Position numbers and translations under genes: made by a program. This document shows, piece by piece, positions 1-64,000 of a stretch of DNA of 64,000 nucleotides (position 1 is its first letter; each line of letters opens with the position of its first letter). Origin of the DNA: Candidatus Poribacteria bacterium (GTDB lineage: Bacteria > Poribacteria > WGA-4E > PCPOR2b); contig OZ244042.1 of NCBI GenBank assembly GCA_965215015.1, positions 3,328,001-3,392,000 of the forward strand, written 5' to 3'. Under the pieces are notes generated by a model that saw only the letters and a program-made list of their open reading frames with translations, did not search any database and had not been told where the DNA came from.

Positions 1-1
1 A

Positions 2-313
2 CCGGCATCTCCACCGTTGTTAAAGCAGATTCCCACTACAGGCGATCTGTTGCTCATCTGGAATCATAATGCTAACCTCGACTACCCCCATCAGGGTGAC
101 AGAAATCCGTTGACAGCGGCGATTTCCAAAGACGAAGGGCGGACGTGGGAAAATATCAAGGACATCGAAAACCACTTGGGATATGACAGTGCCTATGCCG
201 CGGTGACCTTCGTTGACGATGAAGCCCTCGTAACCTATTACACTCGATCCATCGCAACCTACGGAGAATCGGTCAAGCTGAAGATCTTCTCGACAGATTG
301 GTTTTACCAGTAG
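2..313 (+). CDS. Sialidase/BNR Asp-box family protein, C-terminal part (truncated by window start)
   Basis: Asp-box SKDEGRTWE and YAAVTF..LVTYY beta-propeller-type C-terminus; frame open from window start. Confidence 0.7.
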   Translation, partial: PASPPLLKQIPTTGDLLLIWNHNANLDYPHQGDRNPLTAAISKDEGRTWENIKDIENHLGYDSAYAAVTFVDDEALVTYYTRSIATYGESVKLKIFSTDWFYQ

Positions 314-377
314 AAAGGTCACGGGATGCCTCTCAAACCGTTGAATCTCCTCTCGTTGCAACCTTTTATTAGGTCAA

Positions 378-443
378 GTAGGGTTATTTTGGATAAGTCG
401 CTCCTACAGTGAGGTATCGGGATTCGGAGATCCCTCCTACAGG
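378..443. repeat. REP-like (GTAG/CTAC-type) palindromic sequences
   Basis: Two ..ctcctaca-ending units; 417-442 matches the reverse complement of 42435-42460 at 22/26 nt. Confidence 0.55.
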
Positions 444-572
444 AAAACTCAATGCCCTTAACTGTCAAGAATTTAGTCTTGACGCGATAACGCGCTTTGG
501 CGTACAATGCGTCGTTGAACGCCCAATACCGGTTTAGGCTTGCGTTGTTTATCTGAGGACTGTTGATTATGG

Positions 573-600
573 AAAGTTGTAAAACAAAGTTGTAAAACAA
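573..600. promoter_or_regulatory. Tandem 13-bp direct repeat aaagttgtaaaac x2, candidate operator
   Basis: 573-585 = 586-598; each unit with following bases forms TTGT-AAA-ACAA dyad; ~55 bp upstream of the TPP-enzyme start. Confidence 0.35.
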
Positions 601-655
601 TGTCGGTTTAATAGAGAAGCTCACAATAGGTTTTGATTGTACAAGGAGATCATAT

Positions 656-2290
656 ATGCAAGCTATTGATGCAGTCGCACAAATTTTGAAAACTGAAGGT
701 GTTGAGAATTTGTTCTGTTTTCCAGCGAACAGTCTTATTGATGCCTGTGCAAAGGTCGGTATCCGTCCGATTATGGCGCGAACAGAACGAACACTGATCA
801 ATATGGCAGATGGATTCAGCCGTATCTCCAACGGAGACCGTTTGGGTGTTGCGTGTGTCCAATCCGGTCCCGGTAGCGAAAATGCGTTCGGCGGGGTCGC
901 CCAAGCGTTTTCGGACTCTGTTCCAATTCTGATGCTACCGGGCGGAGTTGCCCGCCGCAGCCACGGCATTCCCACCCATTTCGAGGCAGTACCAAACTAC
1001 GGCGGTATTACGAAATGGGTCGCTCAAGTAAATTTTCCGGATCGAATTCCCGCCATGATGCGCCGCGCCTTTAGTCTACTCCGTACAGGGCATCCGGCAC
1101 CGGTGATGCTTGAGGTGCCAACCGATGTTGCCAGCGAAGATATCGACGACGGCTTCGGCTACAAACCGCCTGAGAAGATTAAACCCGCTGGCAATCCCAG
1201 TGACATTGAAGCATCGGTGCGAGCCCTCCTTGCTGCAGAATCTCCAATCCTTCATGCAGGGCAGGGTGTCCTCTACGCTGACGGGACGGATGAACTGATC
1301 GAATTTGCAGAATTGGTGGGCGTTCCAGTGATGACAACGATGGCCGGCAAGAGTGCCTTCCCTGAAAACCATCCGCTGTCTCTCGGTGCCAGTGGACATA
1401 CCGGCACTGGAATGGTTAAGCATTTTCTAGGGGAAGCGGATCTCGTCTTTGGGCTTGGGTGCAGCCTGTCACAGTCGGTCATGTCCACCCCGATTCCTGA
1501 TGGAAAGGTGTTGATCCATAACTCGATCGATGAGCTAGATATCAATAAAGATTACGCCGCCGATTATGCGATTATCGGCGATGCAAAAATTGTCTTGGGG
1601 CAACTCATTGATGAAGCAAGAAAGCAATTGGGTGGAAGCGGACGCAGTCGTGACGCAGTTGTTGGAGAAATCAAAACCGTGAAGGAGCAGTGGTTAGCGG
1701 AGTGGATGCCAAAACTGACCTCGGATGAAGCTCCTATCAACCCGTATCGTGTTGTTTGGGATCTGATGCAGGCGGTGGATCGGACGCAAACCATTGTCAC
1801 ACATGATTCAGGGAATCCGCGTGATCAGACCCTTCCCTTCTATGAAACGATTACCCCGCACGGTTACATCGGTTGGGGCAAGTCCACGCAATTGGGATAT
1901 GGGCTTGGATTGATTATGGGTGCGAAACTGGCTGCGCCGGAAAAACTGGCTGTCAATATCATGGGGGACGCCGCCTTCGGTATGGCGGGAATGGACTTTG
2001 AAACCGCTGCACGGGAGCGCATCCCCATCCTAACGATTATGTTCAACAACTCGGCACTCGGCGGCTACGAGAAACACATGCCTGTCGCAACCGAACGGTT
2101 CCAGACAAAGTTTCTATCCGGTGATTACGCAAAGGTCGCGGAAGGATTGGGAGGATACAGTGAAAAGGTCGAGAATCCAGCGGACATTATTCCCGCTATC
2201 CAGCGCGCCCAGAAAGAGACACAGGCGGGCAAACCCGCCCTGCTTGAGATTATTACGCGCGAGGAAACCGACTTTTCCATGGGAATTTAG
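656..2290 (+). CDS. Thiamine pyrophosphate-dependent enzyme (acetolactate synthase-like family)
   Basis: RTE..NMADG, SGPG.EN and GDAAF(x24)NN TPP-binding motif; RBS aaggag. Confidence 0.85.
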   Translation: MQAIDAVAQILKTEGVENLFCFPANSLIDACAKVGIRPIMARTERTLINMADGFSRISNGDRLGVACVQSGPGSENAFGGVAQAFSDSVPILMLPGGVARRSHGIPTHFEAVPNYGGITKWVAQVNFPDRIPAMMRRAFSLLRTGHPAPVMLEVPTDVASEDIDDGFGYKPPEKIKPAGNPSDIEASVRALLAAESPILHAGQGVLYADGTDELIEFAELVGVPVMTTMAGKSAFPENHPLSLGASGHTGTGMVKHFLGEADLVFGLGCSLSQSVMSTPIPDGKVLIHNSIDELDINKDYAADYAIIGDAKIVLGQLIDEARKQLGGSGRSRDAVVGEIKTVKEQWLAEWMPKLTSDEAPINPYRVVWDLMQAVDRTQTIVTHDSGNPRDQTLPFYETITPHGYIGWGKSTQLGYGLGLIMGAKLAAPEKLAVNIMGDAAFGMAGMDFETAARERIPILTIMFNNSALGGYEKHMPVATERFQTKFLSGDYAKVAEGLGGYSEKVENPADIIPAIQRAQKETQAGKPALLEIITREETDFSMGI

Positions 2291-2366
2291 GTGTAAGACG
2301 TGAGGTGTAAATGGTCAGGGGTTTATTATGGGTTCAATAGTTCGCAATAGAAAGGAGTCACCACTC

Positions 2367-4841
2367 ATGGCAGACTATCAACCGCTCGAGTTGTCACCGT
2401 TATGCAATGCAGGACTTGAAGTTTTAGGCGCAAACGCGGATGCCCCCATCGGCAAACAAGCCTTCCGTGGTCTTCCATTTTTGGTAAACGCGGACGGTTC
2501 AAGATGTTTCATCGCACTTAATGACGCTTCGGGAAATGTCACGATTCCCATCAATCAATCCGCACGCCGCATTATCATCGCACACCGTTTGCTAGAATCT
2601 GATCTGATGGAGGGCGGAGCACTAGGGGAGCCTGTCGCAGATTATGTGTTTCGTCTAGCAGAGGGTGCCGAAATCCGTATTCCCATCCGGGAGCGATTTG
2701 AAATTGCGGATCTCTCCGGTAGCGGTGCGCCATTCCACGCGCTCCCCGATCAGAACGACCATCTGATGCCGCGTCATGAGGGGAAATGGGAGGAGATGGG
2801 GCGACGTCAGACCGAAGTGTCGCGCGGCACAGCCCGTGGCTACTACCTATGGGCGTGGGAGAATCCGCATCCAGACCGCGAGGTCGAATCGCTGGAGATT
2901 ATTCCGAGTGGACCGCATTTTATTATCGCGGGTGTCACGCTTTCGCACGTTGACGAGCATCCTTTCGTCCGACAGGGGAAACGCGAAGCGCGCTTAATCC
3001 TGACCAATCCTGAAGACGCAGAAAAGCCGTTTGACCTTGACGTGGAAGTCGATCGGGGGATAGCGACTTATGTCCATCCGTTGCCTGAAGCGTCATCCGC
3101 CGATTTTGTCAACGATGATTTCGCCGGTTGGGGAGAAGCGCAGAATCCCAAGTCGAGCCCATCCTATGTCGAGGTTGCTGCGGTTCCATCAGCAACGGTG
3201 ACAGTAAAGCAGGGCAAGGAAAAGGTAGGGGAGGTCAAGTGGGGTGATGTTGAGGAGAAAAAGGTGGTCGAAACCCCACGAATGCGTGTGGAACTTTTGG
3301 ACCGTGGACGGAATTGGGTTCACGTCACTATCCTTGATGATGATACGGGCAAACCAGTCCCTTGCCGCGTCCATTTCCGATCACCGGAAGGCGTCCCCTA
3401 TCAACCATACGGACATCACAATCAGGTTAATTCTAATCTCGGCAGTTGGCATATTGACATTGGCGGTGATCTTCGACTCGGACAAATCACCTACGCATAC
3501 ATTGACGGTCGTTGTCAGGGATGGCTACCGCGCGGCGAGGTTATCGTGGATATCGCGCGGGGATTTGAGTATGAACCGCTACGGACACGAGTGAATATCG
3601 AACCGGGTCAACGCGAACTAACTTTGCGCCTCAAACGATGGGTTCACATGAACGCGGATGGCTGGTATAGCGGCGATTCCCACGTGCACTTCCTCTCGAC
3701 ACAGGGCAGTCATACGGAGTCCCAAGGCGAAGACCTCAACATCGTGAACCTGCTCCCATCGCAGTGGGGCAACCTGTTCACAAACACGGAGGACTTCACA
3801 GGCAAGCCGAGTATCTCGCAAGATGGTAATAACATCGTTTATGTCGGTCAGGAGAATCGGCAGCACTTTCTGGGGCATCTCATCCTCTGGGGTCTCAAGG
3901 AGCCGGTGATGCCGTGGTGTAGTGATGGTCCCGGTGAATCTGAGCTCGGTGGAACGCTGGAAATCACGATGAGTGATTGGGCAGATCAGTGTCATGCCCA
4001 GGGCGGCTCGGTCATTATCCCGCACCTCCCGAACCCGAATGGTGAACCTGCGGCACTGATTGCCACCGGTCGCGTGGACGGTGTGGAGATGCTACGTCAT
4101 GCACCGTTCAATCACCTTGAATACTATCGCTACCTCAACTGCGGTTACCGCTTGCCGCTGGTTGGCGGAACGGATAAGATGAGTAGCGATGTACCTGTCG
4201 GTATTTACCGGACCTACGCCTATCTACCTGACCAAGAGTTCACCTACGACAATTGGTGCAAAAGTGTATCCCAGGGACGAACATTCCACAGCGGTGGCCC
4301 TATGATTAACCTCACCGTGGATGGACATAATATCGGTGATACGATGCAGTTGTCAGGGGCTGGTACGGTGGAGGTCGAAGCGTGGGCGGAGAGCATCTTC
4401 CCGATTCATACGCTCGAAATCGTTCAAGCTGGACGTGTCGTTGCCTCGACAGAAGATAGCAAAGGTACACGTCGGTTGGAGTTGAAGGCACAAGTGAAAG
4501 TGGAGGGACACACTTGGATTGCTGCTCGATGTGGTGCTCCTAATTACACCAGCATCCCTCATCACGATGGCTGGGGACGAGGAATATTTGCTCACACTTC
4601 GCCGATTTATATCGCCTGCGGTGGAGAGTGGTGGATGTTTGATAAGGATGCCGCCCAGTATATGCTCACGCTCATTGATGGCAACCTGACCTACATCCGT
4701 CAAACCGCCGCTCGACACGCGCCCGGCACGGCAACCCATCATCACGGTGAAGATAATCACCTTACCTATCTAGAACGTCCCTTCGTCGAAGCCCGCGCAG
4801 CCATTCACCGGCGGATGCATCAATTGGGGATAGCACATTAG
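2367..4841 (+). CDS. CehA/McbA-family (PHP-like) metallohydrolase
   Basis: WYSGDSHVH, GHL, IPH and GGTD motifs; RBS agaaaggag favours ATG 2367. Confidence 0.7.
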   Translation: MADYQPLELSPLCNAGLEVLGANADAPIGKQAFRGLPFLVNADGSRCFIALNDASGNVTIPINQSARRIIIAHRLLESDLMEGGALGEPVADYVFRLAEGAEIRIPIRERFEIADLSGSGAPFHALPDQNDHLMPRHEGKWEEMGRRQTEVSRGTARGYYLWAWENPHPDREVESLEIIPSGPHFIIAGVTLSHVDEHPFVRQGKREARLILTNPEDAEKPFDLDVEVDRGIATYVHPLPEASSADFVNDDFAGWGEAQNPKSSPSYVEVAAVPSATVTVKQGKEKVGEVKWGDVEEKKVVETPRMRVELLDRGRNWVHVTILDDDTGKPVPCRVHFRSPEGVPYQPYGHHNQVNSNLGSWHIDIGGDLRLGQITYAYIDGRCQGWLPRGEVIVDIARGFEYEPLRTRVNIEPGQRELTLRLKRWVHMNADGWYSGDSHVHFLSTQGSHTESQGEDLNIVNLLPSQWGNLFTNTEDFTGKPSISQDGNNIVYVGQENRQHFLGHLILWGLKEPVMPWCSDGPGESELGGTLEITMSDWADQCHAQGGSVIIPHLPNPNGEPAALIATGRVDGVEMLRHAPFNHLEYYRYLNCGYRLPLVGGTDKMSSDVPVGIYRTYAYLPDQEFTYDNWCKSVSQGRTFHSGGPMINLTVDGHNIGDTMQLSGAGTVEVEAWAESIFPIHTLEIVQAGRVVASTEDSKGTRRLELKAQVKVEGHTWIAARCGAPNYTSIPHHDGWGRGIFAHTSPIYIACGGEWWMFDKDAAQYMLTLIDGNLTYIRQTAARHAPGTATHHHGEDNHLTYLERPFVEARAAIHRRMHQLGIAH

Positions 4842-4871
4842 TGAAACGTGAAAGGTAATGCGTAATACCTC

Positions 4872-5187
4872 CCCGTGAAAAAATCGCCATTGTGGAGGGT
4901 ACGGAAAATGTCTGAATTAGATAATGCGGCTATTTGAATCCGTGTGCTGAATCAGGATTTTCAGGCTGGATGGATAAATAGGATAGAAACGTCAGCATCT
5001 AAGAATCCTGAGAATCGTAGAATCCGGTGAATCCGGATTCTGACAAGTTACACACCCTCCTCCAAAATCATCGCCGCATTCTGTCTGAATCAGGATTTAC
5101 TGGATTTTAGGATTAACAGGATTGACTCTATCCATTGCCATTCACTATCCTGAAAATCCTTCCATCTTGAGAATCCAGATTCTGACA
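4872..5187 (+). repeat. Copy of MTase 3' tail plus two palindromic elements (tgtctgaatcaggatt...aatccagattctgaca)
   Basis: 4872-4916 resembles gene end 8799-8843; palindromes at ~4946-5045 and 5082-5187. Confidence 0.9.
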
Positions 5188-5296
5188 ATTTATACTATTG
5201 ATGCATCTGTAAGCCGATAGCCCTCGCTTAATCCTTGACATGCCTTGATTTAGCTCAAAAGATAGCAGCAAGGATTAAACTCAGGAAAGCCTAAAG

Positions 5297-8200
5297 ATGA
5301 ACGACCCACAACACAAATCTACCATCACAAATGCCCTAAACCGCTTCACCGATGGGGCCCTCGCTGAAAATGCACGAAACCTACTCAACACACTCGGCTA
5401 TCAGAGCGAAAGGACACTAGCCCTTGAATCAAATACCGCCGACGCCTTTATTGCCGCGTATGATCCGCAAGGGCAACTGAATAGCGGTAGGGCACTGACA
5501 GCAGAGTGGACCTCCATTGACCTGCTTTTCCAACTCACAGGCGATGACCTGACGCCCACGGATACAACCCGATGGATTTTCAATCCCAGCCAGACGCAGG
5601 TGGATAACACCATCATCGAATCCTACCTTTTCTTCGCAATCCGCTTGGAAGGCAGCGGTTACAACCGCACCCAACTGTCGCAAATCACCCGCGAAATCAA
5701 CAAGTTGTTCTCGATACCCGCGATGCTGCTCTTTCAACACGGCAGCACGCTTACGCTGTCGATTATCGATCGCCGTTTGGGGGTACGCGATCCATCCCGC
5801 GATGTCCTTGAAAAAGTAACCCTTATCAAGGACATTAATTTCAAAGATCCCTACCGCGCCCACATCGATATCCTATTCGATCTCGCCCTCGAACCGTTGA
5901 ACCAAACGCACGGTGTCCGCAACTTTGTCGAGCTCCATCGCGCTTGGGAAAAGACACTCGACACCGAAGCACTCAACAAGAAATTCTACCGAGAGTTGTT
6001 CGACTGGTTTGAATGGGCGGTTGATGAAGGGGGGTTCCCCACAAACGAAAAGCGTACCTTGAAACCGGAGGAGCACGTCATCCGCTTAATCACGCGACTG
6101 CTGTTCGTCTGGTTTATCAAAGAGAAGGGATTGGTCGCCGATGAACTGTTCAACGAGACGCACGTCGCCCCATTGCTGAAAGACTATGACCGCGACACCG
6201 GCGATTCCTACTACCGGGCGGTGCTGCAGAATCTGTTTTTCGCCACACTGAACACGGAGATAGAGAAGCGTGGGTTTAGCAAAGGGGGCAACCCGGCTCA
6301 TCGCAATTTCTCACGGTATCGCTACAAAGACCAGATAGCCGATCCCGACAAGCTGCTGGGGCTGTTCGCCCAAACCCCATTTATCAACGGTGGCTTATTC
6401 GATTGCCTCGACAGCGAGGAGGCGACACGGGATGGCGGCTACCGGGTGGATTGTTTCTCCGATGTGCATTACAGTCAATTAAGTATTCCTAACCGTCTCT
6501 TCTTCGATGATGCTTACGGCCTGATTCCCCTGCTGAAACGGTACAAGTTTACCGTTGAGGAAAACACACCGATAGAGCAGGAGGTCGCATTGGATCCGGA
6601 GCTACTTGGCAAGGTGTTTGAAAACCTGCTCGCTGCGTATAATCCTGAAACTGGCACAACGGCACGAAAGCAGACCGGTTCCTATTACACCCCCCGCGCC
6701 ATTGTGGACTACATGGTAGAGGAGGCGTTAGTAGCCACGCTTGGAGGACGGGTGGCCCCGACGGACGGTGATTCAAAGTTTTGGGACGAGCGGTTGCGCT
6801 ATCTGTTCGATTATGCGAAAGCGTTCGATGATGCGAGTGAATGGTTCGATAGCCGTGAATCGGACTTGGTAGTGCGGGCAATTTCAGAACTGAAGATACT
6901 TGACCCCGCCGTCGGTTCCGGCGCGTTTCCGATGGGGGTGCTACACAAACTGACGCTTGCCCTACGACGGTTGGACCCGGATAACACCCGATGGGAGACA
7001 TTGCAAAAGGAACGTGCCGCCCAGCGAGCGGCGGATGCGTTTGATACGGCAGATGACCACATACGCCGTGAAGCACTCCTCGAAATCAACGAAACTTTCA
7101 AACGGTACCGCGATTCGGATTTCGGACGGAAGTTGTATCTGATTCAAAACAGCATCTTCGGTGTCGATATTCAGTCAGTGGCGTGCCAAATCGCTAAGCT
7201 CCGCTTTTTCATCTCCCTTGCCATTGAGCAGGAGCCGGATAGGGCCGCAGCTAACTTTGGGATTAAGCCGTTGCCCAATCTGGAGACACGGTTTGTTGCG
7301 GCAAACACGCTCATCGGTCTCGAAGGCGAACGAACCCTGACAAGCCCCAGGGCCAAAGCATTGGAAGGGAAATTGAGTGAGAACCGCGAGCGGCATTTCC
7401 ACGCAACGACACGCTCCCAGAAACTGGCGTGTAAGCGAGCTGACAAGGAATTGCGGCGAGAATTGGCGACGGAATTACGCCATATCGGGATGCCCACCGA
7501 TGATGCGGAAAAAATTGCCCATTGGGACCCCTACGACCAGAACGCCTCTGCTGATTTCTTTGATCCAGAGTGGATGTTTGGGGTCAGAACTGGTTTTGAT
7601 ATTACAATTGGAAATCCACCCTATGTCAGATCAGAGGCGCGGGGACAACGAGCGTTGCGTCAGCAAATAGAAAATAGCAATCAGTATGAAACCCTTTGGG
7701 AGAAATGGGATTTGTATATTCCGTTCATTGAACGCAGCTATAAACTGCTCAAGCCGGCGGGTTTCACAACACTCATCGTCTCAGATGCCTATTGTCACTC
7801 GAAATATGCCCAGAAATCCCAAAACTGGTTTTTGAAAAATAGTCGCATCCTGCAACTTGACTTCTTTGGTAAGATTAAAATCTTCGATGCAGGGGTTCAT
7901 AACGTTACTTATCTGTTTCAAAAAGCAGATGGTAGTTATCAAAAGCCGGAGCGTCGTGTTCATGATCCCGAATTTGGTGTGGTCAATTTATTGCCAACTA
8001 ACGAACAGCGTGAATTAACCTATCGGGTCTTTTTTCCTGAAGATACAAACTGTCAACAGTTTTCAGTGTCGACGCTTGACCTATCAGAAATTTGTTACAT
8101 TAGTTATGGACTGAGGCCAAGTAGCAAGACACAGGATAAAAATAAATTTGTAACCTCTGATGTGGTTTCAGATAAAAAAGATCGACTTCATAGCAAGCCC

Positions 8201-8842
8201 TTTGTCGAAGGAAAGCATTTAGATCTGTGGCTTCCGAGAACAAACCTTTGGATTGAGTGGAATACAAATCGCGCACCTACAAAATTTTACAGTCCAACAT
8301 TCCCAGAAATGTATACAGTGGATGAAAAGATCTTAACTCAACGAAGTCCTGGGCCGGATCCAAAAGTTTGTTATGATAATCAGCATCTTGTTTTCACGCC
8401 CAGCAGTGTTGGATTAATTTTTTGGCATAATTTATCCGGTGTCCGCAATAGATCTATTCAAAAGCAGGCACGCTATAGCGACGAAGTGCGTCACCCAAAT
8501 TTGCCACAGCGGGAAGAACTTGAAGAGACAAGTCGTCGTTTTGCCGTGAAATTCCTGCTTGGTGTGATGAATTCGACTGCCGCCCATAATTTCCTGAAGG
8601 CAAATCGTCGTAGCAATATCCACTTGTACCCTGATGATTGGAAAAAGTTACCTATTCCCGATGTGCCACTTGAGCAACAAGCACCAATTGTTGAACTGGT
8701 CAATCAGATCCTCGACGCTAAACGCCCCGACCCAAACGCCGATGTATCCGAACTTGAAAATGAGATTGATCAGATAGTATATTTGTTATACGGTCTGACC
8801 CGTGAAGAAATCGCTATTGTGGAGTGTGCTGAAAATGTCTGA
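5297..8842 (+). CDS. Eco57I-like/type IIG-like N6-adenine DNA methyltransferase with C-terminal specificity region (paralog A, orphan)
   Basis: GSYYTP, motif I ILDPAVGSGAF, motif IV GNPPY (gamma order), tail LYGLTREEIAIVE. Confidence 0.9.
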   Translation: MNDPQHKSTITNALNRFTDGALAENARNLLNTLGYQSERTLALESNTADAFIAAYDPQGQLNSGRALTAEWTSIDLLFQLTGDDLTPTDTTRWIFNPSQTQVDNTIIESYLFFAIRLEGSGYNRTQLSQITREINKLFSIPAMLLFQHGSTLTLSIIDRRLGVRDPSRDVLEKVTLIKDINFKDPYRAHIDILFDLALEPLNQTHGVRNFVELHRAWEKTLDTEALNKKFYRELFDWFEWAVDEGGFPTNEKRTLKPEEHVIRLITRLLFVWFIKEKGLVADELFNETHVAPLLKDYDRDTGDSYYRAVLQNLFFATLNTEIEKRGFSKGGNPAHRNFSRYRYKDQIADPDKLLGLFAQTPFINGGLFDCLDSEEATRDGGYRVDCFSDVHYSQLSIPNRLFFDDAYGLIPLLKRYKFTVEENTPIEQEVALDPELLGKVFENLLAAYNPETGTTARKQTGSYYTPRAIVDYMVEEALVATLGGRVAPTDGDSKFWDERLRYLFDYAKAFDDASEWFDSRESDLVVRAISELKILDPAVGSGAFPMGVLHKLTLALRRLDPDNTRWETLQKERAAQRAADAFDTADDHIRREALLEINETFKRYRDSDFGRKLYLIQNSIFGVDIQSVACQIAKLRFFISLAIEQEPDRAAANFGIKPLPNLETRFVAANTLIGLEGERTLTSPRAKALEGKLSENRERHFHATTRSQKLACKRADKELRRELATELRHIGMPTDDAEKIAHWDPYDQNASADFFDPEWMFGVRTGFDITIGNPPYVRSEARGQRALRQQIENSNQYETLWEKWDLYIPFIERSYKLLKPAGFTTLIVSDAYCHSKYAQKSQNWFLKNSRILQLDFFGKIKIFDAGVHNVTYLFQKADGSYQKPERRVHDPEFGVVNLLPTNEQRELTYRVFFPEDTNCQQFSVSTLDLSEICYISYGLRPSSKTQDKNKFVTSDVVSDKKDRLHSKPFVEGKHLDLWLPRTNLWIEWNTNRAPTKFYSPTFPEMYTVDEKILTQRSPGPDPKVCYDNQHLVFTPSSVGLIFWHNLSGVRNRSIQKQARYSDEVRHPNLPQREELEETSRRFAVKFLLGVMNSTAAHNFLKANRRSNIHLYPDDWKKLPIPDVPLEQQAPIVELVNQILDAKRPDPNADVSELENEIDQIVYLLYGLTREEIAIVECAENV

Positions 8843-10292
8843 ATCAGGATTTTCAGGATGGAAGGATTTTCAGGATAAGTATCACCATCGACGGATTTTT
8901 TTTGCCTCGGTAACAACCCGAATTCGGATAGTATACTCATTATACAATTTAACCCCTGAAGAAATTGCTATTGTGGAGGGTGCGGCAAATGGCTGAATTA
9001 GATAAGGTGGCTATTTGAATCCGTGTGCTGAATTAGGGTTTCCAGGCTGGATGGATAAACAGGATAGGGCAGCATCTAAAAATCCTGAGAATCATAGAAT
9101 CAGGTGAATCCAGATTCTGACCATTTATAGGGTCTGCCTCCTGAAGACATCGGTATTGTGGCGGGTGCGGAAAATGTCTGAATCAGGGTTTCCAGGCTGG
9201 ATGGATAAACAGGATAGGGCAGCATCTAAAAATCCTGAGAATCATAGAATCCGGGTTCTGACCATTTATAGGGTCTGCCCTGTGAAGACATCGCGATTGT
9301 GGAGGGAAATGTCTGAATCAGGATTTTCAGGGTGGATGGATAAACAGGCTAGAAACGGCAGCATCTAAAAATCCTGAGAATCGTAGAATCTTGTGAATCC
9401 AGATTCTGACAATTGATACGGTGTCACTCCTGAAGAAATCGGTATTGTGGAGGGCGCGGATTTTTTGAATCTGCGTTAACCTTGAATCTGCGTTAATCTG
9501 CGATTCTGACGCTGCGGGAAATTAAGATTGTGAATGAGACACTAATTGTCTGAATCAAGATTTTCAGGATGGAAGGATAAACAGGATAAGTATCACCATA
9601 GACGGATTTTTTTGCCTCCGTAACACCCCGAATTCGGATAGTATAGTCATTATACAATTTAACCCCTGCAGACATCGCTATTGTGGAGGGTGCGGCAAAT
9701 GGCTGAATTAGGATTTTCAGGATGGAAGGATAAACAGACTAGAAACGGCAGCATCTAAAAATCCTGAGAATCATAGAATCTTGTGAATCCAGATTCTGAC
9801 AATTTATAGGGTCTGCCTCCTGCAGACATCGGTATTGTGGCGGGTGCGGAAAATGCCTGAATCAGGATTTCCAGGCTGGAAGGATAAACAGTATAGAAAC
9901 GGCAGCATCTAAAAATCCTGAGAATCATAGAATCTTGTGAATCCAGATTCTGACAATTGTATACGGTCTGCCTCCTGAAGAAATCGCGATTGTGGAGGGA
10001 AATGTCTGAATCAGGATTTCCAGGATGGATGGATAGACAGTATAGAAACGGCAGCCTCTAAAAATCCTGAGAATCGTAGAATCTTGTGAATCCAGATTCT
10101 GACAATTGATACGGTGTCACTCCTGAAGAAATCGGTATTGTGGAGGGTGCGGCAAATGTCTGGATCAGATAAGGTGGCTATTTGAATCCGTGTGCTGAAT
10201 CAGGCTTTCAGGATGGAGGGATAGACAGTATAGAAACGGCAGCACCTAAGAATCCTGAGAATCATAGAATCTTGTGAATCCAGATTCTGACA
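8787..10292 (+). repeat. Tandem array of degenerate units, each = MTase C-terminal coding tail + ~100-bp imperfect palindrome
   Basis: Tail copies near 8928, 9126, 9267, 9416, (9511), 9639, 9804, 9960, 10109; each followed by tgtctgaatcaggatt.. with, in most, ..aatccagattctgaca. Confidence 0.92.
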
Positions 10293-10335
10293 AGAGACAT
10301 ACCAACAGAGTATAAAAATAATGGAGGTTTCGTCC

Positions 10336-11157
10336 ATGACCCAATCGGCATCAAGCAGTTTCGATAAACCGGAGAATTTTAGTTTAACTGAGGGCCAGAT
10401 TACGCAGTTCAAGCTCAACGGCTTCCTCGTGGTCGAAGAGGTCCTATCTCCGGAAGAGGTGGAAATCCTCTCTGCCCATACCGACCTAATAGCGGCCGGT
10501 AAGGCGGAAAATATTCCGGAAACGAGCATTCAACTTGAAGCGGCTTTCCGCGAGGGCTCGAAGCCTGTTACGAATCAGGTCTTATCGGTCCGCAAGCTAT
10601 ACAACCTAGCTGTCTACGACGAGGTGATGTGGACGCATGTCTGTAACCCCAAAATTGTGAACATTATAGCGGCACTATTGGGAACCGATGATATCAAGAT
10701 GTACGGAGATCAGCTATTCATGAAAGCACCGGAGGGAGTCGGCACAGCGCAGCGTTGGCACCAAGACTCTGCCTCATGGCGGGACATCTTCCCGAAAGAT
10801 TTGGTTACAGCATGGACAGCTATTGACCACGCAACGATGGATAACGGGTGCCTGAATTTTGTCCCCGGAACCCACCGCTGGGGCATGATGCGTGGCGAAC
10901 AGTTGGCACCGTTTCTGAAAGACTTAGGAACTGACCAATGGCCGATTATCCCTGTGCCGTTGAGATCGGGCAGCATTAGCTTCCACCACAGTCTCACGCT
11001 GCATCAAAGCAACGCTAACAAATCCAATACACGTCGTCGTGGCTACGCGGTACACTACATGCGCGCGACCTCCCGCCGGGATGAATCGGTGACTGATGCG
11101 CCGAAGATGCCTCCCTTCAAGCAGGTGCGCGGCCGTTCATGGCGGGGGCGCGTGTGA
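10336..11157 (+). CDS. Phytanoyl-CoA dioxygenase (PhyH) family Fe/2OG oxygenase
   Basis: WHQD (HxD)...H triad, NGCLxFVPGTH; ggagg RBS before ATG 10336. Confidence 0.85.
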   Translation: MTQSASSSFDKPENFSLTEGQITQFKLNGFLVVEEVLSPEEVEILSAHTDLIAAGKAENIPETSIQLEAAFREGSKPVTNQVLSVRKLYNLAVYDEVMWTHVCNPKIVNIIAALLGTDDIKMYGDQLFMKAPEGVGTAQRWHQDSASWRDIFPKDLVTAWTAIDHATMDNGCLNFVPGTHRWGMMRGEQLAPFLKDLGTDQWPIIPVPLRSGSISFHHSLTLHQSNANKSNTRRRGYAVHYMRATSRRDESVTDAPKMPPFKQVRGRSWRGRV

Positions 11158-11171
11158 GGACTGAAAACAAA

Positions 11172-12224
11172 ATGTCAAATCGGCAGCGACTCCTAACAAC
11201 TGTTTTTATCTTTTTTCTAAGCTGTATGTTTGTCCGTGAGGTTTCTGTGGCTCTAGCAAACACAGCACGTCTTATCTCCGCAACCCCATTGTCCCAAATC
11301 GCCGTTCAGTTGCGATTTGATCAGACCTTAGACCCACAATCAGCAGAGAATGTGTCAAACTACCGAATCGAGCCAGAGATTGGAATTGAATGGGCAACGC
11401 TCGATTCACGGATGGATATTGTACACCTGTACACCAATCCACTCGAAATTGACAAAAGATATACCCTGAGAATTGAGGGAATAACTGACGCAAATCAGGA
11501 AATCGCTATCACGCTGCCGGAAACGATGGAGATAACCTTCGGTGAAGGTCGAGAGGTGACATTCTCAGGGGTCTTGCGGGATACGACTCTGATCGTCCAT
11601 CCGCAAAAGAAGGAGAAAAACTACAACGCCGGTGGGGAAGGATTTTTGCTGTGTACGCCGATCGGGGGTGTTTTCTTTGTCGCTTTTGACATCATGGAGG
11701 TTTTTGAGGAAATCGGCATCATACGAGCGGCTAGCATCTTAGACGCGTCGATCAGCCTTTATGCAGAATCTGTCGGAAATAATGCTCCCCAGCAGATTAT
11801 TATTCGGCGTGTGTTGCTCCCTTGGCATGAGGGTGCACAAAAATCGCAGCCAGCGAAGGAGAATGAACTCACCTACAACAGTGCGATGCACCAAAATTTC
11901 CCGTGGAATAAACCGCCGGCACAAGCGATGTTGGAAGGTATCAACGGTGAGGCCGCAAGTGATTACAACGGTTCGGAGGATGTCGCATATCGAATCGATG
12001 GACTGGCAGAGATTGGAGCGGCTGAAATGCGATATATATGGAAGGGAATTCTGGTAACAGATGCCGTGCGTTTTTGGTTTACCAACCCCGATTATAGCTA
12101 CGGCTACCTGTTTGCTGTGCGAGATGGCACAGCATCGGTTCGTTTCTCTTCCAAAGAGCATCCCGATGAAACCCTCCGACCCATCCTAACAATCCGGTAT
12201 CGGACACAGGTAGAAAATAACTAA
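11172..12224 (+). CDS. Secreted protein, Ig-like domain + DNRLRE/disaggregatase-like domain
   Basis: Signal peptide; FDQTLDPQSAENVSNY Ig-like motif; C-terminal FSSKEHPDETLRPILTI. Confidence 0.55.
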   Translation: MSNRQRLLTTVFIFFLSCMFVREVSVALANTARLISATPLSQIAVQLRFDQTLDPQSAENVSNYRIEPEIGIEWATLDSRMDIVHLYTNPLEIDKRYTLRIEGITDANQEIAITLPETMEITFGEGREVTFSGVLRDTTLIVHPQKKEKNYNAGGEGFLLCTPIGGVFFVAFDIMEVFEEIGIIRAASILDASISLYAESVGNNAPQQIIIRRVLLPWHEGAQKSQPAKENELTYNSAMHQNFPWNKPPAQAMLEGINGEAASDYNGSEDVAYRIDGLAEIGAAEMRYIWKGILVTDAVRFWFTNPDYSYGYLFAVRDGTASVRFSSKEHPDETLRPILTIRYRTQVENN

Positions 12225-12246
12225 TAATGGGCCGGATGAAACATGG

Positions 12247-13566
12247 CTACGTTGTCAAATAAGACCTTATCCGAGCCAATGTCCGCTCGGATGCCCCCAA
12301 ATTTTCTTCGATGACCTGTTTTCCGATTTGTCCCATTTGGATCCGTTTTGCCTCATCAGGGAGCAGCGATGCAAGTGCTTCCATCATCTCTTGAGCATTA
12401 TTAACCAGCTGAGCCGCCCCTCGTGTCTTTAGGATACCTGCCTCATAGGCGTTATGAATCGTGGGACCGAATAGAATCGGTTTTGCCATCGCCGCTGGCT
12501 CCATCACATTGTGAACGCTCCCGTGGAAACTCCCCCCGACAAAAGCAACATCCCCCAACTTATAAAGTTGTGCCAACAAACCAACGGCATCAATCACAAT
12601 GACATCAATTCGGCTCAGATCGATGCCTTCCCGTAATTCTGAAAAACATATCTGTGAAATTCCCAGGCGGTCAAGCTGCGTCTGAATCTCGTCAATCCGT
12701 TCCGCGGTCGGTTCGTGGGGGACGAGGATTAAATGCGGCACGTTATCTTGAATCCTGATGCCATTGGGGGCGTATGATACGTCTTCACATAAGCGGCAGC
12801 AGACTTCAAGCACGACCCGTTCATCCTCCGGGTAAGTGCTTCCTGCAATCAGAATTGGGCGTTGTAAGGTCGATTGTCCCGGGAAGAATTCAGTCGTCCC
12901 ATTGACGGTGATTGCTCGTTGGTAGACGCGATCAAAGCGAGTATCTCCCGTTACCTCGATTTGCGCGGACAGCGGACAAATCATGCGAAACCGTTGTGCA
13001 TCGTCCTCCGAAATCACACAATGCACCGAAATGTATCGATGGACATCTCGGAAAAAGGAACGTGCAAAGAATCCTAACCGTCTGGACTTGGGGTGTAGTG
13101 TTCCCGCGATGAGCGCGACCGGGACCTTGTACTTAGCAGCACACCAAACCAGGTTGGGCCAGATATCAAACTTGGAGAAAACAAGAAGAGATGGCTTAAC
13201 AATTTGCAGGAGACGTTCTGCGTTTCGGGGGGTGTCCAATGGAAGGTAGATAGCAGCGTCGTGGTGGGGATATCTTGCTACGTTGGGGTGGACGGAGGGT
13301 GAGAAGTAAGTTAAGACAATACGCGCCTCATCTTTGAGACTTTCGATGAGCGGCTTGGCTTGCTCAAATTCCCCGACGGAGGTGAAATGAAACCACGCCG
13401 TTTGATTAAGTTCTCGTGCTGAACTCAATTGACTTTCGATTGAGTCGAAAACGCTTCGCCGCCCGGCAATCCCTTCACGAACTTTAGAATTAAACCGAGC
13501 GGCTGTGTAGAACCCAACGACTAACGCGGGGATTACAAGTATATTATAGAGCGTTTTCCAGAGCAT
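12247..13566 (-). CDS. waaA: 3-deoxy-D-manno-octulosonic acid (Kdo) transferase
   Basis: WFHFTSVGE, YLPLD, IWPN, AGST, VGGSF...HNVMEPA. Confidence 0.9.
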   Translation of the reverse strand: MLWKTLYNILVIPALVVGFYTAARFNSKVREGIAGRRSVFDSIESQLSSARELNQTAWFHFTSVGEFEQAKPLIESLKDEARIVLTYFSPSVHPNVARYPHHDAAIYLPLDTPRNAERLLQIVKPSLLVFSKFDIWPNLVWCAAKYKVPVALIAGTLHPKSRRLGFFARSFFRDVHRYISVHCVISEDDAQRFRMICPLSAQIEVTGDTRFDRVYQRAITVNGTTEFFPGQSTLQRPILIAGSTYPEDERVVLEVCCRLCEDVSYAPNGIRIQDNVPHLILVPHEPTAERIDEIQTQLDRLGISQICFSELREGIDLSRIDVIVIDAVGLLAQLYKLGDVAFVGGSFHGSVHNVMEPAAMAKPILFGPTIHNAYEAGILKTRGAAQLVNNAQEMMEALASLLPDEAKRIQMGQIGKQVIEENLGASERTLARIRSYLTT

Positions 13567-13697
13567 GGTATCCTAAAGCATAATGCGTCGCGCTATCAAC
13601 CTTGAGCTTAGACATCTATGTGAAACTCCCTGTGAGAGAAAGATGAACTTAGCGTGCGTAAGACGTAAAGTCTTTCGTGTTGTATGATACGGTATGT

Positions 13698-14024
13698 TTA
13701 TAGCGCAGAGAGGATTTTGTTTTTGAGTGTATCTTTTGGATGTGCACCGACAATCTGCTCTGCCACGTCTCCTTCCTTAATGACTAGAAGCGTTGGGATG
13801 CTACGAATGCCATACTTCATTGCAGTCTCTCGGTTGTCATCCACATTCAGCTTGCCTACCTTGAATTTGCCGACATACTCATCAGCAAGTTGTTCAAGAG
13901 TCGGGGCAATCATTTTGCACGGGCCGCACCATTCCGCCCAAAAATCGACAACAATTGGCGTCTCGGAATTCAAAACAGTTTCTTCAAAGTTGGCATCGGT
14001 GATTTCTAAAACATTCTCAGTCAT
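13698..14024 (-). CDS. trxA: Thioredoxin
   Basis: DFWAEWCGPCK, IRSIPTL. Confidence 0.97.
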   Translation of the reverse strand: MTENVLEITDANFEETVLNSETPIVVDFWAEWCGPCKMIAPTLEQLADEYVGKFKVGKLNVDDNRETAMKYGIRSIPTLLVIKEGDVAEQIVGAHPKDTLKNKILSAL

Positions 14025-14082
14025 GAGTGATCTCCTTATACGTGAAGTATCAGAATATTTTCATTACATTTTACATTATAAT

Positions 14083-14111
14083 ATGATACCCTACAAAAGT
14101 CAGCGTGTCAA
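14083..14111 (-). promoter_or_regulatory. Sigma70-type promoter for trxA
   Basis: TTGACA-N17-TATCAT on minus strand. Confidence 0.6.
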
Positions 14112-14120
14112 TCAATGATC

Positions 14121-14272
14121 GCTCATGTTAAGAAATCGTGCAACAGTCCCCGAGTTTTTTGTTGAAAACTCGGGGGCAAATACCAATGGTGTTGGACTCT
14201 GGTGTTTGGTGAATTGAGCCAAAACTGTTGCGCGATGTTCCGGGTATCTTTGTACTTTCTTTTTATATGAGC
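14121..14272. mobile_element. MITE-like element, copy 1 (~152 bp)
   Basis: Ends gctcatgttaagaaa / tttctttttatatgagc are imperfect inverted repeats; internal hairpin ccccgagtttt..aaaactcgggg; second copy at 27814-27967. Confidence 0.7.
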
Positions 14273-14281
14273 CTCAATGGT

Positions 14282-16088
14282 TTACGCTTCGTCCGGCATT
14301 GTCCGCAAATCGTCCACCGTCTTTTTGAGATTTTCAGCGGTTTCTTTTTTTAGGATAAAAACCGTATCCGGTGCATTCTGCAAGCGTCCGTAGTGGTGCT
14401 CATCATCAGCGAGTTTCCCGATTTCTAGTAGGTGCTCCGTTCGATCCTTCAGCGTGACAGCCAGTTGCATCTCCGGCACATCAAGCCCTGTTGTTGTTAT
14501 GGGGGGCGACACGGCTAAAAACACTTCGACTGTCAATTGGTTTATCTGATGGATGATGCTGCTGACCGCTCCGTTTTTCGCGTCCTCGTGTACCGGATGC
14601 GTGAGTCGCCAATTCGTTCCCTGCTTTTGACAGGTCAGATTGACTCCACCATACTTCAAGACAAATTTGACAGCGGCATCGCTGTCGAAATCAAGAATCT
14701 GTTTATCCCGTAGTTCTGCGACTCCCACTCTAACAAGATCGAGGAGGTTTTTCTTGACCAAAAAGACTGGTTCAGCGTTTTGGGCTTTGACATAAATGTT
14801 ATCCCCTTTCATCTTCCCCACAAGCAGGACAGCAGGTTCGGCGTCGGGCACCATGAACGCAGACTCAATCGAAGGCGAATCCAAACCATAAGGTTGAAGA
14901 TTCTTCGGTTGATCGTCTACGAATGCCACTGCCTTCAGCGCATCCACGCCAAATAGGAGGTCATCAACTGCCTCTTCATCTGCTTTCAGGGTAACTGGTG
15001 TTGTAATCTCCCATTCACCGTCCATATTTTTTTGACACACAATCTTGCTATCCCCTTGACGGATTGCAAACCGATGGGTGGCTGTGCGCTGGAAGTCAAT
15101 AACCCGCTTATCGCGGAGATCAAAAATGGTTTTGTTCAACTTCGTGTAGATCTCTTTATTGACCGCATAAACGGCATGGTGGTCGGAACGTGCAACGTAA
15201 ATCCGCCCGGGTGTTCCCGCATCGCTGCCAATTTGTAACTCTTGTATTGAGCCATCAGCCGTGGATTGGAATGCGACGGTAATCCTCGGTTGAGCAAGTC
15301 CGTAACTGGCAGGATTGTACTCACCATCCGCTTCAAAGAGGACCACCCTCAAGCTGCCAATTGCGGATACGATATCTTCAACTGCTCTAGGATCGGCTTT
15401 TGCCTTTACCGGTTGAATTATTTTCCATTCACCCGGTTCTCCCGTTGCATCGGGATTTGAAGCGACCTGCCTCTCGCAATGAATATCGGGTTGCCCGGCA
15501 ACCTGAAGATGGAGTGCTGCAACTTCAGCCGGTAAAAATTTGAAAACGCTCCGATCTCGAAAATCTGAAGGCGACTTTGTAAAATCATCAAGCGCACTCG
15601 ATTCAATCAGAAAGATATGGGATTCCGATTGCTCCTTTGTGTAGACAGAATAGTTGACGGTCTTATCACCGATAAGGAAGGTTTTGGCTGGATCTTTTCC
15701 CTCTGTCCACAATTCGATCCGGATATTGGGTGGCTGTAGTCCGTATTGCGCCAAATCTTCCGCTTCGATTGTCTGTTTGACCTGTTTTTCGAGTAGATCT
15801 TGCAGCATCTCATCAATCTTGTGTGGATTAGCCTCAGCAGTAAGGGGGGGCCGTCAATTGCCATATACTGTCAGCGTTTTTTGCCAATGTCAAAGATCGA
15901 TACGATTCGTCCTTGAACGACAAGCGAATCCGCCGAATCTCGTCTGTACTGAGTGCATAAACCTCGCGAATCTTCTGGGCATCTATCTTCGACTGCTCTG
16001 TATCGGGAGATGGACGCCCGAAAAAGAAATATACGCCGCCGAGTAGGATAAATATTGCAAGAATAATCAGTGTCGTTTTGAAATTCAT
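14282..16088 (-). pseudogene. DUF4340-domain protein, split by a +1 frameshift in a C7 tract
   Basis: N-terminus MNFKTTLIILAIF (RBS aggaggtg) stops after APPYC; removing one G of 15844-15850 gives ..APLTAEANPHKIDEMLQDLL.. and one 601-aa ORF with repeated YGLxxP / LRDK units. Confidence 0.75.
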
Positions 16089-16302
16089 ATAAATCACCTC
16101 CTGACTTACCTGTATACCAATTTGCCATCTGGGCCTTGACAAGCTACGTGTTCTCTTTTGGTTCTCTTTTGGTAGCTGGTGACAAATAACTCTCGTCCTT
16201 TTCACTCATTACTTCTCACACCTCACGCGAGACAACGGATGCAGCGTTGGTTCAACTTTTCAAGGGCTTAATGACTATATGAGTCTATCAGATTTACCGG
16301 CA

Positions 16303-17748
16303 CTATTTTACGACAATGACTGTGCCGGTATCGAAACTTTCACCCACTTGAATCTGGTAAACGTAAACGCCACTTTCGACGAGATTGCCAATTTCATCTT
16401 TGCCATCCCATTCCAAATCACGCGCACCCGGATTAGCAGATTTTAATTCCCTGATGAGAACACCATTGATGTTGAAAATGATAACACTAAACTCACCCTC
16501 AACCCCTTCAATGGCACGAGTGGGAAATACAACACGATTAAAATCGGGATTGTTCGAGAGTGGGGTAAATGGATTAGGAAAGGGTTTACCGAGGATGCGC
16601 AGGATTTGGGAAATCTGCTCCGATCGATGTCCTACTTCATCAACTGCTTCAATAGCGTAGGTAAAAACGCCGACCCCCAGTTTCCGCTCATCTAAAAACT
16701 CATTGACCCCCTCTATAGGAATTTCTACATTTTCCCCATTCCGGTTTCTTAGAGGCTTGAGTCGTGCGCCCAACCTACCGAAAAAGAGTCTATATTTGAC
16801 AACATCGGGGGTTGGGCTGCTAATCCAACTTAGGTTGATTATATCGTCAGATTCAACGACGGCCATGCTTCCGGGAGGTTGAGGTCGGGCGGTGTCCGGT
16901 AGGACTTCGACAGGGACAGATTCGGAACGTTTGGATCTCAGGAACGGTGTTTTATAGGATTCGATTGCGTAATCGTGCGTTCCCGGCTCGACGTTTACAT
17001 CTAGAAACCTTTCGGTATTCCGACTTGAATCAATTTCGACTTTGACATCGATGCGTGGTGCATTGTCGCGATAGATAAAGTAACCAACCACATCAGGATC
17101 ATCAGATTTCTCCCAAATGAGGATGACATCGTTTTCACCCTTCGCATCCGGTGTAGCCCTGAACCCTTCGACGGGGTCGGGGGGTACGTTGGAGATGATT
17201 TGCAGAGTAAAGTCGTCGTTATTCTGTTTGCCATCTGTATTACCTGGTTGGATAAATCCACCAATCGGTATATCTTCTAAGTTTCTGAGGCGCACTCTAA
17301 AAGTCACCTCTTCGGCAGTGGTGTCCGCTGTAGACGTGGGATTGGGCGTTTTGCTATCAAAGATAATCTCGTTGAGAGTATTTTCAAAATCTGTGATTGC
17401 CTCGTCTAAGCGAATACGCAGGCTATTCCCTATGGGTTCTGCAACTGCATCCACTTGCCAACCATCACGAGAAAAGGATTTGAAATTTGATGGCTCGACG
17501 CCGAATCCGGCTGGCAGTATGATTTCAATGGTTCTGATATCTTCATCAACCGCTCTGGCAAGTGAGCGATCAATCCGCAGCGTGACGATCAGCGTCACGG
17601 TTGAGCCTGCGGGAACAAGCCCCTGATCGTCGTCTTTAACGTTGATTTCGCCTATCGATGTAACCGCTGCGTGACCATTAGTTGCAAAACATACCACAAA
17701 AAATGCAATCAGTTCTACAAAGTGATAGCGTTGTTTTTTTTCGTTCAT
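16303..17748 (-). CDS. Secreted FN3-repeat protein with C-terminal FlgD-Ig / T9SS-like sorting domain
   Basis: Signal peptide; two FN3-like units (W..S.DPDVVGY.IYR); C-terminal PFPNPFTP...WDGKDEIGNLVESGVYVYQI. Confidence 0.7.
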   Translation of the reverse strand: MNEKKQRYHFVELIAFFVVCFATNGHAAVTSIGEINVKDDDQGLVPAGSTVTLIVTLRIDRSLARAVDEDIRTIEIILPAGFGVEPSNFKSFSRDGWQVDAVAEPIGNSLRIRLDEAITDFENTLNEIIFDSKTPNPTSTADTTAEEVTFRVRLRNLEDIPIGGFIQPGNTDGKQNNDDFTLQIISNVPPDPVEGFRATPDAKGENDVILIWEKSDDPDVVGYFIYRDNAPRIDVKVEIDSSRNTERFLDVNVEPGTHDYAIESYKTPFLRSKRSESVPVEVLPDTARPQPPGSMAVVESDDIINLSWISSPTPDVVKYRLFFGRLGARLKPLRNRNGENVEIPIEGVNEFLDERKLGVGVFTYAIEAVDEVGHRSEQISQILRILGKPFPNPFTPLSNNPDFNRVVFPTRAIEGVEGEFSVIIFNINGVLIRELKSANPGARDLEWDGKDEIGNLVESGVYVYQIQVGESFDTGTVIVVK

Positions 17749-18704
17749 TCAAACATAAGGTTCAGCGAAAACCGTTGAGTCGTGTTGTCCGCTAGAGGTC
17801 CTGTGACAATCTGAAAAGCGTAATCTAGTTGGATTTGAAGTGCAGCAACCGGTAGTTTCACACTGCCGCCGAGCGAAATACCAGTCACACGGTTGACACC
17901 ACTTCTTAACGAATAGCCAGCGCGGATACCAACCGCTCTGTTGAGCCACAGTTCTGCACCGGTGTGAATGTGTCGATCCCCATCTCGAAAGGCAATTTCA
18001 AAAAGACCGAGCCCTGACTTGAGCACTTCCCGTAGGGCTTCTTGCTGGGTAGTAGCAGCGATTGCAGTCAGTCGATATACCAAGCCGACACGGATGTTTT
18101 TCGGGACGGGGTCTTCCCCCAACTCGGAGACACTGATATCGGCAGGGAAAAGATTCTCGGCCGAGAGTCCAAGGGTTAAACCTGTCACCGGATTTGCCAT
18201 CATACCGAGGTCAAAGGAAATGTCAGCGGCGGAGGTACGGGCGAAAAACTGATGGTTGTTTTTGATATGTACACTAACAGATTCGTTATTTTCATCAAAA
18301 TGGGTGCTCAAGGATTTCAGGTTCAGGCCAATTGCGAACCTCTGTAAGAAGGTTTTCCCATAAGATAGGGTAATGGTTTGTTCTTTATAAACTTCCGAAT
18401 CTTCGGTTAGAACACCGATGCTTGCGCCGAACGAACCTGCAGATTGAAGCGGCACAACCCCACCGATATGGTTATAATTGATGAGTCCTCTGAACCGTTG
18501 GGCGGTTGTTAGGTTGACGTGAATTGTGTTAATATAGCCAAGTCCGGCGGCGTTGTAACTCGCCGCGTTGCCATCGTCAGCTAGTGCCACGAACGCGCCA
18601 CCCATTCCGAGCGGTCGTGCGCCTATACCAATATCATTAAATGCGGCAAAAGCACCTCCTGTACACAGGATCAGCAGTCCGATTGCACAGATGACGATTC
18701 GCAC
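17745..18704 (-). CDS. PorV/PorP-like outer-membrane beta-barrel protein
   Basis: GARPLGMGGAFVALADD...YNAAGL N-terminal motif, alternating beta-strand pattern, C-terminal ..RFSLNLMF. Confidence 0.7.
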   Translation of the reverse strand: MRIVICAIGLLILCTGGAFAAFNDIGIGARPLGMGGAFVALADDGNAASYNAAGLGYINTIHVNLTTAQRFRGLINYNHIGGVVPLQSAGSFGASIGVLTEDSEVYKEQTITLSYGKTFLQRFAIGLNLKSLSTHFDENNESVSVHIKNNHQFFARTSAADISFDLGMMANPVTGLTLGLSAENLFPADISVSELGEDPVPKNIRVGLVYRLTAIAATTQQEALREVLKSGLGLFEIAFRDGDRHIHTGAELWLNRAVGIRAGYSLRSGVNRVTGISLGGSVKLPVAALQIQLDYAFQIVTGPLADNTTQRFSLNLMFE

Positions 18705-18769
18705 CTTATTTCCACCCCTGTGATTTTTCGTTGCTAAATAGAGATAAATCCTTCGCTTTTTTAATACTT

Positions 18770-19021
18770 ATAGGACTTACGCGCTTTAGCTTATAGTGCC
18801 GCAATTCAATCCGCGTCACGACGGGCGATGAATCGCTCTACTACAAATCCTAATTCCTGTGTGTTGGAATAACACTTATCCCATGGAACACCCCCGATTG
18901 GGTGTAGGGAACAGCGATTGTTGTTACCTACGGGCTTGTTGATGGAGCCATTGCTGTAGTTGCTCAGTTCATTACTTACTAAGTGCTTACGCTGCGCGGA
19001 GCACGACAGCGTTTGACTACA
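18770..19021. repeat. Cluster of REP-like palindromes / MITE remnant
   Basis: gtagggaac-agcgat-tgtt-gttacctac (18904-18931), gggcgatgaatcgctctactac, taggacttacgc end motif (inverse at ~25407-25419). Confidence 0.5.
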
Positions 19022-19251
19022 AAAAAAGCAGGGCATCTACTTGAACACCCCGCCTCAAATCTGAAGGATCCTCAATACTCAAACGGGATAGCGTATGCTA
19101 CAGTGGTGGTTTTTGATTAAAAATTTCTCCATCGTGATGGTATCAAAAATCAAACCGGAAACTATTTTTACAGAGAGGACGTAACTCTTAGCATAAATAT
19201 CCTCGGTTACTCATAGTTTTCGTCAAGAACATCTTTACGATAGAGAGTCCT

Positions 19252-20400
19252 TTAATTATGTTTGATTTTCATGCCGGTGGCAACCATACGTCCCGCGCGC
19301 TCTGCAGCAGTTTCGATGAGTGCCGTTGCATTTTCAATTGCAGTTTCCAGAGACATCGGCTCAGGGACAATATCAATCATCGCGTCAATCCCTGCACCGT
19401 AAACACCACCAGAATCGTCAGCAATACTGCCAGCAATCGCAATCACAGGGATGTTATGCGTCTTTGCAACCTGAGCAACACCGACAGGCGTTTTACCGAA
19501 AACCGTTTGAAAATTAATCTGCCCTTCGCCCGTGATAACAAGATTTGCACCTATGAGCCGTTTGCCCAATCGGGTCGCCTCGGTGACGATTTCAATACCG
19601 GATTTTAGCGATGCGTTCAGGAAAGCCATCAAGCCGGCACCTAAACCGCCGGCGGCACCCGCGCCGGGGACGTTTCCCACAGATTTGCTGAGATCTCGCT
19701 GCAGAATCTCATCAAAATGTGCCAAGTTTGCGTCTAACATCTCAATCATTTCAGGAGTTGCGCCCTTTTGGGGCCCATAAACATGAGAGGCCCCTTGTCC
19801 ACCGGTCAATGGGTTATTGACGTCGCAAGCAACGACGGTTTCTGTTTCAGCAATGCGTGGATCCAATTCGGAGAGGTCAATTGAATTGAGTGCTGCCAGA
19901 TAGCTGCCTCCCGGCTTTATCTGTTCCCCATTTGCTGTGAGCAGCTTTGCACCAAGAGCTTGTGCCATTCCGGCACCGCCATCGTTTGTCGCACTGCCCC
20001 CGATGCCAATGATAAGCTTTTGACAACCCTGCGCTAGCGCGGCTTGGATGAGTTCTCCAGTGCCGTAAGTTGTTGTGACGCGTGGGTCGCGTTTATCAGG
20101 AGGAACGAGCGTCAAACCAGATGCCGCCGCCATTTCTATAACCGCTGTGAGACCATCGCCAAGCACTCCATATTGGGCATCAATTGGGTTGCCAATTGGA
20201 TCCAGCACCCGTGCAGTTAGGACTTCTCCGCCAGTTGCATCAACGAGGGATTGTACCGTGCCTTCACCGCCATCTGCCATTGGCACTTTTTCAATAACCA
20301 CCTCAGGAAACACATGGCGTAAGCCAGTCTCTATTGCTTCTGCTACCTCCAATGCGGTCAGGCTGCCTTTGAACGAATCAGGGGCAATAACGATTTTCAT
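19252..20400 (-). CDS. glxK: Glycerate kinase (GlxK/GarK family)
   Basis: MKIVIAPDSFKGSL, ADGGEGT, GGSATNDGGAG. Confidence 0.92.
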   Translation of the reverse strand: MKIVIAPDSFKGSLTALEVAEAIETGLRHVFPEVVIEKVPMADGGEGTVQSLVDATGGEVLTARVLDPIGNPIDAQYGVLGDGLTAVIEMAAASGLTLVPPDKRDPRVTTTYGTGELIQAALAQGCQKLIIGIGGSATNDGGAGMAQALGAKLLTANGEQIKPGGSYLAALNSIDLSELDPRIAETETVVACDVNNPLTGGQGASHVYGPQKGATPEMIEMLDANLAHFDEILQRDLSKSVGNVPGAGAAGGLGAGLMAFLNASLKSGIEIVTEATRLGKRLIGANLVITGEGQINFQTVFGKTPVGVAQVAKTHNIPVIAIAGSIADDSGGVYGAGIDAMIDIVPEPMSLETAIENATALIETAAERAGRMVATGMKIKHN

Positions 20401-20584
20401 TACTGAACTCCGGGCATAATGTGCAACGGAATATGGATCAATACACGCACTAACGGATTTATCCATAAACTTGTTTCCTTATTGTGTGAATTCATTGTTT
20501 TATCCTATCACGAGAGGCAAACCTTGTCAAGTGGAAGCACATTAGTGATTCCAAGAGTACAAACAAGAGATTTAAAGATACAAT

Positions 20585-21154
20585 ATGCAAACTATTAATA
20601 GAAATACAAACGCAAAACGCAGAAACACAATTTACTTTGATTTGGAAACACAAAAGTCCGCCCAAGAGGTTGGTGGCTGGTCACATATCGACCAGATGAA
20701 ACTTGCAGTCGCTGTGACGTTCAGCACCGCCGATCAGCGATATACAACCTTCCGAGAGTCCGATGTTGAGCTCCTAATAAATCAACTCACAAAAGCAGAC
20801 TGTATTGTTGGATTCAATCTCAAGGCTTTTGATTACCTTGTCCTCAGTCCATATACACCGGTCAACTTGTGGCAATTGCCAACTTTCGACATGTTGGAGC
20901 ACATCCGTCGTGCACTGGGATTTCGCGTCAGTCTCGATGCACTTGCAAAAGCGACGTTGGGGGAATCTAAATCAGCGGATGGGTTGCAGTCCGTGCGATG
21001 GTGGAAAGCAGGTAGGGCAAATCTGGTTGCGAAATATTGTCGTAAGGATGTCGAAATCACAAAGCGGCTGCATGAGTATGCCTGTCAAAATAAGCATCTT
21101 CTGTTTCGAGGGCGGGATGGTAGGATTCGGCGTGTGAATACAACAAGTTGGTGA
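20585..21154 (+). CDS. Stand-alone RNase H-like (DEDD, YprB-like) exonuclease-domain protein
   Basis: YFDLETQ, GFN..FD, YC..DV motifs. Confidence 0.7.
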   Translation: MQTINRNTNAKRRNTIYFDLETQKSAQEVGGWSHIDQMKLAVAVTFSTADQRYTTFRESDVELLINQLTKADCIVGFNLKAFDYLVLSPYTPVNLWQLPTFDMLEHIRRALGFRVSLDALAKATLGESKSADGLQSVRWWKAGRANLVAKYCRKDVEITKRLHEYACQNKHLLFRGRDGRIRRVNTTSW

Positions 21155-21317
21155 ATTGATGTAATGCGGTTCTTTGTTATCCCCGTTATTGCAAAATCTG
21201 AGGACGTTCAACACTTTGGATGACAGGGACGCGGCGGAGAGAACGTCAGGACTTCATCGTAGAAACCTCTTTTTTCCTAAATATTGCTATTATTGAAAAT
21301 CTGAACTCAGATTCTAT

Positions 21318-21346
21318 TTGACAAAATCGGTATTGTTACATATAAT
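21318..21346 (+). promoter_or_regulatory. Consensus sigma70 promoter
   Basis: TTGACA-N17-TATAAT, 43 bp before ATG 21390. Confidence 0.75.
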
Positions 21347-21389
21347 GTGAGGCGTATTCGATTGTGATCTGAAAGGGGGTGTAACCTAA

Positions 21390-21773
21390 ATGCACATACT
21401 AAAGCTCACACTAATCTGTTGCATAGCGATGCTGCTTGCTGTTGGCTGTGCTTCAGAGAAGAAGATAGAACAAGCGACTGAGACAACACAACCCGCAACC
21501 ACAGAAGCAGATACCACTGCAAGCACGGATATGTCCGCAGCAGCACCGGCGGCTCATGAGCAAATCACGTTAAACGTTAATGGGCTGACGTGAGGTGGTT
21601 GTGTAGCCAAAGTGCGGTCTGCACTTACGAGCGTTCCCGGTGTGATTAGTGCCGATGTTCTTCAAACAGATGGTAAAGCCATCGTCAAGCTGGAGAAAGG
21701 CAAAGCCACCGCTGTCCAATTGACCGATGCTGTCGAAAAAGCGGGTTTCAGCGCAGAAACCGCAACAAATTAG
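21390..21773 (+). CDS. Selenocysteine-containing heavy-metal-associated (HMA/CopZ/MerP-like) lipoprotein, 127 aa
   Basis: Lipobox LAVG-C; in-frame TGA 21591-21593 in NVNGLT-U-GGC-VAKVRSALTSVPGV...LTDAVEKAGF; frame stays open to TAG 21771-21773; SECIS-like hairpin follows. Confidence 0.85.
21594..21630 (+). promoter_or_regulatory. Bacterial SECIS element
   Basis: Stem aagtgc (21610-15), loop ggtct, stem gcactt (21621-26); loop begins 22 nt after UGA; GGUCUGCAC as in the E. coli fdhF SECIS. Confidence 0.75.
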
Positions 21774-21795
21774 TCAGTTCCTACAGTTAAAGCGT

Positions 21796-21841
21796 GAACG
21801 GAAGGTTTGGCCTCGAATCGAGGGGCAGATACCTTCCGTTC
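21796..21841. terminator. Hairpin between convergent genes (probable terminator)
   Basis: Perfect 11-bp arms gaacggaaggt / accttccgttc. Confidence 0.55.
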
Positions 21842-21902
21842 TTCCACTTCGTCCTACCCTCACAACATAATTGGTGATTCCTTGATGAAACCTGCCCTCG
21901 GA

Positions 21903-23747
21903 TCACTGCATCCCTTCCATTTGCTGCAGCCCGACGAACATGGTGATGATTTCCTTAAAATCGCCGAGGGAGATAAATAATTCTCCTGCAACCCCCCCCT
22001 CCCGATTTTGGCTGGCAATACCGATACTGTAAGTTTCGGGAATGTTTACCAAAAACATCTGAATCATACCAACGCCCGGATCCGCTTGAGCAAAGATTTG
22101 TACGAGACTCTTGACTGCTGTGATAAGTGAAAGACCAAGGAACATGTTGTTTTTCAGGGTCAGCTCACCGGTCAGCTTGGCATAGCCTGCCCCTTGATCA
22201 AAGCCTGCCCCTATACCGGCCATTCGGTCTAGGGTGTCTTTGACCGGCTGGGCATTCGCTGCTGTCGCGTAGAGAAGTTTGCCATCGTTGATGGCATAGT
22301 AGATATTCCACTGTTCTGGAGCGACAGCTTCCATCCCGAGCGGAGGTTCAGCGAAAAGGGAGGTAATATTTGGCAGCACGTAATTTTTAATCTCCACACC
22401 GTTGTATATTTCAGGGGGCCCTGCTGATACATCCCCGTACATGCCGGCGACTTCCGGTCCCGCTCCCAGTGCTTCAAATAGTCCTGTAAAAGCACTCAAA
22501 TGTTCGATGAAATCTTTCTCCAGGTACGCTTTAACCTGCTTTTCGTCCGTCACATTGTAGATGTATAAGCAGTCAGGCATCAGGCTTCCGCTGAAATTGG
22601 CAGAAAAGGCGATCCCGTCTCCCAAACCTTTGTAGAAATTTGTCAAGGCTTCAGTAGCTGCCTCGGATGCTTTTTCGATTTCCGCTGTATCTGCGTTTGG
22701 ATCCGAAGGGGTAACTAACTTCACCATCGTTTGTGTGAACTCAATGAGCATCTCCTTCTGAAATTGCATTTCACCGTTGAGAAACGCATGTTGGGGCAGG
22801 TATTTGAGGTGTGTCAGCTCTCGCGGCATTTGGCGGATATATGTTTGGATTTCACTATCCGGCTTAAATTTGAGGAATGGAGAAATTTGTAGGTCGCTGC
22901 CGTTGAGCTGCACGGTAAGGCTCAAGGTCTTTGACTGATCCAATAGCCATATGCCACCGTCAATTAGACTTTCAGCATGTCCTAAGCCGACGCGGAGTTC
23001 TGGATCCGCTTCTACGCTTCCCTTCATTTCTGCCTTTAATTCTTCCGCTTTCTGAGTTAGCGTAGGCTGAAGGGCTTCCGTAATAGCATCCATTGCAAAA
23101 TAAAAGATTAGATCATTCTCACCAGATGTAGTATCGAGCTTAAACGACTGAAAATCGGTATTAGTAGCAATAGATGGCATCGCTTTCTTCCGGGTATCAA
23201 TGACCTTTTCACAGACCGCTGCTGAACCCGAATAGACCATCACATCGTCCATCAGAACAAACGCGCCAGCCTCACCTGTGGTATAATATTTCACACCGTT
23301 ATGGGTAACTGCACTACTGCCTTCCGCTTCCATTTCGATTAGCTGTTTGACACTTTCTGCATCTTTAACATGAACGGCGGCGGAGGGCACCGGTGGATTC
23401 ACACCGGAAAGAAACACTGCGAAGTTTCTTCGCAGATCCAAGCCCAGTTCCTCCAATTCCTCTAGCGTCTCAAAACCTGCACTAAAAGTGTCTGCCAACA
23501 CCTTAGCGGGCAGTTCTTGCGGTGGGTCTGAAGGAATCATTTCTACAAGAAGTGAATTAATTTCGTCGTTGAGTCCGAGTAAGTTCGGGATGTAAATCAC
23601 CCCAACGGTGTCTTGTGGGATGACATTCAAAACACTGTCAGGAGCGACATCGGGAATCCCTGCGCTCTCTTCGCCGCTGCAATTCAATACCATGATGCCA
23701 GTCAGCAAGATTAGGGTTATGACAGTTAAACGACAGGACATTTTCAT
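21903..23747 (-). CDS. Hypothetical exported/lipoprotein (DUF3352-like)
   Basis: 614-aa ORF, hydrophobic signal with LNC, RBS aaggag. Confidence 0.55.
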   Translation of the reverse strand: MKMSCRLTVITLILLTGIMVLNCSGEESAGIPDVAPDSVLNVIPQDTVGVIYIPNLLGLNDEINSLLVEMIPSDPPQELPAKVLADTFSAGFETLEELEELGLDLRRNFAVFLSGVNPPVPSAAVHVKDAESVKQLIEMEAEGSSAVTHNGVKYYTTGEAGAFVLMDDVMVYSGSAAVCEKVIDTRKKAMPSIATNTDFQSFKLDTTSGENDLIFYFAMDAITEALQPTLTQKAEELKAEMKGSVEADPELRVGLGHAESLIDGGIWLLDQSKTLSLTVQLNGSDLQISPFLKFKPDSEIQTYIRQMPRELTHLKYLPQHAFLNGEMQFQKEMLIEFTQTMVKLVTPSDPNADTAEIEKASEAATEALTNFYKGLGDGIAFSANFSGSLMPDCLYIYNVTDEKQVKAYLEKDFIEHLSAFTGLFEALGAGPEVAGMYGDVSAGPPEIYNGVEIKNYVLPNITSLFAEPPLGMEAVAPEQWNIYYAINDGKLLYATAANAQPVKDTLDRMAGIGAGFDQGAGYAKLTGELTLKNNMFLGLSLITAVKSLVQIFAQADPGVGMIQMFLVNIPETYSIGIASQNREGGVAGELFISLGDFKEIITMFVGLQQMEGMQ

Positions 23748-23846
23748 GAGTTATTTCTCCTTTGTAAGGGTAGGTTGGTAGGTGTATAGAACTGATGTTG
23801 GCATCATGCTGTGGTGCAATATGCTTAAGGTTTCAGTGGATTCGGA

Positions 23847-24959
23847 TTAGTTATGCCTCTTTGTCGCTTCAATTTTTTCTGCTAGGCTATCGATCGCTAC
23901 GTTAGAAGTCAGAATACCGATTTCAACTTCATAATGTCTACGTCCACCCGGTTCAATAAATTCCAGCGTTCCTCGTTCTCTTTCCTTTGATCTGCCATCA
24001 ACCCAGCAGTTCGCTGGTTCCAAACCAATGACATAGAGTCCTTCACCGTTCATCTTCCACTGAACGAATTTGGGAAGCTGCGTTTTATGGTATCTCACGT
24101 ACAACCCCAGGCCTTGTCCATTGTTGAACGCCCGATTGACCAAAGCAACATAGATATGGTTATCCTCATCTGCTTCCATTTCATGGTAATATACTTCTTC
24201 ATGAAAATCGACGGTAGGTGCTTCGCACCGTGCATGGTCACTCAACTTTCCTGCCGAGTGCTTATCCATTGGCTGCACTTGTGTGGAAGGCGCAATCAGC
24301 TCGGACCCTTCAGCGACAATTGGAAATCCCGGATTGATATGGAATAGGTACATGTGCGGTGTATCTTGATAGCCAAGGTTCTCAATAATATCTTCGATAT
24401 GGAGTTTCGTTGCACCCAGTTCTGTCCAAATACGACGGGTTCGACAGAGGTTTTCATCTGCGACCGTTGTCTCCGTTACTTTACCTTGAGCCCACATAAT
24501 ATATCGATCTCCCTCCCAGCGGCTATCAATCCATACATTCTGGGCGGGAATATAAGATACACGACCGTGCAAGCCAAGTGACTCTTCATCATCGGTGTCC
24601 GGTTCCCCAAGGTATGTCATGCCGCAGGTGGTTAGCAAGCCACCAAAGAATCCGCGCAGCCATCCATTTCCCTCCGGCTCATAATAGGTTGGTGCTACAT
24701 CGCCGGTGCTCGATCGCCAGCACAGTGGAATACCGTTGTATTCGGCATAAGAGATATCCAATCCACGGTCTGGTAGGACAGTAAAATTTAACCCGGAGCC
24801 TGTCCGGAAATCAACACCAGCCACTCCCTTCTCAGTTCCACTTGCTAATTCATATCCTTTCACACCAGCAATCTGAGAAATATCTCCGACGTGCCGAAGC
24901 AGTTGTAGGCGATGGTATTCCTCACCGTATAATTTGATCACATCTATCTCTCCTTTCAT
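23847..24959 (-). CDS. Aldose 1-epimerase family protein (DUF4432)
   Basis: PDRGLDI, FFGGLLTTCG, GLHG, YVIGLEP motifs. Confidence 0.8.
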   Translation of the reverse strand: MKGEIDVIKLYGEEYHRLQLLRHVGDISQIAGVKGYELASGTEKGVAGVDFRTGSGLNFTVLPDRGLDISYAEYNGIPLCWRSSTGDVAPTYYEPEGNGWLRGFFGGLLTTCGMTYLGEPDTDDEESLGLHGRVSYIPAQNVWIDSRWEGDRYIMWAQGKVTETTVADENLCRTRRIWTELGATKLHIEDIIENLGYQDTPHMYLFHINPGFPIVAEGSELIAPSTQVQPMDKHSAGKLSDHARCEAPTVDFHEEVYYHEMEADEDNHIYVALVNRAFNNGQGLGLYVRYHKTQLPKFVQWKMNGEGLYVIGLEPANCWVDGRSKERERGTLEFIEPGGRRHYEVEIGILTSNVAIDSLAEKIEATKRHN

Positions 24960-25043
24960 TTTTTAATTTCTATCAACTTATCTCTACCTATAGAGGGCTG
25001 CATCTATTATAGGAATTAGGCAGTTGACCAATCAGAGCCTTGG

Positions 25044-25266
25044 GCTAGGTTCTGTTGACATTTACGTGAGGTGTGCGAATGCGAGGCATAGTATACAATG
25101 GGTTGGAAGCCCCAACCCCTACGGCGTGAACCGTGTTTACATGGCATAAAGTAAGCTGCACAGGCAACCAGAGAAACCGTCGGGGCTTTGTTCACCCGCT
25201 CGTGCCCCCTCTCACTCTTGTCGGTCGAGATTCATATCTCAACGCCCCAATGTCAACACCTCCTAA
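25044..25266. mobile_element. MITE-like element with IS5-like GTTGACATT termini, carrying REP hairpins
   Basis: Left end gctaggttctgttgacattt, right end aatgtcaacacctcctaa; internal gggttgg..ccaacccctac; left end recurs inverted (20/20) at 41159-41178. Confidence 0.55.
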
Positions 25267-25485
25267 TTCCCGTAGTAGCGCAGATTTCATCAAGGGCAGT
25301 CAGTGGGCGATCGCAGGTTGTGTGCCTACGAATGGATTTCTATTGTCGTATACCAAAGTCCTACTCATACGCCGCATGAAATAGGACATGATTTTTGTAA
25401 TTGAAGTGCGTAAGTCCTACACAATATTTACATGCGATTGCCCTGTCTCTACCTATGTGTCAGATTTGTGTCAATAGCAGCAACC

Positions 25486-26730
25486 TTATTCGTGCCGTAA
25501 AGCCTCTGTTGGCATCAACCGTGCCGCCTTATAGGCAGGAAGAATACCAAATACTATACCGATAAACGCGGAAGAACCGAAAGCAACAGCTGCAGCCCAT
25601 AACGATACCACTGCAGGCCATTCCGTCTCTTTGATGAGAAAAGTTGTGACTCCCCAGGCAACCACAAAAGTAATGAACCCGCTAATGAGAATCCCAATCA
25701 GTCCTCCAGAAACGCTTAGAACAACTGATTCGATTAGAAACTGTTGCAAAATATCGCGGTGTCGTGCACCAACAGCTTTGCGCAGCCCTATTTCTCGTGT
25801 ACGTTCCGTAACGGAAACTAACATGATATTCATGATACCGATGCCGCCAACTAATAACGAGATACTCGCAACACCACCGAGCAGAATCTTAAGGACCTGG
25901 CTGACTTGTCCAACCTGCTCTAAGACCGCCTTTGCGGTGTAAAATTGGAAGTGTTCTTCAGAACCGTGCCGGCGACGCAGGGTAATCATCACTTCTGCTA
26001 GTGCCTGATCCACTTTTTCAAAGCTCTCCGCTTTCATCCACAGTTCAAACCCTCGTTTCTGATCGCCGATAAAACGTGTCCACATCGTCGTAAACGGAAT
26101 AATCAACCTTTTATCCCACCCCTCCGTCGCCATTTTATCCCCTTTCTCCTGCATTACCCCGACGACGGTAAATCGCTGCCTACCAATTTTTAATTCCTGA
26201 CCAATTGGATCTGTTTTGCCAAATAAATCCCTCTGGACTTCCGTCCCAATCACGCATACCGACTCGTTCCGATCCAAATCCGCCTGTTGGATAAAACGCC
26301 CGGATTCGACATACCAATTGTGTACCTCTTGATACAGCGGCGTAACACCTTCAAAGCGGAAATGCTTCATCTCGCCTTTGTATGATATAGGCTGCGCCAT
26401 CGTATCAATGTCGGCTGTAATGCTTTTCACCGAGGGGCAGGACACCATAATCGCATCTAAGTCTTCGTATTCAAGGTACACCGGGGCTTTATTCTGGACC
26501 CATGTGCCATCCTCCCTCTGGATCCAGTTCGGTCGGAAACAGATAATTAAATCGGACCCACCCATTCGCTCAAATTCTGCTAGGACTAAAAACTTTGCTC
26601 CGCCACCAATCGAAACCATGCCAACCACCGCAGAAATACCGATGATGATACCAAGCATCGTTAGCAGGGACCTGAGTTTATTCCGTCTCAGGGCAGCCAA
26701 CCCAATGAACAAGCTTTGTATGATGTGCAT
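25486..26730 (-). CDS. ABC transporter permease (MacB/FtsX-like)
   Basis: RSLLTMLGIIIG, VGGIGIMNIMLVSVTERTREIGLRKAVGA. Confidence 0.92.
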   Translation of the reverse strand: MHIIQSLFIGLAALRRNKLRSLLTMLGIIIGISAVVGMVSIGGGAKFLVLAEFERMGGSDLIICFRPNWIQREDGTWVQNKAPVYLEYEDLDAIMVSCPSVKSITADIDTMAQPISYKGEMKHFRFEGVTPLYQEVHNWYVESGRFIQQADLDRNESVCVIGTEVQRDLFGKTDPIGQELKIGRQRFTVVGVMQEKGDKMATEGWDKRLIIPFTTMWTRFIGDQKRGFELWMKAESFEKVDQALAEVMITLRRRHGSEEHFQFYTAKAVLEQVGQVSQVLKILLGGVASISLLVGGIGIMNIMLVSVTERTREIGLRKAVGARHRDILQQFLIESVVLSVSGGLIGILISGFITFVVAWGVTTFLIKETEWPAVVSLWAAAVAFGSSAFIGIVFGILPAYKAARLMPTEALRHE

Positions 26731-27126
26731 TAAATTCCTCCTTATCTTGTGCGTTCACCTCTGTGTATACACTGAGACGAAATTTAAGAACTAAGGATTA
26801 ACACCCACCATGAGTGAAGCGTGAAACGTGAAAACCATTTGTTCCTGAAATTATTAGTTCATGTCGGTTTCGATCCTGATCTTATCGGGGAATGGATTTA
26901 TGAACCCATGAAGGATGTGGAAACGACAATCTCGCCAACCAGCACCACGGGTTATTACTATCGGCATTCAATCTAGCAGGCGTTGCGGCCAGCTTTCTCC
27001 GAATTTGCTTCTTAACCCTTTTCAAGACCGTTGGGGTTGTTCCTTCAGTCGGACAGAAAGATGGTACTCTCAATGCGACTTAAAGATTATAGCACGATTT
27101 ACAGAAGACTGAAACAACATTCCGAA

Positions 27127-27155
27127 TTGACACTATATTGGATTTTTGGTAAAAT
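27127..27155 (+). promoter_or_regulatory. Sigma70 promoter for VOC gene
   Basis: TTGACA-N17-TAAAAT with TG extension. Confidence 0.6.
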
Positions 27156-27205
27156 GCTTGGAGGCAGTGAACATATCCAATGACGTGCAACCTTGAGGAG
27201 GCGGC

Positions 27206-27673
27206 ATGAAAATTACCGGCGCGCACCATACCAGTTACACTGTTTCTAACCTTGAGCGTTCGCTTGAATTCTATGTCGAGTTGCTCGGCTGCAAAGTCAT
27301 TTGGCAGCGCGAGAATCGAGATCAATACTTTCGCGATATTGTAGGCTACCCCGATAGTGCTGCAAAGATGGCTATGTTGAGTGTTCCCGGTTCCACGCAC
27401 GCCATCGAATTAATTGAGTACGTCGTCCCGCGCGGTGTCTCTGCCGATGTTCGCACGAAAAATGTGGGCAGCTCGCACATCGCGTTTCTGGTTGATGATT
27501 TGCAGGCAGCGTATGAAGAATTGTGCGCCGCAGGTGTGCAGTTCCGTTCGCCCCCCGTTGAGATAACGGCAGGTGCGAATAAAGGTGCTAAGGCGGTTTA
27601 TATGATAGATCCGGACGGCATTACGATGGAGTTTTTCCAACCGTCGAAAGCAGAGGCGGAAAGTGAAACATGA
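27206..27673 (+). CDS. VOC/glyoxalase family protein
   Basis: HHTSYTVSNLERSLEFY, IELIEY, HIAFLVDD, DPDGITMEF. Confidence 0.85.
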   Translation: MKITGAHHTSYTVSNLERSLEFYVELLGCKVIWQRENRDQYFRDIVGYPDSAAKMAMLSVPGSTHAIELIEYVVPRGVSADVRTKNVGSSHIAFLVDDLQAAYEELCAAGVQFRSPPVEITAGANKGAKAVYMIDPDGITMEFFQPSKAEAESET

Positions 27674-27813
27674 AGTATGAAACGTGATGCGTGGATTGGC
27701 TCATTAGTAAGTTAGTAGATTGGTTCATGGTCTCATTAAAATAATGAATACTCGAATGATGTGGAAACGACAGCTTCACCAACTCGCACTCGCACCAAAA
27801 GTTAATAAAAGTG

Positions 27814-27967
27814 GTTCGTGTTAAAAAATGGTGCAACAGCCCCCGAGTTTTTTCTTAAAAACGTCGGGTTCAAATACCAATCGTGTTGGAAGCTGATATT
27901 TGGTGAATTGAGCCAAGACGGTTGCGCGATATTCCGGGTATTTTTGCACTTTACTTTTGACATAAGC
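27814..27967. mobile_element. MITE-like element, copy 2
   Basis: Colinear with 14121-14272 (shared gtgcaacag, caaataccaat, tttggtgaattgagccaa, gttgcgcgat, ttccgggtat); right end ttttgacataagc. Confidence 0.7.
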
Positions 27968-28025
27968 TATAAAATGGCATAAGCTATAAAAAGCTATAAA
28001 AGTTAGCAGCCAATAAGGAGGTAGT

Positions 28026-29366
28026 ATGGACAAGCAAGCATTACAAAATTCGCTAGATAGCTTGGTCACGGAATATGTAGCTAACAACCCACGCTCGCGG
28101 GAGATGTTTGAACGGGCACAGGAATCGTTGCCGGGGGGTAACACTCGTACCGGCGCGTATATGCAGCCCTTCCCAATTTATATAGAACGCGGTGAAGGTG
28201 CCTATTTTTACGACCTAGACGGTCATCGTCTGTTGGACTTTGTCAATAATAACACTGCCTTGATTCTGGGCCACGCTCACCCTGCAATTGTGGAGGCACT
28301 TCAAGATCGAGTCGCTAAAGGAACAGCGTTCTCTCGACCAACAGCCCTTGAAGTCGAAATGGCAGAATTGCTGCGGGAACGGGTGCCATCCTTGGAACAG
28401 ATTCGTTTCTGCAGCTCAGGGACTGAAGCGGTGCTGAATGCGCTGCGAGTTGCTAGGGCGTTTACTGGAAAACGTAAAATTGCTAGATTTGAAGGGGCGT
28501 ATCATGGTGTGGGTGAATACGCGCTAGTTAGCTATGTGCCTCCGCTGGGCCCAGACTTGGGTCCCGCGAATCGCCCTCGGTCAGTTCCTTCGACAGCGGG
28601 GCTTTCACCGGCAATTCTTGAAGAGGTATTGGTGCTGCCATTTAACGACGCGGATGCCTGTGCAGAAATCATCAACGAGAACGCTGATAATTTGGCAGCT
28701 GTGATTGTAGATCCGTTGGCAACGGGTGCGGGCACCTGCCTCCCAGTCGATGGTTTTCTGTCCCACTTGAGAGAGCTTACGACGCAGACAGATGCGCTGC
28801 TGATTTTTGATGAGATTATCAGCTTCAGAGCTTCCCGCGGCGGTGCACAGGAACTCTACGACGTAAGACCTGACTTGACATGCATGGCAAAAGTCATTGC
28901 AGGCGGTACACCGGGGGCAGCTTTTGGTGGGCGCGCTGATGTGATGGGACTGTATAATCCCACCTCTGGAGCGAAGATTCCCCAGTCAGGAACTTACAAC
29001 GCGAATCCTATGGCTATGGTCGCCGGGCTCGTCGCACTCCAAATGATGACGCCGGAGGCATACGAAAAGATCGGTGCGCTGACGCAACGGTTAGGAACGG
29101 AATTGGAATCAGCATTTGCTGAGGTAGGAGTCGAGGCTCAGGTTACTGTCGTCGGATCGCTTTTCCGCGTCCACTTCATGCCCCACGCTCCACGGAACTA
29201 TCGAGAAGCCGCGGAAGACGACAAGCTAATGCAAGATTATCTCTTCTTCTGGCTTCTTAACCACGGGATTCATTGGACAAGCGGTGGAAATGTGTCGCTC
29301 CCAATGACGGAGGCACATATCAACAGCTTGGTATCTGAAGTTCGGAATGCGTTTGAACAGTTTTAA
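28026..29366 (+). CDS. Class III aminotransferase (glutamate-1-semialdehyde aminomutase-like)
   Basis: SGTEA, FEGAYHG, LLIFDEIISFR, PDLTCMAK, SGTYNANP. Confidence 0.85.
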   Translation: MDKQALQNSLDSLVTEYVANNPRSREMFERAQESLPGGNTRTGAYMQPFPIYIERGEGAYFYDLDGHRLLDFVNNNTALILGHAHPAIVEALQDRVAKGTAFSRPTALEVEMAELLRERVPSLEQIRFCSSGTEAVLNALRVARAFTGKRKIARFEGAYHGVGEYALVSYVPPLGPDLGPANRPRSVPSTAGLSPAILEEVLVLPFNDADACAEIINENADNLAAVIVDPLATGAGTCLPVDGFLSHLRELTTQTDALLIFDEIISFRASRGGAQELYDVRPDLTCMAKVIAGGTPGAAFGGRADVMGLYNPTSGAKIPQSGTYNANPMAMVAGLVALQMMTPEAYEKIGALTQRLGTELESAFAEVGVEAQVTVVGSLFRVHFMPHAPRNYREAAEDDKLMQDYLFFWLLNHGIHWTSGGNVSLPMTEAHINSLVSEVRNAFEQF

Positions 29367-29418
29367 GTCGTAGCAACAAGGGATTAGAGAAAACTTTAGT
29401 GGGGCTGCCCATAATTCT

Positions 29419-29630
29419 TGTCTGAATCACGGATTCTTGCCCCGAAAATACCCTATATGTTGCCCTACACCCCGGGGTCATTGAGAAACACTGGGATTCT
29501 CGCGCAATGTTCATCGTTGGTTGCCCCATGACCCTTGCACTATAGTCCTGGTATCCTCGGCGATTTATCGCCGGTGAAGAGGCCTCTCAACGCCCGATTT
29601 ATCGAGTGGCGACAGTTAATCCTACTACCG
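29419..29630. repeat. Intergenic REP/palindrome cluster including a tgtctgaatcacggatt half-element
   Basis: tgtctgaatcacggatt at ~29420; cggcgatttatcgccg; second cgatttatcg. Confidence 0.45.
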
Positions 29631-29696
29631 TTTTGACGTGAGCTAAAAATGAAACGCGCCATTCTCTGTTAGGTTAGAGCTAACAGAGGTCAGATT

Positions 29697-30938
29697 TCAC
29701 TCTACATATTTTCGGACAGCAATAGAGGTGTTGTGTCCACCAAAACCGAAGGCGTTGGACAATGCAACTTGAATATTTGCAGACCGTCCTTGATTCGGCA
29801 CACAGTCCAAGTCACAATCCGGATCGGGATTTTCGTAGTTGACGGTTGGTGGGATATAATCGTTTTGCATTGCACACAAGGTGGCAATCAACTCGACGGC
29901 TCCGGCAGCACCAAGCAGGTGACCTATCATAGACTTCGTTGCACTCATAGCAAGGCGGTGAGCGTGATCTCCAAAAAGTGCCTTAACAGCAAGTGTTTCT
30001 GCGATGTCGCCTGATGGCGTTGAGGTGCCGTGCGCATTGATATAATCAACATCCTCCGGTGCAATTTGGGCATCTTTGAGTGCCAATTCCATTGATTTGG
30101 CAGCACCTTCTCCATTTTCACTCGGGTGCACCATATCATAGGCATCAGCACTCATCCCATAGCCAACAATTTCGCCATAAATAGGTACATTACGTTTCAA
30201 GGCGTGCGACAGGGATTCCAAGACTAATACGCCTGCCCCCTCGCCCATCACAAACCCATCGCGCTCCTTATCAAATGGGCGGCTTGCCCGCTGCGGTTCG
30301 TCATTGCGCGTAGACATTGCACGCATGGCGCAGAAACCGGCAAAGCTCAATGGGGTAATTGCATCTTCCGAACCGCCGGCAAACATCACATCGGCATCGC
30401 CACGCTGGATGATCTTGAACGATTCCCCAATCGCGTTGTTCGCGGTTGCACAGGCGGTAACAGATGCAAAATTGGGTCCCTTGAGTTTCAAATGAATCGA
30501 GATTTGTCCAGAGGCCATGTTAATAATCTCGTGAGGTACAAAGAAAGGACTGACCCGCCTTGGTCCTTTTTCGAGCAAGATTCGGTGATTTTCCTCTAGG
30601 ACACTGATGCCCCCGATTCCGGACCCGACGCCGACGCCAACGCGATAAGGATCTATTGAAGAAAGATTGAGGGCTGCCTCCTGTTGGGCTTGAATTGCGG
30701 ACACCAGTGCATATTGGATGAACAGTGGCAAACGCGCCACAGCCTTCCGCGGAAGATAGGTCTCCGGCGCAAACCCCTTGATCTCGCCCCCAATTTGCGT
30801 GCGAAAATCTTGCGGATCAAAATGTGTAACCCGATCAATACCACTTTTGCCTACCGCAATTGATTCCCAAAACTCATCTTTAGTGTTGCCTACAGAACAG
30901 ACAACTCCCATTCCAGTGATAACGACTCGATTCCCCAC
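29697..30938 (-). CDS. fabF: 3-oxoacyl-ACP synthase II
   Basis: [40 protein letters not shown]; GTG start after gaaagagg. Confidence 0.95.
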
Positions 30939-31098
30939 GAATATACCTCTTTCGCCTTGGAAACATAGAAATAGATTGGTGGAAGGGGAATGTGTGTATA
31001 ACATAACCAAAGGTTGATAGCACACCCTCCCCAGATAATAAGCAGAAACTGTCTGCCGTATCGGTAACTACAACGCTCTAATTGAGCCAGTACAACTA

Positions 31099-31332
31099 TT
31101 AGGCATTCTCATCTAGGTAATCAAGTGCCTGTTGCACAGTGCGAATCTTTTCAGCTTCACTGTCCGGAATTTCAATATCAAATTCCTCTTCAAGTGCCAT
31201 GATCAATTCCACTGTATCCAATGAATCAGCCCCTAAATCATCCATAAACGAGGCATCAGGTTTAACCTGTTCTTCGTCAATCTGTAACTGATCCGCAATC
31301 ATTTTGATAATTCGATCTTGATCTATTGCCAT
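31099..31332 (-). CDS. acpP: Acyl carrier protein
   Basis: [20 protein letters not shown]. Confidence 0.97.
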
Positions 31333-31377
31333 TGATTTATTAACCTCCTATGTTATTGAAAATTGTATATCAATTCA

Positions 31378-32118
31378 CTACATAAACATGCCACCATCAA
31401 CTTGGATGGCTTGCCCTGTGATGTATCGGGCGGCATCCGACGCCAAAAACAGGGCAGTTCCCGCAACATCCTCTGGTGTACCAAAACTGCCCGTTGGAAT
31501 CATTTCTAACATTTTCTGCTGATCTATCTCCGATATTTTTTCTGTCATATCGGTTGTGATGAAACCGGGGGTAATTGCATTGACTGTGATGCCACGGCTT
31601 CCGACCTCTTTTGCAACAGATTTGGTCAAGCCAATTATTCCAGCTTTAGAAGCGGCATAGTTCGCCTGTCCGGCATTTCCTGCGACTCCCACCACTGATG
31701 AAATATTAATGATTCGCCCACTTCTTTGGCGCATCATTGAACGAATAACGGTACGCATGCAATACGCCGTTCCGGTAAGATTGGTCTGTAAGACCGCATC
31801 CCAGTCCTCGTCCTTCATTCGCATAAGCAGGGCATCACGCGTGATGCCAGCATTATTTACAAGAACGTCGACGCGATCAAATTCCTTCAGCGTTAAATTG
31901 ACAAGTGCCTCTACATCGGCTTTGTTGGCAACATCGGCTTGCGTAGATTTTGCGCTTCCGCCTCCGCTTGAAAGCGATTCAGAGATAGCAGCAACCGATT
32001 CAGCGGAACGTGAACAGAGCATCACACTCGCGCCTTCTTGGCAGAACTTTCGAGCAATCGCTTCTCCAATTCCACGCGATGCGCCCGTTACAATTGCTAC
32101 TTTGTCTTTGAGTATCAT
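31378..32118 (-). CDS. fabG: 3-oxoacyl-ACP reductase
   Basis: TGASRGIG, NNAGITRD, NYAASK. Confidence 0.95.
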   Translation of the reverse strand: MILKDKVAIVTGASRGIGEAIARKFCQEGASVMLCSRSAESVAAISESLSSGGGSAKSTQADVANKADVEALVNLTLKEFDRVDVLVNNAGITRDALLMRMKDEDWDAVLQTNLTGTAYCMRTVIRSMMRQRSGRIINISSVVGVAGNAGQANYAASKAGIIGLTKSVAKEVGSRGITVNAITPGFITTDMTEKISEIDQQKMLEMIPTGSFGTPEDVAGTALFLASDAARYITGQAIQVDGGMFM

Positions 32119-32122
32119 TTCA

Positions 32123-33121
32123 TCAACCCTTATACGCTATATCCATGACTTTATTGAGGTTCTTGGTATCCTCAATATTCAGGCAAATTGCTTCAGGTAG
32201 GGTACGGCGTACCATCCCGGAAAGTGCTGTCCCGGGCCCTACCTCCACAAAGTGCGAGATGCCTGCAGCACCAATAGTCCTTATTGACTTCTCCCACTGA
32301 ACAGCAGACGTCACTTGTGCTATCAGTAAGCGGCGAATTTCATCCGCAGTTTGTGCAACGTTACCCGTTACATTAGCAACCACCTGAATACTTGGATTGT
32401 TGAATTGGAAGTCCTCGATTACAGTTTGAAGTAGCTCTCTTGCAGGTTCCATCAAGGCAGAATGAAATGCGCCGCTTACCTCGAGCCGTAGGCAACGTCT
32501 GGCTCCGGCCTCCTTCGCGCTATCCATAACCCGTTCAACAGCAGCAGTATCGCCAGAAACAATCAGTTGCCCAGGACAGTTGTAGTTTGCGATTTGAACC
32601 ACATCGTTACGTGCTTCCTGACCCGTGGCGGTTGCTTTGGCAGACGAAGCAGCTTCACAGAGATCTTGTAACCTTGCTGCTTCCAACCCTAAAATTGCAG
32701 CCATGGTGCAATCTTGCCGCTGAGCAGCTTCCGCCATGACTTGTGCCCGATATTCAACCAACTTCAGCGCATCTGAGAAGGTTAGCACGTTTGCCGCAAC
32801 AAGTGCGGAATACTCTCCAAGACTATGACCAGCAACAGCTTGGGGTGTCATTCCGTGTTCGCTCAAGACTCGCAATGCCGCAACACTGCATGTCAGAATA
32901 GCTAGTTGTGTATTTTCCGTCTGTTTCAGTGCTGCCGCGGGGCCCTCAAAGCAGAGTTGGCTTAACTTCCGATTCAAGATCTCGTCCGCCTCGTCAAAGA
33001 CTGCACGAGCGGTGGTGTATTCTTGGGAAAGCTCCAACCCCATCCCCACTTTTTGAGAACCTTGACCGGGGAAGAGGAAAGCCAATGCGTTCTTTAGCGA
33101 GGATTCGATCATATCAGACAT
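32123..33121 (-). CDS. fabD: Malonyl-CoA:ACP transacylase
   Basis: FPGQGSQ, GHSLGEY, GAFHS. Confidence 0.95.
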   Translation of the reverse strand: MSDMIESSLKNALAFLFPGQGSQKVGMGLELSQEYTTARAVFDEADEILNRKLSQLCFEGPAAALKQTENTQLAILTCSVAALRVLSEHGMTPQAVAGHSLGEYSALVAANVLTFSDALKLVEYRAQVMAEAAQRQDCTMAAILGLEAARLQDLCEAASSAKATATGQEARNDVVQIANYNCPGQLIVSGDTAAVERVMDSAKEAGARRCLRLEVSGAFHSALMEPARELLQTVIEDFQFNNPSIQVVANVTGNVAQTADEIRRLLIAQVTSAVQWEKSIRTIGAAGISHFVEVGPGTALSGMVRRTLPEAICLNIEDTKNLNKVMDIAYKG

Positions 33122-33143
33122 GCCCCCTAAATCTCTGTTTCGT

Positions 33144-34133
33144 TTAGATTTTAATCAGGGTACTTCCCCACGTCAGGCCGGCACCGAATGTAACCAGCAA
33201 CACTAAGTCGCCCGGTTTAACTCGTCCGGACTGGAGGGCTTCGTCAAGTGCAACGATTGTAGTGGCAGCAGAGGTATTTCCGTACTTATCAACATTGACA
33301 TAGACTTTTTCTGGGTCAATTCCAATCCGCTCGCCGACAGCTTCGATGATGCGGATATTCGCCTGATGCGGGATAAGCAGATCGATTTCATCGATCGTTA
33401 CTCCTGCGATGTCTAATGCACGTTGAGCGGCTTCTGGCATAATACGGGTGCCAAGTTTGAACACCTCCCGTCCACGCATTTTAATCGAATGCATTCTGTT
33501 ATCAATGGTCTCATGGCTTGCCGGAAGGCGTGTACCACCAGCAGGCATCCCAAGCAGATTTGTATCAGCATAATTACCATCGGATCCAATATAAGACGCC
33601 AGAATCCCCTTTGCCTCATCTGTCCCCTGCACGATTGCGGCCCCTGCGGCATCTCCGAACAAAACGCAGGTATTTCTGTCTTCCCAATCGAGAATTTTAT
33701 TAAAAACTTCTCCACCAACGACTAGAATTGTTTGATAACGCCCGGACTGAATCATGCCGTCGGCCAGGTCAAGTCCGTAGATAAATCCCGCACAAGCCGC
33801 CGAAAGGTCAAAAGCACAAGCATTTTTAGCACCAATACCTTGCTGCACATAACACGCTGTTGAAGGAAAAAATGTATCAGGGGTCGCAGTACCAACAATG
33901 ACCATTTCAACATTAAGCGGATCAACCTCAGCGGCTTTAATAGCTTGGCGAGCTGCTCGAATACATAAATCCGAGGTTGCCATATCGGGATCGGCGATAC
34001 GCCGCTCGACAATACCAGTTCGCTGACGGATCCATTCATCGCTAGTATCAACCCGCTTTTCTAGGTCAAAGTTTGTTAAAATTCCCTCCGGCAGGTATGA
34101 ACCCGTTCCGGTAATTACTGCATGTCGAGCCAT
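33144..34133 (-). CDS. fabH: 3-oxoacyl-ACP synthase III
   Basis: AACAGF, PHQAN, YGNTSAA. Confidence 0.95.
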   Translation of the reverse strand: MARHAVITGTGSYLPEGILTNFDLEKRVDTSDEWIRQRTGIVERRIADPDMATSDLCIRAARQAIKAAEVDPLNVEMVIVGTATPDTFFPSTACYVQQGIGAKNACAFDLSAACAGFIYGLDLADGMIQSGRYQTILVVGGEVFNKILDWEDRNTCVLFGDAAGAAIVQGTDEAKGILASYIGSDGNYADTNLLGMPAGGTRLPASHETIDNRMHSIKMRGREVFKLGTRIMPEAAQRALDIAGVTIDEIDLLIPHQANIRIIEAVGERIGIDPEKVYVNVDKYGNTSAATTIVALDEALQSGRVKPGDLVLLVTFGAGLTWGSTLIKI

Positions 34134-34200
34134 TACGATAGCGTCCTTTTCGCTTCAACTGTTATTCAACCCCAGGATTGAAGTTGGTTATAGTATTGGC

Positions 34201-34386
34201 CTAGTCTTCCCCAGCTGTTTTCACCACAACCCGCCCGTTATAGTAGCCACAGCTTGGGCAAACACGATGAGATAGGATTGTTTCTGAGCAGTGGGGACAT
34301 GTTGAAACAAATTTTTCCCCAAGTGCATGGTGGCTTCTTCGCATTCGTTTTTTTGATTTTGAAGTTCGACGTTTTGGATGTGCCAT
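34201..34386 (-). CDS. rpmF: 50S ribosomal protein L32 (zinc-ribbon type)
   Basis: MAHPKRRTSKSK, CPHC..HRVCPSCGYY. Confidence 0.95.
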   Translation of the reverse strand: MAHPKRRTSKSKKRMRRSHHALGEKFVSTCPHCSETILSHRVCPSCGYYNGRVVVKTAGED

Positions 34387-34437
34387 AAGTCATCTCCTTA
34401 TTACCATATAGGACTGTGCATTTTAGAATCAGAGAAA

Positions 34438-34983
34438 TCAGTTTTCAAGGGCGCGGTCAGGGGGATCGAGTAGATCCGCCAAAGCAGCAAATGGAGAGGA
34501 GTCCGCCTCGGTAATCTGACAACCGCAGTCAGTAACGTTGCGATTTTCGCCACATTGCGGACAGAGTCCCTTGCACGTTTCCGAACAGAGGGGCCAATTG
34601 GGAATTTCAAGTATGAGGCTTTGCCGGACTTCCTCGGATAAATCGATTGTGTCTCCCAAATAATACCGCTCGCCGGTATCCGCTTGCCATGGGTCTAAGG
34701 GGGTAGTCGCATCTGCTGGATAAAACTGGACTTCAATATCCCCCCAAATGCTGGTTGCGAATGATTCAACACAGCAACGACATTCGACCTCAACCGACGT
34801 CGAAAAACTCCCTTTCACGTAAACATCTTCCACGCGGCGTGAGAGTTGTAGATATCCGTGAATCTCTCCAACAAACCGTGCTTCTTCTAGCTCTAAGTCA
34901 ATTTCCGCAGGCGGAACCCAAACCTCGTGTCGTGCAGATCGGTTGTCAGAAATTTCCCTAACAATGAATTCGAGCGTTTTCAC
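34438..34983 (-). CDS. yceD: DUF177/YceD family protein
   Basis: [18 protein letters not shown]; canonical position upstream of rpmF. Confidence 0.85.
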
Positions 34984-36203
34984 GAAAAAGTGCCTCCGAG
35001 TTCAAATCGATCGTGAATTGTACGCACGGCACGTTCTGTTTCACTCTGATCAATCACACAAGAAATTGTGATTTCCGACGAGCTGATCATCTGAATGTTG
35101 ATATTTGCGTCAGCGAGGGCTTGGAACATTCGGGCAGCGATACCCGCATGACTCTTCATTCCAATTCCGACTAACGACACCCGTGCAATATTTTTGTCCG
35201 GGCTAACGCTGGTGAAACCAATTTCGCTTTTGAGTCCTTCAATAATTTTAATTGTTGCTTGTAGGTCCTTCTCAGTAACTGTAAACGCTATGTCGGCTGT
35301 ACCCCCCGGATGTGTGGTCTGGATGACCATATCAATACTGATGTGGGCATCAGCAACTGCCTGAAAAATGCGCGCCGCAATCCCTGGTGTGTCCGGCACA
35401 CCGAGCAGCGATACCTTTGCCTGATCTTTATCAGAGGTCACCGCGCTGACGACAACTTCTTCTATCATGTCATCTTCCTTTACCACCATTGTGCCTTCGG
35501 CTTCACTGAAGCTAGAGCGGACGCACAGGTGAACATTAAATTTCTTCGCAAGCTCTACACATCGGGAGTGCAAAACCTTCGCACCGAGTCTCGCCATTTC
35601 AAGCATTTCATCATGGGTAATCTGATGGTGCTTACGGGCATTGGGAACGACACGTGGGTCTGCTGTGTAAACCCCCTCTACATCCGTATAAATGTCACAA
35701 CGATCGGCCACCAATGTAGCAGCAATGGCAACAGCGGTGGTGTCGGAGGCACCTCGCCCGAGGGTCGTAATCTCGTTATCAATACTTACTCCCTGAAAGC
35801 CCGCTAGTATAACAATCCTTCCACGCTCAAGTTCCGATAGAATGCGCTCTTTGTTGATGCTCTTAATTCGGGCATTGCTATAAAAGCCATTGGTGATGAT
35901 GCCGACCTGTGTACCTGTGAGGGAGATTGCTTGGTGTCCAAGTTCTGAAACCGCCATCGCTAACAGGGCAATTGAGACCTGTTCACCGGTGGACAGCAGC
36001 ATATCGAGTTCCCGCTCAGGGGGCTCTATTGAGATCTCATGAGCAAGTCGGATTAGATTATCAGTCGTGTCTCCCATCGCAGACACAGCAACAACAACAG
36101 CGTTCCCTTGCTGGCGTGTCAGTGCGATTCGCTTAGCAACATTTTTGATTTTTGTAGCATCAGCGACAGAACTCCCACCAAATTTTTGGACAATGATTCT
36201 CAC
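34980..36203 (-). CDS. lysC: Aspartate kinase
   Basis: [26 protein letters not shown], two ACT domains. Confidence 0.95.
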
Positions 36204-36304
36204 ACTAACTAACCTCTTTTACACCGTTAAGTCAAGATATTTTCCGCATCAGGGCGTGTCAAGGATTCGGTAAGGTTTTTCTGCTTACTTGTGTTTCACG
36301 CCGC

Positions 36305-37366
36305 TTACGCTTCATAAACATATTTCAGGATTGCATCTTCGTTCGCAGACACAGTGATCGGCTCTCCCCCGATTTCTCCTAGCGCAGTGTCTGGGTCCTT
36401 TAAGCCATGTCCGGTCAGGATGCAAACGATTGTAGAGCCCGGCTCGAAATATCCAGTCTGATTCAATTTGATGACGCCAGCGACGGAAGCTGCCGAAGCA
36501 GGTTCGACGAACAATCCTTCCAATCTTGCGAGCATCTGGTACGCTTGCAGGATTTCGTCGTCCGACACCCGATCAATTAAGCCTTTCGATTTATCGCGTG
36601 CTTCCTCCGCATTCCGCCAACTTGCGGGATTCCCAATTTTAATTGCGCTGGCGATTGTCTGTGGCTTCTCAATAGGATAGCCTAAAACTATCGGTGCCGC
36701 TCGATATGCCTGAAAGCCAAGCATTTTGGGAAGGCTATCCGCCTTGCCACAGTTGTAATATTCTTTGTATCCCTTCCAATAAGCGGTAATATTCCCTGCG
36801 TTGCCGACGGGCATCGCTTGATAATCCGGAGTAAAACCGAGGTGGTCGATAATTTCAAAGGCCCCCGTCTTCTGCCCTTCAATGCGATAGGGATTAAGCG
36901 AATTCACTAGATGAACCGGGTGTTTTTCGGTAATGTCTCGTACGAGCTGAAGTGCCTTGTCGAAATTTCCATCAACTGCCAGGACTTTTGCACCGTGCAT
37001 CAACGCCTGTGCCAATTTCCCAAGAGCAATTTCCCCTTTTGGAACGAGCACAATACATCTCAATTTTGCTTTGGCAGCGTAGGCAGCGGCAGACGCTGAT
37101 GTGTTGCCAGTTGAGGCACACATTATCGCGTGGGCACCATCCTCAACGGACTTAGAGATGGCAACGGTCATGCCCCGATCTTTGAAGGAACTTGTCGGAT
37201 TTAGCCCTTCGTGTTTCAGGTAGATGCGCAGGTTGCTACCGATTGCCTCATTTAAGTTTGTCGCTTCGATGAGGGGCGTATTCCCTTCCTTGAGTGTAAT
37301 AATCGGGGTCTCTGATGTGACCGGTAGATCTACACGGTAGTGATGAATGACACCCTTCCAAATCAT
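36305..37366 (-). CDS. thrC: Threonine synthase
   Basis: [26 protein letters not shown]. Confidence 0.95.
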
Positions 37367-37380
37367 TCGCTGCGATTTCC

Positions 37381-38703
37381 TTAAAATGCAACTTCCTCTT
37401 CAATGCGAATCAGTCGGCTTGTCCCCTTGACAACATCAAGTGTATCAATCTCGTGGATTGCCATCTGCATGTTTTTCTCAACCGCCTTGTGCGTTACGAT
37501 AACAATTGAAGCAGTATCGTCAACTTCGTGGCGTTCTTTCTGGATGACAGATGCAATGCTGATACGGTGTTCTCCGAGGATACTACTAATCTGTGCTAAT
37601 ACTCCGGGCCTATCTAGAACAACGAGGCGAACGTAATAACGGGTTTGAACGTCATCAATGGGACAGAGAGAGATGTTGGCTTGCGATCCGGAAAGCCAAC
37701 CGCGCGGGACTTGTGATCTGACTTTACCGCTAATCGATTTCGCCGCATCGATAATATCTGCAACAACGGCACTCGCTGTTGGCATTTCGCCGGCACCTTG
37801 TCCATAGAACAAGGTTGGACCGACGGCATCGCCAATAACACAGACGGTGTTGAATGCGCCGCCAACATTTGCGAGCATACTGCGTACGGGCACCAACGTC
37901 GGATGAACACGCGTTTCAACCCGGTCTTGATTCAGCTTTGCGATAGCAAGGAGTTTGATTACGTATCCGAGTTCACGAGCGTACTGAATCTCATTAGGCG
38001 TGATATGTGTGATACCTTCCGTGTAAACTCCCTCCATCGGCATAGCAAAGCCATAAGCGAGGGAAGTGAGGAGGGTCAGTTTATGTGCGGCATCAATCCC
38101 TTCAACATCAAATGTCGGATCTGCTTCAGCATACCCTTTGGCTTGCGCCTCTTTCAGCACTTCGTCAAAACTGACATCGTTTTCCTGCATCTCCGTCAAG
38201 ATATAGTTACAGGTGCCGTTGATGATGCCGTAGATTGACTGGATACGGTTTGCGGCAAAACTCTCCCGTAGGGTTTTGATTATTGGGATGCCTCCGGCCG
38301 CGCTCGCCTCAAAATTCAGGCTGACCTTATGTTTATCAGCAAGTTGAAAGAGCTCAAAGCCGTGCGCTGCCAACAAGGCCTTATTCGCTGTCACAATGTG
38401 TTTCCCATTGCGGATAGCCTGAGTGACTAAGACACGCGTTTCATCGGTTCCTCCCATCAACTCGACAACTATATCGATTTCAGGATTCTCGACAATCTCA
38501 GCGGGATTTGTCGTCAAACAGCTTGCGTCCAGTTCAACACCGGGACGAGATGCTGGTAGCGTACGTTTCGCAATTTTGATTAGACGGAGTTGGACCCCGG
38601 CGTTCTGTTCAATCAAATTACTCTGGTTGAGCAAAATCTTGGACACACCCGTGCCGACTGTGCCCCAGCCAAGAAGCCCTACATTGATGCTATCGTTATT
38701 CAC
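37381..38703 (-). CDS. hom: Homoserine dehydrogenase (with ACT domain)
   Basis: [21 protein letters not shown]; true start GTG 38703 (RBS agagagg), since the ORF-track extension runs through the tRNA. Confidence 0.93.
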
Positions 38704-38728
38704 TACTACCTCTCTACATACATAAAAA

Positions 38729-38802
38729 TCGGGGCGACTGGATTTGAACCAGCGACCTCTTGAACCCCATTCAAGCGCGCTTCCGGGCTGCGCTACGCCC
38801 CG
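38729..38802 (-). tRNA. tRNA-Pro (anticodon GGG), CCA not encoded
   Basis: CGGGGCG acceptor stem, anticodon arm CTTGA-ATGGGGT-TCAAG, T-arm GGTTCAAATCC. Confidence 0.95.
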
Positions 38803-38833
38803 ACCATTATCCATTCGGATACAATACGGGTAA

Positions 38834-38862
38834 ATGTTAGCATTCAGACCAATAACTGTCAA
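38834..38862 (-). promoter_or_regulatory. Promoter for tRNA-Pro-hom-thrC
   Basis: TTGACA-N17-TAACAT with TG extension. Confidence 0.6.
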
Positions 38863-38903
38863 GAAAAAAATTAGAGAAACAGGACAGATGAGACTTGATT
38901 TCG

Positions 38904-39698
38904 TTACACCAAAGTGGCGAACCAATCCCGTACCCGCACTTTATCCGCGTCGTTTCCAAAGCCGAGACTGAACCAGCCGGAATAGCCATCCACCTTCAAC
39001 CTTGCAAACAGCGTTTCAAAGTCAATGGTCCCTTCGCCGGGAACGAGATGAACCTCATAATCGCCGGTGTTGTCGTTGAGGCGTACCTGACCAATATTTT
39101 CCACACCAAAGGCATCAAGGAACCCCTGCCAGCCCTCGGGCACGAGATGACCGTGGGCAACATTGAATGCCCACTGAAAGTGCGACGATTCAATAGCGTC
39201 GAAGAACCAGTGTGTCTCTTCGACGTTATGCGGGATGTAGTGAATTTCGGCATGTCCAGGTTCTTTGTTGTGGTTCTCAAAGAAGATGACAACATTGGCT
39301 TGCTCTGCCCTGTCCACCAATCGCTTCATCCGTTCAACAGCCACTTCCCGTCGTCGGGGCACGTCCCCGAAATGATACCCTCCATGCCCAACGAACCAAC
39401 CGCATCCGAGTTGTGCGGCTAGATCGAGGTTAGCGAACAGGTATGCGTCCACCGCTTCCGCCATGATAGGTACATACTCGGCGTTATTTATCGCGGACGA
39501 CGGATGGATGCCGATGGCGATATCGTGCGTTTCACAGAGGTCCCGTACTCCTCGGACACGAGCGGCATCGAATGAGGCGATGTCATTCGGGGGTAGATCT
39601 GCCTGAAAATCGATGTACCGAAAACCGTTTTGGGCTGCCCAGCGGATCGAGTCCTCAATGGGTTGACCTGAAGCATTAAAGCCGAAACGATTCCTCAT
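38904..39698 (-). CDS. Sugar phosphate isomerase/epimerase (xylose isomerase-like TIM barrel)
   Basis: FFEN, NVAH, LNDN...HLVPGEGTIDF; RBS gaggagg. Confidence 0.75.
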   Translation of the reverse strand: MRNRFGFNASGQPIEDSIRWAAQNGFRYIDFQADLPPNDIASFDAARVRGVRDLCETHDIAIGIHPSSAINNAEYVPIMAEAVDAYLFANLDLAAQLGCGWFVGHGGYHFGDVPRRREVAVERMKRLVDRAEQANVVIFFENHNKEPGHAEIHYIPHNVEETHWFFDAIESSHFQWAFNVAHGHLVPEGWQGFLDAFGVENIGQVRLNDNTGDYEVHLVPGEGTIDFETLFARLKVDGYSGWFSLGFGNDADKVRVRDWFATLV

Positions 39699-39810
39699 AT
39701 ATATCCTCCTCATTACCGTTAGGGGTTACGCCCTTGAGTAAGGTAGTAGGCATACGGCGTATGTCTACTACTGGCAACTTGAGTTATTAACAGTTTTCCC
39801 CTCATGCCTG

Positions 39811-40899
39811 TTAGGCATCAACCCGATACCGCTCAATCGCTTCCTCATCAAGCTCTATCCCCATCCCTGGTCCTTGCGGAATCTGAACACAGCCATCTTT
39901 CACCGTGTACAGTGTGTCGGCTTTAACCAGCTTGTTCAAAGGCGACCAAGCCTCCTCGGGGAGGATTGGCGGGGTTGTGTAAACCAATTCTTGCATCCGG
40001 CATGTGCGGATGGTCGCAGCAACTTGCAGCGAATAAATTAGATCCATTCCGTGCGAACCGTGAAAAATACATTCCATACCAAACATCTCAGCCATACTTG
40101 CCACCTTCTTTAGCGTGGTGATTAGGTTGGCACAATGGGGTTGCACAATATCAAACGCTTCCCCTTGAACATACCCCCGATACACCTCATCTGGTTGATG
40201 TTCTCCACCGGTGATGGCGATGTCTGTTTCTGCTCGTAGCCGGGCGTGCAGGTGTATGTCGCCGCGAGTAAAGGGTTCTTCCAGCCAAGTGGCGTCAACT
40301 TCCTCCAATGCCCTAGCGGCGCGAAGGGCGGTATCATAATCCCAGGTGGATCCTGAGTATTCCGCGGTTCTGTCCACCATCACTTCCATTTTATCGCGTC
40401 CACCGACTCGCTCGCGAATTAATCGGATGGCTTCGACATCCTCCATCAGATCTGGGCGGAAAATGCGAATCTTGACCGCTTTGTACCTGTGCTCTGAATA
40501 TCGTAAAACATCTTCAGCTTGTTGATGTGGGGTGACGTCGGTCTGATCCGCCGCGCCGGGCCAAACACAGGTCAGGTATAGAGGGATCTCATCACGATAG
40601 GTGCCCATTAGCTTATGCAGGGGGAGACCCGCGGCTTTGCCCACGATGTCCCAAAGCGCATTCTCTGCACCAAACCACTTATCCAAACCGGCTTCGAGAT
40701 GTCGTTCGATCTGGAACGGATCTGCTCCCACCAAGAGTTGGCTGACAACATCGACATCCACTGCCTCGAATCCGTAACCTGTGATTCCTTCATCGGTATG
40801 GACTCGCGTAATCGCCGAGGAATTGTAGTATCTCCGCTGCCGTTCTTCATCAGATATTGGAACTTCAACACGAAAGCTCTCAACCGAAGTTACTTTCAT
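39811..40899 (-). CDS. Mandelate racemase/muconate lactonizing enzyme family protein
   Basis: ALWDIVGK, KAVKIR, MVD, WLEEP, GGE. Confidence 0.85.
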   Translation of the reverse strand: MKVTSVESFRVEVPISDEERQRRYYNSSAITRVHTDEGITGYGFEAVDVDVVSQLLVGADPFQIERHLEAGLDKWFGAENALWDIVGKAAGLPLHKLMGTYRDEIPLYLTCVWPGAADQTDVTPHQQAEDVLRYSEHRYKAVKIRIFRPDLMEDVEAIRLIRERVGGRDKMEVMVDRTAEYSGSTWDYDTALRAARALEEVDATWLEEPFTRGDIHLHARLRAETDIAITGGEHQPDEVYRGYVQGEAFDIVQPHCANLITTLKKVASMAEMFGMECIFHGSHGMDLIYSLQVAATIRTCRMQELVYTTPPILPEEAWSPLNKLVKADTLYTVKDGCVQIPQGPGMGIELDEEAIERYRVDA

Positions 40900-41188
40900 A
40901 GCGCACCTCTCCCTATAGGAAATCAATCAGAATTCCACTGCATTCATAACGCAAGTTGCCACCTATCGTCCCGCTAGCAATCTGCAAAATGCCAACAATT
41001 CATAGTTGAGCTTCCTCATCCAATCGATGCGGATTGTCAGTATCGGTCTTAGTCCGTAGGTCTATATTTATATCTCAACATAGGACTATCGATTTTGGAA
41101 AATCGACCGACAGAAGTCCGATAGCGTCTTAGGTATATCAAGATGAGTTCAATTTGTCAAATGTCAACAGAACCTAGCAACTGAGGTC

Positions 41189-42295
41189 CTAATAATCTGC
41201 GACTGAGCCGTCTTTCAATCGACTGTTGGGCCAGGTGAACTTACGCTCAGTGTCTTCTCCAACTTCAATCACCGATGCCTCATCGACCTCAACGCCTAAG
41301 CCGGGGCCTTCTGGCAGCGACACATAGCCCTCCACATCCATCTCCCACGTCTTTCGCGCCACACCTTCTGGCAAGACACCTTTGTAACCTTCATGTATCA
41401 AGAAAAATGGAACAGATGCCGCCACATGCAGGCTAGCGGTCAACCCGAGATGCGACATTGTACAGTGTGGTGCCAGTGGGACGTGATGGGCTTCTGCAAG
41501 GGCTGCGACCTTCTTCATTTGGCTAATGCCGCCGCCATGACCGCAATCTGGTTGCAGGATATCAATCACCTGCGCTTCGAGGATTTCACGCACCTCCCAT
41601 ATAGTCCGATCGCGTTCTCCCGTTGCGAGAGGGACAGGTACGGACTCGCGGATTTTCCGCATTACTTCAATGTTACCGGGCACCCACGCTTCTTCTAAGA
41701 AGAGCAAGTCATCGGCTTTTAGGTAGCTAGCAAATTGTTTCACGATCGGGGGCGGCAGGCAACTATGTGCGTCGAACATCACAGCCCCATCAGGTCCAAC
41801 TTGTTCACGCGCCTCCCGTACCTTCTGAACCAGCTCTTCAATCTCCGTGGGTGTTCCGGCAAACGGTTTGGATCCACCGGGCCCTGTTTTGATGGCTTTG
41901 GGACTGGGGTACATCCAGACTTTGTCGCGGCATGGGCCACCGAGTAGACGGTAAACGGGAACATTCCAGAGTTTGCCGGCGATGTCCCACAACGCCATGT
42001 CAATTGCGGAGATGGTATGCACCATCAATCCGCCGCCGCGGATGTTACGGTGGGCGCGAAAAAGTCGCTGCCAATGATGCTCAATGCGAGTTGGGTTTTC
42101 GCCGATAATAATTTCCGAGAGCGACTCTGCGAGGCGGCAGGTAACATTGTTCTCCATGTTGTTAATTTCACCCCAACCTGTCACCCCCATGTTAGTCTCG
42201 ATTTTGACATAGGCTTTAACGCCCATGGGGAAAGCGTGTAGTGCAGTAATTCTGATTTGAGATCCGCTATCTTCAACTTTTGGTTGATGTGCCAT
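41189..42295 (-). CDS. Mandelate racemase-family acid sugar dehydratase (DgoD-like)
   Basis: IDMALWDIAGK, DAH, FLEE, ATGER, APH; RBS agaaaggag. Confidence 0.8.
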   Translation of the reverse strand: MAHQPKVEDSGSQIRITALHAFPMGVKAYVKIETNMGVTGWGEINNMENNVTCRLAESLSEIIIGENPTRIEHHWQRLFRAHRNIRGGGLMVHTISAIDMALWDIAGKLWNVPVYRLLGGPCRDKVWMYPSPKAIKTGPGGSKPFAGTPTEIEELVQKVREAREQVGPDGAVMFDAHSCLPPPIVKQFASYLKADDLLFLEEAWVPGNIEVMRKIRESVPVPLATGERDRTIWEVREILEAQVIDILQPDCGHGGGISQMKKVAALAEAHHVPLAPHCTMSHLGLTASLHVAASVPFFLIHEGYKGVLPEGVARKTWEMDVEGYVSLPEGPGLGVEVDEASVIEVGEDTERKFTWPNSRLKDGSVADY

Positions 42296-42416
42296 AAAGA
42301 ACTCCTTTCTATGAGTTAGAATAACATCCACTTACGGATTTGACAATATATTTCTACCGACGTGTATGAGGGAGCTGTCAAGTTCAAACTGGTAAATTTC
42401 TTCCACCCCCGATGAT

Positions 42417-42504
42417 TAGGGGCATTTAGTTCTTCTATAGGAGAGATTTCCGAGTCCCGACACATCGCTCAGACAGCGAGAAAACCGAAAACTAAATAGC
42501 CCTA
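42417..42504. mobile_element. 88-bp MITE-like element with internal REP
   Basis: TIRs taggggcatttagtt / aactaaatagcccta (13/15); right-end motif recurs at 59310-59330. Confidence 0.5.
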
Positions 42505-42522
42505 CTCGATGAGGCTTTCCCC

Positions 42523-42551
42523 TTGACGCGACGGACAAATTGTGATATAAA
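42523..42551 (+). promoter_or_regulatory. Sigma70 promoter for the helicase-MTase operon
   Basis: TTGACG-N17-TATAAA with TG extension. Confidence 0.6.
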
Positions 42552-42601
42552 AAGGGTATCATCTTTATAATAATAAAGGGACAGCTAGCTAGGAGTAAAT
42601 T

Positions 42602-45600
42602 ATGTCATGTAGCCGCTCACATCTCCAAATGTCTGGAATCCGCGACAACCTGCGCCGGGGAACCGTCTATGAGTTCTTAGAGAAAGAAATTAAGAACGGC
42701 TCCGCGCTCTCCATCGTATCTGCCTACTTTACCATCTACGCCTTTGAGGCACTGCAAAAACCGTTGCACGAAATAAAGAACCTCCGCTTCTTGTTCGGCG
42801 ACCCGGGTTTTATCAAAGACCTTGACCCGAATAACACCCAAAAGAAAGCATTTGAGATTACTGATACAGGCTTGGCACTGAACAAGCAGCTCCAACAGAA
42901 GCCGATTGCCAAAGCGTGCGCTAAATGGATAAAAGAGAAAGTGGAAATTCGCACAACCCGAGAATCAAGCTTCCTCCACGGGAAAATGTATCACATCGTC
43001 AATAACGGTATTGAAAAGGCGATTCTGGGAAGCTCCAATTTTACCCTGCACGGTTTGGGGAAAAATTCCGGAGGCAGCAACATTGAACTCAATCTGGAGG
43101 TGGATAGCGACCGGGATCGCCGTGACCTGAAAGCATGGTTTGACGAAATCTGGGATGACGATAAACTCGTTGAAGATGCCAAAGCAAAAGTGCTTGCCAC
43201 GTTGGAACAGTTAGGGAAAGATCACGCGCCAGAACTCATCTATTACAAAACCCTCTACGAACTCTTCCGTGACGAGATCGAAACCCGAAACACCAACGAC
43301 CAAGCCCTTGAAGATACACATCTGTATGACACCAAAATCTGGGAAACGTTATTCGAGTTCCAGAAAGAGGGCGTAAAAAGCGTCATTGCCCGTCTATTGG
43401 GGCACAACGGTTGTATCTTGGCAGACAGTGTAGGGTTGGGAAAGACCTACACGGCACTGGCGGTTATCAAGTTCTTTGAATTGCGAAACGAACGCGTGCT
43501 CGTGTTATGTCCCAAAAAACTTCACGAAAATTGGGCACTCTATCCCGCATACAATGCCCAAAGCACCAATCCTTTCCTCGATGACAAGTTCGGTTACACG
43601 CTGCTATCGCATACCGACCTCTCCCGCTACACCGGCGAATCCGGCGAAATCAACTTGGAAAATCTCAATTGGGGCAACTTTGACATGGTGGTGATCGACG
43701 AATCACACAACTTCCGCAACGATACGAAGCCTGCGCGGGACAGCGACGGCAATATTATCCGGCATAGTCGCTACACACGACTCTTGGAGGAGGTTATCAA
43801 GGAAGGCGCCAAAACCAAGGTGCTGATGCTTTCGGCGACACCTGTGAACACATCACTCATTGACCTCCGTAACCAAATCTACCTCATGACCGAAAAGCGC
43901 GAGGATGTCTTCAGGGATAGTCTGGGCATCAGCAATATCGGTTCAATGCTGCGACAGGCGCAACAGGCATTCAAGAAATGGGAAGAGGATAGAGGCAAGA
44001 ACGGCAAAAGAGACAAAGCGAAGCTGCTGGAGACACTCGGTGCTGATTTTTTTCAATTGCTCGGTGGTATCTCTATCGCTCGCTCTCGACGGCATATTAA
44101 GACATTCTACGCCGAAGAAATGGGTCAAATTGGTGAGTTCCCCACCCCACAAAAACCAGAAAACTGCCATCCACTGACAGACTTGAAAGGTGCGCTCTCT
44201 TACAAAGCTTTGGCGGATCAGATAGGCGAATTCGCACTCTCCATCTATAGGCCTTCCAGCTATGTCATCAGCGAAGCAGTCAAACAACGATTGGCAGATG
44301 AAAGACGGAAGTTGCGTTTCAATCAAGAAGACCGCGAGCGATTCCTCATCGGTATGATGCAAACCAACTTTCTGAAACGTTTGGAAAGCTCTGCACACTC
44401 CCTCTCAGAGACACTTGGACGGACCGTCGGTAAAATTGACGCTATGCTGGCCAAGATTGCCCGCTACGAACAAAACTCGCATGTACAGGACGCCCAAGCC
44501 GATAGCCTGCCCGATGACGACGAAGACGATGAGGAATTTTTGGTTAACCGAGCGCGCAATCCGTATCACCTCCGCGAATTGGACTGCACCCGATGGAAAA
44601 AAGACCTCATCAAGGATAAGCAGACCTTAACCGCTGCGTGGGACAAAGTCAAAGCCATCACACCCGAACGAGACGGTAAACTCGAAGCAATCAAGTCGCA
44701 TATTCGGGATAAGGCACAAAACCCAACCCTCAACAAGGCCGGAGAACCCAACCGCAAGCTGCTCGTGTTCACTACCTTCAAAGACACGGCGGAGTACCTT
44801 TATGAAAACTTGCTGGACCTAGCGGCGGGATTAGGGATTAACATCGCCATGGTTTCTGGTGATGGTACGCGGACCACCTGCGGACAAAACAACTTCAACG
44901 CCATCTTAACGAACTTTGCCCCACGGGCACGGGGGCGCGCTGATGGAACAAGCGACGAAATCGATTTGCTCATCGCCACAGATTGCATCTCGGAGGGGCA
45001 AAATCTGCAGGATTGTGACACGGTACTGAACTACGACATCCATTGGAATCCCGTCCGTATCATTCAACGTTTTGGGCGCATTGATCGCATCGGAAGCAGA
45101 AATAAGGCAGTACGGATGATTAACTATTGGCCCACCAAGGACATGGAGGTCTATCTGCGCTTGCAAAGTCGCGTCGAGTCTCGCATGGCACTCGCCGATG
45201 CGGCAGCAAGCGGCGATGACGACCCGTTCAATGAATTCACGTATGAACAGGCACAGATGGAACTGAACTTCCGGGACGAGCAATTGAAGCAGCTTCGCGA
45301 AAATGTGCTAGATCTCGATGATCTCGACGATGGGGTTGTCATGAGCGATTTTACGCTTGACCACTTCTTTGCCCAGCTGCTAAAGTATCTCAAAAAAAAC
45401 AGGGCAGAATTAGAAGCTACGCCGAAGGGGGCCTACGCGGTCACCAATAACCCAGACAATCCAGCAGAAACCGGTGTCATCTTCTTGCTCCAGCAACTTA
45501 ACGCCACAACGGATAATGAGAAAAAGACACCGAGTCCTATCTATCCCTATTACACAGTCTACATTCGCAAAAATGGTGACATCCGTTACGGCTGTGCAAA

Positions 45601-45898
45601 TGCCAAACAGGTGCTGGATTTATTTGAAGCGTCGGCTGTCGGAAAGAGCGATCTATTGCAAGAGTTGTGTCTTCAATTCGACCAAGAAACCCACAACGGC
45701 AAAAACATGGAAAGCTACAACAAACTTCTGAACGCTGTCATCGCTCACATCACACGATCGCATAAAAAGACCCAAACCCAAAACTTGGGGAGAGGCGGCA
45801 CCCGCGGCTTCAAACTGCCGGTAGCATCTAAAACGCCTAGAGACTCCGGTGATTTTGAATTAGTAACGTGGTTGATTATCACAACCCTTCAGTCATGA
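42602..45898 (+). CDS. PLD-family nuclease domain fused to SNF2-like SF2 helicase (putative restriction subunit)
   Basis: HGKMY...GSSNFT; LADSVGLGKT, IDESH, SATP, TDCISEGQNLQ, QRFGRIDRIG. Confidence 0.88.
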   Translation: MSCSRSHLQMSGIRDNLRRGTVYEFLEKEIKNGSALSIVSAYFTIYAFEALQKPLHEIKNLRFLFGDPGFIKDLDPNNTQKKAFEITDTGLALNKQLQQKPIAKACAKWIKEKVEIRTTRESSFLHGKMYHIVNNGIEKAILGSSNFTLHGLGKNSGGSNIELNLEVDSDRDRRDLKAWFDEIWDDDKLVEDAKAKVLATLEQLGKDHAPELIYYKTLYELFRDEIETRNTNDQALEDTHLYDTKIWETLFEFQKEGVKSVIARLLGHNGCILADSVGLGKTYTALAVIKFFELRNERVLVLCPKKLHENWALYPAYNAQSTNPFLDDKFGYTLLSHTDLSRYTGESGEINLENLNWGNFDMVVIDESHNFRNDTKPARDSDGNIIRHSRYTRLLEEVIKEGAKTKVLMLSATPVNTSLIDLRNQIYLMTEKREDVFRDSLGISNIGSMLRQAQQAFKKWEEDRGKNGKRDKAKLLETLGADFFQLLGGISIARSRRHIKTFYAEEMGQIGEFPTPQKPENCHPLTDLKGALSYKALADQIGEFALSIYRPSSYVISEAVKQRLADERRKLRFNQEDRERFLIGMMQTNFLKRLESSAHSLSETLGRTVGKIDAMLAKIARYEQNSHVQDAQADSLPDDDEDDEEFLVNRARNPYHLRELDCTRWKKDLIKDKQTLTAAWDKVKAITPERDGKLEAIKSHIRDKAQNPTLNKAGEPNRKLLVFTTFKDTAEYLYENLLDLAAGLGINIAMVSGDGTRTTCGQNNFNAILTNFAPRARGRADGTSDEIDLLIATDCISEGQNLQDCDTVLNYDIHWNPVRIIQRFGRIDRIGSRNKAVRMINYWPTKDMEVYLRLQSRVESRMALADAAASGDDDPFNEFTYEQAQMELNFRDEQLKQLRENVLDLDDLDDGVVMSDFTLDHFFAQLLKYLKKNRAELEATPKGAYAVTNNPDNPAETGVIFLLQQLNATTDNEKKTPSPIYPYYTVYIRKNGDIRYGCANAKQVLDLFEASAVGKSDLLQELCLQFDQETHNGKNMESYNKLLNAVIAHITRSHKKTQTQNLGRGGTRGFKLPVASKTPRDSGDFELVTWLIITTLQS

Positions 45899-45952
45899 AA
45901 CGGTTTGTCGTAGAGCGATTGACCGTCCGTCAATTTTGCAAAAGGAAATCAC

Positions 45953-48900
45953 GTGAACAAAGAAACTGTTAAGTCTGTCTTAATGGCAATGCCTACCGGC
46001 GATTTTTTAGAAAAGTCAAAAGACCTCTTGGCAACCTTGGGGTACCACAGCGAACGGACTCTCGAACTTTCGGGAACTGTGGATGACTTCATTCAAGAAT
46101 TTGAAGCACTGAACCCACACACTAAAACAGAACGGGAATTCCGCAAAAACGCTGAATCCGTGGAACTTGTGTTCCAGTTTACAAAAGACGAAATCGCCGA
46201 TGACCTGCAGCAGACGCTTTTTAAATCGGCTTCCTTCGACAGGGCAAATACGGACAGTTTCATTTTCTGTGCAGTCGAGTTAAAAGATAACAACTACTCC
46301 CGGACCAAATACGCTGAGTTTACACGGGAAATCAACAAACGGTTGAATACACCGACTGTAGGGTTGTTTCGCGTTGCCAATCGTCTCACTGTGGGTTTTA
46401 CCGACCGCCGTCCACACAAAACTGATGAGGAGCGTGATGTGTTGGGGCAGGTCACGCTGATTAAGGACATCCGCCTAAACAATCCACATCGCGCCCATCT
46501 GGACCTCCTCTCCGATCTCTCACTGGAAGAATGTGCAGCGTGGATCGACACCCATAACGAACCGAAAAACTTCGATGGGCTACTGGCAGCATGGCTCGCC
46601 AAACTGGACACCGAAGCCCTCAACAAGCAGTTCTACCGGCAGTTGTTCGACTGGTTTGAATGGGCGGTCGCTGAAGCGAAGTTCCCCACAAACGAAAAAA
46701 AGATACTCAACCCACAGGAACACGTTATCCGTTTAATTACGCGCCTGCTCTTTATCTGGTTTCTAAAGGAAAAAGGCCTGGTCGCCGATGAACTGTTCAA
46801 TCAAACACAGATTCAAGACCTGTTGACAGAGACTGATTTTGATAACGGCAATTCCTACTATCGCGTCGTGCTGCAAAACCTCTTTTTCGCCACGCTAAAC
46901 ACCGAGATAGACAAACGAGGGTTTAGCACGGGGACAAACACCAAACATCGAGATTTTTCATGCTATCGCTACGAAGCTGAAATGCGTGATTCAGATGCGC
47001 TGCTGGCACTGTTCGTGCAAACGCCGTTTATCAACGGCGGCCTATTTGATTGCCTGGACAGTGAGGAGGCAACTGGCTATGGCGGTTATCGTATTGATTG
47101 CTTTTCCGATGTCCACTACAAGAAGCTGCACATTCCCAACCGTCTCTTCTTTGACGAACAACGCGGTCTGTTTCCCTTGCTCAACCACTATAAGTTTACT
47201 GTCGAGGAAAACACACCCATAGAACAAGAGGTCGCCTTAGACCCCGAGCTACTCGGTAAGGTGTTTGAAAACCTGCTTGCAGCCTATAACCCAGAAACCG
47301 GCGTAACAGCGCGCAGGCAGACCGGTTCCTACTACACCCCGCGCCCGATTGTGGACTACATGGTAGAAGAGGTGTTAGTCGCCACGTTATCTCAGAAATG
47401 CAGCCCAACCGAAGGCAATGCGGAGTTTTGGGAGGAGAGGCTGCGCTATCTGTTCAATTACGCGCTACAATTTGACGCTGCTAACGAATGGTTTGATGAC
47501 GAGGAAACAGACGGGGTTATGCGGGCAATCTCCGAACTCAAGATACTTGATCCGGCAGTCGGTTCCGGTGCGTTTCCGATGGGTATGTTGCACAAGCTGA
47601 CGCTCGCACTCCGTCGGCTTGACCCGGACAACACGCGATGGGAAACATTGCAAAAGGGACTTGCCATAGAGAAGGCGAAAAGAGCATTTGATACAAAAGG
47701 CCAACAAGAACGCGATGCCGCACTTCAGGAAATCAGTTCCACTTTTGAACGGTATAGGGATTCAGACTTCGGGCGGAAGTTATACCTGATTCAGAGCAGC
47801 ATCTTCGGCGTGGATATTCAACCTGTGGCTTGCCAGATTGCCAAGCTCCGTTTTTTTATTTCGCTTGCCATCGAGCAGGAAACGAACAGGGCCCTGGAAA
47901 ACTTTGGCATCAAGCCGTTGCCGAATTTGGAGACACGTTTTATCGCGGCGAATACGCTAATAGGCCTCAAAGGAGAACAACGACTGACAAGCAAAATGGC
48001 ACAGGACTTAGAGCGTGAATTGCTCGATAACCGCGAGCGACATTTTCATGCAACCACACGTCAGCAAAAACTTGCGTGTAAGAAGGCTGACAAAAGGTTG
48101 CGCGTCGAATTAGCAACAGAGCTAAAGGAAATCGGCATGCCCGCCGAGGACGCGGAAAAACTTGCCCATTGGGACCTTTATGACCAGAACGCTAGTGCCA
48201 ATTTTTTTGACCCAGAATGGATGTTAGGCATCAGGGACGGGTTTGATGTGGTGATTGGGAATCCGCCATATATTAAGGAATATACATTTAAGCACGCATT
48301 CGATGGGCTTCGAGAGTCTCCTTACTATCAGGGTAAAATGGATATTTGGTATATGTTCGTCTGTAAGGGATTGGATATATCAAAAAATAGTGGAGGTATG
48401 GTCACATTCATTGCTCAGAATAATTGGGTTACCAGTTCTGGTGCTTCAAAGATGAGAAATAAAGTTATTAAGGACGCACAGGTTTTGAGCTTCATAGATT
48501 TTGGTAGCTTCAAGATCTTTGAATCTGGCATACAAACGATGATAATGATTTTCAGAAAAAACACGGCCTCTGACAGCTACTCGTTTGATTACAGGCGACT
48601 GCATGGACCTAACCTTAACATCAACGATGTTATATTGCTTCTGAATAAAGATAAAAATAATAAAGCAGAATACTTAACACCTACGATTAAAAGAAGTGAA
48701 TATACAGGTAGAACTTTGACATTTAGCGATCCTGAAGTTGAACTGATTCTTGAGAAGATTTCATTAAAGCGTAATTTTCATCTGGATCCCAACAAGGAAG
48801 TTGCTCAAGGAATAGTTTATCCTCAAGATCGTATAAATAAAGTGAGTCAAAGCATTTTGAATAGTAACTTTAAAGTAGGAGGTGGAATTTTCGCTCTAAG

Positions 48901-49579
48901 CCAAAAAGAGAAAGACCAAATACCATTTACAAAAAAGGAATTGAATTTAATAAAGCCCGCCTATACAACGAAAGAATTACACCGTTATTATGGAAATCCT
49001 GTAAACCAAGAGTGGGTTATCTATACGGATTCTAGCTTTAAAGACAAGAAAAAGATTGAGAATTACCCAAACATAAAAACACATCTGGATCAATTTCGGA
49101 AGGTTATCACATCTGACAACAAACCTTATGGTCTACACAGAGCCAGAAAGGCATATTTTTTTCAGGGAGAGAAGATCCTATCCGTAAGAAAATGTGCAAG
49201 ACCCACATTTACTTATGTCGATTTTGAGAGTTATGTTTCAGCAACTTTTTATGTTATTAAAACGGAAAGAACGAATCAAAAGTACCTAACTGGGCTTCTA
49301 AATTCGAGACTTATCGCCCTTTGGTTAAAGCATAGAGGGAAAATGCAGGGGACAAATTATCAAATAGACAAACAGCCCTTATTAGCAATACCTCTGTTTT
49401 CACCTGCATTGGAACAGCAAACCTTGGTTGAAATTTTAGTTAATCAGATTCTTGATGCCAAACGCACAGACCTAGCCGCAGATGTTATCGCCCTTGAGAG
49501 TAAGATTGATCATTTGGTATATTCGTTATACAACTTAACTCCTGAAGAAGTTGCGATTGTGGAGGCAGCAGAGGGGTAA
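45953..49579 (+). CDS. Eco57I-like N6-adenine MTase with TaqI-C-like specificity region (paralog B)
   Basis: DPAVGSGAF, GNPPY, YLTGLLNS, tail YSLYNLTPEEVAIVE. Confidence 0.9.
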   Translation: MNKETVKSVLMAMPTGDFLEKSKDLLATLGYHSERTLELSGTVDDFIQEFEALNPHTKTEREFRKNAESVELVFQFTKDEIADDLQQTLFKSASFDRANTDSFIFCAVELKDNNYSRTKYAEFTREINKRLNTPTVGLFRVANRLTVGFTDRRPHKTDEERDVLGQVTLIKDIRLNNPHRAHLDLLSDLSLEECAAWIDTHNEPKNFDGLLAAWLAKLDTEALNKQFYRQLFDWFEWAVAEAKFPTNEKKILNPQEHVIRLITRLLFIWFLKEKGLVADELFNQTQIQDLLTETDFDNGNSYYRVVLQNLFFATLNTEIDKRGFSTGTNTKHRDFSCYRYEAEMRDSDALLALFVQTPFINGGLFDCLDSEEATGYGGYRIDCFSDVHYKKLHIPNRLFFDEQRGLFPLLNHYKFTVEENTPIEQEVALDPELLGKVFENLLAAYNPETGVTARRQTGSYYTPRPIVDYMVEEVLVATLSQKCSPTEGNAEFWEERLRYLFNYALQFDAANEWFDDEETDGVMRAISELKILDPAVGSGAFPMGMLHKLTLALRRLDPDNTRWETLQKGLAIEKAKRAFDTKGQQERDAALQEISSTFERYRDSDFGRKLYLIQSSIFGVDIQPVACQIAKLRFFISLAIEQETNRALENFGIKPLPNLETRFIAANTLIGLKGEQRLTSKMAQDLERELLDNRERHFHATTRQQKLACKKADKRLRVELATELKEIGMPAEDAEKLAHWDLYDQNASANFFDPEWMLGIRDGFDVVIGNPPYIKEYTFKHAFDGLRESPYYQGKMDIWYMFVCKGLDISKNSGGMVTFIAQNNWVTSSGASKMRNKVIKDAQVLSFIDFGSFKIFESGIQTMIMIFRKNTASDSYSFDYRRLHGPNLNINDVILLLNKDKNNKAEYLTPTIKRSEYTGRTLTFSDPEVELILEKISLKRNFHLDPNKEVAQGIVYPQDRINKVSQSILNSNFKVGGGIFALSQKEKDQIPFTKKELNLIKPAYTTKELHRYYGNPVNQEWVIYTDSSFKDKKKIENYPNIKTHLDQFRKVITSDNKPYGLHRARKAYFFQGEKILSVRKCARPTFTYVDFESYVSATFYVIKTERTNQKYLTGLLNSRLIALWLKHRGKMQGTNYQIDKQPLLAIPLFSPALEQQTLVEILVNQILDAKRTDLAADVIALESKIDHLVYSLYNLTPEEVAIVEAAEG

Positions 49580-49628
49580 ATTATCCGAATCTCGGATTGC
49601 ACAAATTGCACGGATCTTTAGAATCCGT

Positions 49629-49784
49629 GCTCACATCACGCGATCGCATAAAAAGACCCAAACCCAAAACTTGGGGCGAGGCGGCACCCGCGGCTTCAAA
49701 CTGCCGGTGGCCTCTAAAACGCCTAGAGACTCCGGTGACTTTGAATTAGTAACGTGGTTGATTATCACAACCCTTCAGTCATGA
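49629..49784 (+). pseudogene. Duplicated 3' fragment of the helicase gene
   Basis: Encodes AHITRSHKK...ELVTWLIITTLQS*, same as 45743-45898. Confidence 0.85.
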
Positions 49785-49838
49785 AACGGTTTGTCGTAGG
49801 GCGATTGACAGTCCGTCAATTTTGCAAAAGGACATCAT

Positions 49839-52800
49839 GTGAACAAAGAAACTGTTAAGTCTGTCTTAATGGCAATGCCTACCGGCGATTTTTTAGAAAA
49901 GTCAAAAGACCTCTTGGCAACCTTGGGGTACCACAGCGAACGGACTCTCGAACTTTCAGGAACTGTGGATGACTTCATTCAAGAATTTGAAGCACTGAAC
50001 CCAAACACTAAAACAGAACGGGAATTCCGCAAAAACGCCGAATCCGTGGAACTTGTGTTCCAGTTTACAAAAGACGAAATCGCCGATGACCTGCAGCAGA
50101 CGCTTTTTAAATCGGTTTCCTTCGACAGGGCAAATACGGACAGTTTCATTTTCTGTGCAGTCGAGTTAAAAGATAACAACTACTCCCGGACCAAATACGC
50201 TGAGTTTACACGGGAAATCAACAAACGGTTGAATACACCGACTGTAGTGTTGTTTCGCGTTGCCAATCGTCTCACTGTGGGTTTTACCGACCGCCGTCCA
50301 CACAAAACTGATGAGGAGCGTGATGTGTTGGGGCAGGTCACGCTGATTAAGGACATCCGCCTAAACAATCCACATCGCGCCCATCTGGACCTCCTCTCCG
50401 ATCTCTCACTGGAAGAATGTGCAGCGTGGATCGACACCCATAACGAACCGAAAAACTTCGACGGGCTGCTGGCAGCATGGCTCGCTAAACTGGACACCGA
50501 ATCCCTCAACAAGCAGTTCTACCGACAGTTGTTCGACTGGTTTGAATGGGCGGTCGCTGAAGCGAAGTTCCCCACAAATGAAAAAAAGACACTCAACCCG
50601 CAGGAACACGTTATCCGCTTAATTACGCGCCTGCTCTTTATCTGGTTTCTAAAGGAAAAAGGCCTGGTTGCCGATGAACTGTTCAATCAAACACAGATTC
50701 AAGACCTGTTGACAGAGACTGACTTTGATAATGGCAATTCCTACTATCGCGTCGTGCTGCAAAACCTCTTTTTCGCTACGCTAAACACCGAGATAGACAA
50801 GCGAGGGTTTAGCACGGGGACAAACACCAAACATCGAGATTTTTCATGCTATCGCTACGAAGCAGAAATGCGCGATTCAGATGCGCTGCTGGCACTGTTC
50901 GTGCAAACGCCGTTTATCAACGGCGGCCTATTTGATTGCCTGGACAGTGAGGAGGCAACTGGCTATGGCGGTTATCGTATTGATTGCTTTTCCGATGTCC
51001 ACTACAAGAGGCTGCACATTCCTAACTGTCTCTTCTTTGACGAACAACGGGGGCTGTTTCCCTTGTTCAACTACTATAAGTTTACTGTCGAGGAAAACAC
51101 ACCCATAGAACAAGAGGTCGCCTTAGACCCCGAACTACTCGGTAAGGTGTTTGAAAACCTGCTTGCAGCCTATAACCCGGAAACCGGCGTAACAGCGCGC
51201 AAACAGACCGGTTCCTACTACACCCCACGCCCGATTGTGGACTACATGGTGGAAGAGGCGTTAGTCGCCACGTTATCCCAAAAATGCAGCCCAACCGATG
51301 GCAATGCGGAGTTTTGGGAGGAGCGGTTGCGCTATCTGCTCAATTACGCGCTACAATTTGACGATGCTAACGAATGGTTTGATGACGAGGAAACAGACGG
51401 GGTTATGCGGGCAATTTCCGAACTCAAGATACTTGATCCGGCAGTCGGTTCCGGTGCGTTTCCGATGGGTATGTTGCACAAGCTGACGCTCGCACTCCGT
51501 CGGCTTGACCCAGACAACACGCGATGGGAAACATTGCAAAAGGGACTTGCCATAGAGAAGGCGAAAAGAGCAGTTGACACAAAGGGCCACCAACAAGAAC
51601 ACGATGCCGCACTTCAGGAAATCAGTTCCACTTTTGAACGGTATAGGGATTCAGACTTCGGGCGGAAGTTATACCTGATTCAGAACAGCATCTTTGGCGT
51701 AGATATTCAACCTGTGGCTTGCCAGATTGCCAAGCTCCGTTTTTTTATTTCGCTTGCCATCGAGCAGGAAACGAACAGGGCCCTGGAAAACTTTGGCATC
51801 AAGCCGTTGCCGAATTTGGAGACCCGTTTTATCGCGGCGAATACGCTCATAGGCCTCAAAGGAGAACAACGACTGACAAGCAAGACAGCACAGGACTTAG
51901 AGCGTGAATTGCTCGATAACCGCGAGCGACATTTTCATGCAACCACGCGTCAGCAAAAACTTGCCTGTAAGAAAGATGACAAAAGGTTGCGCGTCGGATT
52001 AGCAACAGAGCTAAAGGAAATCGGCATGCCCGCCGAGGACGCGGAAAAACTTGCCCATTGGGACCTTTATGACCAGAACGCTAGTGCCAATTTTTTTGAC
52101 CCAGAATGGATGTTAGGCATCAGGGACGGGTTTGATGTGGTGATTGGGAATCCACCGTATTCCAAGGGCGAGAATTTGAACCTCACAGATCGTCAACAGT
52201 TGAGACAAAATTACGGCTGGTCTGGCGATTTATACGACTACTTTATCTTTAGAGGGTTTACTCTCGTCCGTGAAAAAGGAATCTTTTCGTACATCGCCAA
52301 TGATAGTTATGTTACCCTGCCCACCAAGCGCAGAATCAGAAACCTGTTTTTGCAAAACCGACTCCTTCATCTCGTCAAGGCACCGGCACATACCTTTGAA
52401 ACTTCTATTTATACGGCTATCTTTATACTGTTGAAATGCGGAGCAGACGGTTCACACACCTACATGACGGGCGAAATGAACTTTCCCGATTTCCAATATC
52501 ACGTAAGCGGCGCAGTTGAATACACAAAAATTCACAGGATGCTGGACAAGAAATTCCTATCGAATGCGGAGAATAGCTGGGTGTTGCAGCTCCTTGCACT
52601 TGAAAATATGGAAAAATTCTGTCGAGTTTTGGACACAGGTATTCATTCTGGAAATGTCAGAGCCAAAATTTTCTTCAAGGAAAACAACGGAAAAAGGCAT
52701 CGGCTATTGCAGGGGCGGCAGATTCAACGATTTGCCTTGAATTGGAATTCACCGGCAGCAAAATACCGGTTTTGCGATATTAACTATAAACCACTTCCAA

Positions 52801-53318
52801 TTCCCGGAATTGGGCGAGGAGGGAAACCAAGTAACCAAAACGAATATTGGCATTTTTGTGGTGATATTGAGAACCATCACCAACCTGAACGACTATTCAT
52901 ACGTCAGACTGACGATGATTTAATAGTCGCTTATCACAGCGAGGCAGAGTCAGGACGTTTTTACACAGATAACACGCTCCATACGATTCTTCCCAAATTT
53001 CAAAAAACTAAATTAAAGTATTTTTTGGCGTTGTTCAATAGCCGGTTGCTGAACTTTGTCTATCACTTTATTTCTCAGGAACAACGCAAAAGTCAAGCAC
53101 AAGTAAAAATTAGCGTTGTGAAAAAATTGCCGGTGGTTGTCCCTGCTGAGGATGAGCAACGTCGAGTTATTGCTTTGGTGGACAAAATCCTTGCGGCAAA
53201 AGCCGCCAACTTGGATGCGGATACCATTGAATTTGAAAAAGAAATTGACCATCTCGTATATTCCTTATATAACCTAACACTGGAAGATATTGCGGTTGTG
53301 GAGGCAGCAGAGGGGTAA
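49839..53318 (+). CDS. Eco57I-like N6-adenine MTase with a different specificity region (paralog C)
   Basis: Nearly identical to B up to GNPPY, unrelated afterwards, shared tail YSLYNLT..IAVVEAAEG. Confidence 0.9.
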   Translation: MNKETVKSVLMAMPTGDFLEKSKDLLATLGYHSERTLELSGTVDDFIQEFEALNPNTKTEREFRKNAESVELVFQFTKDEIADDLQQTLFKSVSFDRANTDSFIFCAVELKDNNYSRTKYAEFTREINKRLNTPTVVLFRVANRLTVGFTDRRPHKTDEERDVLGQVTLIKDIRLNNPHRAHLDLLSDLSLEECAAWIDTHNEPKNFDGLLAAWLAKLDTESLNKQFYRQLFDWFEWAVAEAKFPTNEKKTLNPQEHVIRLITRLLFIWFLKEKGLVADELFNQTQIQDLLTETDFDNGNSYYRVVLQNLFFATLNTEIDKRGFSTGTNTKHRDFSCYRYEAEMRDSDALLALFVQTPFINGGLFDCLDSEEATGYGGYRIDCFSDVHYKRLHIPNCLFFDEQRGLFPLFNYYKFTVEENTPIEQEVALDPELLGKVFENLLAAYNPETGVTARKQTGSYYTPRPIVDYMVEEALVATLSQKCSPTDGNAEFWEERLRYLLNYALQFDDANEWFDDEETDGVMRAISELKILDPAVGSGAFPMGMLHKLTLALRRLDPDNTRWETLQKGLAIEKAKRAVDTKGHQQEHDAALQEISSTFERYRDSDFGRKLYLIQNSIFGVDIQPVACQIAKLRFFISLAIEQETNRALENFGIKPLPNLETRFIAANTLIGLKGEQRLTSKTAQDLERELLDNRERHFHATTRQQKLACKKDDKRLRVGLATELKEIGMPAEDAEKLAHWDLYDQNASANFFDPEWMLGIRDGFDVVIGNPPYSKGENLNLTDRQQLRQNYGWSGDLYDYFIFRGFTLVREKGIFSYIANDSYVTLPTKRRIRNLFLQNRLLHLVKAPAHTFETSIYTAIFILLKCGADGSHTYMTGEMNFPDFQYHVSGAVEYTKIHRMLDKKFLSNAENSWVLQLLALENMEKFCRVLDTGIHSGNVRAKIFFKENNGKRHRLLQGRQIQRFALNWNSPAAKYRFCDINYKPLPIPGIGRGGKPSNQNEYWHFCGDIENHHQPERLFIRQTDDDLIVAYHSEAESGRFYTDNTLHTILPKFQKTKLKYFLALFNSRLLNFVYHFISQEQRKSQAQVKISVVKKLPVVVPAEDEQRRVIALVDKILAAKAANLDADTIEFEKEIDHLVYSLYNLTLEDIAVVEAAEG

Positions 53319-53543
53319 ATTATCCGAATCTCGGATTGCACAAATTGCACGGATCTTTAGAATCCGTGTCGTTGCTAAAAAGCTGGACTGCCTTCTCAAA
53401 AAGGGAGAGTATTTGTGTTTTTACGATGAAAATGAGTTAACGAATCTTTGGGGCAAGAGTCTCTATGATTACTTGCCATCGGTCTTTGACATACTCCCGT
53501 CTCTAAAGCGAATTGAACCATACCACCAAAAGGTATGAACCCG

Positions 53544-53821
53544 CCGATAGACTTGAAATCCAATGATGCTGAAGCTTATTCAATCGGGGTATAATTGGGT
53601 TAGTCCAAGGTATATGGGAAAGGACGAAAGCGGACCTGATCAATGCCAGAGGCACGGGGTTGAATATCTCCAGTTCATTTCATAACGACTACGAAAGCAT
53701 CGCAGACTTTGAGCAGAGACATGGTGTCCAGTTCCTGAAAGACCTCACCGCAATACTAACACCCCCGCAGGCATGGATTCGTCCCAAACACACAAATTAT
53801 CTTACGTTTTACGGAAAATAA
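53544..53821 (+). pseudogene. Frameshifted remnant of a TPR-repeat protein
   Basis: IDLKSNDAEAY-(one base missing)-NRGII...KADL...FHNDYESIADFEQRHGVQ; no start codon. Confidence 0.55.
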
Positions 53822-55060
53822 ATGTCAATCCAACTCCTCCGACAAGCCTTCAACGGTGATCGCCTTCCTCCAAGGATGTGGCGGTCACATGAACTGAAAG
53901 AATACTACGATGTCGTTATCATCGGCGGCGGGGCCCATGGACTCGCCTGTGCCTACTATCTCGCCAAAGAGCACGGCATCACCGATGTGGCGGTACTGGA
54001 AAAAAGCTATATCGGTGCGGGTGGCAGCGGTCGTAACACCGCAATTATTCGCAGCAACTACCTGACCCCAGAAGGGGTGCGCTTTTATAACGAAAGTATC
54101 AAACTCTACGAACAACTGTCGGACGAACTCAATTTCAATGTGATGTTCAGCCAGCGGGGGCACCTGACCCTCGCCCATACTGATAGCGGGGTCAATACCA
54201 TGCGTCGTCGGGCGGAGGTCAACCAGATCGAAGGTGTTGATTCACGTCTAATTTTCCCCGCTGAAATCAAAAATCTCTGCCCCTATCTCGATGTGAGCGA
54301 CCATCCGCGCTATCCCATTTTGGCGGCACTCTACCATCCCCCCGGCGGCATTATTCGCCACGATGCGGTTGTTTGGGGCTATGCCCATCAAGCAGATGTG
54401 CACGGTGTCCACATTCACCAAAACACGGAGGTAACTAGACTGGAAGTACAAGATGGCAAAGTGACTGGCGTGGAAACAACTCGTGGTCACATCAAAACCG
54501 GGACAGTTCTCAACGCAACCGCCGGTTGGGCTTCGACAATCACGGCGATGGTGGGGATTAATCTGCCGTTGACCACTATCCCCTTGCAAGCCTGCGTGAC
54601 CGAACCGCTCAAGCCCTTCTTGGATGTGGTTGTTGTCTCCGGCAGCCTGCATGTCTACATCAGTCAGACAGATCGGGGAGAGCTAGTGATGGGCGCAAGC
54701 GTAGACCCCTTTTCCTCCTATTCGATGGCGGGTTCCCTGACATTCCTCGAAGGTATTGCAGGGCATGTTCTCGAACTTTTTCCCTCTTTAAGCCATGTTC
54801 GTATCCTGCGTCAGTGGGCTGGTATCTGCGAAATGCCTCCCGACTATAGCCCAATCATGGGGTTCACCCCTGTCAATGGATTTCTGATAGATGTCGGTTG
54901 GGGCACTTATGGATTCAAAGCGTCCCCCATTGCAGGCAAAACCTTGGCAGAGTTAATCGCAACCGGCAAGACTCCAACTCTCATCGCTCCTTTCCGCCTA
55001 TCGCGTTTTGAGGAAAATGATCTGGTCGGTGAGAAAGGTGCGGCGGCAGTGGGACACTAA
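53822..55060 (+). CDS. soxB: Sarcosine oxidase-family subunit beta
   Basis: GGGAHG, GRNTAIIRSNY, RHDAVVWGYA, GWGTYGFK. Confidence 0.9.
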   Translation: MSIQLLRQAFNGDRLPPRMWRSHELKEYYDVVIIGGGAHGLACAYYLAKEHGITDVAVLEKSYIGAGGSGRNTAIIRSNYLTPEGVRFYNESIKLYEQLSDELNFNVMFSQRGHLTLAHTDSGVNTMRRRAEVNQIEGVDSRLIFPAEIKNLCPYLDVSDHPRYPILAALYHPPGGIIRHDAVVWGYAHQADVHGVHIHQNTEVTRLEVQDGKVTGVETTRGHIKTGTVLNATAGWASTITAMVGINLPLTTIPLQACVTEPLKPFLDVVVVSGSLHVYISQTDRGELVMGASVDPFSSYSMAGSLTFLEGIAGHVLELFPSLSHVRILRQWAGICEMPPDYSPIMGFTPVNGFLIDVGWGTYGFKASPIAGKTLAELIATGKTPTLIAPFRLSRFEENDLVGEKGAAAVGH

Positions 55061-55258
55061 AACGCGAGGTTCATGTAAAAAGAAGGTGCAAAGCATCCGC
55101 GAATTAACGCGAATCTATACAAATAAAAAAAGAAAGACTAAAGACGGGCAAACACAAAGGCTGCCCCTACAGTCCGCTCCAAACCGGAAATGTTCGGGTG
55201 GGGAGCCCCTGTTCCTACGATTACTGTTGCATGATTTTTTAACGTGAGCGAAACGTGA

Positions 55259-55537
55259 ATGGAGATCAATGTGTTACTTTTAACTTGTCCTAACTGTGGG
55301 GATCGAAATGTCAGCGAATTTCACTGCGGTGGGGAGCTCGGTTCGCGTCCTAAAGGTCCTTCGGCTATCAGCAATGTAGAATGGGCAAATTATCTCTACA
55401 TGCGAAATAACGTCATGGGCGTACAAACGGAGTGGTGGCATCATAACGCCGGTTGCGGTTTATGGTTTCTGGCTGAACGGCACACACGGACCAACGAAGT
55501 GACAAAGACTTACCTTTACGCCAAGCGTGATGCGTGA
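55259..55537 (+). CDS. soxD: Sarcosine oxidase-family subunit delta
   Basis: CPNCGDR..EF, EWWHHNAGCGLWF. Confidence 0.88.
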   Translation: MEINVLLLTCPNCGDRNVSEFHCGGELGSRPKGPSAISNVEWANYLYMRNNVMGVQTEWWHHNAGCGLWFLAERHTRTNEVTKTYLYAKRDA

Positions 55538-55597
55538 AACGTGATGGGGCATTTCTCCATCGCGTGATTTCTATAAAGCATAGTACCTGGAAAATTA

Positions 55598-58510
55598 ATG
55601 CAAACTGAACAAGATACACTAACAACAGCACCCAATCGACTTCAACCGAAGCAAGGTGAGGTGATCGATCGTTCTACCACGATTCGATTTACCTTTGATG
55701 GAGTGGGATATACCGCCCACCCCGGTGATACCGTGGCTTCGGCTCTGACAGCGGCGGGTGTCAAAGTCTTGAGTCGCTCGTTTAAGTATCATCGTCCGCG
55801 TGGGCTGCTCTGCTGCTCCGGACATTGCCCCAACTGTCTGGTGCAAATCGGAGATGAGCCAAACGTCCGCGCCTGTACCAGACCTGTCGAAGCGGGTATG
55901 GACGTGCGAGCGCAAAACGTTTGGCCCTCGCTCAATCGAGATCTGCTTTCCCTGATCCAACTGGGGTCGCGTTTGATGCCGGTGGGCTTTTACTACAAGA
56001 CTTTCATTCGCCCCAAAAAGCTGTGGCCCCTCTACGAACATACGTTACGTCATGCCGCTGGTTTGGGTGAGGTTGATCTTGATACTCCCCCAGGCGAGTT
56101 TGACAAGCAATATCTGCATACCGATGTCGTCGTAGTCGGTGGGGGACCGGCAGGGATCGGTGCGGCCTCGGGGGCAGCCAAAGGGGGAGCACAGGTGCTG
56201 CTTTTCGACGAGAATTCAACCCTCGGAGGTCATCTCCGCTTCACCGTCCCCCTACAATCCCCGTCGTCCACAGGCCTACCTGAACTATTAGAAACCCTTA
56301 ATCAGCAGCCAAATGTCACGGTTCTCACCGATACGAGTGTGCTGGGTTGGTATCAGGATAACTGGCTTTGCGCTGTGCAGGGAGCCCGTCTGTTCAAAAT
56401 ACGGACGAAATCAGTAGTTGTAGCAACCGGTGCCTACGAGACACCGCTTATCTTTGACAACAACGACTTGCCGGGCGTTATGTTGGGGAGTGCTGTGCAG
56501 CGGCTGCTTCACCTTTTCGGCGTCCTGCCCGGCAGACAGGTCGTGATTGTAACAGCTAACGATGATGGCTGGGATGTAGCTGCTGACCTACAGGCATTGG
56601 GGGTGAACGTGGCGGCTATCGTGGACGAACGTGAGCACAACGCTTGCTCCAGTCAATACAGAGATGGATTGGCGAATGCCGGTGTTCCGGCCTTCTATCG
56701 GCATACCATCGTCGAAGCTCTCGGTTCAAATGCAGTAAGAGGGGCAAAGATTGCGCGCATCAACAGACGAGGCGACATCTCTCCCGCAACAATACAATCG
56801 CTGCAGTGCGATCTTATCGTGACAAGCATAGGTTGGACACCTGCCACTGAACTATTGTATATGACGGGTGGAAAATCGGAATACAATGAAGCCCAAGCGG
56901 AAATACTACCGATATCCACCCCACCGGGTATCTATGTGGCAGGACGAGCAGCAGGAATACACGCCATCAATCCGCAAATCGCCGAAGCACAGCAGGTAGG
57001 ATTGAATGCAGCCGCATTCGCGGGCTTCGGTGAATTTGAGGAATCGATAACACACGTTTTAGAACCGCGCCGTACTTCCGGGCGGGTGTGCGTTCCCGGC
57101 AATAAGAAGCGATTTGTATGCTATTGCGAAGATGTCACCGACGAAGATGTCGAAACGGCGATTGCAGAAGGGTATGAGAGTATAGAGTTGCTCAAGCGAT
57201 ACAGTACCATCTCAATGGGCCCCTGTCAGGGTGCTATGTGTTCGATGAATACTATCCACCTTTGCGCCCGTGCCAACGGTTGGACGGTTCAGGAGACAAG
57301 TACCACGACTGCGAGGCCCCCCATCACGCCGGTGACACTAGGGGTTCTGGCAGGACAAAACATGGAACCGGTGCAGACAACCCCCATACATCAATGGCAC
57401 CTTGATCACGGCGCAAACATGATGGTCGCGGGACTCTGGCTGCGTCCAAACCACTACGGTGATCCAACGGCAGAAGCATTGGGCGTCCGCAATCGAGTCG
57501 GTCTTATTGACGTAAGCCCGTTGGGAAAACTACAGCTTACCGGCCCTGGGGTGCCCGAACTGCTTGAACGCATCTACACCAACCGGTGGCACAATCTCCG
57601 GGTTGGGCGGGTGCGCTACGGCGTGATGTGCAATGACGAAGGCGTGGTGTTAAATGACGGAGTCTGCGCGCCTCTGAGGGACGAAGTGTGGTATATGACC
57701 ACCACCTCCACCGGTGCAACGGCGGTCTTTGAGTGGCTGCAATGGTGGTTGCAATCGGGGTGGGGGGAAGGTGTCCATCTGACGGATCTGACCGAGACCT
57801 ATGCCGCCTTCAACTTGGCGGGCCCGCAATCGCGGAAGGTGCTAGAGAAATTAACCGAGCGAAACCTCGCCAACAAAGCCTTCCCTTACATGCGTATTCG
57901 GTCTGCCAAGATTGCGGATGTGCCGTGTCGTTTACTGCGTATCGGTTTCACCGGTGAGCTCTCCTACGAAATTCACTGTCCGTCGGGTTATGCGTTGTAT
58001 GTCTGGGAAGCACTGATGGACGCAGGCAGAGAGTTTGGCATTGCTCCATTTGGCGTGGAAGCACAACGTATATTGCGATTGGAGAAAGCACACATTATCG
58101 TCGGACAGGACACCGATGCCATCTCCGATCCGCTTTCTGCTAATATAGGGTGGGCGGTGAAATTGGACAAGCCCGATTTTCTAGGAAAGCCTTCTCTAAT
58201 GCGAATCTCCACCGAAGGACCTAAGCAGCTTCTGGTAGGCTTTAAGATGGCTAATCCGGACGTTGTGCCCGCTGAGGGACTACAAATTGTCGAGCCCGAA
58301 TCGGAGGGACGCCTGAAAATCATCGGCTGGGTCACCTCCAGTCGCTTCAGTCCGACCCTAGGGGAAGTCATCGGACTCTGCTGGCTGCCGGCGGATCTGG
58401 CTTCTCAAAACGGTGCCCCCTTTACGATTCGCATGGACGGACATCTGAAAGAAGCACATGTCCATCACGGTGCCTTTTATGACCCCGACGGAGAAAGGTT
58501 ACGCACGTGA
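55598..58510 (+). CDS. soxA: Sarcosine oxidase-family subunit alpha
   Basis: SRSFKYHRPRG, GGGPAG, KRY...MGPCQG, GcvT-like C-terminal half. Confidence 0.9.
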   Translation: MQTEQDTLTTAPNRLQPKQGEVIDRSTTIRFTFDGVGYTAHPGDTVASALTAAGVKVLSRSFKYHRPRGLLCCSGHCPNCLVQIGDEPNVRACTRPVEAGMDVRAQNVWPSLNRDLLSLIQLGSRLMPVGFYYKTFIRPKKLWPLYEHTLRHAAGLGEVDLDTPPGEFDKQYLHTDVVVVGGGPAGIGAASGAAKGGAQVLLFDENSTLGGHLRFTVPLQSPSSTGLPELLETLNQQPNVTVLTDTSVLGWYQDNWLCAVQGARLFKIRTKSVVVATGAYETPLIFDNNDLPGVMLGSAVQRLLHLFGVLPGRQVVIVTANDDGWDVAADLQALGVNVAAIVDEREHNACSSQYRDGLANAGVPAFYRHTIVEALGSNAVRGAKIARINRRGDISPATIQSLQCDLIVTSIGWTPATELLYMTGGKSEYNEAQAEILPISTPPGIYVAGRAAGIHAINPQIAEAQQVGLNAAAFAGFGEFEESITHVLEPRRTSGRVCVPGNKKRFVCYCEDVTDEDVETAIAEGYESIELLKRYSTISMGPCQGAMCSMNTIHLCARANGWTVQETSTTTARPPITPVTLGVLAGQNMEPVQTTPIHQWHLDHGANMMVAGLWLRPNHYGDPTAEALGVRNRVGLIDVSPLGKLQLTGPGVPELLERIYTNRWHNLRVGRVRYGVMCNDEGVVLNDGVCAPLRDEVWYMTTTSTGATAVFEWLQWWLQSGWGEGVHLTDLTETYAAFNLAGPQSRKVLEKLTERNLANKAFPYMRIRSAKIADVPCRLLRIGFTGELSYEIHCPSGYALYVWEALMDAGREFGIAPFGVEAQRILRLEKAHIIVGQDTDAISDPLSANIGWAVKLDKPDFLGKPSLMRISTEGPKQLLVGFKMANPDVVPAEGLQIVEPESEGRLKIIGWVTSSRFSPTLGEVIGLCWLPADLASQNGAPFTIRMDGHLKEAHVHHGAFYDPDGERLRT

Positions 58511-59190
58511 GCCAATCCAGGACCCCCATCAAATTGACTCCCTTATACTCCATCGCCCAACGCTTGGGTGCGACGTTCACCGAGGGACAAGGTTGGCGTA
58601 TCCCAGAGGTTTATACGACGCCGGAGGCGGAAATCGCTGCCGCCCGTGAGAGGATTGCTCTCGCTGACGAAACACCGAATGGGAAACTGCTGCTTGAAGG
58701 AGATCAAGCCGAGTCAGTATTGATGGATGCTTTTGATTTACGCTCCCTCAAAATCAGCGAAGGCAGTGATGGAATTTATCGGTTGCGGAACGATCTCTTT
58801 TTTATAAGCACGCCGCCCGGCGGAGAGGGTAGCGTACAGAAAAAGCTGACGGCCGCATTAGGAGCATCTGAACGGTTTGTTACCGTCACAGCGGTTACGC
58901 ACGGACGAGCGGAGATTCGGGTGATTGGTCCTGATAGTCAGGAGCTTTTGAGCAAGGTGTGCGGATTGGATTTCCACCTGTCGGCATTTCCAAACGAAAC
59001 CGCAAAACAGAGCAGTCTCGCCAAGACAGCACAGCTAATCATCCGCCGCGACATCGGCGGATTACCGGCATTTTCTATTATCGGCGCACAGTCGTTGGGG
59101 GCATACATTTGGGATACCATGGTAAAGGCGGGACGAGAGTTTGGGATTCTCCCGATTGGCAGGGCAGTGCTAGTCGCGCTAGGGGTGTGA
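58507..59190 (+). CDS. soxG: Sarcosine oxidase-family subunit gamma (GcvT-like)
   Basis: Overlaps soxA stop; LLSKVCGLDFH..F motif. Confidence 0.8.
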   Translation: MSQSRTPIKLTPLYSIAQRLGATFTEGQGWRIPEVYTTPEAEIAAARERIALADETPNGKLLLEGDQAESVLMDAFDLRSLKISEGSDGIYRLRNDLFFISTPPGGEGSVQKKLTAALGASERFVTVTAVTHGRAEIRVIGPDSQELLSKVCGLDFHLSAFPNETAKQSSLAKTAQLIIRRDIGGLPAFSIIGAQSLGAYIWDTMVKAGREFGILPIGRAVLVALGV

Positions 59191-59346
59191 GCGGAGAGAA
59201 GATCAGGGACTGTTCAATCGCGCTTTGCTGGCTATCACAGTATATCCCAAGCCCTGCGGTATGTCGCCGCACCTCCACTACATACTTTTAACTGAATCAG
59301 TCGAAAATACGAAAACTAAATGCCCCTACTTCACGTTGCATTGGGG

Positions 59347-59375
59347 TTGACAGGGATGCAACGGCGTGATATAAT
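59347..59375 (+). promoter_or_regulatory. Consensus sigma70 promoter
   Basis: TTGACA-N17-TATAAT with TG extension. Confidence 0.7.
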
Positions 59376-59409
59376 CTTCATGTCGGAACGAATTTTTAGG
59401 AGAGGTGGT

Positions 59410-59952
59410 ATGCCTCAGAAGAAAACGATTGCTTTAACAGCGAGTCAAATTGTTTTAGGTGGTTCTATCGGTTTAGCGAGCGGCTGGCTTTGCCGCTTCA
59501 TTGTCGAGCTGCTGTTATGGAAAGGCTTAATCGGGGACCGTGTTCAGCACGGTTTTTGGGTGGGTTTACTCCTGCTGATCTCCTTTGGTGTGATGTACGG
59601 GAGTGCTCTCGCCGGTGTGGCTGAAGGCGTCATCTTTGCCGGACGCCGTTTCGGTGTTAGTGTGGACCGTAACCGCACATATCAGGGAGCTTTTCTTGGT
59701 GCTCCTGCGATAGTTGCGTTGATGTCACTGCTAAATATTCACTGGGAAGCATTGGTTGCCTCGAATTTACTGTTCTACATACTCCTAAATATAGCACAAT
59801 TGCTTGCTCTTATCATATCTTTACCCCTTCGCATTTTACTAGCGATAAAATGCCCTCCCGAGCTCTTGTACATCGTTGCGGCACCAATTGGCGCAATCCT
59901 TGGCTACCGGCTTGGTATGGAACGGAGACAAACCGCGTCGCCTGAGCTCTAA
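59410..59952 (+). CDS. Hypothetical integral membrane protein
   Basis: Several hydrophobic segments; ATG 59410 follows RBS aggagagg and the promoter. Confidence 0.6.
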   Translation: MPQKKTIALTASQIVLGGSIGLASGWLCRFIVELLLWKGLIGDRVQHGFWVGLLLLISFGVMYGSALAGVAEGVIFAGRRFGVSVDRNRTYQGAFLGAPAIVALMSLLNIHWEALVASNLLFYILLNIAQLLALIISLPLRILLAIKCPPELLYIVAAPIGAILGYRLGMERRQTASPEL

Positions 59953-60043
59953 CTCAAATCCAGACCGGCCAGATTTTCAGACACCATACAATAACGTGCT
60001 GGGGTGTGGCGGAACACTCGATGAATTGGAGAATCATCCAAAT

Positions 60044-61462
60044 ATGGAATATTTCGATCCGTTTGATGATAAACCAAGATGTGAATGTGGGGTATTCGGT
60101 ATTTTGGGACATCCTAGGGCAGTTGAATTCACCTACTTGGGTTTACGCGCCCTTCAGCACCGTGGTCAGGAAAGTGCAGGAATTGTCGCTGCAGACGACG
60201 ATGCGTTCACATATCATCATGGTATGGGGCTTGTTGCAACTATCTTTGATTCGGATGCCTTGTCAAAGCTGGAGGGCAACCTTGCGCTGGGACACAACCG
60301 TTATTCAACAACCGGACACAGTACCCTTCAGAATGCACAACCGTTGGTCCGAGAGTACAAGCGGGGTCCCCTCGCGATTGCACATAATGGGAATCTTGTA
60401 AACGCCCAGCGTATTCGCAATGATCTTGAGGATGGCGGTTCAATTTTTAGCACGACTTCCGATACGGAGGTTATCGCTCACCTCATTGCTCGTTCTCGAC
60501 AGACGCTGCTGGAAGATCGTATCTTGGATGCACTCAAAGAGATTCGCGGGGCGTATTCACTTGTCTTCATGGGAAAGTCTATCCTGATAGGTGTGCGAGA
60601 TATTTACGGTTTCCGCCCACTTTGGTTGGGGCGCGTTGGTGATGCCTACGTTCTCACTTCTGAAACGTGTGCTTTCGATGTCATTGGAGCGGAACCCATT
60701 CGTGAGATTAGTCCCGGCGAAATGGTTATTATTACCGGGGCGGCTAAGGAACCGGAATCGTTTATGTTCGGGCAGGCGCAACCTCATCTATCGCAATGTA
60801 TCTTTGAGTATATTTACCTCTCGCGCCCAGATAGCGTTGTATTTGGTGAACTTGTTAACCGTCCAAGGCGTGAACTCGGCAGACAGCTAGCCCGTGAATG
60901 TCCCGCAGCGGCGGACATCGTCATTCCTGTGCCAGATTCGGCGACACTTTCTGCACTGGGGTATTCACAGGAATCGGGCATTCCGTTTGATGTGGGACTC
61001 TACCGAAACTCTTATGTGGGACGTGCTTTCATGAATCCTTCGCAGGAAGTTCGCGAATTGATGGTCAAGGTGAAATTAAACCCGATTCGCGATGTGCTTG
61101 AGGGCAAGCGCGTTGTGGTGGTTGATGATTCAATTATGCGGGGCACTGAGAGTCGGCAGTTTGTAAAGATGCTTCGTCAGGGTGGTGCCACACAGGTTCA
61201 TGTCCGTGTTGCTTCTCCTCCCAACAAATTCCCCTGTTTCTACGGCATTGATACACCTACCCGCAAAGAGTTGATTGCCAGTTCACACACCGTTGAGGAG
61301 ACCCGTAAGTACATCCGTGCAGATAGTTTGGGATACCTCAGCATTAAAGGCATGCTCAAGAGTATGAAGTCACCCCAAGATTTTTGCACGGCATGTTTTG
61401 ACGGGAGCTATCCTGTTGAATTTAGTGGACAATCAACGTCGCAGATTCCATTACTTTTGTGA
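60044..61462 (+). CDS. purF: Amidophosphoribosyltransferase
   Basis: Propeptide then CGVFG, QHRGQE, GHNRYST, VDDSIMRG, FCTACF. Confidence 0.95.
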   Translation: MEYFDPFDDKPRCECGVFGILGHPRAVEFTYLGLRALQHRGQESAGIVAADDDAFTYHHGMGLVATIFDSDALSKLEGNLALGHNRYSTTGHSTLQNAQPLVREYKRGPLAIAHNGNLVNAQRIRNDLEDGGSIFSTTSDTEVIAHLIARSRQTLLEDRILDALKEIRGAYSLVFMGKSILIGVRDIYGFRPLWLGRVGDAYVLTSETCAFDVIGAEPIREISPGEMVIITGAAKEPESFMFGQAQPHLSQCIFEYIYLSRPDSVVFGELVNRPRRELGRQLARECPAAADIVIPVPDSATLSALGYSQESGIPFDVGLYRNSYVGRAFMNPSQEVRELMVKVKLNPIRDVLEGKRVVVVDDSIMRGTESRQFVKMLRQGGATQVHVRVASPPNKFPCFYGIDTPTRKELIASSHTVEETRKYIRADSLGYLSIKGMLKSMKSPQDFCTACFDGSYPVEFSGQSTSQIPLLL

Positions 61463-61524
61463 ATGAAGGGGATTGATGGTTACACGGGAACTTAATAGAC
61501 AATAAGATCCAAAGGAACAATCCG

Positions 61525-61881
61525 ATGCAAAATAGATTAAGAAGAGAGCGATCTGGATCTTCCCACCCTTTTCAAAACGTTCGGCGAGGCCTATCCACAT
61601 CACAGGGGCGATTCACTTTTTACGCGATTATCTTATGTGCGATTCTTGGCATAGTGGTGTACCAACCGGCAATCTTGCTGGTTCAAAAGCTGAGCCCAAC
61701 CGCTTCCCCACAGACTGCCGCAGAGAACGCAATGTTAATCACTATTGGATTGTGTATTGTGGTATTGGTTGTTTCGTTATTAAAAATGGACAAGATAATG
61801 ACTCTCGTTGGCAATCGACGCTTGGAATCCTTCAATCAACGTATGGAAAAGCGAAAGGAATCTGACGACTCCGATGGCTGA
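61525..61881 (+). CDS. Small hypothetical membrane protein
   Basis: Two hydrophobic helices, RBS aagga, overlaps purM start. Confidence 0.5.
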   Translation: MQNRLRRERSGSSHPFQNVRRGLSTSQGRFTFYAIILCAILGIVVYQPAILLVQKLSPTASPQTAAENAMLITIGLCIVVLVVSLLKMDKIMTLVGNRRLESFNQRMEKRKESDDSDG

Positions 61882-62905
61882 ACAGGGATTGACGTACGCT
61901 AGCACAGGTGTTTCCTTCGACGCAAAAGAGGACGCTCTAAAACGCTTAAAACCTCTTCTCCAATCGACTCACCGTCCAGAAGTCTTAAGCGAGGTAGGCA
62001 ATTTCGGGGGACTGTTTGCACTTGGTGAATACGAAAAGCCAATCTTGGTATCCAGCACCGACAGCGTGGGCACAAAGCTCAAAGTTGCTTTTATGGCAGG
62101 GCGGCACGATACGGTCGGGTTTGATATTGTGGCGCACTGCGGAAACGATATCCTTGTCCAAGGCGCAGAGCCCCTCTTTTTTCTAGATTACATCGGCACA
62201 AGTCAGCTGCACCCTGAAGTTATTGCACAGATTGTGGGTGGCGTGGCGGAGGGTTGCCGGGAAATTGGTTGTGCACTCATTGGTGGGGAAATCGCAGAAC
62301 TGTCGGAACTTTACACGGTGGGCGAGTATGACCTCGTTGGTACAATTGTGGGTGTGGTTGAAGAGTCGCAATTAATCACTGGAAGCAGGATTGCACCGGG
62401 GGATGGCCTAGTTGGCTTGAGTTCACTTGGATTGCATACGAACGGTTTTTCGCTTGCTCGGCGAATTGTGTTTGAGGTTTGCGGCTATGAATTTGATCAG
62501 TACGTTCCTGAACTCGATACAACGATTGGCTCGGAGTTACTTGCGTACCATAAAAGCTACGTAAAGAGTGTTCTTGTCCTACGGGAGCATTGCGATATTA
62601 AAGGTATCGCTCACATCACAGGTGGTGGCTTGTCAGATAACATCATCCGTGTTCTTCCGCCGGATTGCTGCGCGGAGATTCGGAAGGGCACTTGGGAAAT
62701 ACCGCCGATTTTTCCCTTCCTTCAAGACAAGGGTGGTGTAGATGAAGCCGAGATGTACCATGTTTTTAACATGGGTGTTGGTATGGTACTCGTATTACCA
62801 CCGAACCAGATTGATATGGCGATTGCTTTGCTCCGAGCGTCCGGTGAATCCCCTTTTCTAATTGGTGAAATTAGCCACGGCGAAAAAAGTGTCCAAATTA
62901 TCTGA
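61874..62905 (+). CDS. purM: Phosphoribosylformylglycinamidine cyclo-ligase (AIR synthetase)
   Basis: LTYASTGV, TDSVGTK, HTNGFSL, HITGGG, FNMGVGM. Confidence 0.95.
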   Translation: MAEQGLTYASTGVSFDAKEDALKRLKPLLQSTHRPEVLSEVGNFGGLFALGEYEKPILVSSTDSVGTKLKVAFMAGRHDTVGFDIVAHCGNDILVQGAEPLFFLDYIGTSQLHPEVIAQIVGGVAEGCREIGCALIGGEIAELSELYTVGEYDLVGTIVGVVEESQLITGSRIAPGDGLVGLSSLGLHTNGFSLARRIVFEVCGYEFDQYVPELDTTIGSELLAYHKSYVKSVLVLREHCDIKGIAHITGGGLSDNIIRVLPPDCCAEIRKGTWEIPPIFPFLQDKGGVDEAEMYHVFNMGVGMVLVLPPNQIDMAIALLRASGESPFLIGEISHGEKSVQII

Positions 62906-63088
62906 AAGCTCCTCAATTCAGACTAAAAACATGCCGCTTCTATTGTTCTTTTGCTGACGCGCTAGCACACCTTACCCACCGCTCCTGAGTCCCCAACATA
63001 TCACGACTCTCCTTTGGCTCCAATTTCCGATCCGTCAGCTCTAAAAACCGTGTGAGGTTTGCGGCCCCTCGTACCAGCGAGATTCGTG

Positions 63089-63925
63089 TTAGGGTAATCG
63101 TGCCTGAATAAGGTTGTTCACATTCTGTGTCTCTTGATCAAACTGCTGAATTCCCATCAACAGCGCATTTACCACCTTGTTTTGGTAAGTGGGAGAGTTG
63201 AGTTTTTTGTACTCTGCCTTGTTTGATAGATATCCTAATTCGACCAAAAGGGCTGGCATCTTGGTATCGACAAGGACACGAAAAGGTGCTCGTCTAACCA
63301 TTTTGTCTCGAGCACTTCGATTCCGATTTGGTGCTCCGAGGTGAGACACAAGCACAGATTGGACAATACGAGCGGCTTCCCAACTATATTTTTCGACGCC
63401 TTTCTTATGTAAATTATTGATGATAAAATCAATTGGACTGACGACCTCTTCGTCATTTTCCCATTTGGCTAATTCTGCTGCGAACTTATCGGTCGCGTGT
63501 AAGTTAAAGATATAGCTTTCCAATCCATGAACATGAGTATTAGAATGTGAGTTACAGTGGATGCTGATAAACAGGGTCTGACTCGCTGAGGATTGATTTG
63601 CTAAAAGGGCACGGTCCCTGAGTGAGATCCAACGGTCTGATGATCGAGTGAGGCGAACTTCATATGCCGTTTTTTCCCGAATCAATGCTGCTAGCTTAAG
63701 CGTAATTGCCAAGTTGATGTCTTTTTCAGCTTTGCGTCCTGGACCGACATTACCAGGATCTCTGCCGCCATGTCCAGCATCAAGCACAATCGTATTCAAG
63801 CGAAATGGAGATTTTATTTTAGTTGTAGGTTGGGCGGATTTAGACGCACTTACTGATAACTCTATGGTAGATACGGACAAAAGCACCATCGCCGCAAGGA
63901 TGAGCGATTTCTGAGTTATAGTCAT
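63089..63925 (-). CDS. N-acetylmuramoyl-L-alanine amidase (Amidase_3)
   Basis: Signal peptide, LDAGHGGRDPG, EK, FISIHCN, LVELGY. Confidence 0.92.
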   Translation of the reverse strand: MTITQKSLILAAMVLLSVSTIELSVSASKSAQPTTKIKSPFRLNTIVLDAGHGGRDPGNVGPGRKAEKDINLAITLKLAALIREKTAYEVRLTRSSDRWISLRDRALLANQSSASQTLFISIHCNSHSNTHVHGLESYIFNLHATDKFAAELAKWENDEEVVSPIDFIINNLHKKGVEKYSWEAARIVQSVLVSHLGAPNRNRSARDKMVRRAPFRVLVDTKMPALLVELGYLSNKAEYKKLNSPTYQNKVVNALLMGIQQFDQETQNVNNLIQARLP

Positions 63926-64000
63926 TTTTCCTCTCCAAGCTAGTTTTTAGTGGATCACTATGCCTAAACGTAAGATTCTTGGATCGGTTTCATGAGAATA

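Follow-up and report, generated by a model that had tools for sequence, protein, structure and literature searches.

The repeat array behind the methylase gene is an unusual form of ordinary repeat DNA and not an integron-like machine. With a probability of roughly 0.6, it is a mosaic repeat cluster of the MITE/REPIN-like kind, amplified locally, and the best reading is that of a selfish repeat co-amplifying gene tails and giving mobile defence genes portable homology. The analysed window comprised 64,000 nt of a Candidatus Poribacteria bacterium (assembly GCA_965215015.1, contig OZ244042.1, positions 3,328,001-3,392,000, forward strand), a sponge symbiont whose 5.94-Mb genome forms a single contig. 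Behind the gene for a Type IIG-like methylase of 1181 aa, eight extra copies of its ~50-nt tail and one degenerate copy alternate with a dyad repeat of ~100 nt (PAL1, seven long and two half copies). The features of the window were:

4869..4943, + strand: left edge of the inserted island, where similarity to the relatives is lost; degenerate methylase-tail fragment (core 4877-4897), truncated PAL1 start and '...TTTGAATCCGT' linker
4944..5045, + strand: full PAL1 upstream of the methylase gene (nhmmer score 98)
5082..5188, + strand: second dyad repeat from the PAL1 superfamily, bounded by inverted ends of the head type (nhmmer 37.5; heads at 5082 (+) and 5173 (-))
5185..5245, + strand: 'end element', starting ACAATT(G)TATACTATTGATGC (blastn)
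5297..8842, + strand: Type IIG-like N6-adenine methylase gene, paralog A, 1181 aa (Pfam Eco57I 101 bits; PADLOC REase_MTase_IIG 191 bits)
8787..8842, + strand: own tail of paralog A, stop within the PAL1 left end
8835..9024, + strand: half PAL1 (8835-8878), variant module with YNL tail (8879-9000, ending ...EGAANG*), linker remainder
9025..9408, + strand: PAL1 (9025-9119), tail (9120-9173), truncated PAL1 (9174-9254), tail (9255-9308), PAL1 (9309-9408)
9409..9699, + strand: tail (9409-~9465), GAATCTGCG-rich variant piece and degenerate tail (~9497-9545), half PAL1 (9546-9588), second variant module with YNL tail (9589-9699)
9700..10292, + strand: PAL1 (9700-9798), tail (9799-9853), PAL1 (9854-9952), tail (9953-10001), PAL1 (10002-10101), tail with 49-nt-type linker (10102-10191), last PAL1 and end of the island (10192-10292)
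45923..49579, + strand: paralog C with YNL-type tail, ending ...VEAAEG*, followed by a ~50-nt GAATCC/CGGAT-rich element that is not PAL1
49809..53318, + strand: paralog D with the tail type of paralog C and the same ~50-nt GAATCC/CGGAT-rich element past the stop

The first-pass annotation had described recurring gene tails, each followed by an imperfect palindrome, and the recurrence of eight downstream copies plus a degenerate one was confirmed by searching for the tail core. Allowing up to 3 mismatches, this 21-nt core occurred 10 times in the window versus 0 times in each of 100 shuffles. Seven occurrences lie in the array (8958, 9143, 9284, 9432, 9668, 9977 and 10125), while the other three are the gene's own copy (8804), one upstream of the gene (4877) and one in paralog C (49544). 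An additional array copy at ~9822 showed more than 3 mismatches to the core, and the degenerate copy at ~9497-9545 was assigned to repeat family D3 (63%). For PAL1, nine nhmmer matches were obtained between 8835 and 10289, seven of 81-100 nt and two left-arm halves (8835-8878 and 9546-9588), and its 26-nt left end occurred 7 times with 0 expected. Tandem Repeats Finder gave an array period of 154 nt with 88% matches and also recovered the 9-nt GGAT periodicity noted earlier. As had been stated, the TGA of the methylase gene (8840-8842) lies in the left arm of the first repeat, inside the PAL1 start TGTCTGA. The half and variant elements were likewise real: besides the two halves, the YNL-type tails at ~8928 and ~9639 are part of a variant module of 122 nt that occurs in full 10 times in the genome, twice in array A, twice in array G, six times in array H and in no other array. 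From the palindrome the ~100-nt dyad repeat was retained, but its pairing is very imperfect; a repeat search found 0 inverted pairs of at least 20 nt, and folding was no better than in shuffles for RNA (z -0.40) and barely better for DNA (z -1.42 and -1.70). An RNA motif and a role as terminator or promoter were both rejected: Rfam returned 0 matches at E up to 1, no terminator-like sites were found in 8842-10292, and site counts equalled those of shuffles. CRISPR had rightly been dismissed, as the 'spacers' are recurring linker motifs and not unique.

PAL1 is composed of two diverged inverted ends of ~42 nt, named heads, which run from TG to CA and each carry four GGAT 9 nt apart. In the whole genome, PAL-like copies gave 157 non-overlapping nhmmer matches in 33 clusters, with 13 high-scoring arrays, and a 25-nt head (up to 4 mismatches) gave 250 matches in 84 clusters. 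Solo elements of 179-453 bp, five of which were examined in full, possess near-perfect ~42-nt inverted ends around unrelated interiors. Judged by sequence, PAL1 belongs to a MITE-like superfamily with terminal inverted repeats, small size, non-coding character and many dispersed copies. Eight solo copies showed no consistent target-site duplication, and paralogous empty sites for them were not found; since no transposase or recombinase could be linked to the family, the term 'MITE' here describes anatomy only. The superfamily also sits behind housekeeping genes. Within the window, the middle of the repeat at 5082..5188 resembles by eye the reverse complement of the middle of PAL2, a sister repeat. 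The end element (~48-88 nt) exists in 7 copies (blastn), each abutting the right end of a PAL1 array, so that 7 of the 13 arrays carry one. A promoter-like site was located near it at 5167-5196, such sites being no commoner than in shuffles.

Comparison of the units argued for amplification in place. Across the 13 PAL1 arrays the linkers measured 13-146 nt and were made up of tail, 13/14-, 17- and 49-nt motifs and the variant module; identical motifs occurred in differing orders from array to array, which marks the arrays as mosaics. Every PAL1 linker, even the 13-nt one, retained the ...GCGGRARA found ahead of the gene's own repeat, while other head families had different left flanks. Among 73 long copies compared, 72 belonged to arrays with at least two aligned copies, and 51 of these 72 had their nearest relative in their own array. 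PAL1 divergence was 9.6% within arrays versus 14.4% between them, and tail variants were array-specific. As coding cassettes were missing, no recombinase could be linked and array-mates were most alike, local tandem amplification fits the data and an integron does not. A first duplication may have joined the right flank of the repeat (...ACAATTGTATAC) to a similar ...CTTGTTATACGG ~50 nt before the stop, yielding a 'tail + PAL1' unit, which unequal crossing-over or replication slippage would then have expanded and homogenised. Such amplification would be harmless to the gene, because a crossover of the gene tail with any downstream tail copy would restore an intact frame.

The first-pass annotation had instead proposed an integron-like system, in which TRD or whole-gene cassettes would be gained and lost. 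Taken as a site-specific system, PAL1 would serve a dedicated recombinase as its att-type site, such cassettes would be inserted and excised there, and the tails would represent duplicated crossover regions. Several observations are compatible with it: an array-gene-array layout at three loci, the segment studied here being inserted relative to 13/13 relatives; the orientation of all 13 arrays, which is that of the upstream gene; 11 Phage_integrase (tyrosine recombinase) matches in the genome, 4-5 of them with a head or PAL2 array just upstream; and the top rank of the host genome over its relatives both in recombinase-family size (13 matches vs 0-6) and in PAL1 (110 matches vs 0-22). Replication-strand bias was discarded as cause of the orientation, as GC skew is weak and the arrays follow the upstream gene instead. 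Nevertheless, we hold this system to be very unlikely. Coding cassettes, TRDs included, were found between the repeats in none of the 13 arrays, and no tyrosine or serine recombinase was present among the 61 ORFs within 5 kb of them. The left edge of the island lies within a tail fragment and the left borders of the arrays are variable. The units cluster by array, and local amplification of this kind had been named in the first-pass annotation as a refuting outcome. The consensus of 73 PAL1 copies contains no GTT and hence, as read from this consensus, neither a GTTRRRY nor a RYYYAAC box, in line with the attC boxes having been reported missing. Finally, the recombinases of the genome scored 63-76 bits on the XerA/integron-integrase model, far from its cut-off of 220.

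Candidate mobilising enzymes were then considered individually. A recombinase subfamily of 8 copies or fragments (81-93% identical) carries a head ~100-150 nt before the start, and a PAL2 array lies upstream of one further recombinase gene. However, 0/27 homologous recombinase loci of 15 relatives had a head; the link was therefore rejected as one inherited accident plus one case. The two Y1_Tnp matches (1.533 and 2.414 Mb) were rejected as RAYT/Y1 candidates, since both lie far from any head: the closest head cluster is at a distance of 31 kb for the first (at 1.50 Mb) and of 26 kb for the second (at 2.388 Mb). A DDE integrase-type transposase of the rve type was not found in the genome. Two full IS1595 copies lie near heads; their shared homology of about 1.1 kb excludes the heads, and no heads are present at the ends of the copies. 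Between inverted heads 0.7-6 kb apart, no transposase was found in the genome except for one IS1595 copy.

The repeat family is strongly associated with the 3' ends of methylase genes. Paralog A carries NPPY at residues 773-776, a conserved tail ending ...YGLTREEIAIVECAENV* and, according to an alignment of 8 paralogs, a variable TRD in roughly the last 310-380 residues ahead of the tail; the PADLOC REase_MTase_IIG profile matched residues 259-558. With NPPY and a C-terminal TRD it is predicted to be a gamma-class N6-adenine methylase of Type IIG. The 8 Type IIG paralogs of the genome share a conserved body with swapped TRDs, and TaqI_C was detected in 5 of them. The genes of this multi-copy, TRD-swapped family have the PAL1 subfamily precisely at their 3' ends, and the last codons and the stop run into the repeat. 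Five of the 8 paralogs (A, B, E, G and H) have their stop inside a head or only a few nt from one, and in paralog F the TGA lies inside the variant PAL1 start TGGATGAATC. Using a range of -12 to +120 relative to the stop, a co-oriented head was found at 9 of 70 DNA-methylase ORFs versus 14 of 3581 others, an enrichment of about 33-fold whose Fisher p-value (1.4e-10) overstates it, as the paralogs are not independent and stand for about 4-5 independent gene lineages. The 23 genes that carry a head at the stop thus include 14 that do not encode DNA methylases; 12 of the latter are ordinary housekeeping genes, one encodes a SNF2/PLD defence helicase and one is located at 3650157. Overall, the superfamily touches the 8 Type IIG paralogs, two HmaB genes and one hsdM remnant. 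One HmaB gene ends in the Type IIG tail ...IVEGAENV*, while its paralog ends in ...EVLPPKQAPVP*.

The adjacency of heads and methylase genes recurs in other Poribacteria species. A stop in or near a head was seen in relatives at 4 loci in each of two surveys, with possible overlap, and by eye at one more locus (L053). Strict tail motifs stood twice behind only 1 of 68 related loci (L078) and a 144-nt tail-like tandem was found at one (L053), so tail arrays of the Type IIG kind are largely particular to the host genome. In addition, a second methylase family is affected. The linkers of PAL2 correspond to the last ~12 codons of Type I HsdM, a methylase unrelated to Type IIG, and an 81-aa remnant in the host genome matches the C-terminus of 522-aa HsdM proteins. 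In relatives, a head starts 5-8 nt past the end of the match at 4 of 11 hsdM loci, and three of these 4 carry extra HsdM-tail copies downstream. The PAL2/HsdM junction displays a putative microhomology (GATTCAGACA|GAATG versus the gene's ATTTCTGAGAATG), which, as for Type IIG, is read from the present-day sequence. Against the favoured reading stands that two independent captures of methylase tails (Type IIG and HsdM) exceed what random accident predicts, methylase ORFs making up only 70 of 3651.

The same data bear on a functional explanation, in which a DNA-binding protein would recognise the phased, dyad-symmetric GGAT motifs (8 per repeat, spaced by 9 nt) and the arrays would be under selection behind defence genes; a regulator, an insulator or a nucleoid protein would be candidate binders. 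The dyad symmetry indeed resides in motifs rather than in base pairing, given that the ends are alike in PAL1 and PAL2, position 5 is unpaired in both and folding is poor, and both the constant orientation with the upstream gene and the adjacency to methylase stops conserved across species agree with selection. On the other hand, arrays and species vary freely in how many units they have and how these are composed, typical MITE-like elements whose interiors are unrelated have the same heads as their inverted ends, and the genes with a head at the stop are in the majority (14/23) not DNA-methylase genes but mostly housekeeping genes. No candidate binding protein was found. We consider this explanation quite unlikely.

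Using one genome per species, the locus was compared with that of relatives. The array-methylase-array segment (~4869-10292) was absent at the same locus in 13/13 relatives; in all 13, orf837 directly adjoins PhyH, with no methylase gene and no PAL between them. The orf837-PhyH spacers diverge from the host genome at about 4868, and the left edge of the island thereby falls inside the tail fragment and not at a repeat end. A second bracket was found at PhyH_b, which adjoins a FAA-hydrolase gene in 12 of 19 relatives, while the host genome has array-HmaB-array there; the array-flanked HmaB/DUF1156 methylase gene is a species-specific insertion. At least two of the three array-gene-array brackets are clear insertions, and arrays thus flank lineage-specific methylase-gene insertions. 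Tail-bearing arrays also exist at loci without a methylase gene (e.g. the array at 730850), and an 18-copy array between an HD-domain gene and serS was missing in 15 of 16 relatives. At ancestrally empty sites such arrays imply that whole composite units moved or that a methylase gene was gained and later lost, neither of which was observed.

One tail copy per event would result if the repeat or a methylase unit repeatedly homed to the tail with ~50-nt target duplications. The same tail-repeat junction in many paralogs and species, the two affected methylase families and a 44-nt promoter stretch duplicated on either side of an array plus small ORF upstream of the HmaB-b gene are in agreement with repeated insertion, and restriction-modification genes are known to insert with long target duplications (PMC2853133). 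However, it is a repeat rather than a tail copy that ends the arrays, the empty site of the relatives does not contain a single copy of the repeats that flank island A, units are most like their neighbours, and tail-less units with 13- and 17-nt linkers share the same arrays with tail units. Repeated insertion is accordingly judged unlikely.

For the favoured amplification of a selfish repeat, the arrays would probably act as portable homology, by which methylase genes are excised, inserted or lost through ordinary recombination, and tail-bearing arrays would probably be footprints left after loss or movement of such genes. The earlier idea of whole-gene cassettes and scars survives to this extent, since Type IIG and HmaB insertions are array-flanked and tail arrays without methylase exist; its integron-like mechanism does not. 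In a stronger version, which we regard as unlikely, the head/PAL repeats would constitute a cassette-exchange platform that transfers entire genes (Type IIG, HmaB and HsdM) from one locus to another, swaps their 3' parts and leaves footprint arrays, working by homologous recombination or a putative head-binding enzyme between arrays. If true, repeats would here do the work of an integron, with no integrase involved.

Bacterial MITEs include Correia/NEMIS, RUP and the 'integron mobilization units', and MITE pairs may flank and mobilise genes. The PAL family resembles them in being small, non-coding, dispersed and intergenic, with ~42-nt inverted ends (TG...CA), unrelated interiors and a position flanking inserted genes. 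It differs in that neither a cognate transposase nor a consistent target duplication was found in the host genome, in its mostly head-to-tail arrays and in units that include the coding tail of a neighbouring gene. Some integrating elements bring with them a duplicate of the 3' part of the gene that they target, e.g. the prophage e14 in icd; as there, the gene stays intact upon a 3'-terminal insertion thanks to the duplicated tail, but here only a 100-nt repeat lies between tail copies and up to 9 of these follow in a row. With integron attC arrays PAL1 shares imperfect dyad sites of ~100 nt, co-oriented and arrayed at gene 3' ends, though without an adjacent integrase or attI, ORFs between sites, R/L boxes or good single-strand folding. 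REP/REPIN/BIME clusters and the modular pneumococcal BOX elements, the subject of PMC2817692, PMC3733652 and PMC3049150, are likewise extragenic dyad repeats at gene 3' ends that form mosaic clusters of a few alternating motifs in variable number. Compared to the 20-40-nt hairpins with GTAG or CGTC head and alternating orientation of REP/REPIN/BIME, PAL1 has ~42-nt arms with phased GGAT and ends beginning with TGTC, its units all point in one direction and fold poorly, and the Y1 genes are 31 and 26 kb away. The 2010 account of restriction-modification insertions (PMC2853133) describes a methylase gene inserted without own mobility gene and bounded by ~100-bp direct repeats, as here; the conserved body and swapped TRDs of the Type IIG paralogs are a further point of likeness. 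The flanking repeat is not a duplicated target in our case, PAL being absent from the empty sites of all 13 relatives; unlike in that account, it is a member of a genome-wide family and has been amplified into tail-bearing arrays.

Literature searches found no description of tail-bearing repeat arrays and no paper on miniature inverted-repeat elements in Poribacteria. How restriction-modification genes move without own mobility genes is a long-standing question, for which the host genome offers many parallel cases. The arrays show repeat DNA extending into, and in the HmaB case even rewriting, the 3' end of a gene without destroying it. In annotation, tail copies could pass for gene fragments or pseudogenes.

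The support for the assembly was examined with short-read contigs of 4 runs. None of these spans the array, so that the unit count rests on the assembly, and many joints are ambiguous at 90% likeness; joints such as 9121>10149 or 9959>5191 are uninformative on excision or circles, because any of the other 12 arrays can give rise to them. That dispersed repeats were collapsed or expanded into this array by mis-assembly is nevertheless extremely improbable. Units differ by 6-15% and include unique variant pieces, and twelve similar arrays exist elsewhere in the single-contig genome. Contigs of the 4 runs start at 10184-10264 and continue into PhyH. Both island edges are covered in two studies (4300-4957 and 10264-10900, the latter starting at 10184 in X2); in X1 and X2 these edge contigs depart from the window at 8-18 places. 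Contigs with 0 differences cover the interior junctions 9425-9551 and 9930-10086.

The array behind the methylase gene paralog A is a MITE/REP-type repeat cluster of a new form, notable in that it carries gene tails, is met again where the genes of two methylase families stop, and brackets newly inserted defence genes. The genome under study is a single contig of 5.94 Mb, and the window covers its bases 3328001-3392000. Paralog A ends with the codons ...GAA AAT GTC TGA; the ~100-nt dyad repeat PAL1 begins with TGTCTGA, which places the stop codon inside the repeat. Copies of the gene's tail (its last ~50 nt) and of PAL1 alternate over window positions 8787-10292 with a 154-nt period (88% matches, Tandem Repeats Finder). 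The 21-nt tail core occurred 10 times in the window versus 0 in shuffles, and 9 PAL1 matches (7 long, 2 half) were found in the array. On these counts, the alternating tail/palindrome array was as the first-pass annotation had described it. A 122-nt variant module (10 copies, including window 8802-8996) contains a T7/T8 homopolymer tract. With T8, as in the first variant module of the array, a 64-codon frame stays open in +1 from the methylase tail through a half PAL1 to a YNL tail, and with T7 it stops; the open frame is probably due to chance.

The methylase family comprises 8 Type IIG-like paralogs of ~1180 aa in the genome:

Window 5297-8842: paralog A, 1181-aa Eco57I-type N6-adenine methylase, NPPY at residues 773-776
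Window 45923-53318: paralogs C and D
Genome 377639-381040: paralog B
Genome 3497058-3500684: paralog E
Genome 3797369-3800935: paralog F
Genome 3804632-3808249: paralog G
Genome 5414668-5418174: paralog H

The top defence-library match of paralog A was a "Type IIG restriction enzyme-methyltransferase" (191 bits). In the first ~800 aligned columns the paralogs were 50-97% identical, whereas identity fell to about 20% in the specificity part (TRD); the last ~45 residues were conserved. By alignment, this looks like a textbook example of TRDs exchanged inside a single genome. One ~50-nt element (ATTATCCGAATCTCGGATTGCAC...TTAGAATCCGTG) stands after both paralog C and paralog D (window 49580-49630 and 53319-53370), and its end resembles the "...TTTGAATCCGT" linker of PAL1 arrays. 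Relatives at about 50% identity were found in MAGs of many phyla (L079-L103 and L111: Alphaproteobacteria, Spirochaetia, Dehalococcoidia, Gemmatimonadota, Latescibacterota, Bryobacterales, others), a distribution that suggests horizontal spread among organisms with a common habitat. Related sequencing runs include a sponge metagenome. PAL/head elements, the head being the first ~40 nt of PAL1, were present at 16 of 39 Poribacteria-titled loci versus 0 of 29 others. In many other Poribacteria (L045-L072, others) a gene of 102-nt repeats (34-aa, TPR-like) follows the methylase homolog by ~0.5-1 kb, a pairing not seen at paralog A.

As a palindrome, PAL1 is poor. The repeat search reported no inverted pairs of 20 nt or more, and folding was not clearly better than that of shuffles. 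What symmetry it has resides in its two ends, TGTCTGAATCAGGAT... and ...ATCCAGATTCTGACA, with GGAT motifs every 9 nt after each. A genome-wide nhmmer search with the PAL1 profile yielded 157 non-overlapping matches in 33 clusters, 13 of them high-scoring arrays of 1-18 copies apiece. Side by side, the arrays proved to be mosaics in which PAL1 takes turns with a small set of linkers that come back again and again: pieces of 13/14, 17 and 49 nt, the tail of ~55 nt, and a module made of a half PAL1 and the 122-nt "YNL-tail" sequence. Extra tail modules were present in 8 of the 13. Six PAL1 arrays lie behind methylase paralogs, namely five of these 8 and the single PAL1 after paralog E; tail modules were also found in the 18-copy array that follows a small HD-domain gene, after an HmaB/DUF1156 methylase gene and ahead of paralog A (window 4869-4943). 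In many other tandem arrays the unit likewise opens with the head and has an unrelated remainder, and solo elements of 179-453 bp have heads as their inverted ends of ~42 nt; the 25-nt version of the head occurred 250 times in 84 genomic clusters at <=4 mismatches. In its anatomy the head family is a MITE-like superfamily, and PAL1 is little more than two head ends. A second MITE-like element, with inverted ends CTCATTTACCCCCATTTTTTTT..., is nested beside or inside head elements:

Genome 5659700-5660000: element with CTCATTTACCCCCATTTTTTTT ends
Genome 1270600-1270780: element with CTCATTTACCCCCATTTTTTTT ends
Genome 733468 and 4533958: the same element, after the arrays there

A crude gene set (3651 ORFs, each at least 200 aa long) contained 23 with a co-oriented head at the stop codon (start at -12 to +120). 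These were 9 of 70 DNA-methylase ORFs versus 14 of 3581 others (Fisher p = 1.4e-10, which treats related paralogs as independent, about 4-5 gene lineages being involved). Paralog F, which has a variant PAL1 start, is for that reason not among the 9. Among the 14 non-methylase genes, the twelve scanned were ordinary housekeeping genes, and one of the 14 is a SNF2/PLD defence helicase. Head-type arrays also lie between SNF2/PLD helicase (DrmD-like) and Type IIG/DrmMI-like methylase genes (genome 4095009-4102004, L030) and behind another 1201-aa Eco57I/MmeI-type gene (genome 3403066-3406671, L029). The DNA-methylase load is very high, with 28 N6_Mtase/Eco57I-type, 38 N6_N4_Mtase, 2 C5 and 2 HmaB/DUF1156 ORFs.

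The sister repeat PAL2 is a second, independent case of a repeat with a methylase tail. Its arrays, found at five loci, have as their 40-42-nt linker the last part of a Type I HsdM gene. In one of them, at 1.754 Mb, an hsdM remnant of 81 codons leads into the array, and an hsdS gene comes after it. The remnant shares 79-100% identity with the C-terminal end of HsdM proteins of ~522 aa, which close with ...ENVAMILEEGV. In relatives, a head stood 5-8 nt past the match end at 4 of 11 hsdM loci, three of the 4 with further HsdM-tail copies downstream. For the Type IIG family in relatives, PAL-like elements abutted the gene end at 4 loci in one survey, at 4 in a second, which may overlap the first, and by eye at one more (L053).

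Comparison of 73 long PAL1 copies, 72 of them in arrays with at least 2 aligned copies, placed the nearest relative in the same array for 51 of the 72. Divergence was 9.6% within arrays versus 14.4% between, and tail variants were array-specific, all of which points to units being amplified and homogenised locally. The boundary between units falls where the PAL1 right flank (...CTGACAATTGTATAC) resembles the gene (...CTTGTTATACGG); this flank is also seen in the "end element" present after 7 arrays. Microhomology-mediated duplication would first have joined this flank to the gene, and unequal crossing-over would have followed; crossover of the gene's own tail with a downstream copy would regenerate the reading frame, so that amplification would cost the gene nothing. 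GCGGRARA, which precedes PAL1 in the gene, is kept by all PAL1 linkers, the shortest included, and left flanks differ in other head families, from which we infer that the PAL1 subfamily was born at the 3' end of this Type IIG-like methylase family.

For the paralog A locus, 19 relatives in the genus had a match to kdtA, and 13 of them were compared. All 13 showed the order TPP enzyme - orf837 - PhyH - orf361 - kdtA, with a 45-460-nt orf837-PhyH spacer that contains neither methylase gene nor PAL, and by this comparison about 4869-10292 is a 5.4-kb insertion. The island consists of a fragment of the tail, a PAL1 copy, another dyad repeat, the end element, the methylase gene and the array; on the left it begins within a tail copy, and on the right it stops where a PAL1 ends. 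Both edges and the TRD were confirmed by short-read contigs of public runs (4 runs of 2 studies), which do not span the array and whose joints are ambiguous. The array-flanked HmaB-b gene was absent, with its two neighbours abutting, in 12 of 19 relatives, the other 7 loci being too short. It ends ...TIK followed directly by IVEGAENV and the stop; judged from this sequence, a fragment of the tail together with the stop supplied by PAL1 has taken the place of its native C-terminus. Ahead of HmaB-b (genome 5663440-5664930, L010), 44 nt of the promoter region (ACATGAACGCAAGATG...GAATTTAG) occur twice, and between the two copies lie the upstream PAL1 array and a small ORF that is nucleotidyltransferase-like. 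After the SHMT gene, followed here by an array and paralog H, 0 of 18 relatives had PAL or a methylase gene, and the 18-copy tail-bearing array was absent in 15 of 16.

Neither a mobilising enzyme for the repeat nor a consistent target duplication was found in this analysis, nor an RNA family, terminator or promoter signal. With local amplification indicated and no such enzyme found, the proposed integron-like diversification system was not supported. The underlying cassette/scar idea survives in a weaker form, as repeat-mediated recombination. Arrays of this kind were not described in the papers found by literature search; the nearest framework was that of PMC2853133, on RM genes with direct repeats on either side and on the exchange of TRDs in Type IIG enzymes. 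A tyrosine-recombinase subfamily (81-93% identical copies/fragments) is expanded only in this genome:

Genome 2380293-2381288: tyrosine-recombinase copy
Genome 6765-7730: tyrosine-recombinase copy
Genome 2864651-2865331: tyrosine-recombinase copy
Genome 3848134-3848718: tyrosine-recombinase copy
Genome 2700822-2701400: tyrosine-recombinase copy
Genome 2858003-2858485: tyrosine-recombinase copy, plus fragments elsewhere

Each unit begins ~23 nt ahead of a head motif. The gene at 2380293 has short direct repeats on both sides (GAAAGGATCTA..., CATGAATGTTG.AAGATCT), and the subfamily may itself be an active element.
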